From Candidatus Saccharimonadales bacterium (GTDB taxonomy: Bacteria; Patescibacteriota; Saccharimonadia; Saccharimonadales; UBA4665), in assembly GCA_044227625.1 (NCBI GenBank), contig JBGAWL010000001.1, forward strand, positions 6,735-70,734: 64,000 nt of DNA, read 5' to 3'. The notes beneath the pieces are model-generated. The model saw only the letters and a list, made by a program, of their open reading frames with translations, was not told the DNA's origin and ran no database searches. Within the stretch, counting starts at the first letter, position 1; each line of letters starts with the position of its first letter. Of this stretch, positions 1-64,000 are shown piece by piece. A program made the position numbers and the translations under genes.

Positions 1-120
1 TAAAGCTTCGTAGAATAAATCATATCGAAAATGTGTTCTTTCTAATGCGTTCCACTGGTTCAGACCATGAAGTAGAATGTCCTCCGAAGCCTTGCGCGAA
101 GGAGGATTTTTTGTATATTA

Positions 121-369
121 TTGCTACCTGTGTATTACGTCTATCTGCCAAAAAGTCAGCGGTTCAATGAAACATATGTCGGTATTACTTCCAATTTACG
201 ACAACGTTTTACCGATCATAATGCCGGTCGCAGCAAACACACGAGCAAGTACCTTCCTTGGGACTTAATCGCTTACACTGCCTTTACGTCAAAGAAAAAA
301 GCCATTGCATACGAGCGATATCTTAAAACCGGTTCCGGTATCGCCTTTCTAAGAAGACATTATTTATAG
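121..369 (+). CDS. GIY-YIG nuclease family protein (UPF0213-like small stand-alone domain)
   Basis: 82 aa. YYVYL...TYVGITSNLRQRFTDHNAG...YERYLK follows the GIY-YIG pattern (Y-x-Y, G-x-T, R-x-x-x-H, E). AGGAGG lies at 100-105. The exact start is uncertain (TTG at 121). Confidence 0.7.
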   Translation: MLPVYYVYLPKSQRFNETYVGITSNLRQRFTDHNAGRSKHTSKYLPWDLIAYTAFTSKKKAIAYERYLKTGSGIAFLRRHYL

Positions 370-373
370 GGAT

Positions 374-393
374 TTATCCCCAGGTTATCCACA
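374..393 (+). promoter_or_regulatory. Two tandem DnaA-box-like 9-mers (TTATCCCCA at 374-382, TTATCCACA at 385-393)
   Basis: The second 9-mer matches the TTATCCACA consensus exactly and the first has one mismatch. They share orientation and start 11 bp apart. No further boxes were seen nearby. Confidence 0.3.
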
Positions 394-514
394 TCATAAA
401 ATGCTCGTGCTTGCAATGGTTTGCGTAGGAGCGTAGAGTAGTAACTACCATCGTTGAGGTGGTCACCGCCCTTCGGGGCAGTGTGCGGGGAGTCACCTAG
501 TGACAATCCGCATG

Positions 515-550
515 AAAAAGTCCGGCTTGTCCGGGCTTTTTCATTTTTCT
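515..550. terminator. Bidirectional rho-independent terminator between convergent genes
   Basis: AAAAAGTCCGG-cttgt-CCGGGCTTTTT hairpin (one G-T pair) with an A-run upstream and a T-run downstream. It sits between the 3' ends of the GIY-YIG gene (+) and folA (-). Confidence 0.6.
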
Positions 551-606
551 AGACACAAGTTTCTATTGCGTTACGTATTTTGGGCTATATATAAGCCAGG
601 GTTATC

Positions 607-1116
607 TTAGTTTTTCATACGCTCGTAAACCTCAAATGTATACTGCGGCTCATCTACACCTGGCGTACCCGGCCATGATTTTATGAGCGTGAAGTTTCGT
701 AGTCGCCCCATGGGGTAAAACTTGTCACAGTCGTAGTCTGCATGCACGCGAGTCAGGTAGATTTGGTCTGGCTCCACCTCGGCAATGCTGCCGTTCCATA
801 CATCTTTACCGGCAGCGGCCATATCTGTGAGAAAATCTTCGAGCGAATGAACGATAGTCACGTCCGGTTCGTCTGGTAAGTCATGTGTAGTGAGTACATA
901 CAACTGGCGTCCAGCTGGTGGCCACGCGCCTACGCCGTGTCGTTCGACTAACCCCTTTTTCATAGCCTCGTAGGTGCCACGACCAATGAGCAGGTTGCCG
1001 CCAAACCGTTTGCTCTGTTCGTGAAAATACGTAAGGTCTTCTGGAATAAACCATGGGGTTTTGCCGCCTTTTGCCATACCACCGCGTTCGTCCACGGCTA
1101 TAATATCTCGTATCAT
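607..1116 (-). CDS. folA: Dihydrofolate reductase
   Basis: 169 aa. The N-terminus IIAVDERGGMAKGGKTPWFIPEDLTYFHEQS...LLIGRGTYEAM fits the DHFR pattern (I-x-A, lpW, D-x-x-x-F, GR-x-T). It overlaps the stop of the upstream folC. Confidence 0.85.
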   Translation of the reverse strand: MIRDIIAVDERGGMAKGGKTPWFIPEDLTYFHEQSKRFGGNLLIGRGTYEAMKKGLVERHGVGAWPPAGRQLYVLTTHDLPDEPDVTIVHSLEDFLTDMAAAGKDVWNGSIAEVEPDQIYLTRVHADYDCDKFYPMGRLRNFTLIKSWPGTPGVDEPQYTFEVYERMKN

Positions 1117-2474
1117 CGCAGTTCCTTGTGCGTCTCCCGCAGCTGCGAAATGAGGAAGAAAGAACCCGTTATAACACCAATATCTTGAACGTGATGGAGG
1201 AACGTTTCATATGCCTCCTTTTGACTGTGTACGGCACTACATTTCACTCCATTTGCCTGTAGCACGCTGGTGATTTCACTTGGTTCTATGGAAAGCATTG
1301 GCAAATCCTGTGTTTTGGTAAAGGTCGTAACTATGACCTCGGCGGCGTGGTTTTGCAGTAGCGGAACAATATCGGCTATTTCTTTACCCTGCTTAAGAGC
1401 GAGCAGTACGACTGGTTTTACGCCAGGATATTTTGTGACAAAACTCTGCCAAAATGCAGTCATTTTCTGCCCGTTATGGGCACCATCCATGATGACAGTC
1501 TTGTTCTCCAGTACACGCACGTCCATGCGCCCTGGCACTTGTAGTTCCATGGTTTTTTGCAACTTTGTCGCAGAAACATCGCGTAATTCGTCTCGTTTTA
1601 CCAGAAATTTGTAGGCCGCGAATGCCAGCAGCCAGTTGCGCTTCTGGTACTCTGGCATACCTGTCGGGAAATCACCGTGGTACGCTTTGCGCAGCCTATC
1701 TTGCTCAAAAGTAAGCAACTCGGCGTCTTCTTGCTGGCTCACCCAGTAGCGCACCACTGTCATGATTTCTGGATTCTGCTCACACATGAGTGCAGTGTTG
1801 CCATCGTGAATAATCCCTGCCTTTTGGTAGGCAATTTTGCCCAGAGTAGTTCCCAAATGCTCCATGTGGTCATAACCAATGTCGGTGATAACGCAAAGTT
1901 TATCAGTGCGGGCCGCAATGTTAGTAGAATCGTCCAGCCCGCCCATACCGGTTTCTATTACCGCATAGTCAGCCCGTTCTTTTTGAAAGACCCAGTAGGC
2001 AAACGCTATTAGTACTTCAAAGCGGGTCGGCTGCTCTGGCGCATCGCTCAGTAGCTCGATGAACTCGCCGAAGTATGCGGCAAACTGTTTCTCAGAAAGT
2101 GGCAGGCCATTTATTTGAACCCGTTCGTTCATTCCGTCTACGTAGGGCGAGATGGTAGTACCAACTTTAGAGCCCGCGGCTACAAGTAGTGCAGTGATGA
2201 AATACGAGGTAGATGTTTTGCCGCTGGTACCTGCCACATGTATGACACGAAGCGATTTTTCTGGGTTCCCGAGGTGGGCCATTAGCCGTTCTGTGCGACC
2301 AAGGGTTATGTGTTTACCAACAGTGCGCTTCGAAACAGCATCATACGGACGCAGCGCCGCATTCACCTCAGAAAGAGTGGTCATTTTCACCCCATTACCA
2401 TACCACGGGAGTCTCAAAGAGTCATGACTTATGAGACATGAGTCAAGCGGCTTCGAGAATAACATTAACTTCAT
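1113..2474 (-). CDS. folC: Folylpolyglutamate synthase / dihydrofolate synthase (Mur ligase family)
   Basis: P-loop VIHVAGTSGKTSTSYF, with Mur ligase middle and C-terminal domain patterns. The true start is probably the internal Met at 2384 (MTTLSEV...). Confidence 0.85.
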   Translation of the reverse strand: MKLMLFSKPLDSCLISHDSLRLPWYGNGVKMTTLSEVNAALRPYDAVSKRTVGKHITLGRTERLMAHLGNPEKSLRVIHVAGTSGKTSTSYFITALLVAAGSKVGTTISPYVDGMNERVQINGLPLSEKQFAAYFGEFIELLSDAPEQPTRFEVLIAFAYWVFQKERADYAVIETGMGGLDDSTNIAARTDKLCVITDIGYDHMEHLGTTLGKIAYQKAGIIHDGNTALMCEQNPEIMTVVRYWVSQQEDAELLTFEQDRLRKAYHGDFPTGMPEYQKRNWLLAFAAYKFLVKRDELRDVSATKLQKTMELQVPGRMDVRVLENKTVIMDGAHNGQKMTAFWQSFVTKYPGVKPVVLLALKQGKEIADIVPLLQNHAAEVIVTTFTKTQDLPMLSIEPSEITSVLQANGVKCSAVHSQKEAYETFLHHVQDIGVITGSFFLISQLRETHKELR

Positions 2475-2521
2475 CGTAGTAGCTCACCTCTGTTCGTCAT
2501 GCTATACTTTCACTTGGTCGC

Positions 2522-2598
2522 GCGCGCGTAGCTCAGCTGGATAGAGCGTTGGTTTCCGGTACCAAAGGTCGGGGGTTCAAATCCCTTCGCGCGTACCA
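2522..2598 (+). tRNA. tRNA-Arg (anticodon CCG), CCA encoded
   Basis: Hand-folded cloverleaf. Acceptor GCGCGCG/CGCGCGT, D arm GCTC-AGCTGGATA-GAGC, anticodon stem TTGGT/ACCAA with loop TTCCGGT, T loop TTCAAAT, 3' ACCA. Confidence 0.9.
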
Positions 2599-2603
2599 AT
2601 AAA

Positions 2604-2632
2604 AGAGGGGCTTGCCCCTCTGTTTGTATTTT
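2604..2632 (+). terminator. Rho-independent terminator after tRNA-Arg
   Basis: AGAGGGG-cttg-CCCCTCT hairpin followed by GTTTGTATTTT. Confidence 0.6.
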
Positions 2633-2664
2633 GGAGTCAATCCAAAATACGCACACTCCCCCTG

Positions 2665-2792
2665 AAGCTCGGCTGTCGCCTCGTTTATTTCGCTTATTCA
2701 CCTAGACGTTGATGCTTCGCTCATGCCTACAGAAAAGCCAAGACATCAGCCTTCTGCCCTAAAGCTCGGCTATGCCTCGTTCGCTTCACTCA
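2665..2792 (+). repeat. Imperfect direct repeat pair (2665-2700 and 2762-2792)
   Basis: AAGCTCGGCTGTCGCCTCGTT..CGCTTATTCA versus AAGCTCGGCTATGCCTCGTT..CGCTTCACTCA. The region is non-coding, between tRNA-Arg and the 3' end of the metallopeptidase gene. Confidence 0.4.
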
Positions 2793-2864
2793 TCGTATGA
2801 GGGGCTGGCCCCTCCGCTTCACATTTTGGAATTGCAAAATCTTTTAATTAACCACCTATGCGTA

Positions 2865-3722
2865 TTACTGGAACGTGTTGCAGCTGGTGAGTTTGCCGGT
2901 GTTATAGCCGGCGGTAAACCATTGGGTGCGCTGGGCAGATGAGCCGTGTGTCCAGGTTTCGGGGTTGCTGCGGCCTTGCGTGGCTTCTTGTATACGGTCA
3001 TCGCCAACGGCTGCAGCAGCACTGAGCGCTTCTTTGATTTCGTCGGGGTTTTCAAAAACACCAAGCTGCGAGAGCGAACGGGCCCATATGCCCGCGTAGC
3101 AATCGGCTTGTAGCTCTAAGCGTACCGATAACTCATTTGCCGCACCCTGGTCGTCTTGCTGGGCAGCGGCTACCTGCTCCATGGTGCCTGTAATGTTTTG
3201 CACATGATGCCCGACCTCGTGTGAAATAACGTAGGCTTGTGCTACATCGCCGCTACTGCCGCCAAACCGCCGCTGGAGTTCATCGAAAAATGTTTCGTCC
3301 ATATAAATCGTTTGGTCATAGGGGCAATAGTGCGGTCCAACGGCCGAACTAGCCGCGCCGCACGCAGACTGCGTTAGGTCCCGAAATAGCACAAGCTTCG
3401 GGGGTGTATACTCCACACCTTGCACGGCAAGTATTGCCTGCCAGGTATCGTTGTTAGACCCAAGCACTTTCTTGGTAAATGTCTCGTACTGGTCGGCACC
3501 TTGAAATTCGGCGGGCTGAGATGTCGTGGTCGGCTGCTGTTCGGCGACCTGGCCAAGAATTTGCTCGAGAACACTGCCGTTTTGCCCTGTACCGCCGCCC
3601 AGAAAAGCAAATGCAAGAAACAAAATGAGCCCGCCAACGCTCGTAATGGCTATACCGCCAGTCCCCATGCCCCGCCGGTCTTCTACATCTCCGCTACTGC
3701 CGATTTTATCCCACAAAGCCAT
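2865..3722 (-). CDS. Neutral zinc metallopeptidase, YpfJ family
   Basis: 285 aa. N-terminus WDKIGSSGDVEDRRG plus a TM helix, and the HEVGHHVQ zinc motif. This is typical of the PF04228 family. Confidence 0.8.
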   Translation of the reverse strand: MALWDKIGSSGDVEDRRGMGTGGIAITSVGGLILFLAFAFLGGGTGQNGSVLEQILGQVAEQQPTTTSQPAEFQGADQYETFTKKVLGSNNDTWQAILAVQGVEYTPPKLVLFRDLTQSACGAASSAVGPHYCPYDQTIYMDETFFDELQRRFGGSSGDVAQAYVISHEVGHHVQNITGTMEQVAAAQQDDQGAANELSVRLELQADCYAGIWARSLSQLGVFENPDEIKEALSAAAAVGDDRIQEATQGRSNPETWTHGSSAQRTQWFTAGYNTGKLTSCNTFQ

Positions 3723-3824
3723 GTTGAACTCCTTGCATATGAGAACAGTATACTATGCGCTACCGGTGCGACTGTAATGACCATCACATTTTTATTCCGA
3801 GAATATTATGTTATAATTATATAA

Positions 3825-4349
3825 ATGCTCCAGCTCCAAGCCCTCAATCGCTCACCGGATATTCGTGCATATGAGCACAACCACCCAGACACACCCCTCA
3901 TTATCGTTGCTAGTTGTGCTGTTGGCGCATACGCCAAAGCACTCAATATAGAGGCAGGGGCCACTACATTCGTAGTAAATGACATTGACTTGTGTGCACC
4001 AAAAGACACAAAAACCTTTTTTCAGGAAAGGGGTTGGCGCACCGAAACACACCGAGGCGTCGAAACAGTTCGCTGGGATATCCCCGTCGATGAACAGGGC
4101 CGTGTAATCACTATAGACATTGGCGAAAGCGCGCACGTCTGGACATATGAGAAAGTGTTGGGCCAAGCGGTAGAAATCGCAAACCGGCCTATTATGCATC
4201 CGAGGATGACCCTGGAGTGGTATGAATCGATGCGTAGGGACGATGTTTTATACCCTGATGAGCCTCGAGTGAATGATAGAACAAAAATAGAGTTTCTACG
4301 AGATAGAGTGATTCCTCGGCTCGGAGAATTGACCCTTTTCAAGCACTAA
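3825..4349 (+). CDS. Hypothetical protein
   Basis: 174-aa ORF with no recognisable motif. Its 3' end overlaps the next ORF by 11 bp. Confidence 0.5.
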   Translation: MLQLQALNRSPDIRAYEHNHPDTPLIIVASCAVGAYAKALNIEAGATTFVVNDIDLCAPKDTKTFFQERGWRTETHRGVETVRWDIPVDEQGRVITIDIGESAHVWTYEKVLGQAVEIANRPIMHPRMTLEWYESMRRDDVLYPDEPRVNDRTKIEFLRDRVIPRLGELTLFKH

Positions 4350-4980
4350 GAGAGTACTGCGTCCGTTCAACAAAGCTCTGTGGCTCACGAACACCGCTTA
4401 CCGCAGGGCCACCAAGGCGGTAAACATCACGCACCGGCATGCCCTGGTCTCGTCCAACAGCAACAAGTGCCTCATGGATGTCACCTTCAAACCTATCCTG
4501 CGCACCAGCAGCAATGTAAACAGGGTTTTCTGTATTGGCACACAGCTGCCACAGCCGAGCCCTTGTTTCGTCGCTCAGATTGTTTTGGTGTCCATCCCAG
4601 TTATCTATAACCCGTACCGTGGGATCCACCACTTCGTCACTTCTTTGCTGGTATCCGCCTGCAATCAGCCGTGTCACGGTGCGCTCACAGCCATCAGCAG
4701 AAGCTATTACCGCCCGAACAACTCGCAGTATCCGGCACTTAAAACCGAGTGCCCGCTCCAAATCTTCCCTAACAGTATCAATCTGTTCTCTCGGCACTAG
4801 CCCAATGCGCCTCAAATGTTCGATTGCCCCGTCCCGACGCTGCAGTATAGGGTCTGCGGGTTTCAACTGTTTTTCTAGGCTGGCAATAAAAGAGTCTACT
4901 TCCGCAGCAAAATCAATTTCTTGCGGTCTAACTGCCGAACCTGGAATTGAATTTCGAAACATTTCAGAAAAATTTGCCAT
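4339..4980 (-). CDS. Hypothetical protein
   Basis: 213-aa ORF with no recognisable motif and no signal peptide. Confidence 0.5.
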   Translation of the reverse strand: MANFSEMFRNSIPGSAVRPQEIDFAAEVDSFIASLEKQLKPADPILQRRDGAIEHLRRIGLVPREQIDTVREDLERALGFKCRILRVVRAVIASADGCERTVTRLIAGGYQQRSDEVVDPTVRVIDNWDGHQNNLSDETRARLWQLCANTENPVYIAAGAQDRFEGDIHEALVAVGRDQGMPVRDVYRLGGPAVSGVREPQSFVERTQYSLSA

Positions 4981-5044
4981 GTATTTGTTTTAGAAGCTCG
5001 ATCCTAATTATGCATTATATGCGATCGGCAGTCGATAATATTTA

Positions 5045-5602
5045 TCACAATGTAGCAGGCAAATTAGCCTTCGGTGCCAGTTGAGGCGAGTGCAACAACG
5101 CGTTATCAACAGCACCATGTATTAAATTTCTAAGAGTACCGCTGAATTCTTGTCCTGATAACACTTCGTCATGGACTGCCAAATCTACCGGCAGATATTT
5201 GCCATTTACTTTCGCTACTACTTCAACGGGTGTCTGCCATGCCGGAGTTGTATCTCTCGTTATTGGAACATTTTCGGTTACGGTCCTAATCTGATTTCTG
5301 TACACGGGTCTGCCTGAAGAATCAGAATCTGCAATTCGCATATTGATCTTTTTTTCTATGCGTTCCGATCTATGGGCGCGCGTACGCGTGAGAGAAATAT
5401 CCTGTACGGTAGCTCCCAACACAATACCGAATACCCTACAAAGTAGAGCTTTTTGAGATTCTCGCCCTGCATAAGTAACACCTGCAGTTTCAATACCTGT
5501 AAGGAGCCAGGAAAGTTCATCTACTACATGACGTTGGCCCCGTTCTGGGAATACAAGCACGTTTCCACCCACTTCAGGAGTAATTGAAGCTTTTACCGCC
5601 AT
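5045..5602 (-). CDS. Hypothetical protein
   Basis: 185-aa ORF with no recognisable motif. It lies upstream of 4339-4980 on the same strand. Confidence 0.5.
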   Translation of the reverse strand: MAVKASITPEVGGNVLVFPERGQRHVVDELSWLLTGIETAGVTYAGRESQKALLCRVFGIVLGATVQDISLTRTRAHRSERIEKKINMRIADSDSSGRPVYRNQIRTVTENVPITRDTTPAWQTPVEVVAKVNGKYLPVDLAVHDEVLSGQEFSGTLRNLIHGAVDNALLHSPQLAPKANLPATL

Positions 5603-5699
5603 ATGGTTTCCTCTTATTGTTTATTTGAGAGACTAAGCGCCTTATATCCATACCCTTTATACGCCCGGTGGGGAGGACGTGCTGTAATAAATCTCACAA

Positions 5700-6281
5700 C
5701 TACTTCACGAGGTTGCGCTGAATGATTTCGGCCAGTGCTGTGTAATTGCTGGCGCAGAGCCAAGTAGTAAGAGCAATAAGCAGCGGCAGTACAACAAAGT
5801 TTTCCATGCCTTTCCCGGTAGTCACGCGCAGGCGACGCAGCGGCGGAAAGCCAAATTTGAAAGGAATGGGCAGTAGCCATGGCACGCCTTCTTTGGTGAA
5901 ACTATCCATAATGAGGTGAGACACAACACCGGTCAGAAAGGCGCCCCAGACGAAATATATATCTATGTTCGGCATAATTGGCTGCAAAAACTGGAGCAGT
6001 AGCAAACTAAGCGCACCAAATGCCGCAACACCCAAAATAGAGTGGCAAAAGAAACGATGCCCACCCACCAGCGCCCCAAAAATCTTTCCAAAGTACCGCC
6101 CAACCGGTATATTGCGCCACAGTGGTGCCGTGGGCTGGTCTATGTCTGGCGCAATCCCGCCAAGCTGGTTTGCAAGCACCGCCGTCAGCGCCGTGGCCAC
6201 CGTAGTCTTCCCGGGCGGCACGGCCAGAATCCACACCGTAAGTGCAGTAAGAGCAGCAACATCATGCGTCCGTGCAGTCAT
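5700..6281 (-). CDS. Membrane-bound metal-dependent hydrolase, YdjM/DUF457-like
   Basis: 193 aa, multi-TM, with conserved His residues (THD at the N-terminus, GGHRFFCHS, SHLIMD) as in the YdjM family. Confidence 0.6.
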   Translation of the reverse strand: MTARTHDVAALTALTVWILAVPPGKTTVATALTAVLANQLGGIAPDIDQPTAPLWRNIPVGRYFGKIFGALVGGHRFFCHSILGVAAFGALSLLLLQFLQPIMPNIDIYFVWGAFLTGVVSHLIMDSFTKEGVPWLLPIPFKFGFPPLRRLRVTTGKGMENFVVLPLLIALTTWLCASNYTALAEIIQRNLVK

Positions 6282-6343
6282 GGTACTAGTGTATAGGTTT
6301 TGATGAGTAGTTTGTAGAGACCTCTTTCAACTATACTAGAAGT

Positions 6344-6850
6344 ATGAAACGTGACTTTAGCCAACCATTCACAGAAAATACCGCTGTATACTGTATTATT
6401 CACACACCAAAAGGCTACCTTATACAGTATCCACTCGATGACCCGCATGGCTCGGATTTTTATTCACTCGTACAGGTCGAGTACGACCGGCTAGAACAAC
6501 TATCCCAAGCTGTATGTCGGTCCCTCTATAGACTCGGTATCGTAGTAAACTCATTCCGCGAGCTTGCACGAAAGCACGCTCTTACCTACTCTTTTATTGA
6601 CGAGACTCCGGGTCTCGATACTGCGCAGCTTTGTTTATTCATCGATGCAGATCTGGCCGACAATTTTGTTATGGATGATGCCTATGATTCGACCCAGCCT
6701 TCGGTATGTTCGGCGTGCGAGCCTGGAGCCATACCCCACGGCAGAGAATTTGCCTTGTTTGTAGATATGTGTCAAAAATTAACGGAAAGTCCTTATTCTC
6801 CCGAGATAGTTAAAGCCGGGTTAAGCCTACTAGCACAGGAAGTAGAGTAG
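6344..6850 (+). CDS. Hypothetical protein
   Basis: 168-aa acidic ORF with no recognisable motif. Confidence 0.5.
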   Translation: MKRDFSQPFTENTAVYCIIHTPKGYLIQYPLDDPHGSDFYSLVQVEYDRLEQLSQAVCRSLYRLGIVVNSFRELARKHALTYSFIDETPGLDTAQLCLFIDADLADNFVMDDAYDSTQPSVCSACEPGAIPHGREFALFVDMCQKLTESPYSPEIVKAGLSLLAQEVE

Positions 6851-8455
6851 TTACGCATCATCGGCCTTCTTTAGCGGCCGTAAGTACTGCCGAAGTAAAA
6901 TTGCTTTCTTTTCGCCGACAATTTTAGCAAGTTCCCAGTCGCGCGCTTGCATAACACCTCGCACGCTCCCAAATGTTTTAATGAGTTTCTTGCGGGTTGC
7001 CGGGCCAATGGTGGGGATGTCGTCTAGCATGCTGGCGGTTTGCTGTTTTACTTTGAGTGTGGAGTGATAGCTCACAGCAAAGCGGTGAGACTCATCGCGT
7101 ATACGCCGCAATAGTTTCATGAGGTTGGTGCTGTGCGGCAAATTTACCAGTATAAAATCATCAGTTTCTGTCGTATAGCCACCCAGTTTATGCAGCACGT
7201 TTACATCCAACGCAACATTTGAACCTATCGAGGCCAAACTCTGCTCTTTGCCCTCTGCTCTCTGCTCTTTTTTTATGACAATCTGCTCTTCCCGCTTCGC
7301 CAGCCCTATCATGGGCATCATGAATCCCTGCGTCAAGGACGGACCCTGACGCAGTGCTGCGTCAGGGTCCGTCCTTGACGCAAACTCGGCGCGGGCGCGG
7401 AGCGCGGCGTCTAGCTGGCCTTTGCCGCCGTCTATTAGGAACAGGTCGGGCCTACCCCAAGCTTTCATATTTTTATCGCTCAGGCGGCGGGTGATGGTTT
7501 CGTGCATGTTGTAGAAGTCGTCGTTCTGCTGGCGGGTCATTTTGAACTTGCGGTACTGGCCTTTGTCGCTCACGCCGTTGGTAAAAACAACCATGCTCGC
7601 CACAACGTTCGTGCCCTGCATATGGGATATGTCGTAGCCCTCTATCCGTCGCGGAAATTTCGCTAGGCCCAGCAAGTCAACCAGCTCACCAAGCGCATGG
7701 TCTTTGCTGATATCCATAAACTCTTTGTCGCTAAAGATGACTTGGCGGCCAAGGTTTTGCAGTGCTGCCATTTGGTTTCGTAGTTTGGCCGCCAGCTCGA
7801 AGTTTTGGACTTTGCTGGCGACTTTCATTTCTTTCTCCACCTGGCGGATGATGCGCTCGCGTTTACCCTCTATGACGGCTATGAGCTTGCGCAAGTTTGC
7901 GCGGTAATCGGCAAGGTTAGTTTTGCCTTCTTCAAGCCCGGGGTCAAGGCCAAGGTGATAGTAAAGGCTCACCCGTTTTTGTCCAGTTGGTTTTTTGTAG
8001 GCAAAGGGGAAAATACGGCGCAGCAATTTCAGTGCCGCACGAACGCCCGTAGTCGAAAAGTATGGGCCGTAGTAACGTGCGCCGTCATCGAGTGGTCGGC
8101 GCGTGGTACTGACCGTGGGGTAATCGCTGTCATAGTCAATCCGGATGTAGCTCATGGCTTTATCATCGCGGAGCAAAATGTTGTAGCGTGGCATATAGCG
8201 CCGAATCATCTCGGCCTCGAGGAACAGTGCCTCGAGCTCACTTTCTACTTCCATCCAATCGGTATCGGCTATTTCTGCTACCAACGCCTCTGTTTTTGGG
8301 TCGCGCGAACGACTTGCCTGAAAATACTGCCGCACGCGGTTACGCAGCACCGCCGCCTTCCCCACGTAAATAATCTCCCCTAAGGCCGACTTATGAAAAT
8401 AAACCCCAGGGGTTTTGGGCAATGATTTTAATTTGTCTTCAAGCGCACTATTCAC
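6851..8455 (-). CDS. uvrC: Excinuclease ABC subunit C
   Basis: 534 aa. GIY-YIG N-terminus (GVYFHK..IIYVGKA..LRNRV), UVR domain (FELAAKLRNQMAALQ), endonuclease domain (IEGYDISH, LIDGGKGQ, IRDESHRFA) and a C-terminal (HhH)2 domain. Confidence 0.92.
   Translation of the reverse strand: MNSALEDKLKSLPKTPGVYFHKSALGEIIYVGKAAVLRNRVRQYFQASRSRDPKTEALVAEIADTDWMEVESELEALFLEAEMIRRYMPRYNILLRDDKAMSYIRIDYDSDYPTVSTTRRPLDDGARYYGPYFSTTGVRAALKLLRRIFPFAYKKPTGQKRVSLYYHLGLDPGLEEGKTNLADYRANLRKLIAVIEGKRERIIRQVEKEMKVASKVQNFELAAKLRNQMAALQNLGRQVIFSDKEFMDISKDHALGELVDLLGLAKFPRRIEGYDISHMQGTNVVASMVVFTNGVSDKGQYRKFKMTRQQNDDFYNMHETITRRLSDKNMKAWGRPDLFLIDGGKGQLDAALRARAEFASRTDPDAALRQGPSLTQGFMMPMIGLAKREEQIVIKKEQRAEGKEQSLASIGSNVALDVNVLHKLGGYTTETDDFILVNLPHSTNLMKLLRRIRDESHRFAVSYHSTLKVKQQTASMLDDIPTIGPATRKKLIKTFGSVRGVMQARDWELAKIVGEKKAILLRQYLRPLKKADDA
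7329..7382. repeat. Perfect 26-bp-arm palindrome (2-nt spacer) inside the uvrC coding sequence
   Basis: TGCGTCAAGGACGGACCCTGACGCAG-tg-CTGCGTCAGGGTCCGTCCTTGACGCA. Each arm also contains its own GCGTCA...TGACGC hairpin. The element is 54 bp, which is 18 codons, so it is in frame. Confidence 0.95.
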
Positions 8456-8471
8456 GTAATTATTGTAGCAG

Positions 8472-8846
8472 CTAAGATAAAGAACCTTTTTCAGCGCGAC
8501 GAGTTATCAACTTCAAATCTCTTTCAAGTCTGGCATTACGCGCGCCTGTAGATAGGCGTCGTCTATGTTGCGCATTGCTACCCGCAATAACTCTCGCTCG
8601 TTGAATTGCCCTTAATACATCATCGGAGATTACAGAATTGCTTTGTTCGGACGTTTCCTGAAATGCCGTTTCTGCATCGATAACCGCTACGCCTTCTTGC
8701 TCTAAGATACTCGCAACACCATCTACGATTACACTTCTATGCTCAGGATGCCCACGTAACTCGCTCGCAATGGCACTAGCTGCAAGTCCGACAACATCAA
8801 CGATTGGCTGACTGGTTATATCCTCTTTTGCTTCAATAGGTGTCAT
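8472..8846 (-). CDS. Hypothetical protein
   Basis: 124-aa ORF directly upstream of uvrC on the same strand. No recognisable motif. Confidence 0.45.
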   Translation of the reverse strand: MTPIEAKEDITSQPIVDVVGLAASAIASELRGHPEHRSVIVDGVASILEQEGVAVIDAETAFQETSEQSNSVISDDVLRAIQRARVIAGSNAQHRRRLSTGARNARLERDLKLITRRAEKGSLS

Positions 8847-8870
8847 AAGTAATATTTTAACATAAAAGTT

Positions 8871-9743
8871 TTATTTTTTCAAATATGTTTTAGGCAGTGG
8901 TGCTAATAGCCTGGTGGATTGGACGTATTCCTGCCAGCCCGGACGTTTACGGAGACGCGTTTCTTTGGGTGGGATACCGGAAACGTAGACTATGAGATAG
9001 GTTATGACAGCCGCTCCGCCCAAGCCCACCCAGCCATGTGCGGTACCGAGCGACATGAGCGCAATCCCCCACCACATGGTGAGCTCGCCAAAGTAGTTTG
9101 GGTAGCGCGAATATTTCCAAAGACCGTGGGTCATAAGTTTGCCACGGTTTAATGGGTTCGCTAGAAAGCGTTTTAGCTGCGCATCGGCCAGCGCTTCACA
9201 CCAGAAGCCTACAGCCCATACTAAAACACCCAGCTGCGTCCATATGTTCCACGCCAACTCCTGACTGATGCAAATGTGAATAACCGGTATAGAAACCAAT
9301 AGCGCCAAGAGCGATTGCACACCATATATACGCACATAGGCATTCAGCGCAGGGTTACCGCGCCATTTTTTCATGAGCTCGACATAGCGCTCATCTGTAT
9401 GGGTAGAACGCAAAAAACGCCGCCCAATATGCCATGCCAGCCGAATCCCCCAAACATATACCAAACCAACTACAACGGTCGCCGGGTTTAGCCCAAAATT
9501 GTGTGGGCCGCTCACGAATGCGGCCGTGGCGATAGCAATGAACGTAAGTCCCCAGGCAGTATCCACCAAATCAAACCGCTGCCGAGCAAGCGCGGCCGCA
9601 AAGAATAGAGTCAGCAGAAGCAAGCCTGCTAGCCAACACAGCGCCATTTTGCTGAATACGTTTCCAAGCATGCCATAACGAACAAGTGTCGCAACAGACA
9701 AAACCACATACCCGACAAAGAATAGCTGAAGTATTCGTTTCAT
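8871..9743 (-). CDS. DUF1295 / steroid 5-alpha-reductase-like membrane protein
   Basis: Multi-TM protein with C-terminal GLWKYSRYPNYFGELTMWWG, characteristic of DUF1295. I chose the start at Met 9743 (TGATG overlap with the upstream stop); the ORF is open to 9803. Confidence 0.7.
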   Translation of the reverse strand: MKRILQLFFVGYVVLSVATLVRYGMLGNVFSKMALCWLAGLLLLTLFFAAALARQRFDLVDTAWGLTFIAIATAAFVSGPHNFGLNPATVVVGLVYVWGIRLAWHIGRRFLRSTHTDERYVELMKKWRGNPALNAYVRIYGVQSLLALLVSIPVIHICISQELAWNIWTQLGVLVWAVGFWCEALADAQLKRFLANPLNRGKLMTHGLWKYSRYPNYFGELTMWWGIALMSLGTAHGWVGLGGAAVITYLIVYVSGIPPKETRLRKRPGWQEYVQSTRLLAPLPKTYLKK

Positions 9744-10135
9744 CAGCGATGCAGTATAGCGAATGTCACACCCGCGACTGTGGCCGTTAGTAGCGCTCCC
9801 CAAGCAAGGTCAACCACAACAACTTTGGTGGTAAAGCCTTTCATGGTGGCGAGGTTTGTTAAGTCATAGGTAGCATAGGCCACAAAGCCAAACAGCGCCC
9901 CGCGGGTGAGCGCATAGCTAAGTGAGCCCTTTTCAAGAGCCGGCGAGATGACAAATGTCACTACCCCAGCTACGTAAATTGCGTAAAACAATACTGCAGC
10001 CGTCATGTTCGGCTTGTCGAGCAGCAGCTTACCTATTTGCGAACGATAAAATGTTTTCGCGACCGTTCCAAGCCAAATCCAGTCCAGTACCCCCATAACA
10101 CCGCCCGCTACCACAAGTTGCTTGACTAATTCCAT
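9743..10135 (-). CDS. DUF2177 family membrane protein
   Basis: About 130 aa with four TM helices (GVLDWIWLG...). The likely start is MELVKQ at 10135; the ORF is open to 10165. Confidence 0.6.
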   Translation of the reverse strand: MELVKQLVVAGGVMGVLDWIWLGTVAKTFYRSQIGKLLLDKPNMTAAVLFYAIYVAGVVTFVISPALEKGSLSYALTRGALFGFVAYATYDLTNLATMKGFTTKVVVVDLAWGALLTATVAGVTFAILHR

Positions 10136-10216
10136 ATGCCCTCCTTTTGTTTTAGTATACCTCAAGCAGGAATTTTTCGTTTGGCAAAAAAGTTCGTACC
10201 GTCCATACTTAAGCTC

Positions 10217-10615
10217 ATGAACAATGACACTATGCAGTGGTACGATGCGCTCACGAAACCTTCGTGGACCCCAAGTTCCAGCGTTATCGGCACTATCTGG
10301 ACGCTACTGTACCCAATAATAATTGGTGTCAATATTTACGTATGGATACTGTACACGCGAAAGGAAATATCTTTCGCAGTCCTACTCCCTTTTATCATAA
10401 ATGTAGTCGCAAACATTGCATTTACGCCCATTCAGTTTGGGCTGCGCAGCCTTGTAGGGGCAGCAGCGTGCATCCTCATCGTCTGGGCAACTATCATTTG
10501 GTCCATGGCCGCCATTTGGCCGCACAACCGCATCGTTGCGTTCCTATTTATTCCTTACCTTCTGTGGGTTAGCCTTGCTAGCGTCCTCCAGCTAAGCATT
10601 ACCTCCAGCAACTAG
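10217..10615 (+). CDS. TspO/MBR tryptophan-rich sensory protein
   Basis: WYDALTKPSWTPSSSVIGTIWTLLYPII... and five TM helices match the TspO pattern. The likely start is MNNDTMQ at 10217; the ORF is open from 10136. Confidence 0.75.
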   Translation: MNNDTMQWYDALTKPSWTPSSSVIGTIWTLLYPIIIGVNIYVWILYTRKEISFAVLLPFIINVVANIAFTPIQFGLRSLVGAAACILIVWATIIWSMAAIWPHNRIVAFLFIPYLLWVSLASVLQLSITSSN

Positions 10616-11322
10616 CTTTTCTTTTTCATGTAGTGTTGTCGGTCAGCCGGGGACAAATGTTCAATAGCGTAGCGCAAAGCGGTGCGTGGCATATAGTGCG
10701 CATGTCTATTAAGAAAATCGCGTAACAGTTGCTCGTCGCAGCGTTTGCCGACCTCGCGCAGCGTCCAGCCGACAGCTTTGTGCATGAGGTCCTCGCGGTC
10801 ATGCAGCAGCAGCTCGGCAAGCTCCAGCGACGTACTGGGGTCGCCGGCGGCAATATACGGAAACGTGCTGATGATGGCCACGCGCCGCTCCCAGAGACTG
10901 GTGCTCTTTGCCAGGTCATAGAGTTTTTTGCGACGATGTCGCAGATGCTCACCCACTACCGCCCGACAGGTGACGTCCACGAGATCCCAATTGTTCACAT
11001 TTCCCCGCATTAGTTCGGTCATATAGAGGTCATAGATGGCTTTTTTCACTTCATCGCCAGCTTTGGGGTACTGCAAAGTGAGGAGTAATAAGCCCGCCAT
11101 ACGATGTTCGTGTATGGGACTTTCGATGAGTTTTTGTACTTCCGGAAGCGGCAGGTTTCTGTATTCTCGGCACACTTTGCGTATCATCGGCACACGTACA
11201 CCAATAAATTGATCGCCCTCGCCGTACTCCCCCGGCCCCGTCTTGAAAAACCACTGCAAGTTCACCGCATCGGCATCACTGGCGTGCGCCTGAAGCATGA
11301 CCTTAACATCTTCAGCCGTCAT
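10612..11322 (-). CDS. DNA alkylation repair protein (AlkD-like HEAT-repeat family)
   Basis: 236 aa. LQWFFKTGPGEYGEGDQFIGVRVPMIRK...WDLVD...LWERRVAI is the typical PF08713 pattern. Confidence 0.8.
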   Translation of the reverse strand: MTAEDVKVMLQAHASDADAVNLQWFFKTGPGEYGEGDQFIGVRVPMIRKVCREYRNLPLPEVQKLIESPIHEHRMAGLLLLTLQYPKAGDEVKKAIYDLYMTELMRGNVNNWDLVDVTCRAVVGEHLRHRRKKLYDLAKSTSLWERRVAIISTFPYIAAGDPSTSLELAELLLHDREDLMHKAVGWTLREVGKRCDEQLLRDFLNRHAHYMPRTALRYAIEHLSPADRQHYMKKKS

Positions 11323-11843
11323 TGCACCAGTTCCGCTAGTTTACGCGCAGTGTTTACATTGCGAATGGTCATTTGCCGGTACAGCGGTGTGCCGATGATT
11401 TTCAGTAGACTGCTGCGCGCTTGGTATTTACGGTCTATAGAAAAAAGCAATGCACCCTTGGTATAGACCGCCGTTTCTATGTCTGCATTGCAGCCCAGTT
11501 TCATGGCAATAGTAGCATCGTCCACCGCTGGAAATAGGTAGGCGACATCTGATTTCTGCGTCGTGTCGTTTTGCCACCCTTCCGGAATCGCTTCGGCAAT
11601 GCGGCAAATGCGGTCGCCATCGAGGATAAGGAGCGGTATTTCAAACCCAAAGGTTGACAATAGCGTATTCTGAATAGCACTCACATTTGGCTTCTTGAGC
11701 GATTCAAAGATGACATTGCCTGAATTTATGTACGTTTTGACCTCGCTAAACCCGCACTGTTCAAAGACACGCTTCAACTCCGACATGGGCACCTTACGGT
11801 TCCCGCCCACATTGATCCCCCGCAGCAACGCAACATAGCGCAC
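11319..11843 (-). CDS. DUF1697 domain protein
   Basis: The N-terminus MRYVALLRGINVGGNRKVPMSELK is the DUF1697 signature. Confidence 0.75.
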   Translation of the reverse strand: MRYVALLRGINVGGNRKVPMSELKRVFEQCGFSEVKTYINSGNVIFESLKKPNVSAIQNTLLSTFGFEIPLLILDGDRICRIAEAIPEGWQNDTTQKSDVAYLFPAVDDATIAMKLGCNADIETAVYTKGALLFSIDRKYQARSSLLKIIGTPLYRQMTIRNVNTARKLAELVQ

Positions 11844-11844
11844 A

Positions 11845-12531
11845 CTAGTCCTTTTTCACAATCTCACCCATCGGGCGGCGGGTTTTTGACTTAGGTGGGT
11901 CTATGCGGTAGCCGAGAGCAAGCATGACAACAGGCATGTCTTGAGCGGGGTCGATTAGTTTTTTAGCAGCAAGCAAGGTTGTTACTTTTTGAACATTGAA
12001 GCCTTCAATTGCGCACGAATCAATCCCAAGCATTGCTGCCACGGTCATCATATTTGCCATGGCAATGTAGGCCTGACGCGCCGCCCACTCGTGCAGTAGT
12101 TCCGGCGCATCGAGTCTGGCGTAGTCATCAGTAAGCCATTTTTTATAAAATGCCACGTACTCATCCGCTTCTGCCTCGCTCATACCGCGGACAAACTGTA
12201 GCGTCTGCTTGGCAAATGGCGCTTCTGGTGCCATTGCCCCAGATGTCTTGGCGGTAAAAATTATAAAGTGGCTGGCGGTTGGTAGCTGGCCCTGCGCTCC
12301 CCAACAGAGTGGCGTAAGCTCCTTGCGCAACACACCGTTTGCAATGATGATATTCCATGGTTCTAGCCCAAATGAGCTCGGCGACAACCGGGCTACTTCA
12401 AGCAGCAGCTCAAAGTCTTCGTTAGATACAGTTTTTGTAGAGTCAAACCGCTTAGCGGCATGCCGAAAGTTAAAGCCAGCCAAAATCTGTTCGCGCGGTA
12501 CCAAATGAGGTGCGTTGTCCATTCCACTCAT
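11845..12531 (-). CDS. NAD(P)H nitroreductase family protein
   Basis: FRHAAKRFDSTK...ARLSPSSFGLEPW...CAIEGF follows the nitroreductase fold pattern. Confidence 0.8.
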   Translation of the reverse strand: MSGMDNAPHLVPREQILAGFNFRHAAKRFDSTKTVSNEDFELLLEVARLSPSSFGLEPWNIIIANGVLRKELTPLCWGAQGQLPTASHFIIFTAKTSGAMAPEAPFAKQTLQFVRGMSEAEADEYVAFYKKWLTDDYARLDAPELLHEWAARQAYIAMANMMTVAAMLGIDSCAIEGFNVQKVTTLLAAKKLIDPAQDMPVVMLALGYRIDPPKSKTRRPMGEIVKKD

Positions 12532-12588
12532 TCTATATCCCCAGAGGTATACTGTAAATCACTACCCAAGTCCAGTAACTAGCTGCCG

Positions 12589-12990
12589 CTAGTGTTGTCT
12601 GTCTTTCATGGGGTAAACAAACTGTAACCCAGACCAGGTTGAGTCAATGGCAGCGACTTTTACATCAACAAGACCGGTTGTTAGCATATATTCGCGGACG
12701 GTATTGCCGGTCAGGTCGGTCGCAACCTCGGCGGACCGCTTAGGCCATGACACCCACAATTTGCCCGTCTTGGCCAGGAGCGGTAATGCTTGGCCAGACG
12801 AACGAACAAGCTCGTCATGGTTTCTCACGAAGATATGAATAAAATCATACGGCTCTGCCGCACCAAGTGTTATGTCGTCACAAACTTGGGTATAATACGG
12901 TGCTACCTTATCGACATACGAAATTTTTCCTGGTTTATAGCCGATTTTTTGCAGGAGCGGTGTACCGCTATATCCTTCTTGCGCCCTCAT
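12589..12990 (-). CDS. DUF3052 domain protein
   Basis: GYSGTPLLQKIGYKPG near the N-terminus matches DUF3052. Confidence 0.6.
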   Translation of the reverse strand: MRAQEGYSGTPLLQKIGYKPGKISYVDKVAPYYTQVCDDITLGAAEPYDFIHIFVRNHDELVRSSGQALPLLAKTGKLWVSWPKRSAEVATDLTGNTVREYMLTTGLVDVKVAAIDSTWSGLQFVYPMKDRQH

Positions 12991-12991
12991 A

Positions 12992-13222
12992 TTAGATCTG
13001 CAGCATTTTCATTATTTCGTATACCACAAAGGCTGGCCAGACGATGGCTTTGAACACACCGAGCACACCGACCCAGAAACCGCCAGCCGTCGAGACATAA
13101 TATACAACCGCACCTATTAGTCCGAGACTATACACGGCATTGCCGCCATGATTGTACTTGGCGTTATTTTTGCCACGACGGTGGTCGCATTCGCAGGTGC
13201 ATACTTTATTTGACTGTTTCAT
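12992..13222 (-). CDS. Small Cys-rich membrane protein (hypothetical)
   Basis: 76 aa. N-terminal CTCECDH motif followed by two hydrophobic helices. Tightly packed between neighbouring genes. Confidence 0.4.
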   Translation of the reverse strand: MKQSNKVCTCECDHRRGKNNAKYNHGGNAVYSLGLIGAVVYYVSTAGGFWVGVLGVFKAIVWPAFVVYEIMKMLQI

Positions 13223-13584
13223 ATCCCTCCTTTTTGTACTGTTAATTGCTTGACGCGATATAAAACCACTCGTCTCACAAGATCAACAGGCAGGGGTTGG
13301 TTGTGCGGAAACTGAACCGAACCCTTACCTTGTTTGTACTTTGCAAATTCAGCCTTGAAGGCCTCATTACCGTTTGGTGTTGCATAAAACCCGATATGGT
13401 TTTCGTAGCCCGCAAAGTAAACCAATGGCTTGCCATGTAGTTTGTACGCCGGCATACCATACGCAATCGACTCCTCGGCTTCTGGCGCCGCACTTCTAAC
13501 AATCTGCCGCATTTGCTCAAGCCGACGGCGCGTCTCACCATCAAACTCGGCTATATAGGTACCGACCGTGTCTTTCACTGTCAT
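13219..13584 (-). CDS. DUF1801 (YdhG-like) domain protein
   Basis: ESIAYGMPAYKLHGKPLVYFAGYENHIGFY is the typical DUF1801 core. Confidence 0.7.
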   Translation of the reverse strand: MTVKDTVGTYIAEFDGETRRRLEQMRQIVRSAAPEAEESIAYGMPAYKLHGKPLVYFAGYENHIGFYATPNGNEAFKAEFAKYKQGKGSVQFPHNQPLPVDLVRRVVLYRVKQLTVQKGGI

Positions 13585-14003
13585 ACCGGCCTCTCGAAGC
13601 CCGGATTTTTGGCAGCTATTTGGATGACTTTCTTCAGCGCGTCTAAGTTAATGTCTTCGGCTTTTTTGAAACGAATGCAGCTTTTTCCTACACTAACCTT
13701 ACCCAGTTCCGACTTGTGAGTTTCTGCAACGTACCGTCCATCTACAACCGCGCAGACATAAATGCTCAAGTAGTTTTTCTGGTTTGCGAGTGCTACGACC
13801 GGCCACTCTATGAGCTGTTTTTTATAGTCGCGGTATGGAAAACTGCCATAACCAATCATGTTATGAGCAAAGTGCGGTCGCAGTTCTGGTGCCGCCTGCT
13901 GTATAAACTCATGCAGCATGTGAACGAGTTCGCTTCGTTCCGGAGGTACTGCCGCAAGATATTCTTCAACCGACTGAGCGCTATGAGGGGCGAACATGTT
14001 CAT
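13581..14003 (-). CDS. DUF1801 domain protein (second, divergent copy)
   Basis: VEEYLAAVPPERSELVHMLHEFI... shows DUF1801-like organisation. Translationally coupled to the downstream paralogue. Confidence 0.55.
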   Translation of the reverse strand: MNMFAPHSAQSVEEYLAAVPPERSELVHMLHEFIQQAAPELRPHFAHNMIGYGSFPYRDYKKQLIEWPVVALANQKNYLSIYVCAVVDGRYVAETHKSELGKVSVGKSCIRFKKAEDINLDALKKVIQIAAKNPGFERPV

Positions 14004-14143
14004 GGTTTTCTCCTGATTACAACCGTATACCCATTCTCGGTTCCATTATATATGTTGAAGCCGAAAAACATCTGCGAGAATTCTTACTTACTATTTCTCA
14101 GCAAATACGCTAGCATGGTATTTAGTAAGTAAGAGGAGGAACT

Positions 14144-14788
14144 ATGAAACCAAAGATATTACTTTCCATTATTGCCATGGTGGTTGTCGTGGGCGGAGCG
14201 GGCTTTATCCTCATGAACAAAGATGACACCAAGACAGACAGCTCAAACAAAAGTTCAGCAAGTCAGCAAAAGAATACCACCACTTCAGACTCACCAAAGA
14301 TTCCGTTTAAAGCTGTTGGGAAGCTAGCCGATTGCTCGACGTACACATTTGCAGAGCTGGCGCCAGTGTGGGGTGTTACTTTTACTGACGACGACAATAG
14401 CACCGCAAAAGTCAGCGAGATAACCGGACCAAACACAAAACAATTTGAGTGCGATTACAACGAAACAGACAGTGGTAAGGGCGTGACGTTCGTTATTTCC
14501 TACCGGCAGTACGCCGATGAGGCTGCTGCCAAAACTGAAATGAATAGCATACGCAGCACCGAAAAATACGGCGACACCGTTTATTACCTGAAGGAAGACA
14601 AGTCTGGTGTGGGCGATGAAGCCTTTTTCTGGTCACGAAACCGCACGGACGGTAGCAAAGAAGCGAACCAGCAACTTTATGTTCGGAATAGTAATGTCGT
14701 ATTCCTGCTGTCTGGCGTCAACCTAGACGGTGTAGATGCAAGCTACAAAGATAAACTAGCCGCTTCGTACAAACTGCACTTCGAATAA
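14144..14788 (+). CDS. Hypothetical exported / membrane-anchored protein
   Basis: Strong SD (AAGAGGAGGA), an N-terminal TM/signal helix and a Ser/Thr-rich linker. No family recognised. Confidence 0.55.
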   Translation: MKPKILLSIIAMVVVVGGAGFILMNKDDTKTDSSNKSSASQQKNTTTSDSPKIPFKAVGKLADCSTYTFAELAPVWGVTFTDDDNSTAKVSEITGPNTKQFECDYNETDSGKGVTFVISYRQYADEAAAKTEMNSIRSTEKYGDTVYYLKEDKSGVGDEAFFWSRNRTDGSKEANQQLYVRNSNVVFLLSGVNLDGVDASYKDKLAASYKLHFE

Positions 14789-14801
14789 AAACTAATATTT
14801 T

Positions 14802-15845
14802 CTAACGCTTTAGCAAATTGCGCTGCGTCAGTTCGTTGCCTATATTTGCGCGTATGCGGTCACGCAGCTGAACCAGTTCGGGGTAGTCGTAGAGTGAGAG
14901 TATTTTCTGGCTTTTTTCGCTTGTGTCAGCTGGTTTCGCACGTAGTACAAAGTACGCCCACGTTTCCGCCAAGTCTTCAATGGGGTTTGTGGCGGCATAT
15001 TCGGTAACGAAAGCATCTTCTTTGCCTTGGTAAAATGTCGTAACTTCGCCTTGATCGTCACCGTAATTACCTGGGACGCTGGAACCATATTTAGCCCAGA
15101 AACGAGACTCAAAATTTGCTAGGTAAGACCCTGCTTTTGTGCAACCTTCGGGTATTTCCAACCTAGGGCAGCTCCCGCTCACTCGTTCTACCTGAGTCGT
15201 GTTGAGGGTGACAATGTGACCAAACTCGTGCACCATGGTATGTATAAGGTCCTTTCGGTCGTCCATAAACGCAGCGTTGACATTCATGTGCCATTTGGCC
15301 GGGTTATCTTGACTCTGCCACACAGAAGCTGCGCTGTCGTTATTTGCATCAGAGAACACCTCAAACGTCAGCAACCTTTCGCTGATGGTTTGCTTGCTCG
15401 CTACCCGGGTGAATAACTGCCATAGTTCAGCATCACGGCTACGTGGTTGCGGCGAAAGCTCCTGCGATGTAGTGACCGTATATACTTTGCCCCGCGTTTC
15501 CGAGCCGGTTTCCTCGAGGGTGTACTGTTTTGTGGGTTGGTCGTTTGTATTTTGGGGTTGCTCGACAGCAGGCTGAGGCTTAGGTTTTGTCGGAGCCACT
15601 TTTGCTTGAGAGCCTTCAAAATAGCTATCAAGTTCTGCATTTATCTTCTGCTCAATCGCCGCGCATTCTTCATCTGTTTCACAGTCGTAATAGCAAGAGC
15701 CACCTTTTTCATCATATTGCTCATAACTGGTGCAGTCTTCTTGGCTCAAGCGATCTTGTGGAGAATTCCCGCCAAATAACCATAGCGTTCCTCCTGTCAT
15801 GACCAAGAGAACTCCTGCTACAATCCACAATTTTTTTGACCGCAT
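14802..15845 (-). CDS. Putative secreted zinc metalloprotease (HExxH)
   Basis: 347 aa. N-terminal signal/TM helix, HEFGH zinc motif, and a downstream IEDLAETWAYF segment. The precise family was not recognised. Confidence 0.55.
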   Translation of the reverse strand: MRSKKLWIVAGVLLVMTGGTLWLFGGNSPQDRLSQEDCTSYEQYDEKGGSCYYDCETDEECAAIEQKINAELDSYFEGSQAKVAPTKPKPQPAVEQPQNTNDQPTKQYTLEETGSETRGKVYTVTTSQELSPQPRSRDAELWQLFTRVASKQTISERLLTFEVFSDANNDSAASVWQSQDNPAKWHMNVNAAFMDDRKDLIHTMVHEFGHIVTLNTTQVERVSGSCPRLEIPEGCTKAGSYLANFESRFWAKYGSSVPGNYGDDQGEVTTFYQGKEDAFVTEYAATNPIEDLAETWAYFVLRAKPADTSEKSQKILSLYDYPELVQLRDRIRANIGNELTQRNLLKR

Positions 15846-15876
15846 GCTACTCCTTTGCCATTACTATTTCTGGCGA

Positions 15877-16443
15877 TTATACGGTATTGTCTTGACCTAA
15901 AGAAGCCTTTTTTAGAATTCTTTTGCGGTATTCACTCGCTACCATAAATGTTTTAGTATCATGCACCCTGTCTACAAATAGAACTCCTTGTAGGTGTTCG
16001 GTTTCGTGCTGAAAAACGTGCGCCACTAAGCCCGAGAGTTCTTCGTCATGTGCCCTTCCGCCTTCATCGAGCCACTGCGCCTGGATGCGCTTGTACCGCA
16101 GCGTTTGACCAAATAAAACGGTACTACCACTTCCAGCGCTAAGACATCCCTCCCATGTGCGCACCCTCCGTCCTACACCAGTAAACCGCGGATTGATTAC
16201 GACGCTTCGGTACGGTTCAGCCTTTGGACGATGTTTCGTTGGCCGAATGTCCATAACGGCAAGCGCCACCGACACACCGACCTGAGGTGCCGCAAGCCCA
16301 ACGCCACCTTTCACCTCATTTGTCTTGAGCATATCTGTTATAAGGTGCCGAATTTCACTTGATTTGATTTCTGCGACCGTTAGTTCACGCGCAACTTGCC
16401 GGAGCAACGGGTCTCCGAGCTGTGTCAGGCGCAACGCTTTCAT
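15877..16443 (-). CDS. def: Peptide deformylase
   Basis: All three deformylase motifs are present: GVGLAAPQVG, EGCLS, HETEHLQG. The likely start is MKALRL at 16443; the ORF is open to 16494. Confidence 0.88.
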   Translation of the reverse strand: MKALRLTQLGDPLLRQVARELTVAEIKSSEIRHLITDMLKTNEVKGGVGLAAPQVGVSVALAVMDIRPTKHRPKAEPYRSVVINPRFTGVGRRVRTWEGCLSAGSGSTVLFGQTLRYKRIQAQWLDEGGRAHDEELSGLVAHVFQHETEHLQGVLFVDRVHDTKTFMVASEYRKRILKKASLGQDNTV

Positions 16444-17003
16444 GGTATGACCGTTTCGCCATGAACTGGCTTTTTTAGTGAGTACTGCCCGCAAGGATAT
16501 TGCTGAAAACTACTTACGTTGCTTACCAAAAATTCGTATAAATCAATGATGTCGCGTAAACACACTCCTTCTTCCGCAAGACTGCGTAGCTCGGCTAGGG
16601 TACACCAGCGAACGTCTGTCGATTCTCCGCTCGCGACACTGCCGCTCGGCCTGTCGGCCGCGACAAAACCGTAGCACCAGTCGGAGTGAAAGTGGCCGTT
16701 GCCGACATTGTGCGTGTTTGAAGAAAAGGGTGCAGGATGCACCACAGCAGTCTCCAAATGAGGCGGCTGCAGAACCTGTAATACACTTAGCTCAGAGACT
16801 TGGTAGCCACTTTCGTCACGAATTTCATGCATGAGTGTTTGCCATGGTGTTTCGTCTAGTTCGACGTGGCCGCCCACCTGCATAAGTTTGCCTGCCTTGC
16901 GGTGCATGTGCACCAAACATTTCCAGTCATCGCCCTCGCGCCGAATTATGTACGCACTCACCGTCATATCGTGCTGCCCAGGTGCTGTGTGTATATGCGG
17001 CAT
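16440..17003 (-). CDS. NUDIX hydrolase
   Basis: Nudix box GGHVELDETPWQTLMHEIRDESGY. The likely start is Met at 17003 (MPHIHT), overlapping the upstream stop. The long N-terminal extension in the ORF track looks spurious. Confidence 0.75.
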   Translation of the reverse strand: MPHIHTAPGQHDMTVSAYIIRREGDDWKCLVHMHRKAGKLMQVGGHVELDETPWQTLMHEIRDESGYQVSELSVLQVLQPPHLETAVVHPAPFSSNTHNVGNGHFHSDWCYGFVAADRPSGSVASGESTDVRWCTLAELRSLAEEGVCLRDIIDLYEFLVSNVSSFQQYPCGQYSLKKPVHGETVIP

Positions 17004-17893
17004 TATTCCCTGCCTCTCCACGTTATAAAGTAGATGCTTATAAGTACAATTACCGAACCAATAAATTTTTCCAAACTGTAGTGTTCGTTCAGCAGAAAAA
17101 CACCAGCAAGTGATGCCGGTACTATCTGCGCATTTACAAGTACAATCGCGTGGTTCGCATTCACTAAGTGAACAGTGGCTGCGAAGCTTCTCATCGTCAG
17201 CCAGAAACATAGCGAAGATACGACTGTCCACAGCCCAACTAATGAGAAGATGTTTATTGAATGAAAGAACAATACATACACAAAGCCCGCAATCACCGCT
17301 ACAAGAAAAACCCGTAAATCTGGGATGATAGCGGAATCATGTCTTTGCATTAAGCTTCTTGATAATACGTTTCCTAGCCCGAAAAATATAATGCCAATTA
17401 GGATAATCAGGTCGCCCCTAAGAAAGCTTATGGCTTGCACGCCCACGATGGCAACATAAAGTCCCACAAACATACCAACTACCCACCATTTTTGACGTGT
17501 GGTTATACTTTCTTTAAGGAATAAAGTAGAAAACACCATTGTGGCAACAATACTACCCGTCACAAGCAACGACGCGTGTATAGACGTGGTATAGCGCTGA
17601 CCCATCAAAAGCAATAACATACCCGCTAGACCATAGATACAAAGTAGTAATATTCTGTAACGGTCCTGCCAAATGCTTCTCATTTTTCTTTTATTGTATT
17701 TTTGCATTAGTGACAGGCCGGCAAATATACCAGCGAGAGCATTGAAAAGAAATGCAAATGCGAGGGAATCTACTGTAAGCTCTGTATAAATATATCTGTT
17801 AATCACAAGGTAGCTCGCAAAGAAAAACGCCGACAGAAGCCCCGTCGTAACCCCTTTTGTATTGTTAGACAGCCCTAGCCATCTTTGTTTCAT
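17003..17893 (-). CDS. EamA/DMT family transporter
   Basis: 296 aa, about 10 TM helices, with the two-fold EamA-like repeat organisation. Confidence 0.7.
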   Translation of the reverse strand: MKQRWLGLSNNTKGVTTGLLSAFFFASYLVINRYIYTELTVDSLAFAFLFNALAGIFAGLSLMQKYNKRKMRSIWQDRYRILLLCIYGLAGMLLLLMGQRYTTSIHASLLVTGSIVATMVFSTLFLKESITTRQKWWVVGMFVGLYVAIVGVQAISFLRGDLIILIGIIFFGLGNVLSRSLMQRHDSAIIPDLRVFLVAVIAGFVYVLFFHSINIFSLVGLWTVVSSLCFWLTMRSFAATVHLVNANHAIVLVNAQIVPASLAGVFLLNEHYSLEKFIGSVIVLISIYFITWRGRE

Positions 17894-18384
17894 TGTATTC
17901 TTTCAAGTTTAGCAAAACCTTTTTTGATGGCAATAATTTCGGGGTCATTTGCGTCTTTGGGGTCTTCGTATGATTGCTCTAGCTCATCTTCTGGAAACCA
18001 GCGGTAATCGCTGTGGTCTTCAGGATTAACCTGAATGTCTTCAAGCGGGTCAATGAACTGGGCAAAGTAAATTACTTCTATAGAATGAGATTTCTTCACC
18101 TCGTTCAGGTAGGTAAATGCATCCAGCACTTCGCCAATATGTACGTGCATGCCAAACTCTTCCAAAACCTCGCGTGCCAGTCCTTCACGCATATCTTCGC
18201 CGTAGTCTATGTGTCCGCCGGGTAGTTCCCACACACCGGGCAAAAACTTTTTCGTGTCCGCACGGCGCGCCAAAAAGACCTGTTTTATCCCATTCTCTTC
18301 AAGCCATATGAACGCACAGGCAGTAAACACCTGCTGCCCTTCTGCCAATGTCTCACTATCGTGCTGTACTTTGCTGCGCATCAC
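17890..18384 (-). CDS. NUDIX hydrolase
   Basis: Nudix box GVWELPGGHIDYGEDMREGLAREVLEEFG. Confidence 0.8.
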   Translation of the reverse strand: MMRSKVQHDSETLAEGQQVFTACAFIWLEENGIKQVFLARRADTKKFLPGVWELPGGHIDYGEDMREGLAREVLEEFGMHVHIGEVLDAFTYLNEVKKSHSIEVIYFAQFIDPLEDIQVNPEDHSDYRWFPEDELEQSYEDPKDANDPEIIAIKKGFAKLERIQ

Positions 18385-18449
18385 CGCGCTCGTATCTTTC
18401 TGCGGATTTCATCTTTTTTCACTGACTCCATGATAGACTACTATGCATC

Positions 18450-18845
18450 ATGCGAAAAGTCGGCACCATTATCGTCCCGCCAGGTGTATTTGTGAGCGTC
18501 CAAGAAAAACGTGCGGCGGATTATATTGCACTGCATTTATACGAAGATGTAACTTTTTTACTCCCGCGCAGACAATCAGGCGCCAAGACGCCCGATATTG
18601 AGATGGGCGGCAAAAAATGGGAGATAAAATGCCCTCGTGGCAAAAGCTCTCGAACTATCGAAAATAACTTACGCGCCGCTCTGCGCCAATCCCAGCATAT
18701 TATTCTCGACCTTAGAGGGATGGATGGTAGGGTGCCAACTAAGAAGCTCCTCGCTGAAGCGAGTAGACAATTTCAGCTCACACGCAAACTGCGTCATCTT
18801 ATTGTCATCACACGCGAAGAGAAGCATATTGACTTTGCGCGCTAG
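18450..18845 (+). CDS. Hypothetical protein with a PD-(D/E)xK-like motif
   Basis: 131 aa. TPDIEMGGKKWEIK fits the P-D...E-x-K spacing of restriction-endonuclease-fold nucleases. No other support. Confidence 0.4.
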   Translation: MRKVGTIIVPPGVFVSVQEKRAADYIALHLYEDVTFLLPRRQSGAKTPDIEMGGKKWEIKCPRGKSSRTIENNLRAALRQSQHIILDLRGMDGRVPTKKLLAEASRQFQLTRKLRHLIVITREEKHIDFAR

Positions 18846-18866
18846 TTTTGCTACTATTTTTAGCAG

Positions 18867-18915
18867 AAACGGGACGCCACTGCTGGATAGCGGAGGCCAG
18901 CCCGTTTTCTTTTTA
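18867..18915. terminator. Terminator-like hairpin between convergent genes
   Basis: AAACGGG...GCTGG-loop-CCAGC-CCGTTT, followed by TTTTCTTTTT. Confidence 0.4.
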
Positions 18916-18948
18916 TATACTTTGTGATCTACTCAATCAGGCCCTTGC

Positions 18949-19371
18949 TTAAAACCAGGTGTTTTTCTTGTAGACTTCGTACCGTTTGCCGAAAGCATCG
19001 TGCAGCTTTCGTTCTTCGGCTCTTATTCTGCTCATTTCCAAGATAATCAATACTGCTACGGCGCCGAAGAGGTAATAGTTCGCCACAGCCAATGTGATGC
19101 CGATGAGCGCCAAGATAGAGAAATAGTACACCGGGTGCCTGAATCTGGCATATAGACCCGTTGTGACGAGTTCATTTGCATGAGCACCTATGGAAAAGTT
19201 ATTGGCGAGCTGGACGCGGGCGGTAATCCACAGGGCAAATGCAGTCACTGCCAGTACTATGCCAACAATCTGCACGGCAGTAACGCCGCTGCGAACCACG
19301 ACATAGAAAAGGGTAAGCGATGCGATGCAATATGCCACCGGAATGAGGATTTTAAGCTGGTGTTTTTTCAT
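18949..19371 (-). CDS. Isoprenylcysteine carboxyl / phospholipid methyltransferase family membrane protein
   Basis: Multi-TM protein with YARFRHPVYYFSILALIG (RHP-x-Y motif). The likely start is MKKHQLK at 19371. The ORF's N-terminal extension overlaps trhO. Confidence 0.65.
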   Translation of the reverse strand: MKKHQLKILIPVAYCIASLTLFYVVVRSGVTAVQIVGIVLAVTAFALWITARVQLANNFSIGAHANELVTTGLYARFRHPVYYFSILALIGITLAVANYYLFGAVAVLIILEMSRIRAEERKLHDAFGKRYEVYKKNTWF

Positions 19372-20257
19372 GATGTTTGTTCTCGCAGTCTTTCGTGTGG
19401 TACAGCTTTTTGGGGTCGCGCTTGCATGATTCGCAGATGAGTACAAGGTCGTTGCAAGCTGGGTTGGCACAGTTTTCGTAGTTGCTGGTCTTGCCTTTGC
19501 AGTGGATGCACTGACCAATCACCTTGGCATGGTCACTAAAGTTCATACCCATACGGCCGTCAAATACGTAGAGATTTCCCTCCCACAGCCCGTCGTCACC
19601 ATACGCTTCGCCGTACTTTACGATACCGCCGTCTATTTGGTAAACGTCCTTGAAGCCGCGCTGTTTCATCATGGCACTCAGTAGTTCGCAGCGCACGCCA
19701 CCCGTGCAGTAGGAAATGACTTTTTTATTTTTCAGGTCATCGTATTTACCACTCTCTAGCTCTCTCTTAAAGTCGCGTGAAGTGCGCGTGTCTGGTACTA
19801 CCGCGTTTTTAAAACGGCCAACGGCAGCCTCGTACTGGTTGCGCCCGTCAAAGAACACAACGTCATCGCCATATTGCGACACCAGCTCATTTACTTCGTG
19901 TGGTTTTAGGTGCGGCCCAGTGCCAACAACGCCTTTTTCATCCACCTGTATTTCGTCCCACGTTTCAAATGCAACGAGCTCTTTTTTAACCTTCACACTC
20001 ATGCGCGGAAAGTTGTCTCGCCCACCTTCACTCCATTTCCATAGTATGTCTTTGAAGCCAGGAAATTCTTTTGTCTTCTTTACGTACGACTTAAGGTCTT
20101 CTATGTCTCCGCCCACCGTGCCGTTTATACCCTGCGCGCTCACCAGTATGCGGCCATGCAAGTTGAGCGAATCACACAACGTTTTTTGCCACAGCTTAAG
20201 CATTTCCGGGTCTTTGACTGGGGTGAATTTGTAGTACAGCAAAATCTTTTCCATCAC
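19352..20257 (-). CDS. trhO: Rhodanese-related sulfurtransferase / tRNA U34 hydroxylase TrhO (UPF0176, YceA-like)
   Basis: ILLYYKF..., GRILVSAQGINGTVGG, rhodanese active-site CTGGVRCE, and a C-terminal Cys cluster. Confidence 0.8.
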   Translation of the reverse strand: MMEKILLYYKFTPVKDPEMLKLWQKTLCDSLNLHGRILVSAQGINGTVGGDIEDLKSYVKKTKEFPGFKDILWKWSEGGRDNFPRMSVKVKKELVAFETWDEIQVDEKGVVGTGPHLKPHEVNELVSQYGDDVVFFDGRNQYEAAVGRFKNAVVPDTRTSRDFKRELESGKYDDLKNKKVISYCTGGVRCELLSAMMKQRGFKDVYQIDGGIVKYGEAYGDDGLWEGNLYVFDGRMGMNFSDHAKVIGQCIHCKGKTSNYENCANPACNDLVLICESCKRDPKKLYHTKDCENKHHEKTPA

Positions 20258-20339
20258 TGACAGTATACTGCAAAGTGGATATCTGTTGTAAGTTCCAAAC
20301 TATTTTTTCCATACCCTTACGCGTACAATACGATGTACT

Positions 20340-20768
20340 GTGCTCACACAAAATGACTTGACACTCATAAAACAGGCAGTGGTCGATACCACTGCACCTA
20401 TGTTTGAAATGGTATTTGAGCGTTTCGATGGGCTTGAGGGGCGGATGGATAGGCTTGAGGGGCGGATGGATGGGCTCGAGAATGAACTTTACTCCTTCAA
20501 GATCTCTGTCGAAGGTCGCTTTGTGGATATTGACCAAAGATTACGAGAGCTCGGCCAAAAAATTGACGACCAGACCGCGACGCTCCAAGAACGTATTGAA
20601 AGCATCAGCGAGGACATAGACCTGCTTGCCAAGCTGACCACAAAACTCGAAAAAGGTACCGTCGCAGAACGTGAGTTTGCTCGGTTAACACTCGATCACC
20701 AGGTACCAATTCTGTTTAGGCAGCTACAAACTATTGCAAAAAAGGCTGGCATTAAGCTACCGGCATAA
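20340..20768 (+). CDS. Coiled-coil hypothetical protein
   Basis: 142 aa with heptad-rich sequence, including FDGLEGRMDRLEGRMDGLENEL. Confidence 0.5.
   Translation: MLTQNDLTLIKQAVVDTTAPMFEMVFERFDGLEGRMDRLEGRMDGLENELYSFKISVEGRFVDIDQRLRELGQKIDDQTATLQERIESISEDIDLLAKLTTKLEKGTVAEREFARLTLDHQVPILFRQLQTIAKKAGIKLPA
20431..20480 (+). repeat. 21-bp tandem repeat (2 full units plus a partial) encoding a heptad repeat
   Basis: GGCTTGAGGGGCGGATGGATA / GGCTTGAGGGGCGGATGGATG / GGCTCGAG. Confidence 0.9.
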
Positions 20769-20801
20769 GATCCATTCAAATTCGTACTACATTTCTGTAC
20801 A

Positions 20802-21119
20802 ATGTCAGCCATGACACACGATGACGACGCGGATGGGTTTCTCGGCATCACATACATTCCTCACGGGTCTGACCACCTGGCAGACGATAGCAAAACCGAA
20901 CCAAACAACACCGACACAGAAAAACCAAAACACACAAAAAAACACGCTCACAACGATTCAGATGAAATTGCAGCCCTCCACCACGAGCTTGAGGTAATAG
21001 AATCGCGCCTACAGGCTTACGAGGTCGAAACAGAAGAACGGCTCAAGCATCTCGAACGTATGGCAGGCCACCCTATAACGGCCGAAGAAAAAGTGTTCCG
21101 CATACAAGAAGAATCTTAA
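20802..21119 (+). CDS. Hypothetical acidic coiled-coil protein
   Basis: 105-aa ORF directly after the previous coiled-coil gene. No family recognised. Confidence 0.45.
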   Translation: MSAMTHDDDADGFLGITYIPHGSDHLADDSKTEPNNTDTEKPKHTKKHAHNDSDEIAALHHELEVIESRLQAYEVETEERLKHLERMAGHPITAEEKVFRIQEES

Positions 21120-21301
21120 AGAAGGACTCTTGTACCCCTCGCAGAACCGGAATAAATCCGGCTGCGGCTCCCTCCTACCCAAAAGCCCTCGCCGGCGCTC
21201 GGTTCGCGGCTCATTTTACTACTGAAAGACACTTCGCTCGTGTCTACATAAATCACCCGGGATGAAAATTTAACAGATATAGGTTTCACTTCATTTTGTT
21301 G

Positions 21302-21330
21302 TTGCATTTTACTAACAGTGGTAGTATAGT
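21302..21330 (+). promoter_or_regulatory. Sigma70-like promoter upstream of the ABC exporter pair
   Basis: TTGCAT, 17-nt spacer, TATAGT. It lies about 185 nt upstream of the 21515 start. Confidence 0.35.
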
Positions 21331-21514
21331 TGTACGAATTACAAACCGTAACGGAAAGGGCGCTCACATCATGATAGATAGACTACAGACACCAAATACC
21401 GGCGCCACTACCGCGTACGGCACTCTTGTCTAAACCAGCGCTGAACACTACGTGTTCACGCATAAACACCCTATACTAGAATAAGCACGGTCGACACCTG
21501 GAGGGTCGTACCCT

Positions 21515-23296
21515 ATGAAAAACAATCAAATCAATTCTAAAGATGTCCTACACTACTACTGGCAGTGCGTTTGGCGTTACCCGCGCTTTCTATACATATG
21601 GATTGTCAGTATTCCTATTGCCTCGCTCTGCGGACGCTACTTGCCTCCGCTCGTCCTTGCTCATGCTATGGATATGCTCATAAAAAAGTCTTATAACCCA
21701 AATGACCTTATGGGAAGTTTCGGTGCGGTCTTTGCCTTATTTATCGGCTCAACATTTGCTGCTCTCCTTGCATGGAGAGCGGTAGATTTTGCTATGTGGA
21801 ATCTAGAACAACGAATTCAGCAGGACATAGCCGAACAAGTCTTTCACAGGTTGCAAGAAAGAAGCATAGATTTCCATGCCAATCACTTTGGCGGCTCGCT
21901 CGTATCGCAAACGAACAAACTTATGACCGGTTATGTACGCACCCAAGACACTACCGTCTTTCAAACATACCCAATGGTAAGCGGGATTATCATAGCCCTC
22001 TGTATTTTGTGGCAAAGGTCATCAGCGTTTAGCCTGGGTATGGCTGGGTTCATTTTGGTATATTTAGCAGTTGCCTTCACGCTGGCAAAGCCAGTCAATA
22101 AGCACCTCGAACGGTTTGCAAAGGCGGAAAGCAAACAGACGGGCTACTTAGCCGATGCAATCACAAATGCTCCGGTAATAAAGAGCTTTGCCCGCCTGCA
22201 ACACGAAAAAAATCGTTTTCATGAGTCGACACAGAATACTCGCTTACATCTGAAGAAATTTGCTCACATACAGCAGCTCCAGATAAATGCACTTGGCATT
22301 ATGCACCGTATCATTACTGGCTTCGCATTTGTTATGGCCATAGTCGCTGTTGCAAGCTGGGGAGCAAATATTTCTACCGTTTTTCTTATCTTTACCTACT
22401 CTATGACCATAGGAGATGCACTGTTCGACTTTAGCAATCAGAGTCTACGAAACTACAATCGCTCTTTTAGCGATGCAAAACAAATGCTTGGTATTTTACG
22501 TGAATCTGTAGAAGTAACTGATCCCGTGAAACCGACCACATCGCAGATGTCGCATGGGGCAATACAATTTAACCATGTCAGTTTTACCCATACCGATGCC
22601 CACGATGCGATATTCCACGATTTCTCACTTAGTATAGAGCCGGGTGAAAAGATTGGCCTAGTAGGTCACAGCGGTTCGGGTAAGACTACCTTTACTCGGC
22701 TGCTTTTACGCTACAGTGATATACAAGCCGGCGAGATCACAATAGACGGGCAAAATATAGCATCTGTTACCCAAGATGATCTGCACCAAGCAATAGCCTA
22801 CGTTCCGCAGGAACCCCTGCTCTTTCACCGCAGCATCCGGGAGAACATCGGCTATGGGAATTTGGATGCGACCGATGCCCAAATTCAACACGTCGCCGAT
22901 ATGGCTCATGCCCATGAGTTCATCACCCAGCTACCAAAGGGTTACGACACGCTTGTGGGCGAACGTGGCGTGAAACTCAGTGGCGGCCAAAGACAGCGTG
23001 TCGCCATTGCCCGCGCCATGCTCAAAGATGCCCCCATATTAGTACTCGACGAAGCAACCAGCGCACTCGACAGTGAGAGCGAAGTGCTCATTCAAGACGC
23101 ACTGTGGAAGCTTATGGAAGGTCGCACGGCTATTGTCATCGCCCACCGGTTAAGTACCATACAGAAAATGGACCGAATAGTTGTACTCGAAAACGGCAAA
23201 ATAGTCGAAGAAGGACCGCACAAAACCCTTCTAGCAAAGAAAGGCACGTACGCGAAACTATGGGCTCACCAAAGTGGAGGGTTTATAGATGAGTAA
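21515..23296 (+). CDS. ABC transporter permease/ATP-binding protein (type I exporter half-transporter)
   Basis: N-terminal six-TM domain. NBD has Walker A GHSGSGKTT, signature LSGGQRQR, Walker B ILVLDEATSALD and H-loop AHRLST. SD is GGAGGG. Confidence 0.9.
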   Translation: MKNNQINSKDVLHYYWQCVWRYPRFLYIWIVSIPIASLCGRYLPPLVLAHAMDMLIKKSYNPNDLMGSFGAVFALFIGSTFAALLAWRAVDFAMWNLEQRIQQDIAEQVFHRLQERSIDFHANHFGGSLVSQTNKLMTGYVRTQDTTVFQTYPMVSGIIIALCILWQRSSAFSLGMAGFILVYLAVAFTLAKPVNKHLERFAKAESKQTGYLADAITNAPVIKSFARLQHEKNRFHESTQNTRLHLKKFAHIQQLQINALGIMHRIITGFAFVMAIVAVASWGANISTVFLIFTYSMTIGDALFDFSNQSLRNYNRSFSDAKQMLGILRESVEVTDPVKPTTSQMSHGAIQFNHVSFTHTDAHDAIFHDFSLSIEPGEKIGLVGHSGSGKTTFTRLLLRYSDIQAGEITIDGQNIASVTQDDLHQAIAYVPQEPLLFHRSIRENIGYGNLDATDAQIQHVADMAHAHEFITQLPKGYDTLVGERGVKLSGGQRQRVAIARAMLKDAPILVLDEATSALDSESEVLIQDALWKLMEGRTAIVIAHRLSTIQKMDRIVVLENGKIVEEGPHKTLLAKKGTYAKLWAHQSGGFIDE

Positions 23297-25124
23297 GTCT
23301 AAAAAGCAGTCGAACATAGCAAGCAGCGTGAAAAAAGATTTTGCATTACTTATTCGGATTTGTAAGCGAATGCTCGGAGTCACATGGCAGCTTTCTCGTC
23401 TGGGAGTTACCGTGTATGCCATTGGCGCTTTCCTCGAGATTGCCGGCTCACTTGCTTCTATCTACGCTACCGCACAACTCGGTGCTCTCCTTGCCCGGTT
23501 CATTGTGAGCCAGAGTGACGCATCTGCGCTGTGGTATTGGCTCTGGGTCGACATTGCATGTGCAGTACTCATCGCCATCGGTTTCTGGCTAATGAGCTCC
23601 GCAAAACGAGTACTCTACTACCGTGTCGTGCAATGGTCGACGTACAATTACCAGGCAACGCTATGCCAGCTCGACATCGTTGATTTTGATGATGCCAAAA
23701 TCCGTTCGCTCATCAACAAAGTTGCCGCAGGGTACACCTGGCAGCTATCAAATCTCATGCAGTACCTACTCGACCTCACGTATGGCGTTATCCGGTTTAC
23801 GGCCATTACGGTTATTGTTGCGCAAATTGCCTGGTGGGTTGTGCCATTACTCGCATTATTCTTGATACCGAGTGTCCTGCTCGAAAACCGCTTGCAACGT
23901 CTCCAGTGGTTTGTATGGGATGAAAAGGGTGATAATCGGCATATATTCTGGGGTCTCGAGTATCTTCTAAGGCGTATACGGGCACAAATGGAGCTGAGGA
24001 GTCTTCAATCACGACGCTACATTGTCGACAAACTGCGCATGATGAACACTATATTTTACAATAAGCAAGAACGTGAATATCGTAAGGCCAGCCGTACACT
24101 CCTGCCCGCCAAAGTTATCGAAACGGTCGGCACTGCTGCAGGCAGCATATATTTACTTCGCCAATTTATAAACGGTGCAATCGGGCTTGATAGATACTTC
24201 TTTCTTTCCGGGGCGCTCCTGCGGGTCGGTGGCGCACTCAATGCTGTCTTTGGCTCTGTGAATTACATGCAAGAACCACTGCTCTTCGCGCGTGATTATT
24301 TCCAGCTAATTGACCGACAACCAAAGCTGGTTGACCGGGGGCATGCCACACCGCTCACCTCCGCCGCAGCACCTGAGATTACTTTTGAAAAGGTCGCGTT
24401 CACCTATCCACATGCCGAAAAACCAGTGTTCACCAATCTTTCCTTTACTGTGCGGGGCGGCGAACATGTCGCCCTAGTCGGTGAAAATGGTGCTGGAAAA
24501 ACCACCATCATTAAGCTGCTACTGCGTTTTTATCGACCAACACAGGGTCGTATATTGGTAGACGGAATTGACCTTCAGGATATTGCCATCGAGTCATGGT
24601 ATGAGCGTGTTGCCACCCTATTTCAAGAATTTAATCAGTACCCACTGCCTATCACTGAGAATATCGCAATAGGCCGCAGCACGGCACCAGCCGACCAAAC
24701 TCAGATAGAAGCAGCTGCTAATCAAAGTGGCGTTTCTGCATTTGTCGAAAAGTATCCATACCGTTGGGAGACGGTACTCGACAGTAGTTTCGAAAAAGGC
24801 ACTGAACCAAGCGGCGGACAGTGGCAACGGGTAGCGCTGGCACGGGCATTTTACCGCGATGCATCAGTACTCATCCTAGACGAGCCAACCTCGGCCATAG
24901 ACGCCAAGGCAGAATACGACATCTTTAATAACATATTTGAGCGGTACCAGAAACGAACGGCCATTATCGTGAGCCATCGGTTTTCCACCGTCCGTCGCGC
25001 TCATCGTATCATTGTCCTCGACAAGGGGAAGATTGTTGAGCAAGGGACGCATGCTTCGCTGATGCAGCACAATGGCCTCTACCACGAACTATTCACTAAA
25101 CAAGCTGAAGGTTATAAAGAATAG
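23289..25124 (+). CDS. ABC transporter permease/ATP-binding protein (partner half-transporter)
   Basis: Overlaps the previous gene by 8 nt. Walker A GENGAGKTT, signature PSGGQWQR, Walker B LILDEPTSAIDA, H-loop SHRFST. Confidence 0.9.
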   Translation: MSKSKKQSNIASSVKKDFALLIRICKRMLGVTWQLSRLGVTVYAIGAFLEIAGSLASIYATAQLGALLARFIVSQSDASALWYWLWVDIACAVLIAIGFWLMSSAKRVLYYRVVQWSTYNYQATLCQLDIVDFDDAKIRSLINKVAAGYTWQLSNLMQYLLDLTYGVIRFTAITVIVAQIAWWVVPLLALFLIPSVLLENRLQRLQWFVWDEKGDNRHIFWGLEYLLRRIRAQMELRSLQSRRYIVDKLRMMNTIFYNKQEREYRKASRTLLPAKVIETVGTAAGSIYLLRQFINGAIGLDRYFFLSGALLRVGGALNAVFGSVNYMQEPLLFARDYFQLIDRQPKLVDRGHATPLTSAAAPEITFEKVAFTYPHAEKPVFTNLSFTVRGGEHVALVGENGAGKTTIIKLLLRFYRPTQGRILVDGIDLQDIAIESWYERVATLFQEFNQYPLPITENIAIGRSTAPADQTQIEAAANQSGVSAFVEKYPYRWETVLDSSFEKGTEPSGGQWQRVALARAFYRDASVLILDEPTSAIDAKAEYDIFNNIFERYQKRTAIIVSHRFSTVRRAHRIIVLDKGKIVEQGTHASLMQHNGLYHELFTKQAEGYKE

Positions 25125-25153
25125 GGTATATTCCAACCGAGGAAATGAAGTGA

Positions 25154-25183
25154 AAAAGCCCCTCTTTTAACAGAGGGGCTTTT
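25154..25183. terminator. Bidirectional rho-independent terminator
   Basis: Perfect 12-bp stem AAAAGCCCCTCT-tttaac-AGAGGGGCTTTT between the convergent ABC (+) and rplY (-) genes. Confidence 0.75.
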
Positions 25184-25199
25184 AAAATCCTGGGTGAAA

Positions 25200-25883
25200 C
25201 TACTCTTTGGGAGCTTCTGGTTCAGCAGCTGGTGCTTCACCTTCAGCAGCTTCTTCGGCAGCTGGAGCGGTCTCTTCGGCGTCACCGCCAGCTTCATCGT
25301 TAGCCGCAGCGAGTGCGCTTGGCTCAAACACAGTTGCGAGCGAGTGGTTTGGCTCTGTCTCAACAACCACACCTGCCGGCACTTCTAGGTCGGCTACGGT
25401 TATCTGGTCGCCAACTGCTACGAGTTTTTCGGCGTCATAGAGTAGCTGGTCGGGCAAATCTTTTGGCAAGGCTTTCACCTCGACGGTATCTAGCTGAGTC
25501 AAAACAATGAGGCCAGCGCGTTCAGCCGGACTGGCTTCGTTGCCTTCGGCGTACCGAGGCGCAACAGGAATTTCGGCATCAACCTTCTGGTTTGCGCTCA
25601 CGGCGTTAAAGACAACGTGCGTAATGGTACCAAGGCGTGGGTCAAACGCTGCACTGCGGATAAGTGCAGTGTATTTTTTGTCACCCACTTTCAGCTCTAC
25701 CGGGTGGTGACGACCTGCTTGATGAAAGGCCTTGGCCAGCGCCTGGTATTCGGCCTGGATATGAATGGAATCTTTGCCGTGGTCATGGATGACCGCAGGG
25801 ACAACGCCTGTTTTTCTTAGGCGCTTCACACCCTTACCAAGTGTGTCACGCGGCTCTACTAGTAATGTAATAGCATCCGACAT
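25200..25883 (-). CDS. rplY: 50S ribosomal protein L25 / general stress protein Ctc (long form)
   Basis: L25 N-terminal pattern RDTLGKGVKRLRKTGVVPAVIH...HPVELKVGDKKYTALI, plus a Ctc C-domain and an acidic Ala/Glu-rich tail. Confidence 0.85.
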   Translation of the reverse strand: MSDAITLLVEPRDTLGKGVKRLRKTGVVPAVIHDHGKDSIHIQAEYQALAKAFHQAGRHHPVELKVGDKKYTALIRSAAFDPRLGTITHVVFNAVSANQKVDAEIPVAPRYAEGNEASPAERAGLIVLTQLDTVEVKALPKDLPDQLLYDAEKLVAVGDQITVADLEVPAGVVVETEPNHSLATVFEPSALAAANDEAGGDAEETAPAAEEAAEGEAPAAEPEAPKE

Positions 25884-25960
25884 GTATTTCTCCTTTTATA
25901 GTCAAAACCCTAGTATACCACTGTTAGGCCAAAAAACGAAGCTGCGGTACAATAGCCGTA

Positions 25961-26593
25961 ATGCTTGATTTTACGGAAATTGTCCGCACAGGCGGGCTAC
26001 TCATACTCTTCCTCATCATTTTTGCCGAAAGCGGCATGATGGTCGGTTTCTTTTTCCCGGGCGATACCCTGCTATTTAGTGCTGGCATACTGGCGGCTGC
26101 CGACCAGCTTCCCATAGTATGGACCATAGTAGTCATTGCTGCCGCAGCCATCATCGGCGACAACACCGGCTACCACATCGGCCGCAAGCTTGGACCGCGT
26201 CTATTCAAAAAGGAAGACGGGCTCATCTTTCGCAAAGACCTCATTATGAAGGCTGAAAAATTTTATGAAAAATGGGGCACAAAAACAATGCTCGTTGCTC
26301 ACTTTATACCAATTGTCCGCTCATTTGCCCCCGTTACGGCAGGTGCGGGCAAAATGGACTACAAACAGTTCGTCATATACGATGCCATCGGCGACATAGC
26401 GTGGGCAGCCAGTATTACTCTACTCGGCTACTATGTTGGCTCCCGCATACCGGGAGTGGAGCATTATATAGAACCAGTTCTGATTGGCATTATTCTCGTG
26501 ACGCTTCTCCCCACCATGTACCACGCCCTCAAAGACCCCAAAATCCGCGGGAAGCTTCTACCAAAAAAATTCAGAAAAACTCCTGCTGAATAA
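25961..26593 (+). CDS. DedA family membrane protein
   Basis: FAESGMMVGFFFPGDTLLFSAG...GDNTGYHIGRKLG is the canonical DedA/VTT pattern. Confidence 0.85.
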   Translation: MLDFTEIVRTGGLLILFLIIFAESGMMVGFFFPGDTLLFSAGILAAADQLPIVWTIVVIAAAAIIGDNTGYHIGRKLGPRLFKKEDGLIFRKDLIMKAEKFYEKWGTKTMLVAHFIPIVRSFAPVTAGAGKMDYKQFVIYDAIGDIAWAASITLLGYYVGSRIPGVEHYIEPVLIGIILVTLLPTMYHALKDPKIRGKLLPKKFRKTPAE

Positions 26594-26640
26594 CACAAAA
26601 ACCCAACCGAAAGTCATATATGCTTTTAACAGAGGATGAG

Positions 26641-27297
26641 CTATTTGTGCTTCTCGAGAGCAACTTTTATACCAAGTAGTATGAGAAGACCTCCCATAAA
26701 ACGCTCAAGGTAGTGCTGAACGCCGGTAACACGTTGACGAATTGAACGATGCGAAATAATTACTGCTAAAAAAGCGAACCATAGCATGGTTGCGACCACC
26801 ATTTCAGTACCCATAATAAGCTTTACCCAAAGTGGTGTAGCTGGTTGTATGACAAGCGTAAACAAACTCAAGAAGAAAAGTGTGGCTTTTGGATTCGTCA
26901 CATTGGTGATAAAACCCATTCGGAGCGCCTCAAGCTTTGTCAGATCACGGGTGTGATGTTCTCCAACTACTGCCTCATGCCGCTTAGCACGAATGGATTT
27001 GATGCCGACATATAGTAAATACCCCGCGCCAATGTATTTGAAGATATTGAACACGACTACAGATTGGGAAATAATGAGCGCGATGCCTGCAAGACAATAC
27101 GTTACGTGAACAGCAATCCCGAGACCAAGACCAATCGCACTGTACACCCCACTCCGTCGTGAGTATGCAAGACTATTGCGTAAAATCATTATGAAATCAG
27201 GGCCAGGACTCATAACGGCCAGTAGATGTATGAGTGCGACAGATAGTATCGGAGTTATGTACTGCATAGGGTTCAGTATAGCAATGGTTTGGTGCAA
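26641..27297 (-). CDS. LysE/RhtB family amino-acid exporter
   Basis: 218 aa, six TM helices, N-terminal MSPGPDFIMILRNS motif. Confidence 0.8.
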   Translation of the reverse strand: MHQTIAILNPMQYITPILSVALIHLLAVMSPGPDFIMILRNSLAYSRRSGVYSAIGLGLGIAVHVTYCLAGIALIISQSVVVFNIFKYIGAGYLLYVGIKSIRAKRHEAVVGEHHTRDLTKLEALRMGFITNVTNPKATLFFLSLFTLVIQPATPLWVKLIMGTEMVVATMLWFAFLAVIISHRSIRQRVTGVQHYLERFMGGLLILLGIKVALEKHK

Positions 27298-27311
27298 TAT
27301 GAAACCTATGA

Positions 27312-30129
27312 TTATCTAAGCATGTGCTTGAGGTAATGGCCAGTGTAAGATTGCGACACTATTGCAATCTTTTCGGGGGTGCCTTCGGCGACGATGGTGC
27401 CGCCGGCGTTGCCGCCCTCTGGACCCATGTCTATGAGCCAATCGGCGCTTTTTATGACATCTAGGTTGTGCTCTATAACGACCATGCTATTGCCGGCTGT
27501 CACGAGCGCGTGTAGCACATGAAGCAGCTTTTCAACATCGGCCATATGGAGGCCGGTGGTTGGTTCGTCTAAGATGTAGAGCGTGCGACCAGTAGGTCGA
27601 CGTGACAGTTCGCTGGCAAGCTTTATGCGCTGCGCCTCACCGCCACTGAGCGTGGTAGCCGGTTGGCCAAGGGCTATATAACCGAGCCCAACGTCCACCA
27701 GCGTCTGAAGTTTGCGGGCAATGGCGGGGATGTTTTCAAAGAACTCAAGCGCCTGCTCGCAGGTCATTTCTAGTACGTCACTGATGGTTTTGCCTTTGTA
27801 GTGGATTTCGAGTGCTTCGCGGTTATATCGTTTGCCATGACAGACTTCGCACGGTACGTACACATCGGGCAAAAAGTGCATTTCTATTTTTATGATACCG
27901 TCGCCCGAGCAGTTTTCGCAGCGACCGCCTTTAACATTGAAACTAAACCGTCCGGGTGAATAGCCTCGAAGCTTGGCTTCTGGTACGCCAGCAAACAGTT
28001 CACGGATGGGGGTAAACAAGCCGGTGTATGTGGCCGGGTTGCTGCGCGGCGTGCGGCCTATAGGCGACTGGTCGATAATGATAGCCTTATCGAGGTGCTC
28101 TATCCCCTGAATGTCGTCGTGACGGCCAGGTACGGTGCTGGCGTGGTGCAGACGCGCCTGCAACTCTTTCGCCAAAATGTCGTTGATGAGACTGGATTTG
28201 CCACTGCCGCTCACGCCGCTCACCACTACCAGTTCCCCAAGCGGAATGTCTACTGTCACGTTCTGTAAATTGTTTTCACGCGCGCCAATGATGGAAATGG
28301 TTTTGCCGTTCCCCTTTCGGCGTTTGGCCGGAACAGTAATTTTCTTGACACCTGAAAGATACTGGCCGGTAATGCTGCCTGGGGTCTTTTCGACGTCCGC
28401 AGGCGTACCGTGCGCGACTACATGGCCACCGTGTATACCTGCGCCCGGACCGATGTCGAGCAAATAATCAGCGGTGCGTATGGTGTCTTCGTCGTGTTCA
28501 ACCACCAGCACGGTATTGCCGAGGTCGCGTAGCCGCTTGAGCGTGGTAATAAGTCGACCATTGTCCCGCTGGTGCAGGCCGATACTCGGCTCGTCTAGTA
28601 CATAGAGCACACCCATGAGCCCGGAGCCGATTTGCGTTGCAAGCCGGATACGCTGTGCCTCACCGCCAGAAAGCGTCGTGGCCGAACGGAGCAGCGTGAG
28701 ATAATTCAGCCCGACATCTTGCAGAAACTGCAAACGAGCTGAGATTTCTTTCAGTACCAGCTTGGCAATTTTCATTTCGAGTTCATTCAGCTGGAGGTGC
28801 TTGAAGTAGTCAAGTGCGTCATCGATGGAAAGCTCGCATATGTCCATAATAGACTGGCCGGCAATGGTCACCGCCAGAACTTCGGGCTTGAGCCGCCGCC
28901 CCTCGCAGGCCGCACACGGCTTTTCCTGCATAAAGCGTTCGATGTCGCGGCGCATAAAATCACTTTCGGTTTCTTTGTGCCGGCGCTCTAGGTTTGGAAT
29001 CACCCCTTCATACGTGGAGTTGAAGGCGCGGCCGTGTCCAAGTGAAACTTTGTATATTTCGTCTCCAGTGCCGTACAAAATGCGGTGAAGATTGGCCTCA
29101 GAAATCTGTGCGGTCGGCTCATGCAGCGTGAAGCCATGCTTTTCACCAACCGCCTGAAGTTTGCGCACATACCAATTGTCCATATTGATTCGGTTGTATG
29201 GGCGAATTGCTCCCTTCGGCAATAGTGAGACGACCATTTGGAATGACCAGCTCTGGGTCAACAACCAAGCGACTCCCCAGACCAGTGCAGGTTGGGCATG
29301 CCCCATGCGGGCTATTGAAGCTAAACGTGCGCGGTTCGAGCTCTGGTATGGCTACTTCGGGATGGTCTATGCAGGCGTACATAAGGCTATAGGTTTGCAG
29401 CTCATCGCTGTCGGCGTTTAGTAAAGCCAGTTTGCCTTCGGCAATATCGAGCGCCTGCTCGACGCTTTGCGCGAGGCGCGTGCGTGAAGCTTCGTCGTTT
29501 ACCAGGCGGTCAACCACGACCTGTATGGTGTGACGGATGTTTTTATCGAGCTCCGGAAATTCGTCTAGGGCGTATACAACGCCGTCTACCCGCACACGGG
29601 CAAAACCAGCGCGCTGGTACTGCTCGGGGATATGCTCAAACTGTCCTTTTTTGTCGATGACGATGGGCGCGAGTATCATAAGCCGTGCGCCTTCTGGCGA
29701 TAGCATAACTTGGTCGACGATGTTTGCCGTAGTTTGCCGGGCAACGGGCTTCCCGCACAACGGACAATGTGGCACGCCGATACGCGCGAACAACAGGCGT
29801 AAATAATCATATATTTCGGTCACCGTGGCTACGGTGCTACGGGGGTTCCGTGAGGTCGATTTTTGGTCGATGGAAATTGCCGGACTGAGTCCGTCTATTT
29901 GGTCGACATCGGGCTTTTCCATCAGGCCCAAAAACTGCCGAGCGTAGGCTGATAGCGACTCAACGTAGCGGCGCTGCCCTTCGGCGTAAATGGTGTCGAA
30001 CGCCAAGCTCGATTTACCCGAGCCGCTGAGTCCCGTTATAACCACCAGCTTCTCACGCGGTATGGTCACGTCTATGTTTTTGAGGTTGTGCTCCCGCGCA
30101 CCCTTTACCACTATCTCTTCATGCATCAT
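27312..30129 (-). pseudogene. uvrA: Excinuclease ABC subunit A, interrupted by a single-base frameshift near 29211-29214
   Basis: The N-terminal part (29143-30129) runs from [31 protein letters not shown] to ..RLTIAEG. The C-terminal part continues as [15 protein letters not shown]... in the +1 frame, within ORF 27312-29306. The coding strand reads GAA GGG A GCA ATT CGC. Joined, the two parts give about 936 aa, a normal UvrA length. Confidence 0.85.
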
Positions 30130-30188
30130 AAGTCGGTATAGTATACGCGAACGGCGCGGTTTTTTCTAGCCAAGCTGGTACAATACAG

Positions 30189-30605
30189 GTGATGAAATGG
30201 CGCGAAAATAGAATACTAGTCGATACAGCAGGATACTTGCTGGTGGTCGCGTCTGCGTTAACAGGCTGGCTGCCGGGACCGGGTGGATTGCCACTTTTCA
30301 TTGGTGGGCTGGGCTTGCTGAGCATCCACAACAAATGGGCGCAAGACCTACGTGATTACGTGCTAAAAAATGGCGGAACGTTCGTTCAAAAAATGTTCCC
30401 CAAGAACCTCGTCGCTCAATGGGCGTATGACATAGTCGCTCTTACGCTCTACGTTGCCTCGGCCTACCTGATGTGGACACATGCCGTTTGGTGGCAGGTT
30501 TCAATAGCCGTAAGCTTCTTTTTTGCCGCAACATTCATTGCGCTTATGAACCGAGAGCGGCTCGAGTCGTTGAAACAACGCAGGAAACGCAAAACAAAAC
30601 CATAA
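30189..30605 (+). CDS. PGPGW-motif small membrane protein
   Basis: TGWLPGPGGLPLFIGGLGLL matches the PGPGW transmembrane family. Three to four TM helices and a basic C-terminus. Confidence 0.6.
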   Translation: MMKWRENRILVDTAGYLLVVASALTGWLPGPGGLPLFIGGLGLLSIHNKWAQDLRDYVLKNGGTFVQKMFPKNLVAQWAYDIVALTLYVASAYLMWTHAVWWQVSIAVSFFFAATFIALMNRERLESLKQRRKRKTKP

Positions 30606-30957
30606 ACATTTTACACAACTATATTGATTATTTTATAACTTTGTGATATAATCCACCTCATTAAGCTTGTTTACAGAGGTGGTAAGCGTGTCTATAGAAG
30701 AAACAATTGTACTCGGTCAAATACCAGGAACTGACTACCAACCTGAGCATACGTTTTGGTTTGCCCTTGCCAGTTGTTTGTTTTTACTATGGGTTATGTA
30801 TGAACTATACGTCCGTGTTCATGCCTCCGCAAATAGATCTACCACGACCATTTCAACTCCACCCCAACAGAATGGAATGCATTCCATAGCCTACAGCACG
30901 TTGTCATTAAACACACCGGCCATAAGTTCGGAGTACGTTTTACGAGCGGCAAATCCC

Positions 30958-32400
30958 TCACATCTCTTGGCTTGGAAAAATACTTTCGGCGTACAGCTGC
31001 AGCTCTTCAAGCAGAAAGTGTTTACTTTTGGCCGTTTCTTGGGCAGACAATTCAGTCAAGCGGTGCATAAACTGGCTCAATCGGCTTTGTTCGCCACCAT
31101 CAAACAGCGCATGGTATCGGTGCGCCTCCCAAGCCGAACGCTCCTCGTCATTCAAGCTACGCGAGTAGTTACGCGCCTTGAACAGTGGGAACAAGTCTCT
31201 GAGGCGTTCATCGTGAAAACGAGCCGCCAGCTCTGGCGTGAGCTCCGTCGGCTTCGAAGCGCGCACGACACCGAGTAAATTACAATCGTGACTGTCAAAA
31301 AACCCGTCATACAGGCGGGCATCGACAGTTTGCGTTTTAGCCTGTTGCCGACTATTTTGTTCAGTATCAAGAATAGTAAGTGCCCCCTGAACAGCAACGA
31401 CAAACTCTGGGTGCTTTAAAAGAATTTTATGGTTCGCTGCTATAGTTTCGTGTCGTAACTGAATCCTATCCTGCGAAGCCGCGTCGAGCACACTCAGCGG
31501 CGCAACAGCAGGACAGCGGTTGTACTGCATGGTTTTAACCGGCAGGCGAGCTGGTGCATTTGGCTCTCTTGTCCAACGCCAACGTTCAGCAAGCATCTTG
31601 GCATCCATATCGAGGAACGGTGTTGGGTCATAGCGCAAATCATAAACGAGTGAGCCCTGTTTTTTCGGGTGTTCGCAGAGTCGTACGGCAACGGTCGTTT
31701 TATCGAACTCTGCGTCGTACTTGCCGCTACTGTACACAAATGGTTCCTTCGACTCGGCAAGCTGCTTCACCTTAGATTTGTCGCGGTACTCGAGCAACCA
31801 CTGAAACAGCTTTGGCTGGTGTGTCTGAATAAGTCTGGCTAGTGCTATGCTAGCAGTTACGTCTGCAAGTGCGTCATGAGCGTTACTATGTTCAATGCCG
31901 TTAACCTTGGTAAGCATCTCCAGGCGGTTGCCGGGTTTGCCGTCAACAACTGGCCACTGCAAGCCTTCTGGTCGCAGCGCTCGTGTCATGCGCACCACAT
32001 CCAGCAAATCCCAGCGACTACGCCCGTCCCTCCACTGCCATTCATACGGGTCATAGAAATTTCGGTAGTTAAGGTAGCGCATAAATTCATCGTCAAAGCG
32101 AATACTATTGAAGCCGACGAAAATTGTATCGGGAATTGCGACAGTGTCGTAAAAAATTTTTAAAAACTCAAGCTCAGTGACCCCGTCAGCCAGCGTTTGT
32201 TGCGGTGTTATGCCGGTTAAGAGCACTGCGTCGGGTTCGGGCAGGATATCTTCGCCCAGACGAATAAGTATATTGACCGGTTCACCTATGGGTTCCAAAT
32301 GCAGGTCGGTTCGCTGCCCGGCAAACTGCATCACTCGGTCATCACGCGGGTTTATACCAGATGTCTCAAGGTCATACCAAAAAAAAGTTTGATTGCTCAC
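30958..32400 (-). CDS. sbcB: Exodeoxyribonuclease I
   Basis: 480 aa. DEDDh exonuclease motifs FFWYDLETSGINP, FVGFNSIRFDDEF and HDALADV, plus the ExoI C-terminal domain length. Confidence 0.85.
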   Translation of the reverse strand: MSNQTFFWYDLETSGINPRDDRVMQFAGQRTDLHLEPIGEPVNILIRLGEDILPEPDAVLLTGITPQQTLADGVTELEFLKIFYDTVAIPDTIFVGFNSIRFDDEFMRYLNYRNFYDPYEWQWRDGRSRWDLLDVVRMTRALRPEGLQWPVVDGKPGNRLEMLTKVNGIEHSNAHDALADVTASIALARLIQTHQPKLFQWLLEYRDKSKVKQLAESKEPFVYSSGKYDAEFDKTTVAVRLCEHPKKQGSLVYDLRYDPTPFLDMDAKMLAERWRWTREPNAPARLPVKTMQYNRCPAVAPLSVLDAASQDRIQLRHETIAANHKILLKHPEFVVAVQGALTILDTEQNSRQQAKTQTVDARLYDGFFDSHDCNLLGVVRASKPTELTPELAARFHDERLRDLFPLFKARNYSRSLNDEERSAWEAHRYHALFDGGEQSRLSQFMHRLTELSAQETAKSKHFLLEELQLYAESIFPSQEM

Positions 32401-32478
32401 GTTTTTTAGTCTACCATGCCGGCCTTGCGCGAAACAGCTCGTCTCGCATGAGCATGCGTAGCAAATATACCCAAAATA

Positions 32479-33750
32479 TCAAAACTCTGTTTCGCCGGTA
32501 ATAAAACGCACCGTATCTCCGGGTTTAGCACCCTTGCGGGATAATGCGTGCAGGACTCCCATTTTCTTCAAGATATCACGGAAGCGCCGAACTGATTCTT
32601 CGTTCGTAAAGTCGGTACGGGCAGCAAATTTGTCGATACGTCCGCCAAATGCTTTGTAGCCATTCTCAGTTTTTTCAACCGTCCATTTGTCTGTGGTCGT
32701 CAGACGAAGCACGGGCAAGGCATCTTCGGACTCTTTGACTGCGGCTGCAGTTTTTGCTCGTTCCTCTTGGACAAGCTTGAGCGTGGCATAGAGCAATTCT
32801 TTGGTACCCTGGTGCGCTTGCGACGATATTGCAAATATTTGCGTACCCTTGGGAGTTGCTTTGGCTAGCGCCTTTTCGGCTTCAATAACGAGCTCAGGCA
32901 GACTAAGGTCAACCTTGGTAAGTACGACTATTTTCGTCCGGGATGACAAATCTACAGAGTAGGCTTTCACTTCATTCTCTATGGTTTTGTAGTCCGTAAC
33001 GATATCATTGCTGGTCGCGTCAACCAAATGGAGGAGGACTGCTGTGCGTTCAACGTGCCGGAGAAATTCGTCGCCCAAGCCTTTGCCCTCGGCAGCACCT
33101 TCGATTAGACCAGGTATATCGGCAATTAGCATACTGCCAGCCCCCGGTAGGTCGGCAACTCCGAGGTTCGGTGTAAGCGTTGTAAATGGGTAGTCGGCTA
33201 TTTCTGGGCGCGCATTGCTCACCACTGACAATAACGTAGACTTGCCGGCATTTGGCAGACCCACCAGCCCAACATCGGCGATGAGTTTGAGTTCGAGACG
33301 TAAATTACGTGCTTCGCCCTCGCCACCTGGCTCGGCAAATTTTGGCGCCTGCCTAACGCTACTCACAAAGTGGGCATTTCCATACCCGCCACGGCCCCCG
33401 GCTGCAATGATTGCCTCTTGTCCATCTTGCGACAAATCCACAAGTTCTCTACTGTCCTCAGAGACGACCGTACCGACTGGCACAGCGACACGAAGGTCTT
33501 TGCCACCCCGTCCATGCTTGCGTGTCTTCCCGCCGTCACCCCCGCGCTCTGCCGTGAGTTCGCGGTGATAACGAAAGTCCATGAGCGTGTTTTGGTTTCG
33601 GCTTGCTACAAAAACAATATCGCCGCCCTTGCCGCCGTCGCCACCGTCGGGTCCACCTCGGTCAACGAATTTTTCTTTACGAAAACTGGTTCGGCCATTG
33701 CCGCCGTCGCCCGCTACAACTCGTACTTCAGCTGTGTCTATAAACTTCAC
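32479..33750 (-). CDS. obg: GTPase Obg/CgtA
   Basis: Obg-fold Gly-rich N-terminus (MKFIDTAEVRVVAGDGGNG...GGDGGKGG), G domain (GLPNAGKSTLL, DIPGLIEGA, TKVD) and a C-terminal OCT-like domain. Confidence 0.92.
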   Translation of the reverse strand: MKFIDTAEVRVVAGDGGNGRTSFRKEKFVDRGGPDGGDGGKGGDIVFVASRNQNTLMDFRYHRELTAERGGDGGKTRKHGRGGKDLRVAVPVGTVVSEDSRELVDLSQDGQEAIIAAGGRGGYGNAHFVSSVRQAPKFAEPGGEGEARNLRLELKLIADVGLVGLPNAGKSTLLSVVSNARPEIADYPFTTLTPNLGVADLPGAGSMLIADIPGLIEGAAEGKGLGDEFLRHVERTAVLLHLVDATSNDIVTDYKTIENEVKAYSVDLSSRTKIVVLTKVDLSLPELVIEAEKALAKATPKGTQIFAISSQAHQGTKELLYATLKLVQEERAKTAAAVKESEDALPVLRLTTTDKWTVEKTENGYKAFGGRIDKFAARTDFTNEESVRRFRDILKKMGVLHALSRKGAKPGDTVRFITGETEF

Positions 33751-33773
33751 GTGGGTATTATAACAGAGGTAGG

Positions 33774-34910
33774 CTAACTACGACTAATATAGTTCGGGTA
33801 GGCCCCGACTGAAACAACCGCGTAACCGACTCGGCCAAAGCCGGCGAAGCCGTTCATGTCACTAACTTTCATGGTACCGTTATCGTATACTTCCTCGACG
33901 ATGCCAACATGCCCCGCCCAACCAGCAGGCGTCTGGAAAATAGCCCCGGCTGTGGGCACCGAGCTGACACGCCAACCACTTAACCGTGCATAGTACGCCC
34001 ATGTATTTGCATTACCCCAGTTGCCAGGTGCACCGGAACGAGCAGCAGCATAGTATGTGCACCAGCCCCAGTCGTAGCCATTTGCACCGTAGCGCGGTGA
34101 AAAACTAGCGGCATATACGGACGTTGCATTCGTGTAGGTACGCGTTACAACTGGGATAATTTTACCGTCGCGCACCAAAATACGCTTACCGACGGGCAGG
34201 CCGTTTTCGGCATCGTTGTCCTGAACAATTTTTTCTGCAGACGTATGGTACGCCGTAGCCACACTTTGCGGTGTGTCTCCGGTTTTAACAGTGTAAACCA
34301 GGCCGCTTACCGGAGGAATTACGAGCTTTGTGCCAGCAGTAACACTATCGCCACTGAGACCGTTTGACCAGCGAACACTTTCGGAGGTGATACCAAATTT
34401 CTGTGCGACGGCAGGCACATTTTCCCCGGCAGCAACGGTGTATTCTGCTATATCGCGCCAGCTCTTGAGGCCGGCCGTAATAACCTGGGGTTTTGCAGCA
34501 ACACTTGTGTCACTAGCACTTACAACCACCGCAACACGAGCACTCTGCGCCTGGTTTGCGATGGGGGTGCGTTCGGGAAGGTTGACGGTTTTAGCAATGT
34601 TTGCGGCAACATCAAAAGAAGTCAGCCTGTCGACGGGGCTGACCGCGACCGTTTCTGCGGTGGTTTGCGATGAAAGATTGGCATCGGTATGGGAATGGGA
34701 GCTGGTAATAACAAAGAAGAGCACTCCGCCTAAAAGTACTAGATTTGCCCCTACAAGTCCAAGGCGAACCAACCGTTTTTTAACAGCCTTGCGGCGTAAT
34801 GATTTCTGAAGTCGATTACTTGCCAGTTTTCGTCCCCGTTGGAGACGTTCGGCAGCAATTGACCGTGGATTGTACATGCTAATGATTTTTCTCCTGGCGC
34901 CCATGTTCAA
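33774..34910 (-). CDS. Peptidoglycan hydrolase with two LysM domains and a C-terminal CHAP domain
   Basis: N-terminal TM anchor. LysM repeats YTVAAGENVPAVAQKFG.. and YTVKTGDTPQSVATAYH... CHAP pattern WGWCTYYAA...GHVGIVE. The start is TTG at 34910 or ATG at 34904. Confidence 0.8.
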   Translation of the reverse strand: MNMGARRKIISMYNPRSIAAERLQRGRKLASNRLQKSLRRKAVKKRLVRLGLVGANLVLLGGVLFFVITSSHSHTDANLSSQTTAETVAVSPVDRLTSFDVAANIAKTVNLPERTPIANQAQSARVAVVVSASDTSVAAKPQVITAGLKSWRDIAEYTVAAGENVPAVAQKFGITSESVRWSNGLSGDSVTAGTKLVIPPVSGLVYTVKTGDTPQSVATAYHTSAEKIVQDNDAENGLPVGKRILVRDGKIIPVVTRTYTNATSVYAASFSPRYGANGYDWGWCTYYAAARSGAPGNWGNANTWAYYARLSGWRVSSVPTAGAIFQTPAGWAGHVGIVEEVYDNGTMKVSDMNGFAGFGRVGYAVVSVGAYPNYISRS

Positions 34911-35036
34911 ATTGAACCGGTTAGCCTGAGACTCTTATGCGCGTTTTACGTTATTGTTACTGCGGTACCGGGTACCTTGTTTATATCGCTAGGTACGCAT
35001 AAAAGCATGACCATCGTACTGATGGCTACGCTGTGT

Positions 35037-35064
35037 AGTATAGCAAATTTGCCTGTTTTTGCAA
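35037..35064 (-). promoter_or_regulatory. Sigma70-like promoter for the LysM-CHAP gene
   Basis: Minus strand TTGCAA, 16-nt spacer, TATACT. This leaves a leader of about 120 nt before the start codon. Confidence 0.35.
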
Positions 35065-35087
35065 CCGTGACGCTCATTCTACCCCTG

Positions 35088-36170
35088 TTATTCTTCGCAC
35101 AATTTGTGGCAGTATTTTGCAGCTAATGCCTCGTGTTCAGCTAAGGTCTTGGAAAAATATGTCGTTCCGTTATCGCCGCTGACAAAAAAGAGCCATTCGG
35201 TCGTAGCAGGGCGCGCTACAGCCTGCAAGGAACTTTTACTAACGTTACTAATTGGTGTTGGCGGGAGGCCCGTATGCAAACGGGTGTTGTACGGGCTGTC
35301 ATACGTCACATCTTTCCCCTTACCGGCTAAAATTGAGCCGTAATGTGCGGTAACGTCACTACCGAGCGGCATTTCTATCCGAAGTCGTTTTATAAACACC
35401 TGAGCCGCTTGCGCCTTGTCCTCGGGGTGAATGACTTCTCTTTCAACAATAGAGCTTAAGACGATGCCTTCGTACACCGTAAGCCCCTGCGCCTTAAAGC
35501 CTGCCTCTATTTCTGGTGTTATGTTCTTTTGCAGCTGTAGAATTGACTGTTCTACGATGTCCTTTGCTTTGGTTGAAGCGGTGCGCTGGAATGTTTCGGG
35601 GAAAAGATAGCCCTCTAGGTTTGTGCCTGTCGGTTTTCCGCGAAAGACAGCATTGTTTTCGTACTGTGACGATACTAGCGCCTCGTCGACCTCCTTTTCC
35701 GGAAATCCTTGGTCAACGAGTGCTTGCCGGATTTGGTCAAGCCGCTTGCCGGGAAGTATGGTTACGAGGGTTGTTGCCACCTTACCTCTCGTGAGCTGTG
35801 AGACGATTTCCGGTACCCCCTGATTTTGACTTATTTCGTAAGAACCGGCCTGAAGATACCGGCTGACTTTATGAAATCGTGCATAGTACTGAAATGCCGT
35901 TTCGCTCCGGATTAGTCCCGCTGTTTTGAGTTTTTTTGCAATACTCTGAACCGTATCACCTTGTTCGATTGCGACTGTTTCTGCCCTACTGCCGCCAATG
36001 GGCTTTAGACCCGCCTGGTAACTTCGCCAAAACAAAAGCCCTGCAACAAGGACTACTACGAGCAATACTGCTATGCCGCCAAAAACAATCCTCCAAACAC
36101 TTCGTTTGGGTCTGTGTTTTGCGGCAAATCCATGCATTTTATATGCCATTATTATCTCCTCCTTCGTCAA
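35088..36170 (-). CDS. mltG: Endolytic murein transglycosylase MltG (YceG-like)
   Basis: N-terminal TM helix, LysM-like subdomain and YceG core (EGYLFPETF, ASIVEREV-like SSIVEREV, YNTRLHTGLPPTPISN). Confidence 0.88.
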   Translation of the reverse strand: MTKEEIIMAYKMHGFAAKHRPKRSVWRIVFGGIAVLLVVVLVAGLLFWRSYQAGLKPIGGSRAETVAIEQGDTVQSIAKKLKTAGLIRSETAFQYYARFHKVSRYLQAGSYEISQNQGVPEIVSQLTRGKVATTLVTILPGKRLDQIRQALVDQGFPEKEVDEALVSSQYENNAVFRGKPTGTNLEGYLFPETFQRTASTKAKDIVEQSILQLQKNITPEIEAGFKAQGLTVYEGIVLSSIVEREVIHPEDKAQAAQVFIKRLRIEMPLGSDVTAHYGSILAGKGKDVTYDSPYNTRLHTGLPPTPISNVSKSSLQAVARPATTEWLFFVSGDNGTTYFSKTLAEHEALAAKYCHKLCEE

Positions 36171-36564
36171 AATATCGCTCGAGTATTACAGCTGCTGACA
36201 TGGCGTCTACGTCCGATTTTGAGTAATCCCTGCCTATGGCTCGCAAGGCTGATTCGGCCTCCTCACTGGAAAGCGTCTCGTCAGCAGTTCGTACGGGTAC
36301 GGTCAAAACACTGCTGAGCTCTTGGGCAAATGCGGCGCACTGTTGGCTTTGCTTGCTTTCGCTGCCATCCATATTGCGCGGCACGCCCACCACCACGAGC
36401 CCTATACTCTCCTCGACAATGATACGCTGTATCGCTGCTAACAGATGTTCCGATGCCTGTAGCGTGGTAAGGGGGCGAGGCAACCGTGCAATTTTGTGGG
36501 CAATAGCGAGTCCCACTCGTTTCGAGCCATAGTCTATTGCAAGTATGTACTCGTAAGCCGCCAT
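36139..36564 (-). CDS. ruvX: Holliday junction resolvase-like nuclease RuvX/YqgF
   Basis: ILAIDYGSKRVGLAIA at the N-terminus and a length of about 140 aa match the YqgF family. Confidence 0.85.
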   Translation of the reverse strand: MAAYEYILAIDYGSKRVGLAIAHKIARLPRPLTTLQASEHLLAAIQRIIVEESIGLVVVGVPRNMDGSESKQSQQCAAFAQELSSVLTVPVRTADETLSSEEAESALRAIGRDYSKSDVDAMSAAVILERYFDEGGDNNGI

Positions 36565-36566
36565 GG

Positions 36567-38408
36567 TTACTTAGTAGTTGGTTTTACCACTGTAATGGTG
36601 ATTTTGGTTGTGTCTTTCGGAGCAGTAGATACCCAGAACGGCCCGTAGCTTACCTGCACATCGGTAACACCCGGAAGTGCACCAATAGTTTGCTTTATTT
36701 CGTTTGCTTTCTTGCTTGCAACCTGCTTCTTAAGTTCTTCAACGTTGAGCTCTGGGCCAGCGACCGATTCCACTCGCACACTGACAACGGCGCTTGTCGC
36801 CGAACCAGGAGTTTGCTGCGTAAACACTGCCTTGGCGATACCGTCGTCGAGAATTTTTTGCTTTTTGCTGTCAATTTGCTCGTTCACATTCGCAACGACA
36901 AGTGCCTGCAAATCGAGTTGTTTTATACCAAGCATGCTGTAGGGCACCACAGCACTTACCGTCACAGTATCTGCTGTTTCACCCGGGTTTGCACTTGGAG
37001 TTACCTGTTGTTCACCAGCTAAAAAGGTCGACGGTATGGGCAAAACCCCTTTTGCTCGCAGCGCCGCCTCCATGTCTTGTTTTAACTGCGCTGTGTCTTG
37101 GGTGGAGATTTTCGCCTTTGCCGCGTCTATGTCAGCCTGGGCGACAACCTTGACGATTTCGTCTGTCCCGCCGGAAAACGCCGTAGACGACTTGGCGGTG
37201 ACATTGTTGAGCGAAAGGGTAAATGTCGACGCTGCAATGTTATATGATACGCCTGGCTTTAGGGCCGTAACTGACACCGTTGCCGAAGTGTCGCTCAAGC
37301 TCTTGCATACCCCGCCACTCGTAAAAGCACTTGTATCCAGCACGGCTGTCGACTGTGTTATGTAGGTCATACCGCCAGAACTCACACTAGTTCCTGTTGG
37401 CACCGTAATGGTGTTCCCACTTGCGCTGCAGTTTGTGAGTAAAACTTTGCCAGTTGCTTTTTGACCCTTGTTCAGCTGGCCAGTTGTCGCGATTTGCTGA
37501 GTATAGCTCTTCTGTTGGGTCTGTGCGGTAGCCGGAACAATCTTATTTTCCTCGTCAAGTTGCTTTGCAGCGGTGTTGAGTGTAAGGCTTAGATTACTCT
37601 TTACGACCTGTGAGTTTGTTTGGATGACTACTGTTGCCTTCGGCAAGACTTTCGTTGCAAATACCCAACCCACAATAAGCGCAATAACCCCAAGGATAAT
37701 CAAGGCAACGCGCAGACGAAACGCATCAAAATTAGGTACGGCCAGCTTTTTATTCTTCTTTACGGGCGTTACATTCGGTTTGTCTTCGCCCGTGGTTTTG
37801 CCTAGCTCGGTACCGTCATCAATAATAACTTCTTCACTAGGCTCATCAGCAACAGGCGCCATGCCGGCCAACTCACCAATGGGTGTTGTGGCGGCCGTCT
37901 CTGCATTGAATTCTTCGTCTGAGTTCGCAGTACTGTCAGCGACTGAGAGAGGCTCATCCACACTTTCGGGTTCATCACTCGGCATGTCTGGACGCGGAGG
38001 AATAGTTGGCTTGCTCGAAGGTGTTTCAGCAACGTGCATACCAACAAGCCCTGCAAGCGGCAAAAGGCTCGCCTCTGACGTCACAAGAACAAGGTTCTTC
38101 TTTTCGGACTCAGCGGCACGTTTCAGTAGTCGCATATTGACAATGCTTTGTAGTACCGTCGCACGTTTTGGCAATACCAATGCAATAATGCCGCCCTTTG
38201 CGCTCTTGACCCGCTCAATTATGGCCGTGATTTCGTCGTCAACATCAACATACAATGTTTCTTTTGCTGTTGTGCCAGTAACCGTACTTAGTTTTGGCGA
38301 AGGAGACGGTACCGCGATTGGTTTGCGGGCAGGTTTTTGCTTAACAGGCTTTGGCGATTTAAGCTTCGGCTTGCCCGCTTTCACGACTATCTTATTTTCG
38401 TCAGACAT
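36567..38408 (-). CDS. Conserved-looking hypothetical membrane-anchored protein downstream of ftsA
   Basis: 613 aa. Basic N-terminus, a small alpha/beta-like domain, an acidic Pro-rich linker, one TM helix and a large Thr/Ser/Val-rich extracytoplasmic region. Its start overlaps the ftsA stop. Confidence 0.6.
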   Translation of the reverse strand: MSDENKIVVKAGKPKLKSPKPVKQKPARKPIAVPSPSPKLSTVTGTTAKETLYVDVDDEITAIIERVKSAKGGIIALVLPKRATVLQSIVNMRLLKRAAESEKKNLVLVTSEASLLPLAGLVGMHVAETPSSKPTIPPRPDMPSDEPESVDEPLSVADSTANSDEEFNAETAATTPIGELAGMAPVADEPSEEVIIDDGTELGKTTGEDKPNVTPVKKNKKLAVPNFDAFRLRVALIILGVIALIVGWVFATKVLPKATVVIQTNSQVVKSNLSLTLNTAAKQLDEENKIVPATAQTQQKSYTQQIATTGQLNKGQKATGKVLLTNCSASGNTITVPTGTSVSSGGMTYITQSTAVLDTSAFTSGGVCKSLSDTSATVSVTALKPGVSYNIAASTFTLSLNNVTAKSSTAFSGGTDEIVKVVAQADIDAAKAKISTQDTAQLKQDMEAALRAKGVLPIPSTFLAGEQQVTPSANPGETADTVTVSAVVPYSMLGIKQLDLQALVVANVNEQIDSKKQKILDDGIAKAVFTQQTPGSATSAVVSVRVESVAGPELNVEELKKQVASKKANEIKQTIGALPGVTDVQVSYGPFWVSTAPKDTTKITITVVKPTTK

Positions 38409-39741
38409 GGAGAATCCTATCCAGCTTTTCTTTTATGCTATCGCCGCTCGTACCGGTATATTGTACCGTATCGAGTCCTACTCGCAGCAGGCCCATAGCC
38501 GTTACATACGTATGATCTTTCACTTTGCCGCTCTGGTCAATTATGCCTACTACTTGGTCAGGATGAATATGTTCGATGATAGGCTTACGAGTAAACGGCA
38601 GTTTTGTATACCAGTCGCTGTCGTGTAAACGGTCAACCAACATTTGCAAACTTGAACCGCCCCCACACAGGTACAAACGGTGCGGCAAATGGTCAAGCTT
38701 GGTAAATTCGCTCAGCGCAAGCTCAACGCCGTCGACCCACACATCGAGTACCTTTGAAAGCGCATCTTCGACTGCGGCAGCTTTTTGCGTAGGCACGCTA
38801 TTCACTGCGAGACCCAACTTCAGCTGTTCGGCGTCATCAAACTCTACGCCGAGGTCACGCTCTATGGCTCTCGTAAATGCCCGGCCACCTATGCCAAACA
38901 TCTTTGTTCCCTGTACGCCTCCGTCATTTACCACAGCAATGTCCGTAGTACCACCACCCACGTCCATCAGTATGGCACTCATACTGGCCGACTGGTCGTC
39001 TCCAATGACCGAACGAGCCACGGCAAATGGTTCGGCCGCCACCGCCACGAGGTCAAGGTCTAGCTGTTCCGCAGTACGCTCTAACGCACCAATGTGTATC
39101 AGCGGTGCAAAAGCAGTGTAGAGCTGCACAAGTACATCCTTACCCTGAAAGCCGACTGGGTTTGTGACGGGGTAGCCGTCTATTTCCATACCAACGAGCG
39201 CACTATTCACCAGACGCACACTGACGTCCTTACCGCCCAGCTCCCAGGCAAGCTGTTGCTTTGCCTTTGCTTCGGCCCGTTGCTGGACGAGCTTGATAAT
39301 GCGCTCAACTTCGGGCATATCCATAGCCCTTTCCGGCGTTTTGCGCACAACTCTTACCGTAGTAGTGGTGCCCTTCACCAACTCACCAGCAATACCAATG
39401 ACAGCACTCCGTACACTCACACCTGCCTGCTGCTCGGCCTCGTTGAGCGCGGCATCACAGTTTTCGACCACTCCGCCGATGTCCGCAATAGCTCCTGCCT
39501 GCATGTCGCTAAGCTTTTGACGCGCCCTGCCAGTACCGATGATATCGATGGCCTCATCGGTCACGCGCGCTATCAGCGCCTTCACGTACTCTGTGCCTAT
39601 ATCGAGTGCAACGAGATACTTTTCTGTCGGACCAGCCTCTTTCCCGCGCTTAACCCGAGTTTTGGCCTTTGTAGCCATAACAGCAGCACTATCTTTAAGA
39701 ACCTTGACCTTATCAAGCATATGCGATTTATTGTAGCACAA
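38401..39741 (-). CDS. ftsA: Actin-like ATPase, cell division protein FtsA family
   Basis: ALDIGTEYVK (phosphate 1), GGGTTDIAVV (phosphate 2), GGRAFTRAIERDLGV..DAEQLK and LCGGGS. The start is ambiguous among several N-terminal Met codons. PilM-type cannot be fully excluded. Confidence 0.7.
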   Translation of the reverse strand: MCYNKSHMLDKVKVLKDSAAVMATKAKTRVKRGKEAGPTEKYLVALDIGTEYVKALIARVTDEAIDIIGTGRARQKLSDMQAGAIADIGGVVENCDAALNEAEQQAGVSVRSAVIGIAGELVKGTTTTVRVVRKTPERAMDMPEVERIIKLVQQRAEAKAKQQLAWELGGKDVSVRLVNSALVGMEIDGYPVTNPVGFQGKDVLVQLYTAFAPLIHIGALERTAEQLDLDLVAVAAEPFAVARSVIGDDQSASMSAILMDVGGGTTDIAVVNDGGVQGTKMFGIGGRAFTRAIERDLGVEFDDAEQLKLGLAVNSVPTQKAAAVEDALSKVLDVWVDGVELALSEFTKLDHLPHRLYLCGGGSSLQMLVDRLHDSDWYTKLPFTRKPIIEHIHPDQVVGIIDQSGKVKDHTYVTAMGLLRVGLDTVQYTGTSGDSIKEKLDRILHV

Positions 39742-39752
39742 AATTGGCCAGT

Positions 39753-41714
39753 TCAGACCATGGCAGCTTTGATTCTTCTGATGCCGGCGGAAGAAGCTTC
39801 TTCTTTGAGTATACGGTAGTGTTTGCCGTTTGGTTTGCCTTTATCATCTTGGGCAAGCTGGCCGGTGCGGTCGACGTGCGGTCCACCGCAGATTTCTAGT
39901 GAAACTACGTGATCGTCAGCGCCCATTTGGTACACCTTCACCGTGTCGCCATAGCGTTCGCCGAAGGGGCCGATTGCTCCCATGTCGAGCGCCTCTTGGG
40001 TTGGGTACTCAGTAAATTTCACGGGGTGGTCTTCGGCAATCCACTGGTTCACAAGGTCTTCGGCGCGTTTGATTTCTTCTGGGGTCATTTTGCGGTCGAG
40101 GTTAAAGTCAAACCGTAACCGTTCTTCGGTGATGTTGCTGCCGTGCTGACGCAGTTCTGGCCCAAAAATTTCGCGTAGGGCACTTTGTAGCAAATGCGTA
40201 CCGGTATGATAGCGTTTGTGCTGCATAGTGTGTCCACCTAGCCCGCCTTTGAAGACGCCTTTTGCCGCCGTTTGGGAACGCAACTTTTGTTCTTCCATTT
40301 TGCCGTCGAACTCAGCACGCCAGTTTTGGTACATTCTTGCATCTGGTCGTTTGAAAACTTCCTCAAGGGTTAGTTCTACTGGGAAGCCGTACGTGTCATA
40401 CATGAGGAATACAATATCTCCATGTACTTCCTTTTTGAATTCTTCAGCCGATAATTCTTCTTGCCCATCTTTAACCGGCGATCCAAGCGGCAATTGATTT
40501 ATACGCTTATTCAGTTCTTTTATACCATTGCGCAGTGTCTGCCTAAATGTCTTTTCTTCTTTTACAAGAGTTGCGACAACTTCGTCTCGGGCCGCTTTCA
40601 CCTCAGGAAAATCGGCTTCGTAAATATCCGCTATGACGGGCACAACGGCCTCCAGGAAGTTCTGTTCTATGCCAAGGTCAAAGGCGAAGCGAATGGCACG
40701 GCGGAGTAAGCGACGCATAACATAGCCCTGTTCTTTGTTGCTCGGCGTCACGCCGTCAACCGCTAGGAAGGTGGCAGCACGGAGGTGGTCAGCTATCACG
40801 CGCATGCTTTCGGTGTGACTATCGTACGTCTTGCCGCTGATTGTCTCTAGCTTTTCTATAATCGGCCAAATGACAGATATTTTGAACATATCAGGCGAGT
40901 TGAGCTGCGCGGCCGCGATGCGCTCAAGGCCAGCGCCAAAGTCAACGTTTTGCGCAGGCAGTTTTTCAAAGCCTTTTTCGGTGCGAAGGTATTCCATAAA
41001 CACGCTATTGCCGATTTCCATAAATCGGCCACAGTCGCAGTTCGGGTGGCAGTGTTCACCCCATTTCGGGTCGTGCGGAATGAAGCCGAACTCATAAAAC
41101 ACTTCGCTGTCCGGACCACCCGGCTCACCGGCAGGCATGTCGGCAATTTTACCAGCACGGCACCACCAGTTTTTGCTGGCGTCGTAGAAGAAAATTCGGC
41201 CACCTTGCATACCTTTGGCGTAGCCATCTGCTTCTGAGCCTATGTCGACAGCTTTGGCTTCAATACCTTTTGTCTTGAATAGTTTTTGCCAGATTTCGGC
41301 CGATTCGGTGTCTTTTGGTATACCATTTGCATCATCGCCAATGAACGCGGTGACATATAACTTTTGCGGGTCGAGCCCGACCACGTCCGTCAAAAACTCC
41401 CAGAACCAAGGTAGCTGCTCGGCCTTGAAGTAATCACCAAGACTCCAGTTGCCAAGCATCTCAAAAAACGTTGTGTGCCGGTTGTCGCCGACTTCTTCGA
41501 TGTCTTGGGCGCGCAAACAGGTTTGGCTATCAACCAACCGGTTGCCTTTCGGGTGAGCCTCGCCAAGCAGGTACGGCAGTAGCGGCTGCATACCACTGCC
41601 CGTAAAGAGTGTGGTCGGGTCATTGTCTGGCACTAGCCGTGCCCGCGGAATGACCACGTGGCCACGATGAGCAAAATAGTCCAGGTACGCCTTACGTATA
41701 TCTTGTGCATTCAT
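39753..41714 (-). CDS. alaS: Alanine--tRNA ligase (short form, no C-Ala domain)
   Basis: Class II AlaRS N-terminus IRKAYLDYFAHRGHVVIPRARLVPDNDPTTLFTGSGMQP. Editing-domain motifs HTGTHLL and ICGGPHV. It ends at 653 aa. Confidence 0.9.
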   Translation of the reverse strand: MNAQDIRKAYLDYFAHRGHVVIPRARLVPDNDPTTLFTGSGMQPLLPYLLGEAHPKGNRLVDSQTCLRAQDIEEVGDNRHTTFFEMLGNWSLGDYFKAEQLPWFWEFLTDVVGLDPQKLYVTAFIGDDANGIPKDTESAEIWQKLFKTKGIEAKAVDIGSEADGYAKGMQGGRIFFYDASKNWWCRAGKIADMPAGEPGGPDSEVFYEFGFIPHDPKWGEHCHPNCDCGRFMEIGNSVFMEYLRTEKGFEKLPAQNVDFGAGLERIAAAQLNSPDMFKISVIWPIIEKLETISGKTYDSHTESMRVIADHLRAATFLAVDGVTPSNKEQGYVMRRLLRRAIRFAFDLGIEQNFLEAVVPVIADIYEADFPEVKAARDEVVATLVKEEKTFRQTLRNGIKELNKRINQLPLGSPVKDGQEELSAEEFKKEVHGDIVFLMYDTYGFPVELTLEEVFKRPDARMYQNWRAEFDGKMEEQKLRSQTAAKGVFKGGLGGHTMQHKRYHTGTHLLQSALREIFGPELRQHGSNITEERLRFDFNLDRKMTPEEIKRAEDLVNQWIAEDHPVKFTEYPTQEALDMGAIGPFGERYGDTVKVYQMGADDHVVSLEICGGPHVDRTGQLAQDDKGKPNGKHYRILKEEASSAGIRRIKAAMV

Positions 41715-41804
41715 ACGCTGTAGTATACCAACCCGCTCCCTATTTCGGCCATACCTTACAAATAACCTGCCCGTACGAGCATGCTATTTGTAGATAGCGT
41801 AAGC

Positions 41805-44111
41805 TTAGCGACGAACATAATACACATTGTGCCTATGGAACAGCCGAAACACTGGAATTGCAGCGATAAGGAGGCCTGCGAGTATGGTGCCGACACCAAG
41901 TTTCATGTTTATTGGTATACTCCCCGTCCCTATTCCCGAGCTTGGTTCGGTGCTTCCGGCCGCTGCGGCCGCCTCCCGGGGGGCGAGCACGCGGTAGATA
42001 CCTCCGTTTCGGCTATAGTAGACATCACCCAGCGAATTTACTGTCACCTGTGAACCTTCAGCCACATACGTGTCAGCAAATGTGGTCGGGTCTACACTGA
42101 GTACCCTGCCGCCAACAGAAACTACTAGCTGTCCGGCACGGTTCGCAATGTTGCTAGCACTCCCGGCCCCGTTGCTAAAGAGCCTCGTACGTGCAACACC
42201 CAGTGTTTGAGGATTGAATTCAAAAAGTGTTGCTCCTCCTAAACCATATAGCTTGCCCCCAGGACCAACTACCATGCTGGTGATAGATTTTGCGCTCGCG
42301 ACCGGCACGGTTTTCACCTTGAGTGTCCGCTTTTCTAGGTCATAGGCCACAAGTGCCGCACCACCCGCAGCGTTCGGTCCTACACTACCACCTATATACA
42401 GTGTGCCGTTATGATACAAAAGGCTCGCAATAGATTGGTCGTTTAGCACTGTTTGCACAGGCAAAGACACAGCTTGTTTTGCCGCGGCATATACCCCCAC
42501 AGAACCACTCGGCTTTGCGCCCATTTGACTCACCCCAAATGCAACCTGTCCCTTCGCGGCACCCGCAAGAGCACTCACCGTTCCAACGCCTACGCTAACC
42601 TGCCCGCCAAAACTAGGCGTTGTGGTCTGCGTGCTTGCGTCATACCGTACAATCATACCTGTCGTCGTACCAGCCAGAACCGACCCTTCAAGCGCCACCA
42701 TACTTGCAACTGCTCCTTGCGGCTGTGCAACCATCTTACGAGCTTCTGACCTATCTCTGTCTGCTTCAAGTACGGCTGCCCGCTGAGCACCCGATGCGGC
42801 ATAGAGCGTGTCGTCGGCTGCGGCTAAAAGCGCCGTAACAGGCTGAAAACCACCTAACAGGGGCGATGGTGCGGCAATTTTTAAGCCCCGGTTTGTGGTA
42901 TTTGCGACAGCTAGCCTGCCGCTGCGGCTATAGACAACGCACCGCGTTGCATCGAGCCAGCAGTTTCCGCGCACGGGCTGCATATCGTTACTGTTCGCCG
43001 CCTGTCTGAACGCCTTTGTGGTTGGGTCGTACAAACCAAGCGCACCGAAGTATACCGTTGGTGGCCGCACCATAGTTACCGTGGTAGTGGCGGCGGGCAC
43101 TGCAGCTTGCACTGTCTGACCGCTGGGAGTATGGGCAGAATCTGTTTCGCTTGTCTGTTCATTGTTCTGCGTCTGGGTCTGAGACTGATTTTGAGTTTGC
43201 GTCGGCTTCGGGTCGTTTTGTTTTTTGGGCTGCCCTGAGGTGCCAGTTGTGGGTGTATTCGTCGTGTCTGGTAGTGTTGTGGTCGGCTGGTTTGTTTCCG
43301 CTACGGGTTGCGCCGCCGTAGGGGCCGCAGCTGGTACTGCCACAACCGTCTCTTGCGGCAGCGAACCAGCAATATTTCCAGATAACGCTCGCTGGTCAAC
43401 AACAACTGCTTGAGCTAGGTCATACACCACAGTTTGAGATTGTGTTGCGAGGTACAGAAAACCACCATACGCTGCTTCGACCCGCAGCGAGGTCGTTCCT
43501 GCGGGGAGATTTTGGACAGCAAGTGCTGTTTGGGCGCCAGATTGGGCGTCTATACGAAGAACACCGAGTCCATTCGCACTGTACAGTTTGCCTTCTTCAT
43601 ACGCCAGACCACCCTCGGCCTGCGGCAATACCCCAGCATCACGCCACGTGCCGGTTCCGGCACTGTATCGGTACAAACGGCTTGTGGACTGTGTCTGCGC
43701 CACAAAGTAAGCCGTATCACCATCGGCTACCACTGCGTCGGTAAAGGAAACCCGTGGAGAACCTGGCAGCTCCTGCTCACTAACAGTCAGCTTATCTGGG
43801 TCAACATCGTAGACATAGCCAGCACTTGTCCCTACAAGCACATGGCGGTTCGGTAAGCTTGCATACGCCCGAGCGGTCACAAATACGCCATCAACGCGCT
43901 GCTCGGCACTATAGACTCGCTGCATGGTACGAAGATTTATCACCTGCAGCGGCGCATTAATACCAGCAGGCATCGTCACCGCCAGTGGTACACCATTTTT
44001 GTCTTTGGTAAGCACCATGCCATCAATGCTCGTCGCAATGAATGGTTTGCGAGCCACCAGCTCTTCAGAGGACTGCGCAAAGGCTACCGGCATCCAGACA
44101 CCAAGAAACAA
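41805..44111 (-). CDS. Exported repeat protein, probably PQQ/BamB-like beta-propeller, with a C-terminal TM anchor
   Basis: 768 aa. Recurrent G-x-L/V-Y...(Y/F)D-type blades on both sides of a Pro/Thr/Gln-rich linker (TQTQNQSQTQTQNNEQT). There is a hydrophobic N-terminus and a C-terminal helix followed by basic residues. The family call is tentative. Confidence 0.5.
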   Translation of the reverse strand: MFLGVWMPVAFAQSSEELVARKPFIATSIDGMVLTKDKNGVPLAVTMPAGINAPLQVINLRTMQRVYSAEQRVDGVFVTARAYASLPNRHVLVGTSAGYVYDVDPDKLTVSEQELPGSPRVSFTDAVVADGDTAYFVAQTQSTSRLYRYSAGTGTWRDAGVLPQAEGGLAYEEGKLYSANGLGVLRIDAQSGAQTALAVQNLPAGTTSLRVEAAYGGFLYLATQSQTVVYDLAQAVVVDQRALSGNIAGSLPQETVVAVPAAAPTAAQPVAETNQPTTTLPDTTNTPTTGTSGQPKKQNDPKPTQTQNQSQTQTQNNEQTSETDSAHTPSGQTVQAAVPAATTTVTMVRPPTVYFGALGLYDPTTKAFRQAANSNDMQPVRGNCWLDATRCVVYSRSGRLAVANTTNRGLKIAAPSPLLGGFQPVTALLAAADDTLYAASGAQRAAVLEADRDRSEARKMVAQPQGAVASMVALEGSVLAGTTTGMIVRYDASTQTTTPSFGGQVSVGVGTVSALAGAAKGQVAFGVSQMGAKPSGSVGVYAAAKQAVSLPVQTVLNDQSIASLLYHNGTLYIGGSVGPNAAGGAALVAYDLEKRTLKVKTVPVASAKSITSMVVGPGGKLYGLGGATLFEFNPQTLGVARTRLFSNGAGSASNIANRAGQLVVSVGGRVLSVDPTTFADTYVAEGSQVTVNSLGDVYYSRNGGIYRVLAPREAAAAAGSTEPSSGIGTGSIPINMKLGVGTILAGLLIAAIPVFRLFHRHNVYYVRR

Positions 44112-44263
44112 CCAACCTAGTACCGCTGCCAGAGACGGCCTTTTTTAATTTTTGTACTGTTTATTCGATGAAGTACATGCTTATGGTAACAAACCAAAAT
44201 ATGCCCGTCAAGTGGCACAAATAACATCTCTGTTGTGTTGCAAATTTTACTGCATAGTTGGCA

Positions 44264-44488
44264 TCACACCACGATGCCCCCGCCTAGCACGGCATCCCCT
44301 TCATACAGAACAGCCGATTGGCCGGGAGTGATGGCGCGAACAGGGCTATCCAGGTGAAGTTCGCCTCTGTTGTTTTGGGCATCCCAGGTGAAACAGGCCG
44401 GAATGAGCTCGGCGCGGTAGCGCGTACGCACAGGGTACGTTTTTCCTTCTTTTGGTGGCCTTGTTGAACTATCCCTCCCCGCCACCAA
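44264..44488 (-). pseudogene. mnmA: 3' fragment of the tRNA 2-thiouridine(34) synthase gene mnmA (last ~55 codons only)
   Basis: VRTRYRAELIPACF...LDSPVRAITPGQSAVLYEGDAVLGGGIVV matches the conserved MnmA C-terminus (RYR...PGQ-x-AV-x-Y...LGGG-x-I). About 300 N-terminal codons are absent from the window. Confidence 0.8.
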
Positions 44489-44489
44489 G

Positions 44490-45250
44490 CCACCTCGGCT
44501 TGGTGCTTTCAGGTGGTCGCCATTGCCTTTGGTATACCTAGGAGGGTAGGTTCGTTGAGGGCATGAATACGTATCTTCACTAGGTTCTGCTGTCGCCTCA
44601 GTGTTCTAGCGGTGATGTTCTGCCCATCTATCAGCGACAGACGAATCTGTCTACGCAACAGTAGGGATAAGGTTGGTACTGACATCAACACCAAGATGTA
44701 CCTTACGCTCGGTTCGCCGCTTACTCCAGCTATGCTTCTTCACCTTCCACTCGCCTTCACCGTACAGTTTGACGCCAGTACTGTCTATGGCAATATGCAG
44801 ACCTTCGCCAGCACGCAGCGCCGCTTTGACTCGGGCGCTCATGGGTACGGTCAAGTCCTCAGCTCGGTGTGATAGGGTTGACTGGTCAGGGCTTTTAGGT
44901 GAGCACAGCCGAGCATGAAGAGGAGTGACTGGACAAAACCTTCAGTTGCCCAAAGCGGGAGATGCTAGATAGCTTATATGGTAAGCGCTGTCTGAATGGC
45001 TATGTCGCTGTACATCTTCGGGTGACCCGCTTTTCCAGGCTGGACTGGTTTGTTCCATGCAGCAAGGACGTCAATGTTAAACCATAAGGTAACAGAACCA
45101 CGGGCAACCAGCGATGCGTTATATTCCTTCCAGTTTGTCACTTTGTATTGTTTCTTCTGAGGTATGTACGCCTCTGTCTTGGGTATAGTGTCTGTGTTTG
45201 TGTTCATACCCTACGGGATAGCGCTGAGAGAGGGATAGCTCAACAAGGCC
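44490..45250 (-). mobile_element. Decayed, truncated IS5-family (IS903 group-like) insertion sequence
   Basis: Transposase fragments lie in three frames. These are 44974-45207 (YKVTNWKEYNASLVARGSVTLWF..), 44651-44854 (AIDSTGVKLYGEGEWKVKKH..RKVHLGVD) and 44509-44694. The terminal sequence GGCCTTGTTGAGC (minus strand, ending at 45250) resembles the IS903 IR GGCTTTGTTGA. The far end is missing. Confidence 0.75.
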
Positions 45251-45338
45251 GTATTTATTACGTAAAGTATTGTAAATGTAAAAAATATGGTATATTTATA
45301 AGAGTATTCTACGGGTACATAAACGAGAGGAGTTTAAC

Positions 45339-45875
45339 GTGAAAACACAGGAACCACTAGCGGGATTATGGAAAGGGTCAGCTGAGATTGGATTGAGTTT
45401 ATTAGTTTTAAGCGGTTGTCAAGGAGGAGTATCCGGACCTGCTGCTTCGTCCACTCCTGTCACTCCCAAAACTGTATCCGTACAATCACCAAACTACATT
45501 GTTACGCCAACTCAGCTGGGGCGGGACCCACTGGGGCCCCTTGAACGCACACGGGAAACCCTCTACCTAGAAACCAGCATGGGGGGGATGACGCTTCGGG
45601 CCGCTGACCCAAATATCTACGCGCGTCCAGACATGCTTACTTTTTCTTGCGACGGAAAAACAGTCATTACCCGTGCGAGCTGGAAAGACAATGTTGTTGA
45701 AGCGCAACCAATTAGCGCTGCATTCACCACACTTTGCGCTGACAGGGAAATATCCGGCACAGAAGCCCGGCGGTGGGTAGAAGCACATCCTGCTGCACTG
45801 CCAACACTGTTCGACGGTCGGTTGGCAGAAAACGGTTCTCACATTGCAGTCATCGATACGGGCGTATCACAGTAG
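45339..45875 (+). CDS. Hypothetical lipoprotein
   Basis: GTG start with SD GAGAGGAG and lipobox LLVLSGC. No family recognised. Confidence 0.55.
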   Translation: MKTQEPLAGLWKGSAEIGLSLLVLSGCQGGVSGPAASSTPVTPKTVSVQSPNYIVTPTQLGRDPLGPLERTRETLYLETSMGGMTLRAADPNIYARPDMLTFSCDGKTVITRASWKDNVVEAQPISAAFTTLCADREISGTEARRWVEAHPAALPTLFDGRLAENGSHIAVIDTGVSQ

Positions 45876-45907
45876 AGGTACCGCATGATATCACTTTTAG
45901 TAGGTAC

Positions 45908-46876
45908 ATGATGGGGGGACGAAATACACCAGAATATTACTCGGTTATACCTGCGGTGCGGCACAACCAGGGTCGAAGTTTTGGCAGGCCCATTCTAGTT
46001 GGCCTTATTGGAGGGGGTATCGCTATTGCGTACAGCATGTACAATACTCCCGGTGACGTGCTACCTCACGCCCCGGTGCCTCCTGTCTCCTCGGGCCAAA
46101 ATACTAGCATAACACCAACAGCCAATGCTACCACACAAGGGTCAAAAAAAAGACTTGTGGTTCTTATTGACCCCGGACACGGCACGCCGCCAGCAGGAAC
46201 AGAAGATGTTCGAGACCCAAAAACCGGCTATAAAATGGCTGACTACAAAAATACTCCCGAAACGAAAGAAGTTTACGATGTTTCTCTGCTTGTAAAAAAG
46301 ATGCTCGAAAGCTCCTACGATGTTCGTTTAACAAAGCAGCACGTCAATGAAGGGCCAAGCCTGCGGAAACGAGCAGAAATTGCAAATGTACTCCGTCCCG
46401 CCATCATGGTAATAATACATACCGACCACACACAACCAGACACCATGCAATGGGTTACACCGCAAAAAGTCGGCAATTATCGAGGAATTGAATCAGTTGC
46501 CGACGGAACACACCGATTTACCTTTACCAATAAAGAAACGGCATGCATAAGCGCCGCTTACGCAGAAAAAATTGTTAACGCACGAACCAATGCTAGTGGC
46601 ATACAAGCCCAGTTACATGATTTGAATTTTACCAATAAGCGTGAGGATGGTAGCGTAATCAACAATATTAAACGCGCCCCAGGTAATATCAGTTGGATAC
46701 AACTCCTCGGTACTGAAGTTCCCGCCATATACAATGAATACGGTGGGAAAAACGGTGACGACAGTACCATCGAACTCACTCAAGAACAAAAATTAGGGTA
46801 TGCAACCGGTATCGCCAAAGGTGTCATAGCTGCCTTGACCGATAGAGACGCAATTATTCAAGGCTGCCAGCAATAG
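45908..46876 (+). CDS. N-acetylmuramoyl-L-alanine amidase (Amidase_3-like), membrane anchored
   Basis: TM helix followed by LVVLIDPGHGTPPAG...EVYDVSLLVKKMLE..YDVRLTK...LRKRAEIAN..AIMVIIHTD, which fits the Amidase_3 pattern. I chose the start at MMGGRN; the ORF is open from 45773. Confidence 0.7.
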   Translation: MMGGRNTPEYYSVIPAVRHNQGRSFGRPILVGLIGGGIAIAYSMYNTPGDVLPHAPVPPVSSGQNTSITPTANATTQGSKKRLVVLIDPGHGTPPAGTEDVRDPKTGYKMADYKNTPETKEVYDVSLLVKKMLESSYDVRLTKQHVNEGPSLRKRAEIANVLRPAIMVIIHTDHTQPDTMQWVTPQKVGNYRGIESVADGTHRFTFTNKETACISAAYAEKIVNARTNASGIQAQLHDLNFTNKREDGSVINNIKRAPGNISWIQLLGTEVPAIYNEYGGKNGDDSTIELTQEQKLGYATGIAKGVIAALTDRDAIIQGCQQ

Positions 46877-47125
46877 CACGTCTATACTTTAGCCCTAGCC
46901 AATTTTTCTAGGCTGGATGCTTTAGCTATTACTGCCCCGCGAATCTCTTACCTGAAAATTGACGAGTTTCGTTCATTTTACCTGCACGTCGCTGCGTCGG
47001 CACGACACGTAAAGAAGGACCTTTGTCGAGCTATGCCTTCAAAGACGTGGCGATGGGTGAGAATAGCCTATGGCTATTCGCAAGATAATCTTCCGATAAA
47101 AGGTTTAATTGTAATCATGCACGAG

Positions 47126-47342
47126 TTTCGCACTCGCCCAGTCTGCTCAGCTACAGAGCATCTGACACCGCTGAATTCTCTCCCCACCCAAAGAATCATT
47201 TCAATTCTTTCAATTCCTTGGAGACGCCGGTTTAACTCCTGCACATTTTTCCTTTTCCAGTACTTACTTCACCGTACTCTAAGCACGGTTCGTGTCGTGA
47301 CCAACGGAGAAAATGCACCTGGGTTTAAAGGACGAAATTTGT
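47126..47342. repeat. Left copy of a ~217-bp inverted repeat (IR-L)
   Basis: It is the reverse complement of 55055-55270. By hand alignment I found three substitutions and one single-base indel. It lies in a 557-bp non-coding gap between convergent genes. Confidence 0.95.
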
Positions 47343-47433
47343 GTCATGGAGTTAGGGGGGCCGTAGAATGCAGTCGCCGGATGTGACGAGCTCGCCCATA
47401 TAGAATTGGGTTTACATTGAGCGGGGTTGTTGA

Positions 47434-48759
47434 CTATCTTTTGCTTGCAGTTAGCGCACGCTTGTAGCCAGCGGCAACGGCATCATTAATGGCAACGATG
47501 GCCGTACGATACCTTGTGAGAACATTATTCTTTTCTTTGCCGTCGACTTGCTGACTAAGACTGTCATTGGTCAAAACCACAACCCACATACCAGTTACTG
47601 GATCGACCTCAAAACTTGTTCCGCTCCAACCTGTGTGCCCAAATGCAGATTCGCTCATCTGCTTGCTATATGCGTTCCCGATATTAATACGAAATCCTAA
47701 CCCATAGGTACTGCCAGGACGTGGTGTTGCCATCTCTGCAACCTGTTCGGGCGTTAGAATTTGCTGACCATTCACATTGCCCTTGTTCGCAAGCATAGCT
47801 GCAAACTTGCCCAAATCTTCTGCTGTAGCAAATAGGCCGGCATGCCCCGATACACCATCTTGGATGCGGGCAAGCCGGTCTTGAGGAACGCAGGTAAGTA
47901 TTTCTTTTTGATCTGCATCAGGTGAAGTTGGAGCACACGTTCTGCTTGATGCGGGCGGATTGAACATCGTGTTCTGCATACCAAGCGGAGAGAGTATGGT
48001 TCCATCCATCACAACCTCAAATGGTTGCCCCGTAGCGCCACTTGCGGCCATGCCTAAAAGAGCATAGCCAAAATTTGAATAGCGGTGCTTCCCGGGCGAT
48101 AAGGTAGGAGCCTGCGCCAGCAGATTCTTCTGAGCTTGTTGTTTTGAAGTTGCACCGTCCATAACCGGCCCGTAGCCCGTTTCGTCTTCAGACGGAAGTC
48201 CGCTCGTATGGGATTGGAGCTGGTCCACAGTCACTCCAGATTTAGTGCCGCCCGTATAGGCTGGGAGGTATGTAGAAACCAGTTTCTTACGATCCACCTT
48301 ACCCAATGTCTCTAGTCTCATGAATGTCGCACTGGTGATTGGCTTCTGTACTGATGCTAAATCGTACAACGTCTCGCCTGCCTTTACAGCTTTGCCGCCG
48401 CCAAAACGGGTAGTGCCCGCACCAACAATAACCAAACGCCGTTCGCCGCAGCCGGCTACGACGGTCGCTCCAGGAGCGGTGTGATTTTTCAAAATTTGAC
48501 TCGAAATGATACCAAGAATGTCTTTGGCCATCTGATTTGCCAAGTCAGGATTATCCTTAGACCATGCCTCACAGAGCCCTGTGGGCGCTGGTGCCGCCGT
48601 AGCATTACCATTACCAAGCGCAGACCAGGGAACCCCACCATCGCCTTCTCCTCCGTTGATGACTTTTGTGGTACAGCCCGCCATGGCTACCGCGCCGAAG
48701 ACAGCGGCGCCAATAACCACAATACGACCAAAAGTTGACTCTCCTGCTATTCGGTTCAT
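47434..48759 (-). CDS. Serine hydrolase, beta-lactamase/DD-peptidase family (AmpC-like), lipoprotein
   Basis: Lipobox AMAGC, SxxK (SVQK), YxN (YSN) and HTG in place of KTG. The pattern fits PF00144. Confidence 0.8.
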   Translation of the reverse strand: MNRIAGESTFGRIVVIGAAVFGAVAMAGCTTKVINGGEGDGGVPWSALGNGNATAAPAPTGLCEAWSKDNPDLANQMAKDILGIISSQILKNHTAPGATVVAGCGERRLVIVGAGTTRFGGGKAVKAGETLYDLASVQKPITSATFMRLETLGKVDRKKLVSTYLPAYTGGTKSGVTVDQLQSHTSGLPSEDETGYGPVMDGATSKQQAQKNLLAQAPTLSPGKHRYSNFGYALLGMAASGATGQPFEVVMDGTILSPLGMQNTMFNPPASSRTCAPTSPDADQKEILTCVPQDRLARIQDGVSGHAGLFATAEDLGKFAAMLANKGNVNGQQILTPEQVAEMATPRPGSTYGLGFRINIGNAYSKQMSESAFGHTGWSGTSFEVDPVTGMWVVVLTNDSLSQQVDGKEKNNVLTRYRTAIVAINDAVAAGYKRALTASKR

Positions 48760-48793
48760 ATTATTTGATCTTTTTTATACCATCCTATGACTA

Positions 48794-50281
48794 CTAATCG
48801 ATGACGAGTTCTGCGTCAACAATTTCTTTATCGGTATCATTTGGCACAATTGGCGCACCCAGCAACTGCTCTGCTTGCTTACCGAGTACCGCTGTGTCGG
48901 CCAGCCAACTAACTGCACGAGGCAGATCCTGACGTTGAATCGTTACTGTTTGTACAACCGTACCAGCCGCATCCACATAGCCTTGCGCTTGGTCAGTACC
49001 ACTATTTAACAGCGCAATTATGCTATCATTATCTGTTCCGCGGCGTAGTGGTACTGCGGTAACTTCAAATAGTCCCTGCTTGGTTGGGTCAGGTTCTGCG
49101 CCTGGCCGCAAAATAGGAGTCTGGAGATAGGCCATATTTAGCCCCACTACCAAAACTCTGTCTTTGTCGGTTTGATCAGGAAGGCGAACAACGGTATGGT
49201 GAAGTGCCGTGTTCACGTTGCCTTCAGGACGAGTAAGTTCAACACCATAATCCGCCCTGCCCTGCACCAATCCACCTGTGCGGTCTGTTTCGCCCTGTAT
49301 AATTTGTGAGGCAGCGTGAGCATCGACGTAACAGGTTGCCGTTTCTGACGTCTCACCGTCTGTAACTAATTGCATAACCTCGAGTTTCAGCCCCAGCTTG
49401 GTTGCCGTCGGCGTATTATTCAGATTATCCACCGCAAGCCGAACAGCTTGCACTTGGCTGACCCCCCCGTATAAGGTGGCCTCTACACCAGCCTGTACGG
49501 CTCTTTCTTTCAGCAAACGCATTGCTTCATTAATCGCATGCTGGAACGCGTTAGGCCTATCCTCTTGGTGCTTGACAGTCACGCCACGAACATCGTTGTT
49601 AAAATTTGTAGAAAAATACCCTTCCGCAAGCAGAGCTGCCCTCCTGGGTAAGTATGGCCCTACAGGACTGTGCTGAATCTGCCAATTCATCACATCAATA
49701 ACAGTTCGTCCAGCACCAGCCGCGGCATGCCGTCTCCAAACCTCAGGATCGGCCACAGGTACACCATCGAATTTTCCGTCTGCTGCACGACGCCGTCGTT
49801 GGCTTCGAGTCAGTCCATCACTTACACCATCTGTGCTACTCGTCTCAGCAGCGCCAATGACTGCGAGGGCATTACCAGTAGATTTGGGTGGTTCTAGCAC
49901 CTCCATAACGCCATTTCCTGAGCCTTCTCTCAAAGCGTCTCGAAAGGCGCTGACAGCGTTTCCCAAAGTGGCAGCTATCCTAACCAAACGTGGTTCATTA
50001 TCACCGGAATGGCGTGCACTGCGAGTCTGAGGCGACGAGCCTTCTCCAAATACGGTAAGGCCGGCCGTATCACCACCGCCTAGCTCCTGCTGAAGCTCTG
50101 TCGTACCCTGAGCTGGGTCAGCAAGACCAGCTTCACCATCACTGGGCGGGCCTGCCTTGCGAGAACCACTATCACTCCTTTGATTCCCCGTTGACGTATA
50201 TTCCCCACCCACACCCAATCCTAACGCATCTCCGCCTAATACCAGTCCCGGACGCCGATCACCACCGTTTAGAATCGCCAT
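48794..50281 (-). CDS. Hypothetical protein (ORFan); Gly-rich, probably disordered N-terminal third
   Basis: 495 aa with strong SD AGGAGGA. No signal peptide and no motif I recognise. Confidence 0.6.
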   Translation of the reverse strand: MAILNGGDRRPGLVLGGDALGLGVGGEYTSTGNQRSDSGSRKAGPPSDGEAGLADPAQGTTELQQELGGGDTAGLTVFGEGSSPQTRSARHSGDNEPRLVRIAATLGNAVSAFRDALREGSGNGVMEVLEPPKSTGNALAVIGAAETSSTDGVSDGLTRSQRRRRAADGKFDGVPVADPEVWRRHAAAGAGRTVIDVMNWQIQHSPVGPYLPRRAALLAEGYFSTNFNNDVRGVTVKHQEDRPNAFQHAINEAMRLLKERAVQAGVEATLYGGVSQVQAVRLAVDNLNNTPTATKLGLKLEVMQLVTDGETSETATCYVDAHAASQIIQGETDRTGGLVQGRADYGVELTRPEGNVNTALHHTVVRLPDQTDKDRVLVVGLNMAYLQTPILRPGAEPDPTKQGLFEVTAVPLRRGTDNDSIIALLNSGTDQAQGYVDAAGTVVQTVTIQRQDLPRAVSWLADTAVLGKQAEQLLGAPIVPNDTDKEIVDAELVID

Positions 50282-50854
50282 AACCTTCCTCCTATTTCGT
50301 TACGCCTTGCAGAGTTTATTCACTCAATTACTCTAGATAATCATATGGTAGTTCCAATGTCAAATAAATTGTGCATTCCCGTAACCACAGATACGCCCCC
50401 GTTCCTCTGCCCTTCAGCAAGCGCAGTTTTTTTCACTGACCGACGATGTCAGATACTCCCGGTCTGAAAAGTTTCGCCGAAGCAAAGTCGTACCCATCAC
50501 GAAGATACCCAGCCCACGGCCCCATCTCTAGCTCACTGGCCAGAGCGTTTGCAAAGCGCCGACTTACTTTCAACACGTGTGCGTTCAACCCATGTTGGAC
50601 GTAATTAGTATGTGATGGTAATGATGAAAAAAATGTCTTTTTTAAAAATACTATTGCATTCTGGAAAAAAAAGTAGGAGACTATGTTTATAGCGTGTACT
50701 TCGTGTCGCCTATAGGGTGTCTAGGGGGGTCTTGGCTTACCGTAAAGTCGCAGTGAGTGCTTGACGGTCACAGCTCCAGACACCGGATAGCTCATGTCTA
50801 CCTAGAGTACCGTGTATTGCGCGTAAAATTAGTTATATAGGTATAGATTTCACC

Positions 50855-52798
50855 ATGGCAAGAACTCAAGCGGAATCATTAACCATAGCCGGCGTGTCTT
50901 TGGCGCCGACTGACCAACCATCAGCACACGAGCAGGCAGATAGTCCGCTACCTCTGGCAACGTTTCTAGACCTACATCCAGGTGCGCGGCGTAGTCGTAT
51001 TATCGGCTATACTGCACTTGCTGAGCACTGGGATGGCCACAGATTTATGCCGGCGGCTGCTGAGCATCTTGTCAGAGACAGTCAGGGCGCTCCGCTCCAT
51101 CTAGGGCTTAGCGGTACTATGGCACGGCTCACAGTACCCAGGAGCGTGCAAAAGGAGGGGCTCACTCCGGAAACCAATGTATGGTCATTTGTACACGGTG
51201 ACTGGGGGCCAGGGCGTATATACATGGCGGCCGAGGGTTTACGCGCTCAGGGAGCAAATAGGCCTGACATCTTCAGCGGGATGGGCGGCATATATGCTAT
51301 TTTTGCTCGAGTTCGCGCATCCTCACGGTATCGGGATGGCGAGCAACCAGACTGGATGCTTACAGACGTACAAACAACAAACGACCCCTTCCCGTACGAC
51401 ACCTTTGTCGATGACCGAGCGAGTGGAGGTAGACACAGCGAATTTATGAATGGAATGCTGGGCAACGAGGTAAGCCGATTTGTCGAAAAGAACGGCGGTC
51501 GGCGCGCTGTTAATCGCATGCTCGACGGCGTTATCCAATTTGGCGGCGAGCTCCATGCTCGTCTCTCGGATATACCGAATGGGAAAAAAGGCGTTTCTCT
51601 AGAGAACATTATGTCAGAAGCTTTGCGGGGCAGTCCGGAAAAAGTAAAGGATTTCGTCAACGCCTACATAACGTATAACTCTCCGGGCGGTGAAAAAAAT
51701 CCATTTTCTCTCCGAATATTTTCCCGAGCTTGCCATATTCTGGAAGATGCAGAGAAAACCGCAGACGGGAAGAAAGGTGGCCGCTACTATATACACACCT
51801 TGAGGGATCATGTCCGTCGTGAAGTGTTACAGGCATTCCTGCACGCCCAGGCTATTGTACTCATAAATAGAGAATTAAACGCCCGCGCTGCTAGTGCGGG
51901 ACACGCGTTTATTACCCCTTTCCCGTTTAGCGTGACAATACGCGACTCTTACGACGCAGAATTCGCACAACTGCTTGAATGTATCGACACCGGTGATTAC
52001 ACCGATGCGGCGCAAGCTACTGCCAAGAAGTTCGGGGGTGACGTCGCATACCACGGACATTTGAGCGTATTCTCGCACGACAAAAACGCACACCCGCTAA
52101 TGGTTACACAAACTCTCAAGCCAAATGAACAAGGACAGAGCGTCGGCCAGTTTAGTTATGAGGGTAACACATATCCGGTCCAGCACGGGGGCATAACAGC
52201 ACGCGACATTATACGGTCACTATTTGTGAGAACTGGAGCGCCGCTTATAGACGGGGTTGTGGCGCGGTGGCAAACTCCTACTGTACACCGCGGAAGCACT
52301 GCCCATGAGGGCACAGAGTGTTTAGCCGTCGATTTAACCAAAGCACCTGCCAAGATTCTTCGGTGTATTGCAAGCGCAGGCGGGCTCACGGGGGGTCAAC
52401 GAGCCTATTCTGAAAGAATGTTACTGAGCGACATTATGGCCATGCCAACGCCCGGAGATAAGTACCACATAGCCGTTGAGACATGTGCCACCGGACCGAT
52501 GGTGCGTGCGGTCATTCATGAGGGTTCAGGCATGCAATGGGTGGAGTCTGGAGGTACCATCGTCGTTTTACCAGCTACGATTGTCAATGCAAAACAGCTA
52601 ACTGGCCAAAGATTAGGCCGGGACGAGAGAAAGACTCTCAGGGACAGCTACGCAGTTGCCAATGTTGCCACAAAGAAAGGGCCCATCACTGGAAAGGTTA
52701 TAGCCGGAGCGGCTCTACACGGTGGCGTACTCCACATGAGCGCCTCAGACAGGGCAACCGTAGAGGTAATGCCAAATAGGTTTATGAAAAATGAATAA
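50855..52798 (+). CDS. Hypothetical protein (ORFan), large and predicted cytoplasmic
   Basis: 647-aa uninterrupted ORF with no signal peptide, no TM helix, no nucleotide-binding or catalytic motif recognised, and no SD. TATAGA lies 7 nt upstream of the ATG. Confidence 0.6.
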   Translation: MARTQAESLTIAGVSLAPTDQPSAHEQADSPLPLATFLDLHPGARRSRIIGYTALAEHWDGHRFMPAAAEHLVRDSQGAPLHLGLSGTMARLTVPRSVQKEGLTPETNVWSFVHGDWGPGRIYMAAEGLRAQGANRPDIFSGMGGIYAIFARVRASSRYRDGEQPDWMLTDVQTTNDPFPYDTFVDDRASGGRHSEFMNGMLGNEVSRFVEKNGGRRAVNRMLDGVIQFGGELHARLSDIPNGKKGVSLENIMSEALRGSPEKVKDFVNAYITYNSPGGEKNPFSLRIFSRACHILEDAEKTADGKKGGRYYIHTLRDHVRREVLQAFLHAQAIVLINRELNARAASAGHAFITPFPFSVTIRDSYDAEFAQLLECIDTGDYTDAAQATAKKFGGDVAYHGHLSVFSHDKNAHPLMVTQTLKPNEQGQSVGQFSYEGNTYPVQHGGITARDIIRSLFVRTGAPLIDGVVARWQTPTVHRGSTAHEGTECLAVDLTKAPAKILRCIASAGGLTGGQRAYSERMLLSDIMAMPTPGDKYHIAVETCATGPMVRAVIHEGSGMQWVESGGTIVVLPATIVNAKQLTGQRLGRDERKTLRDSYAVANVATKKGPITGKVIAGAALHGGVLHMSASDRATVEVMPNRFMKNE

Positions 52799-52816
52799 TA
52801 GGTACATGTACGACCA

Positions 52817-54010
52817 GTGGGGGCTATTCATATGAGGGCTGAGGCACAACCTGTTAGCTCAGGTGCTGGCGAAGTGAGTAGTGTTACCCCGACCAATACA
52901 CAAACTCTAGTTGTAGGTCTTGGAGACGGCAGCACTCATGCTCAGCTGACATATTTAGGCAGAGATGCCGTAGTTGAGGTACCCTTCGACACTTTGCTAT
53001 ACCCTAACGCAACAAATCCCAGCAGTACCACTACATGTATCATGCCGACATTTGCTCACCCACAGTTACCGGTCGAGTTTACTTCACCGCCAACTGATTT
53101 GTCCGCCATGGGTCAAGTTGCCTCCGGAAAGCACCCTGTTATCAGCCCTGGGGTACCTGGCGCTGACAAACTTTATGCCACCCCAGTAAGTCAACTAACT
53201 ACTGAAGATCTTGGCGAGCTTATTATGGCTTCGACTGGGCGTATACCTTCAGCTATTACCTTTGAGGATTTACTTGCAGTGCAAGCTTCTGGAGCGGTCT
53301 CGTTCCACGTGGACCCTGAAGATCCCGTAAAAGAAGCGACTCTGGTTGGGTTCCCTGCCACTAAAGGCCCTGCCGTGGTGGCTATAGCGCTGCTACAAAA
53401 CGACGAGCAAAGAACGCAGGCGCTTCGTGTTGTACCTCTTGCGCAAGCGTCGTCGACTGAGACAGCTCCCCTTCCGGACACTGCGGGGGTCGTACGGTAC
53501 TTAGGTACGCTCGTCATCGCTGCAGCGCCGCCTTCGCCAGACACGGACAAAGAGAATTCTACAATGCTTGTATGCGGACCAGACGTTCATCTTCTCGGTG
53601 ACCAGCGCACCGTTGCGCAGCAACATGGCATGTTCGTCTTGACCGGACTAACACCCGAAGCAGCAGCTGCCTACGGTACCCCTCTGTTTACGCAAAAATA
53701 TGAACATCCACCTGTAGACCTCGAGCGCATAGACCCTTCACTGGTTGACCCAGTACGAGAGTGGCTCAACCTACCAACACTAAGTATAGCCACGGCCAAG
53801 ACATTGCCTAACAGGGAAAGTCATACGGAGTCTATGCCTCCTGGTCGGCTGCCAGGTGATACCCCGGCGGGTACGCCCAACGGTGGCGTAGCAACCAAAA
53901 ACGAGCCAGCTGATAGGCTTACGGAGCTGTTATTGGGCGATGATTATGCTAAGCAAGAAGCACCCTGTTTGACTGTACAGCCTGGCAGACGAGGAAATAG
54001 ACATGTATGA
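52817..54010 (+). CDS. Hypothetical protein (ORFan)
   Basis: 397-aa ORF 18 nt after the previous stop. The start may be ATG at 52832. No motif recognised. Confidence 0.55.
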   Translation: MGAIHMRAEAQPVSSGAGEVSSVTPTNTQTLVVGLGDGSTHAQLTYLGRDAVVEVPFDTLLYPNATNPSSTTTCIMPTFAHPQLPVEFTSPPTDLSAMGQVASGKHPVISPGVPGADKLYATPVSQLTTEDLGELIMASTGRIPSAITFEDLLAVQASGAVSFHVDPEDPVKEATLVGFPATKGPAVVAIALLQNDEQRTQALRVVPLAQASSTETAPLPDTAGVVRYLGTLVIAAAPPSPDTDKENSTMLVCGPDVHLLGDQRTVAQQHGMFVLTGLTPEAAAAYGTPLFTQKYEHPPVDLERIDPSLVDPVREWLNLPTLSIATAKTLPNRESHTESMPPGRLPGDTPAGTPNGGVATKNEPADRLTELLLGDDYAKQEAPCLTVQPGRRGNRHV

Positions 54011-54087
54011 CCTATCCTTATACCAGAAGATGAAATACGGCCTTTTGGCCAGAAGACGTAACTGCGAAAGAGCAAAGGAGATATAGT

Positions 54088-54957
54088 ATGCCGACACCAA
54101 GAGGAAAGACAGCGCCAGCGATAGTAGCCCCACCCAAACGTGGCCAAAGGGTTGGATATCAGGATGCCCACGTACAGGGAAGCGGCGATGCGAGTACCGC
54201 ATTTGGAGATGGCACATTTGATACACAGGTATCACCAAAAGATTTTCGGAAGCGATATGGTGCCCTGCCTCTAGGGTTTATGTTGCATAAGCTCTTTGTT
54301 TATCCATATAAGGCAGTAGTACAACGAGAAGGCTTGCGTGCCGATAGTGCGTACAATGCCGGATTGCGCAATACGCAGATTAACATTACCCACACGGGCC
54401 GCTTGCTTAGCTTATTGGTTCTCGGATCGGATGCAAGGCTTACCTATAAGCGAAATGGGCTTCGGCACCAACGACTGCGCAGCACCACGACAGCAGTAGC
54501 CTTGGTGGTTGCAGCGGGCGTCGGGCTGAACATCAATAGCGCAGTCCAAGCAGGCGGAAAACAGGGTTCAGAGGGCATACCGGCAAACATCCTCCCCGGT
54601 GGAAACTCTCAGGGCGGCGTCATTGGTGTTGATGGTGTCTCCCCCAAGAAACAGACCCGCAAGACAATCTTCGAACTGTCTGGGGGTAAAATTAGCTGTG
54701 CGTCTACAATTGCCCTTGGTGTCGAAGAGGCTGATGTAGCCACACCCGATACTTCACCATTACTGACTAAGATGTCAGCCGTAGCAAATGAACCATTCAC
54801 ACAACTAACCCAACGCCAACAGGCCGGATTTCTTTCGCAGGTATTGAGCGATGAAACCCTAAATCCAAACGCATTTGCTACTGCTATTACAAACCCGCCA
54901 AGTCTTGCAGGAAACAGTATTTTGGTACCTTCCGACTGTACCGGTCTCGGGCTATAG
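54088..54957 (+). CDS. Hypothetical single-pass membrane protein (ORFan)
   Basis: 289 aa with strong SD AAGGAG, a basic N-terminal region, and one TM helix (TTTAVALVVAAGVGLNI). Confidence 0.55.
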   Translation: MPTPRGKTAPAIVAPPKRGQRVGYQDAHVQGSGDASTAFGDGTFDTQVSPKDFRKRYGALPLGFMLHKLFVYPYKAVVQREGLRADSAYNAGLRNTQINITHTGRLLSLLVLGSDARLTYKRNGLRHQRLRSTTTAVALVVAAGVGLNINSAVQAGGKQGSEGIPANILPGGNSQGGVIGVDGVSPKKQTRKTIFELSGGKISCASTIALGVEEADVATPDTSPLLTKMSAVANEPFTQLTQRQQAGFLSQVLSDETLNPNAFATAITNPPSLAGNSILVPSDCTGLGL

Positions 54958-55054
54958 CGAGGGGGCCTTTCGTCAACTCTTACGAGCAAGCCCAAACTCA
55001 ACAATAATATATCTGGTTATCGGGGCGCTTGCCCCTCTGGGGCAGGCGCATTCT

Positions 55055-55270
55055 CACAAATTTCGCCCTTTAAACCCAGGTGCATTTTCTCCGTTGGTCA
55101 CGACACGAACCGTGCTTAGAGTACGGTGAAGTAAGTACTGGAAAAGGAAAAATGTGCAGGAGTTAAACCGGCGTCTCCAAGGAATTGAAAGAATTGAAAT
55201 GATTCTTTGGTGGGGAGAGAATTCAGTGGTGTCAGATGCTCTGTAGCTGAGCAGGCTGGGCGAGTGCGAA
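55055..55270. repeat. Right copy of the ~217-bp inverted repeat (IR-R)
   Basis: It is the reverse complement of 47126-47342. It lies in a 501-bp non-coding gap between convergent genes. Confidence 0.95.
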
Positions 55271-55458
55271 GCTCGCGATTCTCTTACTCCGACTTCGGCA
55301 CACTATCAACGCAGTTGATGATCTACAGATAGTAGTTGAGATGATTCATCGACCCATCTCGCCAACCGCCACGCGTTTAAAAACAGGTTTCAAGAATGGG
55401 CTTCCGAGAATGGTTACCGTTTAGGTTGGGGTAGTTCGCCCCGCGCTTCATCATTATC

Positions 55459-56073
55459 TTACTTTTTAAAGTAGTCCGTCATACTTCGTGACGGTGTTGG
55501 AGACGCTGTGGCAGGGGAACGTTGCTGACAGGGTGTTGTTGGCGCGAGAGGGGGGCCACAGAACGGGAGGTCGCCACCTGGCAGCGTGAAGTAGTCCTGC
55601 ATAGTTGGTTTTGCGAGACCACAGTTTACGTCAGCCGCCTCAATTGACGCATTTAATGCTGCCTTGGTCGCCTCTGCTAAGGTACCTGTCGCAGGTAGCT
55701 TTTTATTCACGTTGAACGTGTTTATTGCTGCAACTGTTTTTGGGTCAAATATGCCATTGACTGTCAAGGTACAGCCAATATTTCGTAATCGACTCTGAAG
55801 AACAGTGACCGCATCACCGGTGCTGCCCGGTCCTAATATTGCAGTCCGGCTTGTCGTTGGTGCCGAACCGACAGTCTTGTCAGGCGAAGCCACAGATCCG
55901 GGGCTTGTCGCTCCGACTGCATTCGGTCCAGCCATGCCCGTCTGAGGTACGTAGCTGATACCTCTTGCACAGCCCCCAGCAGCAAAAACCGCAGCGCTAG
56001 CTAGTCCGCATGCAACTCCTCTACGTACGATTCGTGACCCTGGTTTTTCAATCCCTTGTTGCCTAGAAGTCAT
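55459..56073 (-). CDS. Peptidoglycan-binding domain (PG_binding_1) lipoprotein
   Basis: Lipobox FAAGGC. GSTGDAVTVLQSRLRNIGCTLTVNGIFDPKTVAAINTFNVNKKLPATGTL fits the PF01471 pattern. Confidence 0.7.
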   Translation of the reverse strand: MTSRQQGIEKPGSRIVRRGVACGLASAAVFAAGGCARGISYVPQTGMAGPNAVGATSPGSVASPDKTVGSAPTTSRTAILGPGSTGDAVTVLQSRLRNIGCTLTVNGIFDPKTVAAINTFNVNKKLPATGTLAEATKAALNASIEAADVNCGLAKPTMQDYFTLPGGDLPFCGPPLAPTTPCQQRSPATASPTPSRSMTDYFKK

Positions 56074-56140
56074 ATTAAATCGCTCCTTTCATTAGTTGGT
56101 ATTACTCTTTGATTGACTTGCATATTGCCTCCCTACGTTA

Positions 56141-58942
56141 TTATTCTATCCTAAGGTCATTATCGGCACTGGAGAGACCTGGTATCTTTGGCATTTTGTC
56201 TGGGTTCTGAAGGTAGTTGTTCATACGTTCTACAACCTGGTTGGCATAAGTCGCTATTGAAGGATACTCCTTACCTGCTGCCATTTGCTTTTTATAGGGA
56301 TTAACGCCCTTTTCTTTCCAGTGCTCGCCCGCGTACCAGGCTGTTGCTACATCAAACCAGATCTCATCTGTGGACGCCTGAGGATATTTCTTTTTGAATT
56401 TTTCGAAGAGCCGCTGCATATCTTTAGCGCCCTGCTCGTACTGAAATGCAGCTGGGGCTAAGTTTGCAGTCTTGTAGCCCCCACGACCGTTCTCACCCCA
56501 TGTACTAGGCATGTACTGGAAGAGGCCGCTTGCCCCTATGTCATTCACTACGGTGGGATTGTTACCAGATTCCTGCGTAGAGACACTGTGCACGAACGCT
56601 TCAAGATGTACGTCGTGGGAGGTTGGGGGGGGGTTAGCGCTTTCCGCCCCATCTGAGCTGCCCCCATCCGTCGCGGGTGTAAGCGCTTCAGATCCGGAGC
56701 CTGGGTCCGCGACTACCGGGATAAACACTCCGGGGTCTGCTGTGCCAGCTCCGTCTGTAGACGTTTCGTTCGGCTTATCGACAACAATAATTGGCGCATT
56801 ATCTGTTGATGTGACTGCAACTACTTGTGTTGGCGTAGGCACTGTCAGCACAGTCGTGTCACCACCGTCAGATTCAATAGGGGCAGCGGTGGTCGCTGTA
56901 GTTCCCTGTGATGATTCCGGCGGTGATGTGGTGACCGTTCCAGTATCTGTCGAAATGGGTGGTTGTACAATGCCCTCAACGGGGGCAGGTATGGCAAACG
57001 GTGAGCCAAAACCGTCCCACATTGTCACCGCAGGCAGACCAGTTGGAGTCTCTGGCTTTGCGCCATTTGTTTGTTCTGTTTGGGAGGGAACATTAGACTC
57101 TTTCGCAGCACTGCTCAGACTAGGCTCGGACGTACCGGGTGCATGGGTTACTCGTGCGTCAACCGTCCCAAATCGCGTGCCAACATATCTCAAACCGTCA
57201 TCCTTATCCCATGAGTGAAATACCGTCGTGTATTTGTCATCCCAGTTCCCGTCCACCGACCAGTAGCCTTTTTTTGTAATCGCAAATATACGAGCTGTGT
57301 GTCGCCCAAAATTCCCATCATAGTACATGAGGTAATCGCCGATGCCGACTTTCCCGTTCATATGGTCGCCTGTCAGAAAATCTTTGGCGGAGTAGACCGC
57401 CGAACCAGGTTCCGCCTTCAGGGCATTAACAAGGTACTGCGTATACCACATTCTGCCGTTGGGCTGAACCCCTTGGAGTTTTGTGTCAAATGGCATCTTT
57501 AGAGCCAGATCACCCCCTGTGGCAGCCGCGACACACCACGGCCAGGCTTTGCCAGATTTTCCGTCCATAAACAACTTTGAAGGAGGACCTGCATTCGCAC
57601 CAACTTCTTTGATTTTTAGAGCGAGCATATCCTTTGACCACTGGATGAATTCTTTGCGGTAAGCTTGTTTGGTAATTACCTGGCCAAGGCCAATTTCCGT
57701 TGTAGCACTAGCCACCGGGGTGGCTAGCTTTGTCTCGACATTGGCCGTAGTTGGCATGACTAACCCAGTTAGAGTCTTTACGGCTGTCGGCAGGGGGACT
57801 ACACTCGGTTGCAAATCTGGACCCAGTGCCGCTGGCGCCGATGAGAATACCTCACTGGCTACAAGAGGTGCTGATACTGATAGCTCAGTGCCGGTCACTG
57901 ATGACGCTAGCTCATGCTGGCCTGCTTCCAGCGGCAGGACTATAGCATCCTGTGGAGGAGCGAACCCAGCCAAAACCTCAATATTCCCCGCACCGCCGCT
58001 TAGGGTATCGAGCTTTCCCGGTTGTTGCGCAGCCTCGGAGCTAGTGGTCTGAGTCCCAGGGAACGACGACGCTACAGGAGAAGCGTCAAGAAGGGTTGTC
58101 TGTAGAGGTGCCCCGGCCGCTTGTTCTAAGGAGGCGGGGCTAGTACTGGGCTCATGAACAACGGTGGTTAAGGGTGGGAGCACAGCACCTGTGCCAAGAA
58201 CAATTTCTGGAATAACAGGTGCTGCAGACGTACTCAAAATTGGTTCAATGGTGGCTCTTTCAAGTCCTAGCCCATTTGCAACAAGGCTTGAAATGACCCC
58301 AGCCGGACCAACAGTGCCTGTCACCGTAATTTCATCCGCCACTAACCCGACGTTATTGGTGTACAGCGCCGTCACGGCTACCTCTTGATCCTTGGGAGGA
58401 TCGACAAGCTTCTCGGAAGCGGTTACTCCCAATACTATGGCTGCCGCACCACTTCCTGGGGTGGCTTTAGATACTACCGCATTACTTTCCAACGCAGGAG
58501 CTACCCCGCCTTCGTCTTCCGAACTTTTTTTGCCAAAAGACGGAGCCATTTGCACAACATTCACTGCGGGAAGCACGACATCCCTGTTTACAGTCGGTGG
58601 CAACAAGACTTTGTCAGTGACTGCAGCCGGTAGGGCAACAACGCTCGAAGTGGCGCGCACAACATCCCATGAAACCGACCCCTGTGCCTGAATCTGATTG
58701 CCGGAAGGCGGTATCATACCACCTGTGGTAAAAGAAACAATCAAGGCACCAGTTATAGCCAGGTTGACTTTGTCCGCTGATGTTGCAACACTACGGTCAA
58801 CAATAACCCTGTCCAGGGGCAGCCCCGGTTGCTCCGGGAGGGCTAATAATACTGGCAGGTTTTTTTTGTTCATTGTATGTCCCCTATTAGTTTGACAATA
58901 TGCTTTTTGTTTGTTTCCCTTATATTCGTATGTACTGTACAA
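56141..58942 (-). CDS. Large exported bifunctional cell-wall hydrolase: CHAP/NlpC-like domain plus C-terminal lytic transglycosylase (SLT) domain
   Basis: A long Ala/Val/Thr/Pro-rich N-terminal region. CHAP-like Cys/His (WPWCVAAA ... GRHTARIF). SLT motif STQESGNNP...ASGLFQYMPSTW. The probable start is MNKKNLP at 58873. Confidence 0.75.
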   Translation of the reverse strand: MYSTYEYKGNKQKAYCQTNRGHTMNKKNLPVLLALPEQPGLPLDRVIVDRSVATSADKVNLAITGALIVSFTTGGMIPPSGNQIQAQGSVSWDVVRATSSVVALPAAVTDKVLLPPTVNRDVVLPAVNVVQMAPSFGKKSSEDEGGVAPALESNAVVSKATPGSGAAAIVLGVTASEKLVDPPKDQEVAVTALYTNNVGLVADEITVTGTVGPAGVISSLVANGLGLERATIEPILSTSAAPVIPEIVLGTGAVLPPLTTVVHEPSTSPASLEQAAGAPLQTTLLDASPVASSFPGTQTTSSEAAQQPGKLDTLSGGAGNIEVLAGFAPPQDAIVLPLEAGQHELASSVTGTELSVSAPLVASEVFSSAPAALGPDLQPSVVPLPTAVKTLTGLVMPTTANVETKLATPVASATTEIGLGQVITKQAYRKEFIQWSKDMLALKIKEVGANAGPPSKLFMDGKSGKAWPWCVAAATGGDLALKMPFDTKLQGVQPNGRMWYTQYLVNALKAEPGSAVYSAKDFLTGDHMNGKVGIGDYLMYYDGNFGRHTARIFAITKKGYWSVDGNWDDKYTTVFHSWDKDDGLRYVGTRFGTVDARVTHAPGTSEPSLSSAAKESNVPSQTEQTNGAKPETPTGLPAVTMWDGFGSPFAIPAPVEGIVQPPISTDTGTVTTSPPESSQGTTATTAAPIESDGGDTTVLTVPTPTQVVAVTSTDNAPIIVVDKPNETSTDGAGTADPGVFIPVVADPGSGSEALTPATDGGSSDGAESANPPPTSHDVHLEAFVHSVSTQESGNNPTVVNDIGASGLFQYMPSTWGENGRGGYKTANLAPAAFQYEQGAKDMQRLFEKFKKKYPQASTDEIWFDVATAWYAGEHWKEKGVNPYKKQMAAGKEYPSIATYANQVVERMNNYLQNPDKMPKIPGLSSADNDLRIE

Positions 58943-58944
58943 TC

Positions 58945-59817
58945 CTAGCCTGTATTTGTGGGAGCGGGTGAAGTGGCGGCGACATTGCCATACAGATCAA
59001 CACCGCAAGTCACAGGCGTTAAATTTAGTGACTTACCATCCGCCGCGGGTGAAGCCGATGCGACAACAATCGAAACAATGTTTTGGGTGTCAGTCGCCGC
59101 ACGACTGCCCAGTTGTTCGTACCTGTCATATTGGTTTTGTGCACCCACTAGTAAACTGCTCGAAACGCCATTAACAGGAGTTTTTAGAAGTGCACCAGCA
59201 TGCAACTGGGCAGCCCGAACAATTGACTGCATATCTTGAATACAAACCTGTTCTTTTGTGTACGCTCCCGAAACAAGACCGGTCATTAGTAAGCCGATAT
59301 GATTGTTCAGTCCCCAGGACTTAATGACCTCATCGGTCAATGGTTTACTGGTTTTATCGGTCGGCTTTTCTTTGTACTGCGATCCAAATGCCTGCCGTAA
59401 TACATCTGGCTCATAGGTAAAGTCTGGAACAATTGCGATTTGCCTGCCGTCTTTGCTAAGATAAATGCCTTTCGCCGACAAGGAATAGCTACCTAGGCCA
59501 CGCACAACCTGACCATTTTTTTGTACAGTTGCATTTGAAACTACTTCTCCAGGCGGCGTTTGCAAAAAACCCGCAAGGGGACCAGTTGCACACCATGCTT
59601 GCCCATAACTAATGCATTGCTGATTGATGTAATCCCCCGCAAATACCTTTCCACAGCCCAAGGCCGCTATAGTAACTACTGCAGCGGTTACAACGTTTTT
59701 GACCGAACCACGATTCCGTGGTTGATGATGCGGATTGGCTTCCACAAAAACGTATCGCCCCCCTATTGGATCGCTGCCACCAATCCCAAGGTACGCACGA
59801 TCGACATCTCTAGTCAC
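58945..59817 (-). CDS. Hypothetical lipoprotein
   Basis: 290 aa with lipobox IAALGC after a TM-like segment. No family recognised. Confidence 0.5.
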   Translation of the reverse strand: MTRDVDRAYLGIGGSDPIGGRYVFVEANPHHQPRNRGSVKNVVTAAVVTIAALGCGKVFAGDYINQQCISYGQAWCATGPLAGFLQTPPGEVVSNATVQKNGQVVRGLGSYSLSAKGIYLSKDGRQIAIVPDFTYEPDVLRQAFGSQYKEKPTDKTSKPLTDEVIKSWGLNNHIGLLMTGLVSGAYTKEQVCIQDMQSIVRAAQLHAGALLKTPVNGVSSSLLVGAQNQYDRYEQLGSRAATDTQNIVSIVVASASPAADGKSLNLTPVTCGVDLYGNVAATSPAPTNTG

Positions 59818-59885
59818 GTCGCAAGCCCCTCGCTACCGGTGAATTTATTGACGTCCAAATTATCATATCATAGCCTCCGCAACCC

Positions 59886-60983
59886 TTAATTCGGTGCCTG
59901 TAAACTTCCTGTACCGCAACCCTGTTGCGTCGGAATACCGATTTCCTTCCAGGTGTATTCTACATTTTGACCCGGGAGTTCGATTTTTTTGTCCGTTAGT
60001 TTGTTAACGGTAGCCTCGAGTTTCTTTTTGTACATCGCTATTCTGTCATCTGGTGAGCCCAATTCAACTGTGATGCTATCTGGTCTCGCTTTTGTGATAA
60101 AGTCCGTGTAGGCGTTACTTATCATAGTAGTCATACTACTCTCCCCATTCGCTTGCTTGTTCGCATACTGTTTGAGTAGTCCGCCAATGGTAGCCTGCGC
60201 AACAATCTCCTTAATTGCCTCGTCGCTCAGACCGGCATTATTGAGTGCCTGTTCTGGGCAGGCCTGCATCGCGGCACTTTCTTTGACTATTTCATTAATA
60301 TCTGTCGCTACCGCTGCCTGGATGGCGTCCTTTGCGCCAGTATTCGAATTCGTTTTTAATATGGTCCCGTCATCAGTCGTAAATAATTGCAGATTTTCCG
60401 GCCCCCCCGGTTCGTCAAGAGCATTTGGTACACGCAGGAAGCATACCTGCATGGGACCAGTTTTAATTTTGATAGACACCTCCGTCGGTGATTTCGGTAT
60501 GACGTCTGCAACAACGGTCGATACCGGGGCACTATTATAGCCATTCTTTGGCACCGCCAGGCTCTTCTCTGGGGAAGGACCGTTGACGGTCATGCCAAAA
60601 CACGGATTGTAGATAACTGTGACCGGTTTGTCATTACCTCTGTTCCAAAAAAGTGTTGAGTCGGTTTTGCCAAGTATGTTGCCTTCCCAAAATTTTGAAA
60701 AACCTTGATTGTTCACATCTACCACCGCACTACCATTCAACCTCATAACAACCTCACCAATGACAGTGATAGGAACGGTGCTGGTTGCAGCTTCGTCGAG
60801 CTTTTCTACAGGTCCAAGAGTTGCCTCGGCCGCTGTTTTGCCCGCACAGGCCGCAACGACTCCTCTGCCATCGTGCAAACCCTCAAAGATACAGCCCCCA
60901 TAGCCCTCCTCCATAATCTTTAGTCCACCAGCTAACGCTAATCCTGCCGCCAGAACACCCCTAATAACTCCTTTTGCGCTCAT
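59886..60983 (-). CDS. Hypothetical exported protein
   Basis: I chose the start at MSAKGVIRGVLAAGLALAGG (signal-like), which avoids overlap with the upstream gene. The ORF is open to 61217. No family recognised. Confidence 0.5.
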   Translation of the reverse strand: MSAKGVIRGVLAAGLALAGGLKIMEEGYGGCIFEGLHDGRGVVAACAGKTAAEATLGPVEKLDEAATSTVPITVIGEVVMRLNGSAVVDVNNQGFSKFWEGNILGKTDSTLFWNRGNDKPVTVIYNPCFGMTVNGPSPEKSLAVPKNGYNSAPVSTVVADVIPKSPTEVSIKIKTGPMQVCFLRVPNALDEPGGPENLQLFTTDDGTILKTNSNTGAKDAIQAAVATDINEIVKESAAMQACPEQALNNAGLSDEAIKEIVAQATIGGLLKQYANKQANGESSMTTMISNAYTDFITKARPDSITVELGSPDDRIAMYKKKLEATVNKLTDKKIELPGQNVEYTWKEIGIPTQQGCGTGSLQAPN

Positions 60984-61017
60984 ACAGGTAGACCCTCCCG
61001 TAATACGGTTACTATAC

Positions 61018-61653
61018 TCATAATTTTCCCCCTTGAGGAATGCTGTGTACATCGCAGGAAGGAAAAGGACTGTCTGGGCGAAGCTGAACTGCGACAGCGA
61101 CGTCTTGATTCGCTTGTACATATTGGGTCGTGTTTGGGCCATGAAATAACGACTGAGCAAATTTACCCAACCGCTGGAAAAGCTGCCGGCAGGCCGGCGC
61201 GTTGTTGGGAACCGCACAAGTTTTATCTAGGCTCACAACTTCTTGCGGCATGTACGGTACAAATGTAATCTCACTGCTTGGAGCTTGGAAAGCCGCCGAT
61301 ATGCCGAGACAGACAATTGAGGTAGGGCGAGCTGGGTTCAACAGTATCTGGGACGCAGTCGTATTGGGACAACCGTTACTGCCCGTTTTTTTCAACTGAA
61401 TGAGTGCGGCCGCAGCTAAGTCGCTGGAAATAAGGGGCTCGTGGAGAAGCAGATTTTCCCCGGGGGCCATACCGACCGTGGGGAGCATTGGCTGCTCGGC
61501 TTCGATAACGCCAGACGCTCCAAGTGCATTTACAGCGCTCTCAATAACAGCGGCCGGCATGCCCGTGCCGCCACTATAATAGTCATAGAATGCATACGCA
61601 CTAAAACCAACTACCAAAGAAAGAGAAAGCCCACCTGCTGCTACTTTACCCAT
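61018..61653 (-). CDS. Hypothetical membrane-anchored protein (first gene of the minus-strand operon)
   Basis: 211 aa with an N-terminal TM helix (GGLSLSLVVGFSAYAF). No family recognised. Confidence 0.5.
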   Translation of the reverse strand: MGKVAAGGLSLSLVVGFSAYAFYDYYSGGTGMPAAVIESAVNALGASGVIEAEQPMLPTVGMAPGENLLLHEPLISSDLAAAALIQLKKTGSNGCPNTTASQILLNPARPTSIVCLGISAAFQAPSSEITFVPYMPQEVVSLDKTCAVPNNAPACRQLFQRLGKFAQSLFHGPNTTQYVQANQDVAVAVQLRPDSPFPSCDVHSIPQGGKL

Positions 61654-62016
61654 ATATATAGTTTTATACCATATTCGCTAGTAAGTAAACTCTTATGTAA
61701 GATATTATTTACAACATCTTCGCCTCTTTCTTGGATTGCCTATTACGTACCGACGCTGATCTTCTGTCATAAGAACCAAATCGCCTGACGCGTCTAACGG
61801 GCAGGATCCTAGCGTGTCCAGGGGTGTGTATTGCCAAAGCTTCCCGCCACCACTACGCCTCTATTGCTATGTCCAGACCGGTCTATCCATCTACCAATGG
61901 TTCGTGGTTTTCACTAGTTGCGCAGTAGCCTATAGACTCTCGGTTCCATCACATATACCACATAGCTGTATAAAACAAATTTACAAGCCCGCAAGTATGT
62001 AGTATAACAAACAGAT

Positions 62017-64000
62017 ATGCGCTGGAGAAGATTTGCAGCTGGAGCTACCTTGGTGGGTATTACTGCAGCAGGGATTGGCTATAAGTCTGTCTACGAACCG
62101 AATCAGCTACCTGATTTTCTATCGGTAAGCAGCCTTCCTTTTGAACCTCCCGAGCCACTAGAGGCGACCACATCGGCCGGAGGAGAGACGGGCTTATTAT
62201 GTGCCGCCAACATCAACCCATGTACACAGAGCAATGCTCTGGGCGTAATGGCTACCAGTGCCGCCATAGTAAAAACCGCATTTCAAGATATTAGTCCGAG
62301 CTTTGTGTCAGCGCTCGTAGCAGTAGAGGATCAACGGTTTTTCGAAAATGACGGGTGCGATGTTCAGGCATTGGCGCGTGCCGCCAAAGATTTTGCGCTC
62401 AGTGGCTTCTCTCGCGTTGAGGGCGCTTCGGGAATCTCGAGGCAGCTCGTCAGTCACATCGACGCCTCACCGCGTCCCCAAGATAAAAAAACATTAGACG
62501 CAGTCAACAAAGAAGGCCTAGAGTGCCTGCAGGCCAAGCTAATGGAGAAAATGCTCATCGCAAAATTGGGCAGCAAACAATTAGCAAAACAAACCATTTT
62601 TGAGTCATATGCAAACATGATGTATTTTGGCCGCAACGCCACAGGCGTCGAAGCAGCAGCACAGCAGTACTTCGGAAAATCGGCCAATAAGCTAACCGTT
62701 CCTGAATCACTTGTTCTCGTTGGTACCCTCAATGAGCCATCAAATTTAGACGTAAATTACGGTTCTGAACTCATCAGCCCGCAAAAGAAAGTGCTATATT
62801 CAAATTTTGTGTCCGCGATTCAGGAACAGTTAGCCCAGAAATCAGATGCTGCTGGGCGACGTGATGTCGTACTCGGGGCGTTAGCCACGGCACTCGCAAC
62901 GGGAAAGTTAACCCAGGGGGAAGCCGATAGCATCCGAACCTACGCAGGCTACATATACGAATCGGAGCGTGCTCAGGCCCGTTTTCGGACCGTTGTTACT
63001 GTGGCGTCCGACAATAACCCGGCACTCATATCACCAGCTCTCAGGGACTGGCTATTACGTCCTGAAAACTTTCCAGCAATGAAGCCCTTTAAACCCATCA
63101 GCCCCATCGGGGTGGGATTTAAGGGTGCGGACGCAATAAATGCTCGACCCTTCACCGATTTTGTTATCAATGACGCTCAAAGAGTCTTGTCACAAAGCTT
63201 GGGCAAACCAATCGATGCTCAAGGTGTATTGAGCGGTCGATATACAATTTACACCTCTCTCAACACTGCAGACCAAACTGCCCTTACCAAAGCAATCCTA
63301 TCAAATACTCGCACAAAATCGATTAATGGCGCTGCTGTCAGCTTGGATAAAGACGGTAATATCGTAGCGATGGTAGGGAGCAAGGACTATTCGCGAGTAA
63401 AGGTAAATCTTGCTGCTGGCCTGCTGGGCGGGGGTGGCGGACGTGATGCGGGGTCTTCAAACAAGCCGTATGCACTTGCTGTCTCTATAGAAGAGGGCGT
63501 CAATCCGACAGCTCCAATAAAAATCCCCGCCAAGGTGCTTCTTGAGCAGAAAGACCAAAAGCCATGGATTGTCGAGGGCCATACAGGCTGTGGGGCATTC
63601 AAAAAAGACCCACCATGCAATATGACCCCATCACAAGCGGTTGCTGTTTCATCTAATACATGGGCTGCAGATGTCGTAAAACAGTATGGCATCGCTCCAA
63701 TCGTTCAAAAAATGAACGCATTGGGCATGCAAGTACCGTCCCCCTACTACCCTTCACTCATTCTTGGCGCAACCGCCATGTCCCCGCTCCAAGAAGCTGT
63801 CGGTATGCGCGGTATGGTTGTCGGCGACGGTACCGCACTGTTTTATGGTGATAAGGCCTGGTCGGCTATCACACGTATTGTCGATAACAGCTCGGGCGGT
63901 CGTGTCATCTATGAACGACCGGTTCCCACACCGAAAGTTGTGTTTTCGGCAGATATAGCACGAGCGGTAACACAAGCCCTGAAGGTGGCCGTCAGTCAGC
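62017..64000 (+). CDS. Class A penicillin-binding protein (GT51 transglycosylase + transpeptidase), 3' end beyond the window
   Basis: Frame 1 is open from ATG 62017 to the window end; I checked this codon by codon, and the ORF is absent from the supplied track. It has a TM anchor, GT51-like motifs (EDQRFFENDG, GASGISRQL) and transpeptidase motifs SxxK (SSNK) and SxN (SSN). Confidence 0.8.
   Translation, partial: MRWRRFAAGATLVGITAAGIGYKSVYEPNQLPDFLSVSSLPFEPPEPLEATTSAGGETGLLCAANINPCTQSNALGVMATSAAIVKTAFQDISPSFVSALVAVEDQRFFENDGCDVQALARAAKDFALSGFSRVEGASGISRQLVSHIDASPRPQDKKTLDAVNKEGLECLQAKLMEKMLIAKLGSKQLAKQTIFESYANMMYFGRNATGVEAAAQQYFGKSANKLTVPESLVLVGTLNEPSNLDVNYGSELISPQKKVLYSNFVSAIQEQLAQKSDAAGRRDVVLGALATALATGKLTQGEADSIRTYAGYIYESERAQARFRTVVTVASDNNPALISPALRDWLLRPENFPAMKPFKPISPIGVGFKGADAINARPFTDFVINDAQRVLSQSLGKPIDAQGVLSGRYTIYTSLNTADQTALTKAILSNTRTKSINGAAVSLDKDGNIVAMVGSKDYSRVKVNLAAGLLGGGGGRDAGSSNKPYALAVSIEEGVNPTAPIKIPAKVLLEQKDQKPWIVEGHTGCGAFKKDPPCNMTPSQAVAVSSNTWAADVVKQYGIAPIVQKMNALGMQVPSPYYPSLILGATAMSPLQEAVGMRGMVVGDGTALFYGDKAWSAITRIVDNSSGGRVIYERPVPTPKVVFSADIARAVTQALKVAVSQ

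What the first reader, a model, noticed from the sequence alone, without database searches (positions are those of the whole stretch)
47126..55270. 7.7 kb ORFan cassette bracketed by near-identical ~217-bp inverted repeats
Two copies of a ~217-nt sequence sit in inverted orientation at 47126-47342 and 55055-55270. My manual alignment found only three substitutions and one 1-nt indel.

The 7712 bp between them hold two divergent operons that start from a 573-bp control region. The minus-strand operon encodes a 495-aa ORFan and an AmpC-like serine-hydrolase lipoprotein. The plus-strand operon encodes 647-aa, 397-aa and 289-aa ORFans.

I recognise no transposase, integrase, invertase, reverse transcriptase or ATPase motif in any of them. 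Repeats this long and this similar allow homologous-recombination flip-flop of the whole segment. They also resemble the long terminal inverted repeats of some large transposable elements.

I see three competing readings:
- A mobile element whose recombinase is one of the unrecognised large proteins.
- An invertible segment.
- A co-regulated envelope or host-interaction module.

This is the best candidate in the window for an undescribed system.
Basis: partly seen in the sequence, partly recalled or inferred. Interest (0 to 1): 0.8.

Follow-up and report, generated by a model that had tools for sequence, protein, structure and literature searches.

The report
Two MITE copies flank conserved genes
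The two inverted repeats are two separately inserted copies of a small non-coding transposon (MITE) on either side of an old, vertically inherited gene cluster of a Saccharimonadales (CPR) bacterium, so this is a possible recombination-driven inversion and not a new mobile cassette.

Summary
A 224-nt element (47120-47343) and its 223-nt reverse complement (55055-55277) are 97.7% identical and are the only long repeat in the window.

Each copy has imperfect terminal inverted repeats and its own perfect 5-bp target-site duplication: TCATG on the left, AGAAT on the right. The 5-mers outside the whole unit do not match. So these are two independent insertions of a MITE-like element, not the ends of one large transposon.

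Eleven consecutive genes (45.3-61.2 kb) keep the same order and orientation in a distant Saccharimonadales MAG (27-65% amino-acid identity). That MAG has no repeats and short intergenic gaps. A complete genome (CP064993) keeps the ORFan core. The cassette is therefore chromosomal and vertically inherited. No recombinase was found.

Public assemblies of near-identical strains show both the window arrangement and both reciprocal junctions of the inverted arrangement. This is what recombination between the copies would produce. However, the ~144-nt identical core is longer than the assemblers' k, so chimeric contigs are not excluded.

Four ORFans belong to a narrow Saccharimonadales-specific set. 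The 647-aa protein gives a confident model with no PDB or viral fold match.

Verdict: an ordinary mechanism. The ORFan module is mildly interesting.

The parts
47120..47343 (+). Left copy of the MITE-like element (224 nt). Outer end CACGAGTTTCG, inner end reverse complement CACAAATTTCG.
   Evidence: nhmmer E = 4e-82. It has no Rfam match. The ORF across it (47033-47386) is frameshifted in the right copy and has no protein homologue.
47115..47119 (.). Target-site duplication of the left copy, outer side: TCATG.
   Evidence: Read directly from the sequence.
47344..47348 (.). Target-site duplication of the left copy, inner side: TCATG.
   Evidence: Read directly from the sequence.
55055..55277 (-). 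Right copy of the MITE-like element (223 nt), in reverse orientation.
   Evidence: nhmmer E = 6.5e-83.
55050..55054 (.). Target-site duplication of the right copy, inner side: AGAAT read on the element's strand, ATTCT on the + strand.
   Evidence: Read directly from the sequence.
55278..55282 (.). Target-site duplication of the right copy, outer side: AGAAT read on the element's strand.
   Evidence: Read directly from the sequence.
47434..48759 (-). 441-aa Beta-lactamase-fold serine hydrolase (PBP4B/AmpH-like) with a lipobox MAGC at residues 26-29.
   Evidence: Pfam PF00144 E = 2e-55. The best NCBIfam hits are PBP4B and AmpH, both below cut-off. Lipobox. The L007 homologue is 51% identical. 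In CP064993 the gene sits on the other side of the amidase gene.
48794..50281 (-). 495-aa ORFan with a low-complexity N-terminus and a conserved C-terminal ~330 aa ending in VDAELV.D.
   Evidence: No family hits. Only two homologue clusters in 5.8 billion proteins. 62% identical in L007. Weak similarity to its positional counterpart in CP064993. The AF2 model failed with pLDDT 34.
50282..50854 (.). Divergent control region. Two blocks, 50326-50372 and 50639-50694, are conserved with the distant relative.
   Evidence: blastn 83% and 88% identity to L006. Alignment with L007.
50855..52798 (+). 647-aa ORFan, first gene of the plus-strand operon. No signal peptide or transmembrane segment.
   Evidence: One homologue cluster by word-index search. 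23 representatives in 1.84 billion proteins by HMMER. AF2 pLDDT 83.8 and pTM 0.86. No Foldseek match in PDB or BFVD at E <= 0.001. No Pfam domain in any of 21 family members.
52817..54010 (+). 397-aa ORFan (392 aa as called by gene callers).
   Evidence: No family hits. 27% identical in L007. E = 7e-13 to its positional counterpart in CP064993.
54088..54957 (+). 289-aa ORFan with one transmembrane-like segment (residues 135-153) and a conserved C-terminal CTG.GL.
   Evidence: E = 2e-27 to its positional counterpart in CP064993.
45908..46876 (+). Left flank: N-acetylmuramoyl-L-alanine amidase (322 aa as called). It converges on the left MITE.
   Evidence: Pfam Amidase_3. 53% identical in L007.
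55459..56073 (-). Right flank: 204-aa PG_binding_1 lipoprotein. It converges on the right MITE and is followed by the 933-aa SLT protein at 56141-58942 (-).

Best explanation
The two repeats are two copies of a ~224-nt non-autonomous transposable element (a MITE).

Shown:
- Each copy inserted on its own into a convergent 3' intergenic region and made its own 5-bp target-site duplication.
- One insertion lies between the amidase gene and the Beta-lactamase-fold gene. The other lies between the 289-aa gene and the PG-binding gene.
- The 7.7 kb between them is part of an old, vertically inherited chromosomal neighbourhood of a Saccharimonadales bacterium. It is not cargo.

Inferred:
- Because the copies are inverted and share a ~144-nt identical core, RecA-type homologous recombination between them can flip the intervening segment.
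- The window arrangement is the original one. The flipped arrangement seen in some public contigs is the derived one.
- Both boundaries lie downstream of convergent genes and the segment carries its own divergent promoter region. Flipping should therefore be nearly neutral for expression.
- The five genes most likely act in the cell envelope or peptidoglycan remodelling, judged from their neighbours. The four ORFans' biochemical function is unknown.
For: Repeat and element anatomy:
- 222 nt at 97.75% identity, E = 7e-104.
- Homology stops exactly at perfect 5-bp direct repeats around each copy: TCATG|element|TCATG and AGAAT|element|AGAAT. The chance of two independent 5/5 matches is about 1e-6 for a fixed register.
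- Terminal inverted repeats match 11 of 15 in the window copies. They match 15 of 15 (CACGAGTTTCGCACT) in a third, diverged copy on metagenome contig L008, which is joined to an unrelated flank.
- The outer 5-mers of the whole unit differ, so there was no composite insertion.

Vertical inheritance:
- Eleven genes at 45339-61217 are colinear and co-oriented with JBASZU010000119.1, a Candidatus Saccharimonadales MAG, at 27-65% amino-acid identity.
- That MAG has no inverted repeat. Its intergenic gaps are 96 and 149 nt, against 558 and 502 nt here.
- CP064993.1 keeps 476(-)|679(+)-384(+)-263(+)|222(-)-879(-)... without repeats.
- L045 keeps the divergent pair.

No sign of a recombinase or foreign origin:
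- No GC anomaly.
- No recombinase in Pfam scans of the cassette, its flanks, or 21-41 kb.

Both arrangements in assemblies of 99.6-100% identical strains:
- Window type: L033.
- Flipped type: L013 (289-aa gene, MITE, amidase gene), L018 (Beta-lactamase-fold gene, MITE, 204-aa gene, SLT gene) and L035 (204-aa gene, MITE, Beta-lactamase-fold gene).
- In each, the crossover lies in the identical core.
- The duplications match only in the window arrangement, and relatives share that arrangement, so it is ancestral.
Against: - Only two copies lie in the window, and one more is known from a single 1.5-kb contig. Genome-wide copy number is unknown.
- No parent IS with these ends was found. The IS5-family remnant at 44457-45250 has unrelated ends.
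- The MITE was not found in the viral, plasmid or phage collections.
- The flipped junctions come from k-mer assemblies (k = 127, or Logan's small k). The identical core is longer than k, so they could be chimeras. A deep k141 assembly simply breaks at the repeats (L001 and L027).
- A weak match (E = 0.0024) to the inner 64 nt of the element lies in the orthologous gap of CP064993. This could mean an older history, or a site preference, that the simple model does not explain.
- The envelope role of the ORFans rests on neighbourhood only.
Confidence: 0.82

Rival explanations
1. The flipped-arrangement contigs are assembly chimeras. Only the window orientation exists in nature, so the repeat pair is structurally inert.
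For: - The identical core (about 47190-47331, ~144 nt) is longer than k = 127 and k = 141. No k-mer links the outer and inner variant sites.
- The best-covered assembly breaks at the repeats (L001 and L027).
- L008 joins the same left flank to a third, unrelated locus through the MITE. That is what repeat-induced chimeras look like.
- Three flipped against one window-type pass-through contig does not differ from a coin toss.
Against: - Both reciprocal junctions are seen, in three runs from at least two projects.
- From my own knowledge, not checked here: MEGAHIT's local assembly step uses reads anchored at contig ends, which favours correct traversal.
- 220-nt inverted repeats at 98% identity are adequate substrates for RecA recombination (general knowledge).
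Confidence: 0.4
2. The 224-nt sequence is a functional locus-associated element rather than a transposon. It could be a 3'-UTR RNA, a terminator module or a protein-binding site placed downstream of both divergent operons, and duplicated by a mechanism other than transposition.
For: - Both operons read out into the same strand of the element. The inner ends lie 91 and 98 nt after the two stop codons.
- That strand folds with z = -2.7.
- A hairpin shows compensatory-looking changes in the L008 copy.
- A weak match lies in the orthologous gap of CP064993, in the same orientation.
Against: - Perfect 5-bp direct repeats sit exactly at the homology boundaries of both copies, together with terminal inverted repeats.
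- The element is absent from the closer relative L007.
- It has no Rfam match even at E <= 1.
- A third copy lies next to an unrelated gene.
Confidence: 0.08
3. The whole 8.2-kb unit is a mobile element: either a composite, TIME-COMP-like transposon or a large element with long terminal inverted repeats. One of the ORFans would be its recombinase.
For: - Inverted MITE pairs can mobilise intervening DNA when a transposase is supplied in trans (PMC13367494).
- The ORFans are unannotated.
Against: - The outermost 5-mers differ (TCATG versus ATTCT), while each copy has its own duplication.
- The genes are colinear with their flanks in relatives that lack the repeats. They diverge about as much as the flanks do.
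- The Beta-lactamase-fold gene sits elsewhere in CP064993, so the MITE boundaries do not delimit a conserved unit.
- The 647-aa model matches no DDE, HUH, serine or tyrosine recombinase fold.
- There are no phage or plasmid hits.
Confidence: 0.03
4. A programmed invertible switch for phase variation, driven by a site-specific invertase.
For: Inverted repeats bracket a gene segment, and both orientations appear in assemblies.
Against: - No serine or tyrosine recombinase lies in or next to the segment, or in 21-41 kb.
- Both boundaries are in convergent 3' regions, so no promoter or coding sequence is exchanged.
- The repeats are recent insertions that relatives lack.
Confidence: 0.03

Closest known systems
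Prokaryotic MITEs (for example Correia, ERIC, RUP, Chunjie and QMITE; review PMC10969869)
   Same: - Small (224 nt) and non-coding.
- Has terminal inverted repeats.
- Direct repeats of the target flank each copy.
- Sits in intergenic regions downstream of genes.
- Has a predicted stable fold.
- Has more than one copy, with diverged variants.
   Different: - The parent IS is unknown.
- Only three copies are documented.
- It is not AT-rich (about 48% GC in a 50% GC genome).
- The host is a Saccharimonadales (CPR) bacterium. My literature searches found no MITE report for this group.
TIME-COMPs: segments bounded by two inverted Tn3-derived miniature elements, some with an inverted interior (PMC13367494)
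   Same: - Two ~220-250-bp miniature elements in inverted orientation bracket several kb.
- The elements make 5-bp direct repeats.
- Both internal orientations are observed in sequence collections.
   Different: - Here the 5-bp repeats flank each element and not the composite, so the unit did not transpose.
- The ends (CACGAGTTTCG...) do not look like Tn3-type 38-bp repeats starting with GGGG.
- The interior is conserved chromosomal DNA, not acquired cargo.
- No resolvase or res site was identified.
Chromosomal inversions by homologous recombination between inverted IS, rRNA or repeat copies
   Same: - Long, near-identical inverted repeats.
- The crossover lies inside the identical core.
- Reciprocal junctions are seen.
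- No dedicated recombinase is needed.
   Different: - The scale is small (7.7 kb).
- The evidence is from assemblies only.
Low-molecular-weight PBP / AmpH / PBP4B-type Beta-lactamase-fold hydrolases (for the 441-aa protein only)
   Same: Pfam PF00144 matches over the full domain (E = 2e-55). The best NCBIfam similarities are to PBP4B and AmpH.
   Different: All NCBIfam scores are below their curated cut-offs. It is a lipoprotein in a CPR genome. Its activity is untested.

Membership tests
MITE (miniature inverted-repeat transposable element) | Small size, with no transposase or other coding capacity | tested here: met
   The copies are 224 and 223 nt. The only ORF across the left copy is frameshifted in the right copy. 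It has no protein homologue and no Pfam hit.
MITE (miniature inverted-repeat transposable element) | Terminal inverted repeats | tested here: met
   CACGAGTTTCGCACT against the reverse complement of the other end matches 11 of 15 in the window copies. It matches 15 of 15 in the L008 copy.
MITE (miniature inverted-repeat transposable element) | Target-site duplication flanking each copy | tested here: met
   TCATG at 47115-47119 and 47344-47348. AGAAT at 55282-55278 and 55054-50, read on the element's strand. All lie exactly at the homology boundaries.
MITE (miniature inverted-repeat transposable element) | Multiple dispersed copies in the genome | tested here: inconclusive
   There are two copies in 64 kb. 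A third, diverged copy is joined to an unrelated flank in L008. The rest of the genome is not available. A possible relic lies in CP064993.
MITE (miniature inverted-repeat transposable element) | Filled site versus empty site in relatives | tested here: met
   The orthologous gaps in L007 are 96 and 149 nt with no element. The relative is distant, so the exact empty-site sequence cannot be aligned.
MITE (miniature inverted-repeat transposable element) | A cognate autonomous IS with the same ends | not testable with these tools
   None is present in the window. The IS5-family remnant at 44457-45250 has different ends, GGCCTTGTTGAAC....
TIME / TIME-COMP (Tn3-derived miniature elements and their composites) | Tn3-family type terminal repeats (~38 bp, starting GGGG; from my own knowledge of the family) | tested here: not met
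   The ends read CACGAGTTTCGCACTCGCCC and CACAAATTTCGTCC. There is no GGGG start.
TIME / TIME-COMP (Tn3-derived miniature elements and their composites) | 5-bp (or 6-bp) direct repeats made on insertion | tested here: met
   5-bp repeats surround each copy. The feature is as stated in PMC13367494.
TIME / TIME-COMP (Tn3-derived miniature elements and their composites) | Direct repeats flanking the outermost ends of the composite | tested here: not met
   The outer 5-mers are TCATG (47115-47119) and ATTCT (55278-55282) on the + strand.
Site-specific invertible DNA switch (Hin/Gin/Fim-type) | An invertase or recombinase gene in or next to the segment | tested here: not met
   Pfam, NCBIfam and PHROG scans of all genes from 45.3 to 61.6 kb and from 21 to 41 kb found none. 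The 647-aa fold has no recombinase match.
Site-specific invertible DNA switch (Hin/Gin/Fim-type) | Inversion exchanges a promoter or a coding segment | tested here: not met
   Both repeats lie between convergent stop codons: 46876/47434 and 54957/55459.
Composite transposon, or a large element with long terminal inverted repeats | Present or absent as a unit, with foreign composition or a variable location | tested here: not met
   Colinear with its flanks in L007, L006 and CP064993. GC content is as in the flanks.

The most novel reading that the evidence does not exclude
The conserved divergent ORFan core is a Saccharimonadales-specific envelope or host-interaction apparatus built from undescribed folds. 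It comprises the 495-aa gene facing the 647-397-289-aa operon. It always sits next to peptidoglycan-remodelling genes and has conserved promoter blocks.

The 647-aa protein supports this. It has a confident model (pTM 0.86) with no structural neighbour in PDB or BFVD.

A second part of this reading is that the MITE pair makes the module a genuinely flip-flopping segment in natural populations of a CPR bacterium.
Probability: 0.25. Interest if true: 0.55.

Novelty: new member of a known kind. Interest (0 to 1): 0.3.

Why it matters
This resolves an apparent "undescribed mobile cassette" into a familiar process: two MITE insertions, with possible recombination between them.

It is a useful caution for genome scans. 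Long inverted repeats around ORFans in CPR genomes need a check for target-site duplications and a synteny check before they are called mobile.

Three smaller points have some value:
- It documents an active-looking MITE family with a 5-bp duplication in Saccharimonadales. My literature searches found no MITE report for this group.
- It explains why short-read assemblies of this organism break, or may mis-join, at these points.
- It flags a narrowly distributed, conserved four-ORFan module. One member is confidently modelled and has no fold neighbour. This module is a concrete target for work on the cell envelope of epibiotic ultra-small bacteria.

Tried and rejected
Searches for further copies of the repeat:
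- Rfam at gathering thresholds over the window, and at E <= 1 over 44.0-47.5 kb, found nothing on the left repeat copy.
- I used the spurious 117-aa ORF across the MITE as a protein query to find other copies. There were no hits.
- Exact-core search of viral contigs, and blastn of the MITE against plasmids and phages, found nothing.
- A search for the 11-nt end motif in the window gave 15 hits against 8 expected. None was paired like an IS.

ORFan function:
- tblastn of the 647-aa protein against phages found nothing.
- AF2 on the 495-aa protein with only two sequences gave pLDDT 34, which is unusable, so no fold search was run.
- Profile searches of the 647-aa and 495-aa families against PDB sequences found nothing meaningful.
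- A Pfam scan of 21 members of the 647-aa family gave only one stray DUF hit.

Other attempts:
- Two guesses at the amidase start codon failed before 45908 worked. The contigs then found were short Logan contigs that stop in or before the MITE, so they added no junction evidence.
- Literature searches found nothing for Saccharibacteria with MITE, IS or inversion, or for PRJNA377521.

Rejected explanations:
- Intramolecular replicative transposition as the origin of the pair. It predicts the same unmatched pair of flanking 5-mers on both copies, and neither arrangement shows that.
- The IS5-family remnant as the parent element. Its ends are unrelated.

Full report
**Observation.** The inverted repeat is real. 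The repeat finder and a self-blastn give 47122-47343 against 55275-55055: 222 columns, 97.75% identity, E = 7e-104. Apart from a 54-nt palindrome at 7329-7382, it is the only long repeat in the window. Reading the sequence directly extends the homology by two bases. The left copy is 47120-47343 (224 nt) and the right copy is 55055-55277 (223 nt, reverse orientation). The copies differ at 47121, 47126, 47142, 47170, a CCC/CC indel at 47187-47189, and 47332. The 441-aa protein is a Beta-lactamase-fold hydrolase (Pfam E = 2e-55) with a lipobox. The 495-, 647-, 397- and 289-aa proteins have no match in Pfam, PHROGs, NCBIfam or PADLOC.

**What the repeat is.** Homology between the two copies stops exactly at perfect 5-bp direct repeats.
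- The left copy is flanked by TCATG at 47115-47119 and TCATG at 47344-47348.
- The right copy, read on its own strand, is flanked by AGAAT at 55282-55278 and AGAAT at 55054-55050.
- The element's ends are imperfect inverted repeats, CACGAGTTTCGCACT against CACAAATTTCGTCCT, matching 11 of 15.
- One exact-match scan of metagenome contigs with the element's core found a third, diverged copy (L008, OFRM01016493.1). Its ends are a perfect 15-bp inverted repeat, and its inner side abuts an unrelated PG_binding-like gene in 45% GC DNA.

Small size, no coding capacity, terminal inverted repeats, a target-site duplication on each copy, intergenic location and at least three distinct copies are the features of a prokaryotic MITE (feature list from PMC10969869). 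There is no Rfam match even at E <= 1 for the left copy.

The two outermost 5-mers of the whole 8.2-kb unit differ (TCATG versus ATTCT on the + strand). The unit therefore did not insert as a composite, which is the test used for TIME-COMPs in PMC13367494. Intramolecular replicative transposition is also excluded. It would leave the same unmatched pair of 5-mers on both copies.

**What the cassette is.**
- The 647-aa protein has a single homologue cluster in the word-indexed 5.8-billion-protein search (37% identity). It has 23 representatives in the exhaustive HMMER search.
- The contigs of its homologue (L006) and a GTDB genome contig (L007, JBASZU010000119.1, Candidatus Saccharimonadales MAG) show the same eleven genes in the same order and relative orientation as window 45339-61217.
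- That order is: 178-aa lipoprotein, amidase, Beta-lactamase-fold protein, 495, 647, 397, 289, PG_binding lipoprotein, SLT protein, 290 and 443. Amino-acid identity is 27-65% both inside and outside the "cassette".
- L007 has no inverted repeat. Its two corresponding gaps are 96 and 149 nt, against 558 and 502 nt in the window.
- The complete genome CP064993.1 (L044) keeps 476(-)|679(+)-384(+)-263(+)|222(-)-879(-)-286(-)-364(-), next to AlaRS and FtsA as in the window. There the Beta-lactamase-fold gene lies on the other side of the amidase gene, and there is no inverted repeat.
- A still more distant contig keeps the divergent pair (L045).
- GC content is flat across the region.
- The surrounding 21-41 kb encode ABC transporters, L25, UvrA, exonuclease I, Obg, a LysM-CHAP protein, FtsA and AlaRS, with no recombinase.

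The segment is therefore vertically inherited chromosomal DNA. The repeats are lineage-specific insertions, and the MITE boundaries do not delimit a conserved unit.

**Inversion.** The look-up of encoding contigs returned contigs from many public runs that are 99.6-100% identical to the window.
- Most stop inside the repeats. An 8017-nt k141 contig is exactly the segment between the two indels (L001).
- Four contigs pass through a MITE.
- L033 has the window arrangement (SLT, 204-aa gene, MITE, 289-aa gene).
- L013 (SRR5306404) joins the 289-aa gene through a MITE to the amidase gene.
- L018 (SRR5306409) joins the Beta-lactamase-fold gene through a MITE to the 204-aa, SLT and 290-aa genes.
- L035 (DRR236222) joins the 204-aa gene through a MITE to the Beta-lactamase-fold gene.

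The last three are the two reciprocal junctions expected if the segment is flipped. In each contig the alleles switch from one copy's type to the other's within the ~144-nt identical core. The duplications match only in the window arrangement, and both relatives share that arrangement. The window arrangement is therefore ancestral and the flipped one derived.

The caveat is serious. No k-mer of 127 or 141 nt spans the identical core, so a pass-through contig can be a chimera. L008, which joins the same left flank to a third locus, shows that such joins occur, whether in nature or in assemblers. I put real inversion polymorphism at roughly 55-60%. Read-pair or long-read mapping would settle it.

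If the inversion is real, it is passive homologous recombination. Both boundaries lie between convergent stop codons and the segment carries its own 573-nt divergent control region. No promoter or coding sequence is exchanged.

**The ORFans.**
- The 647-aa protein, modelled with a 21-sequence alignment, gives pLDDT 83.8 and pTM 0.86.
- Foldseek finds no match at E <= 0.001 in PDB or BFVD.
- A family profile finds nothing meaningful in PDB sequences, and no family member has a convincing Pfam domain.
- There is thus no support for a hidden DDE, HUH, serine or tyrosine recombinase.
- The 495-aa protein has only two homologue clusters, and its model failed.
- The 397- and 289-aa proteins have clear positional homologues in CP064993.
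- The 647-, 397- and 495-aa proteins lack signal peptides. The 289-aa protein has one transmembrane-like segment.
- Two blocks of the control region, 50326-50372 and 50639-50694, are conserved at 83-88% with the distant relative, although the proteins are only ~40% identical. They probably mark the two promoters or operators.

The neighbours are an amidase, a PBP-like hydrolase, PG_binding, SLT, a class A PBP and a polysaccharide deacetylase. From these I infer an envelope or peptidoglycan-associated role. This inference rests on context only.

**Comparison and verdict.** The structure works like a pair of inverted MITEs or IS copies that allow inversion by recombination. It looks like a TIME-COMP, but it fails that family's tests: its ends are not Tn3-type and no duplication flanks the composite. 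It is a new member of a known kind of element in an under-studied phylum. It brackets a conserved and still uncharacterised ORFan module. Interest is modest (0.3). The mechanism is ordinary, and the residual interest lies in the ORFan module and in a MITE family in CPR bacteria.

Noticed in passing
window 44264-45250: A decayed IS5-family element lies here. Transposase fragments at 44651-44854 and 44974-45207 (-) hit DDE_Tnp_1 and DDE_Tnp_1_5. They are bounded by 21-nt inverted repeats at 44457-44477 and 45230-45250 (95% complementary). The element abuts a lone MnmA C-terminal fragment at 44264-44488 (-), which hits tRNA_Me_trans_C with E = 1e-17. Logan contigs of the amidase flank all start at or after 45338.
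   Followed up: partly
L044 14276-14336 (CP064993.1): A weak nhmmer match (E = 0.0024) to the inner 64 nt of the MITE. It includes CACGCATTTAGCAC, which matches the end motif at 11 of 14 positions. It lies in the orthologous convergent gap, after the homologue of the 289-aa gene, and in the same orientation as the window's right copy. No second end or duplication was found. It may be an old relic or a sign of site preference.
   Followed up: partly
L008 1-1456 (OFRM01016493.1): This contig has a flank 100% identical to window 46987-47119. Its MITE carries left-copy alleles at the first three variant sites, then right-copy alleles, then a diverged inner quarter. An unrelated 136-aa PG_binding-like gene follows. 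It is either a MITE-mediated rearrangement or an assembly chimera.
   Followed up: partly
window 7329-7382: A palindrome with arms of about 26 bp (96% self-complementary by blastn): TGCGTCAAGGACGGACCCTGACGCAG TG CTGCGTCAGGGTCCGTCCTTGACGCA. It lies inside the long ORF 6851-8455 (-). It could be a foldback assembly artefact or a real hairpin.
   Followed up: no
window 27312-30129: uvrA is split into two overlapping ORFs. ORF 29143-30129 carries the N-terminal ABC and UvrA_inter domains. ORF 27312-29306 carries the UvrA DNA-binding and ABC domains. They overlap by 164 nt, which suggests a frameshift: either a sequencing error or a pseudogene.
   Followed up: no
window 50326-50372 and 50639-50694: Two non-coding blocks in the divergent control region are 83-88% identical to a relative whose proteins are only ~40% identical. 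The window also has ~200 nt between them that the relative lacks.
   Followed up: partly
window 50855-52798: The 647-aa protein family has 23 representatives among 1.84 billion proteins. It has a confident AF2 model (pTM 0.86) with no Foldseek neighbour in PDB or BFVD.
   Followed up: yes
whole window: The genome scan returned only a 37%-identical relative for the 647-aa protein, so the source genome may not be among the GTDB r232 species representatives. Near-identical DNA nevertheless occurs in many public runs (DRR2362xx, SRR318938xx, SRR5306404/9, ERR757000x and others).
   Followed up: no
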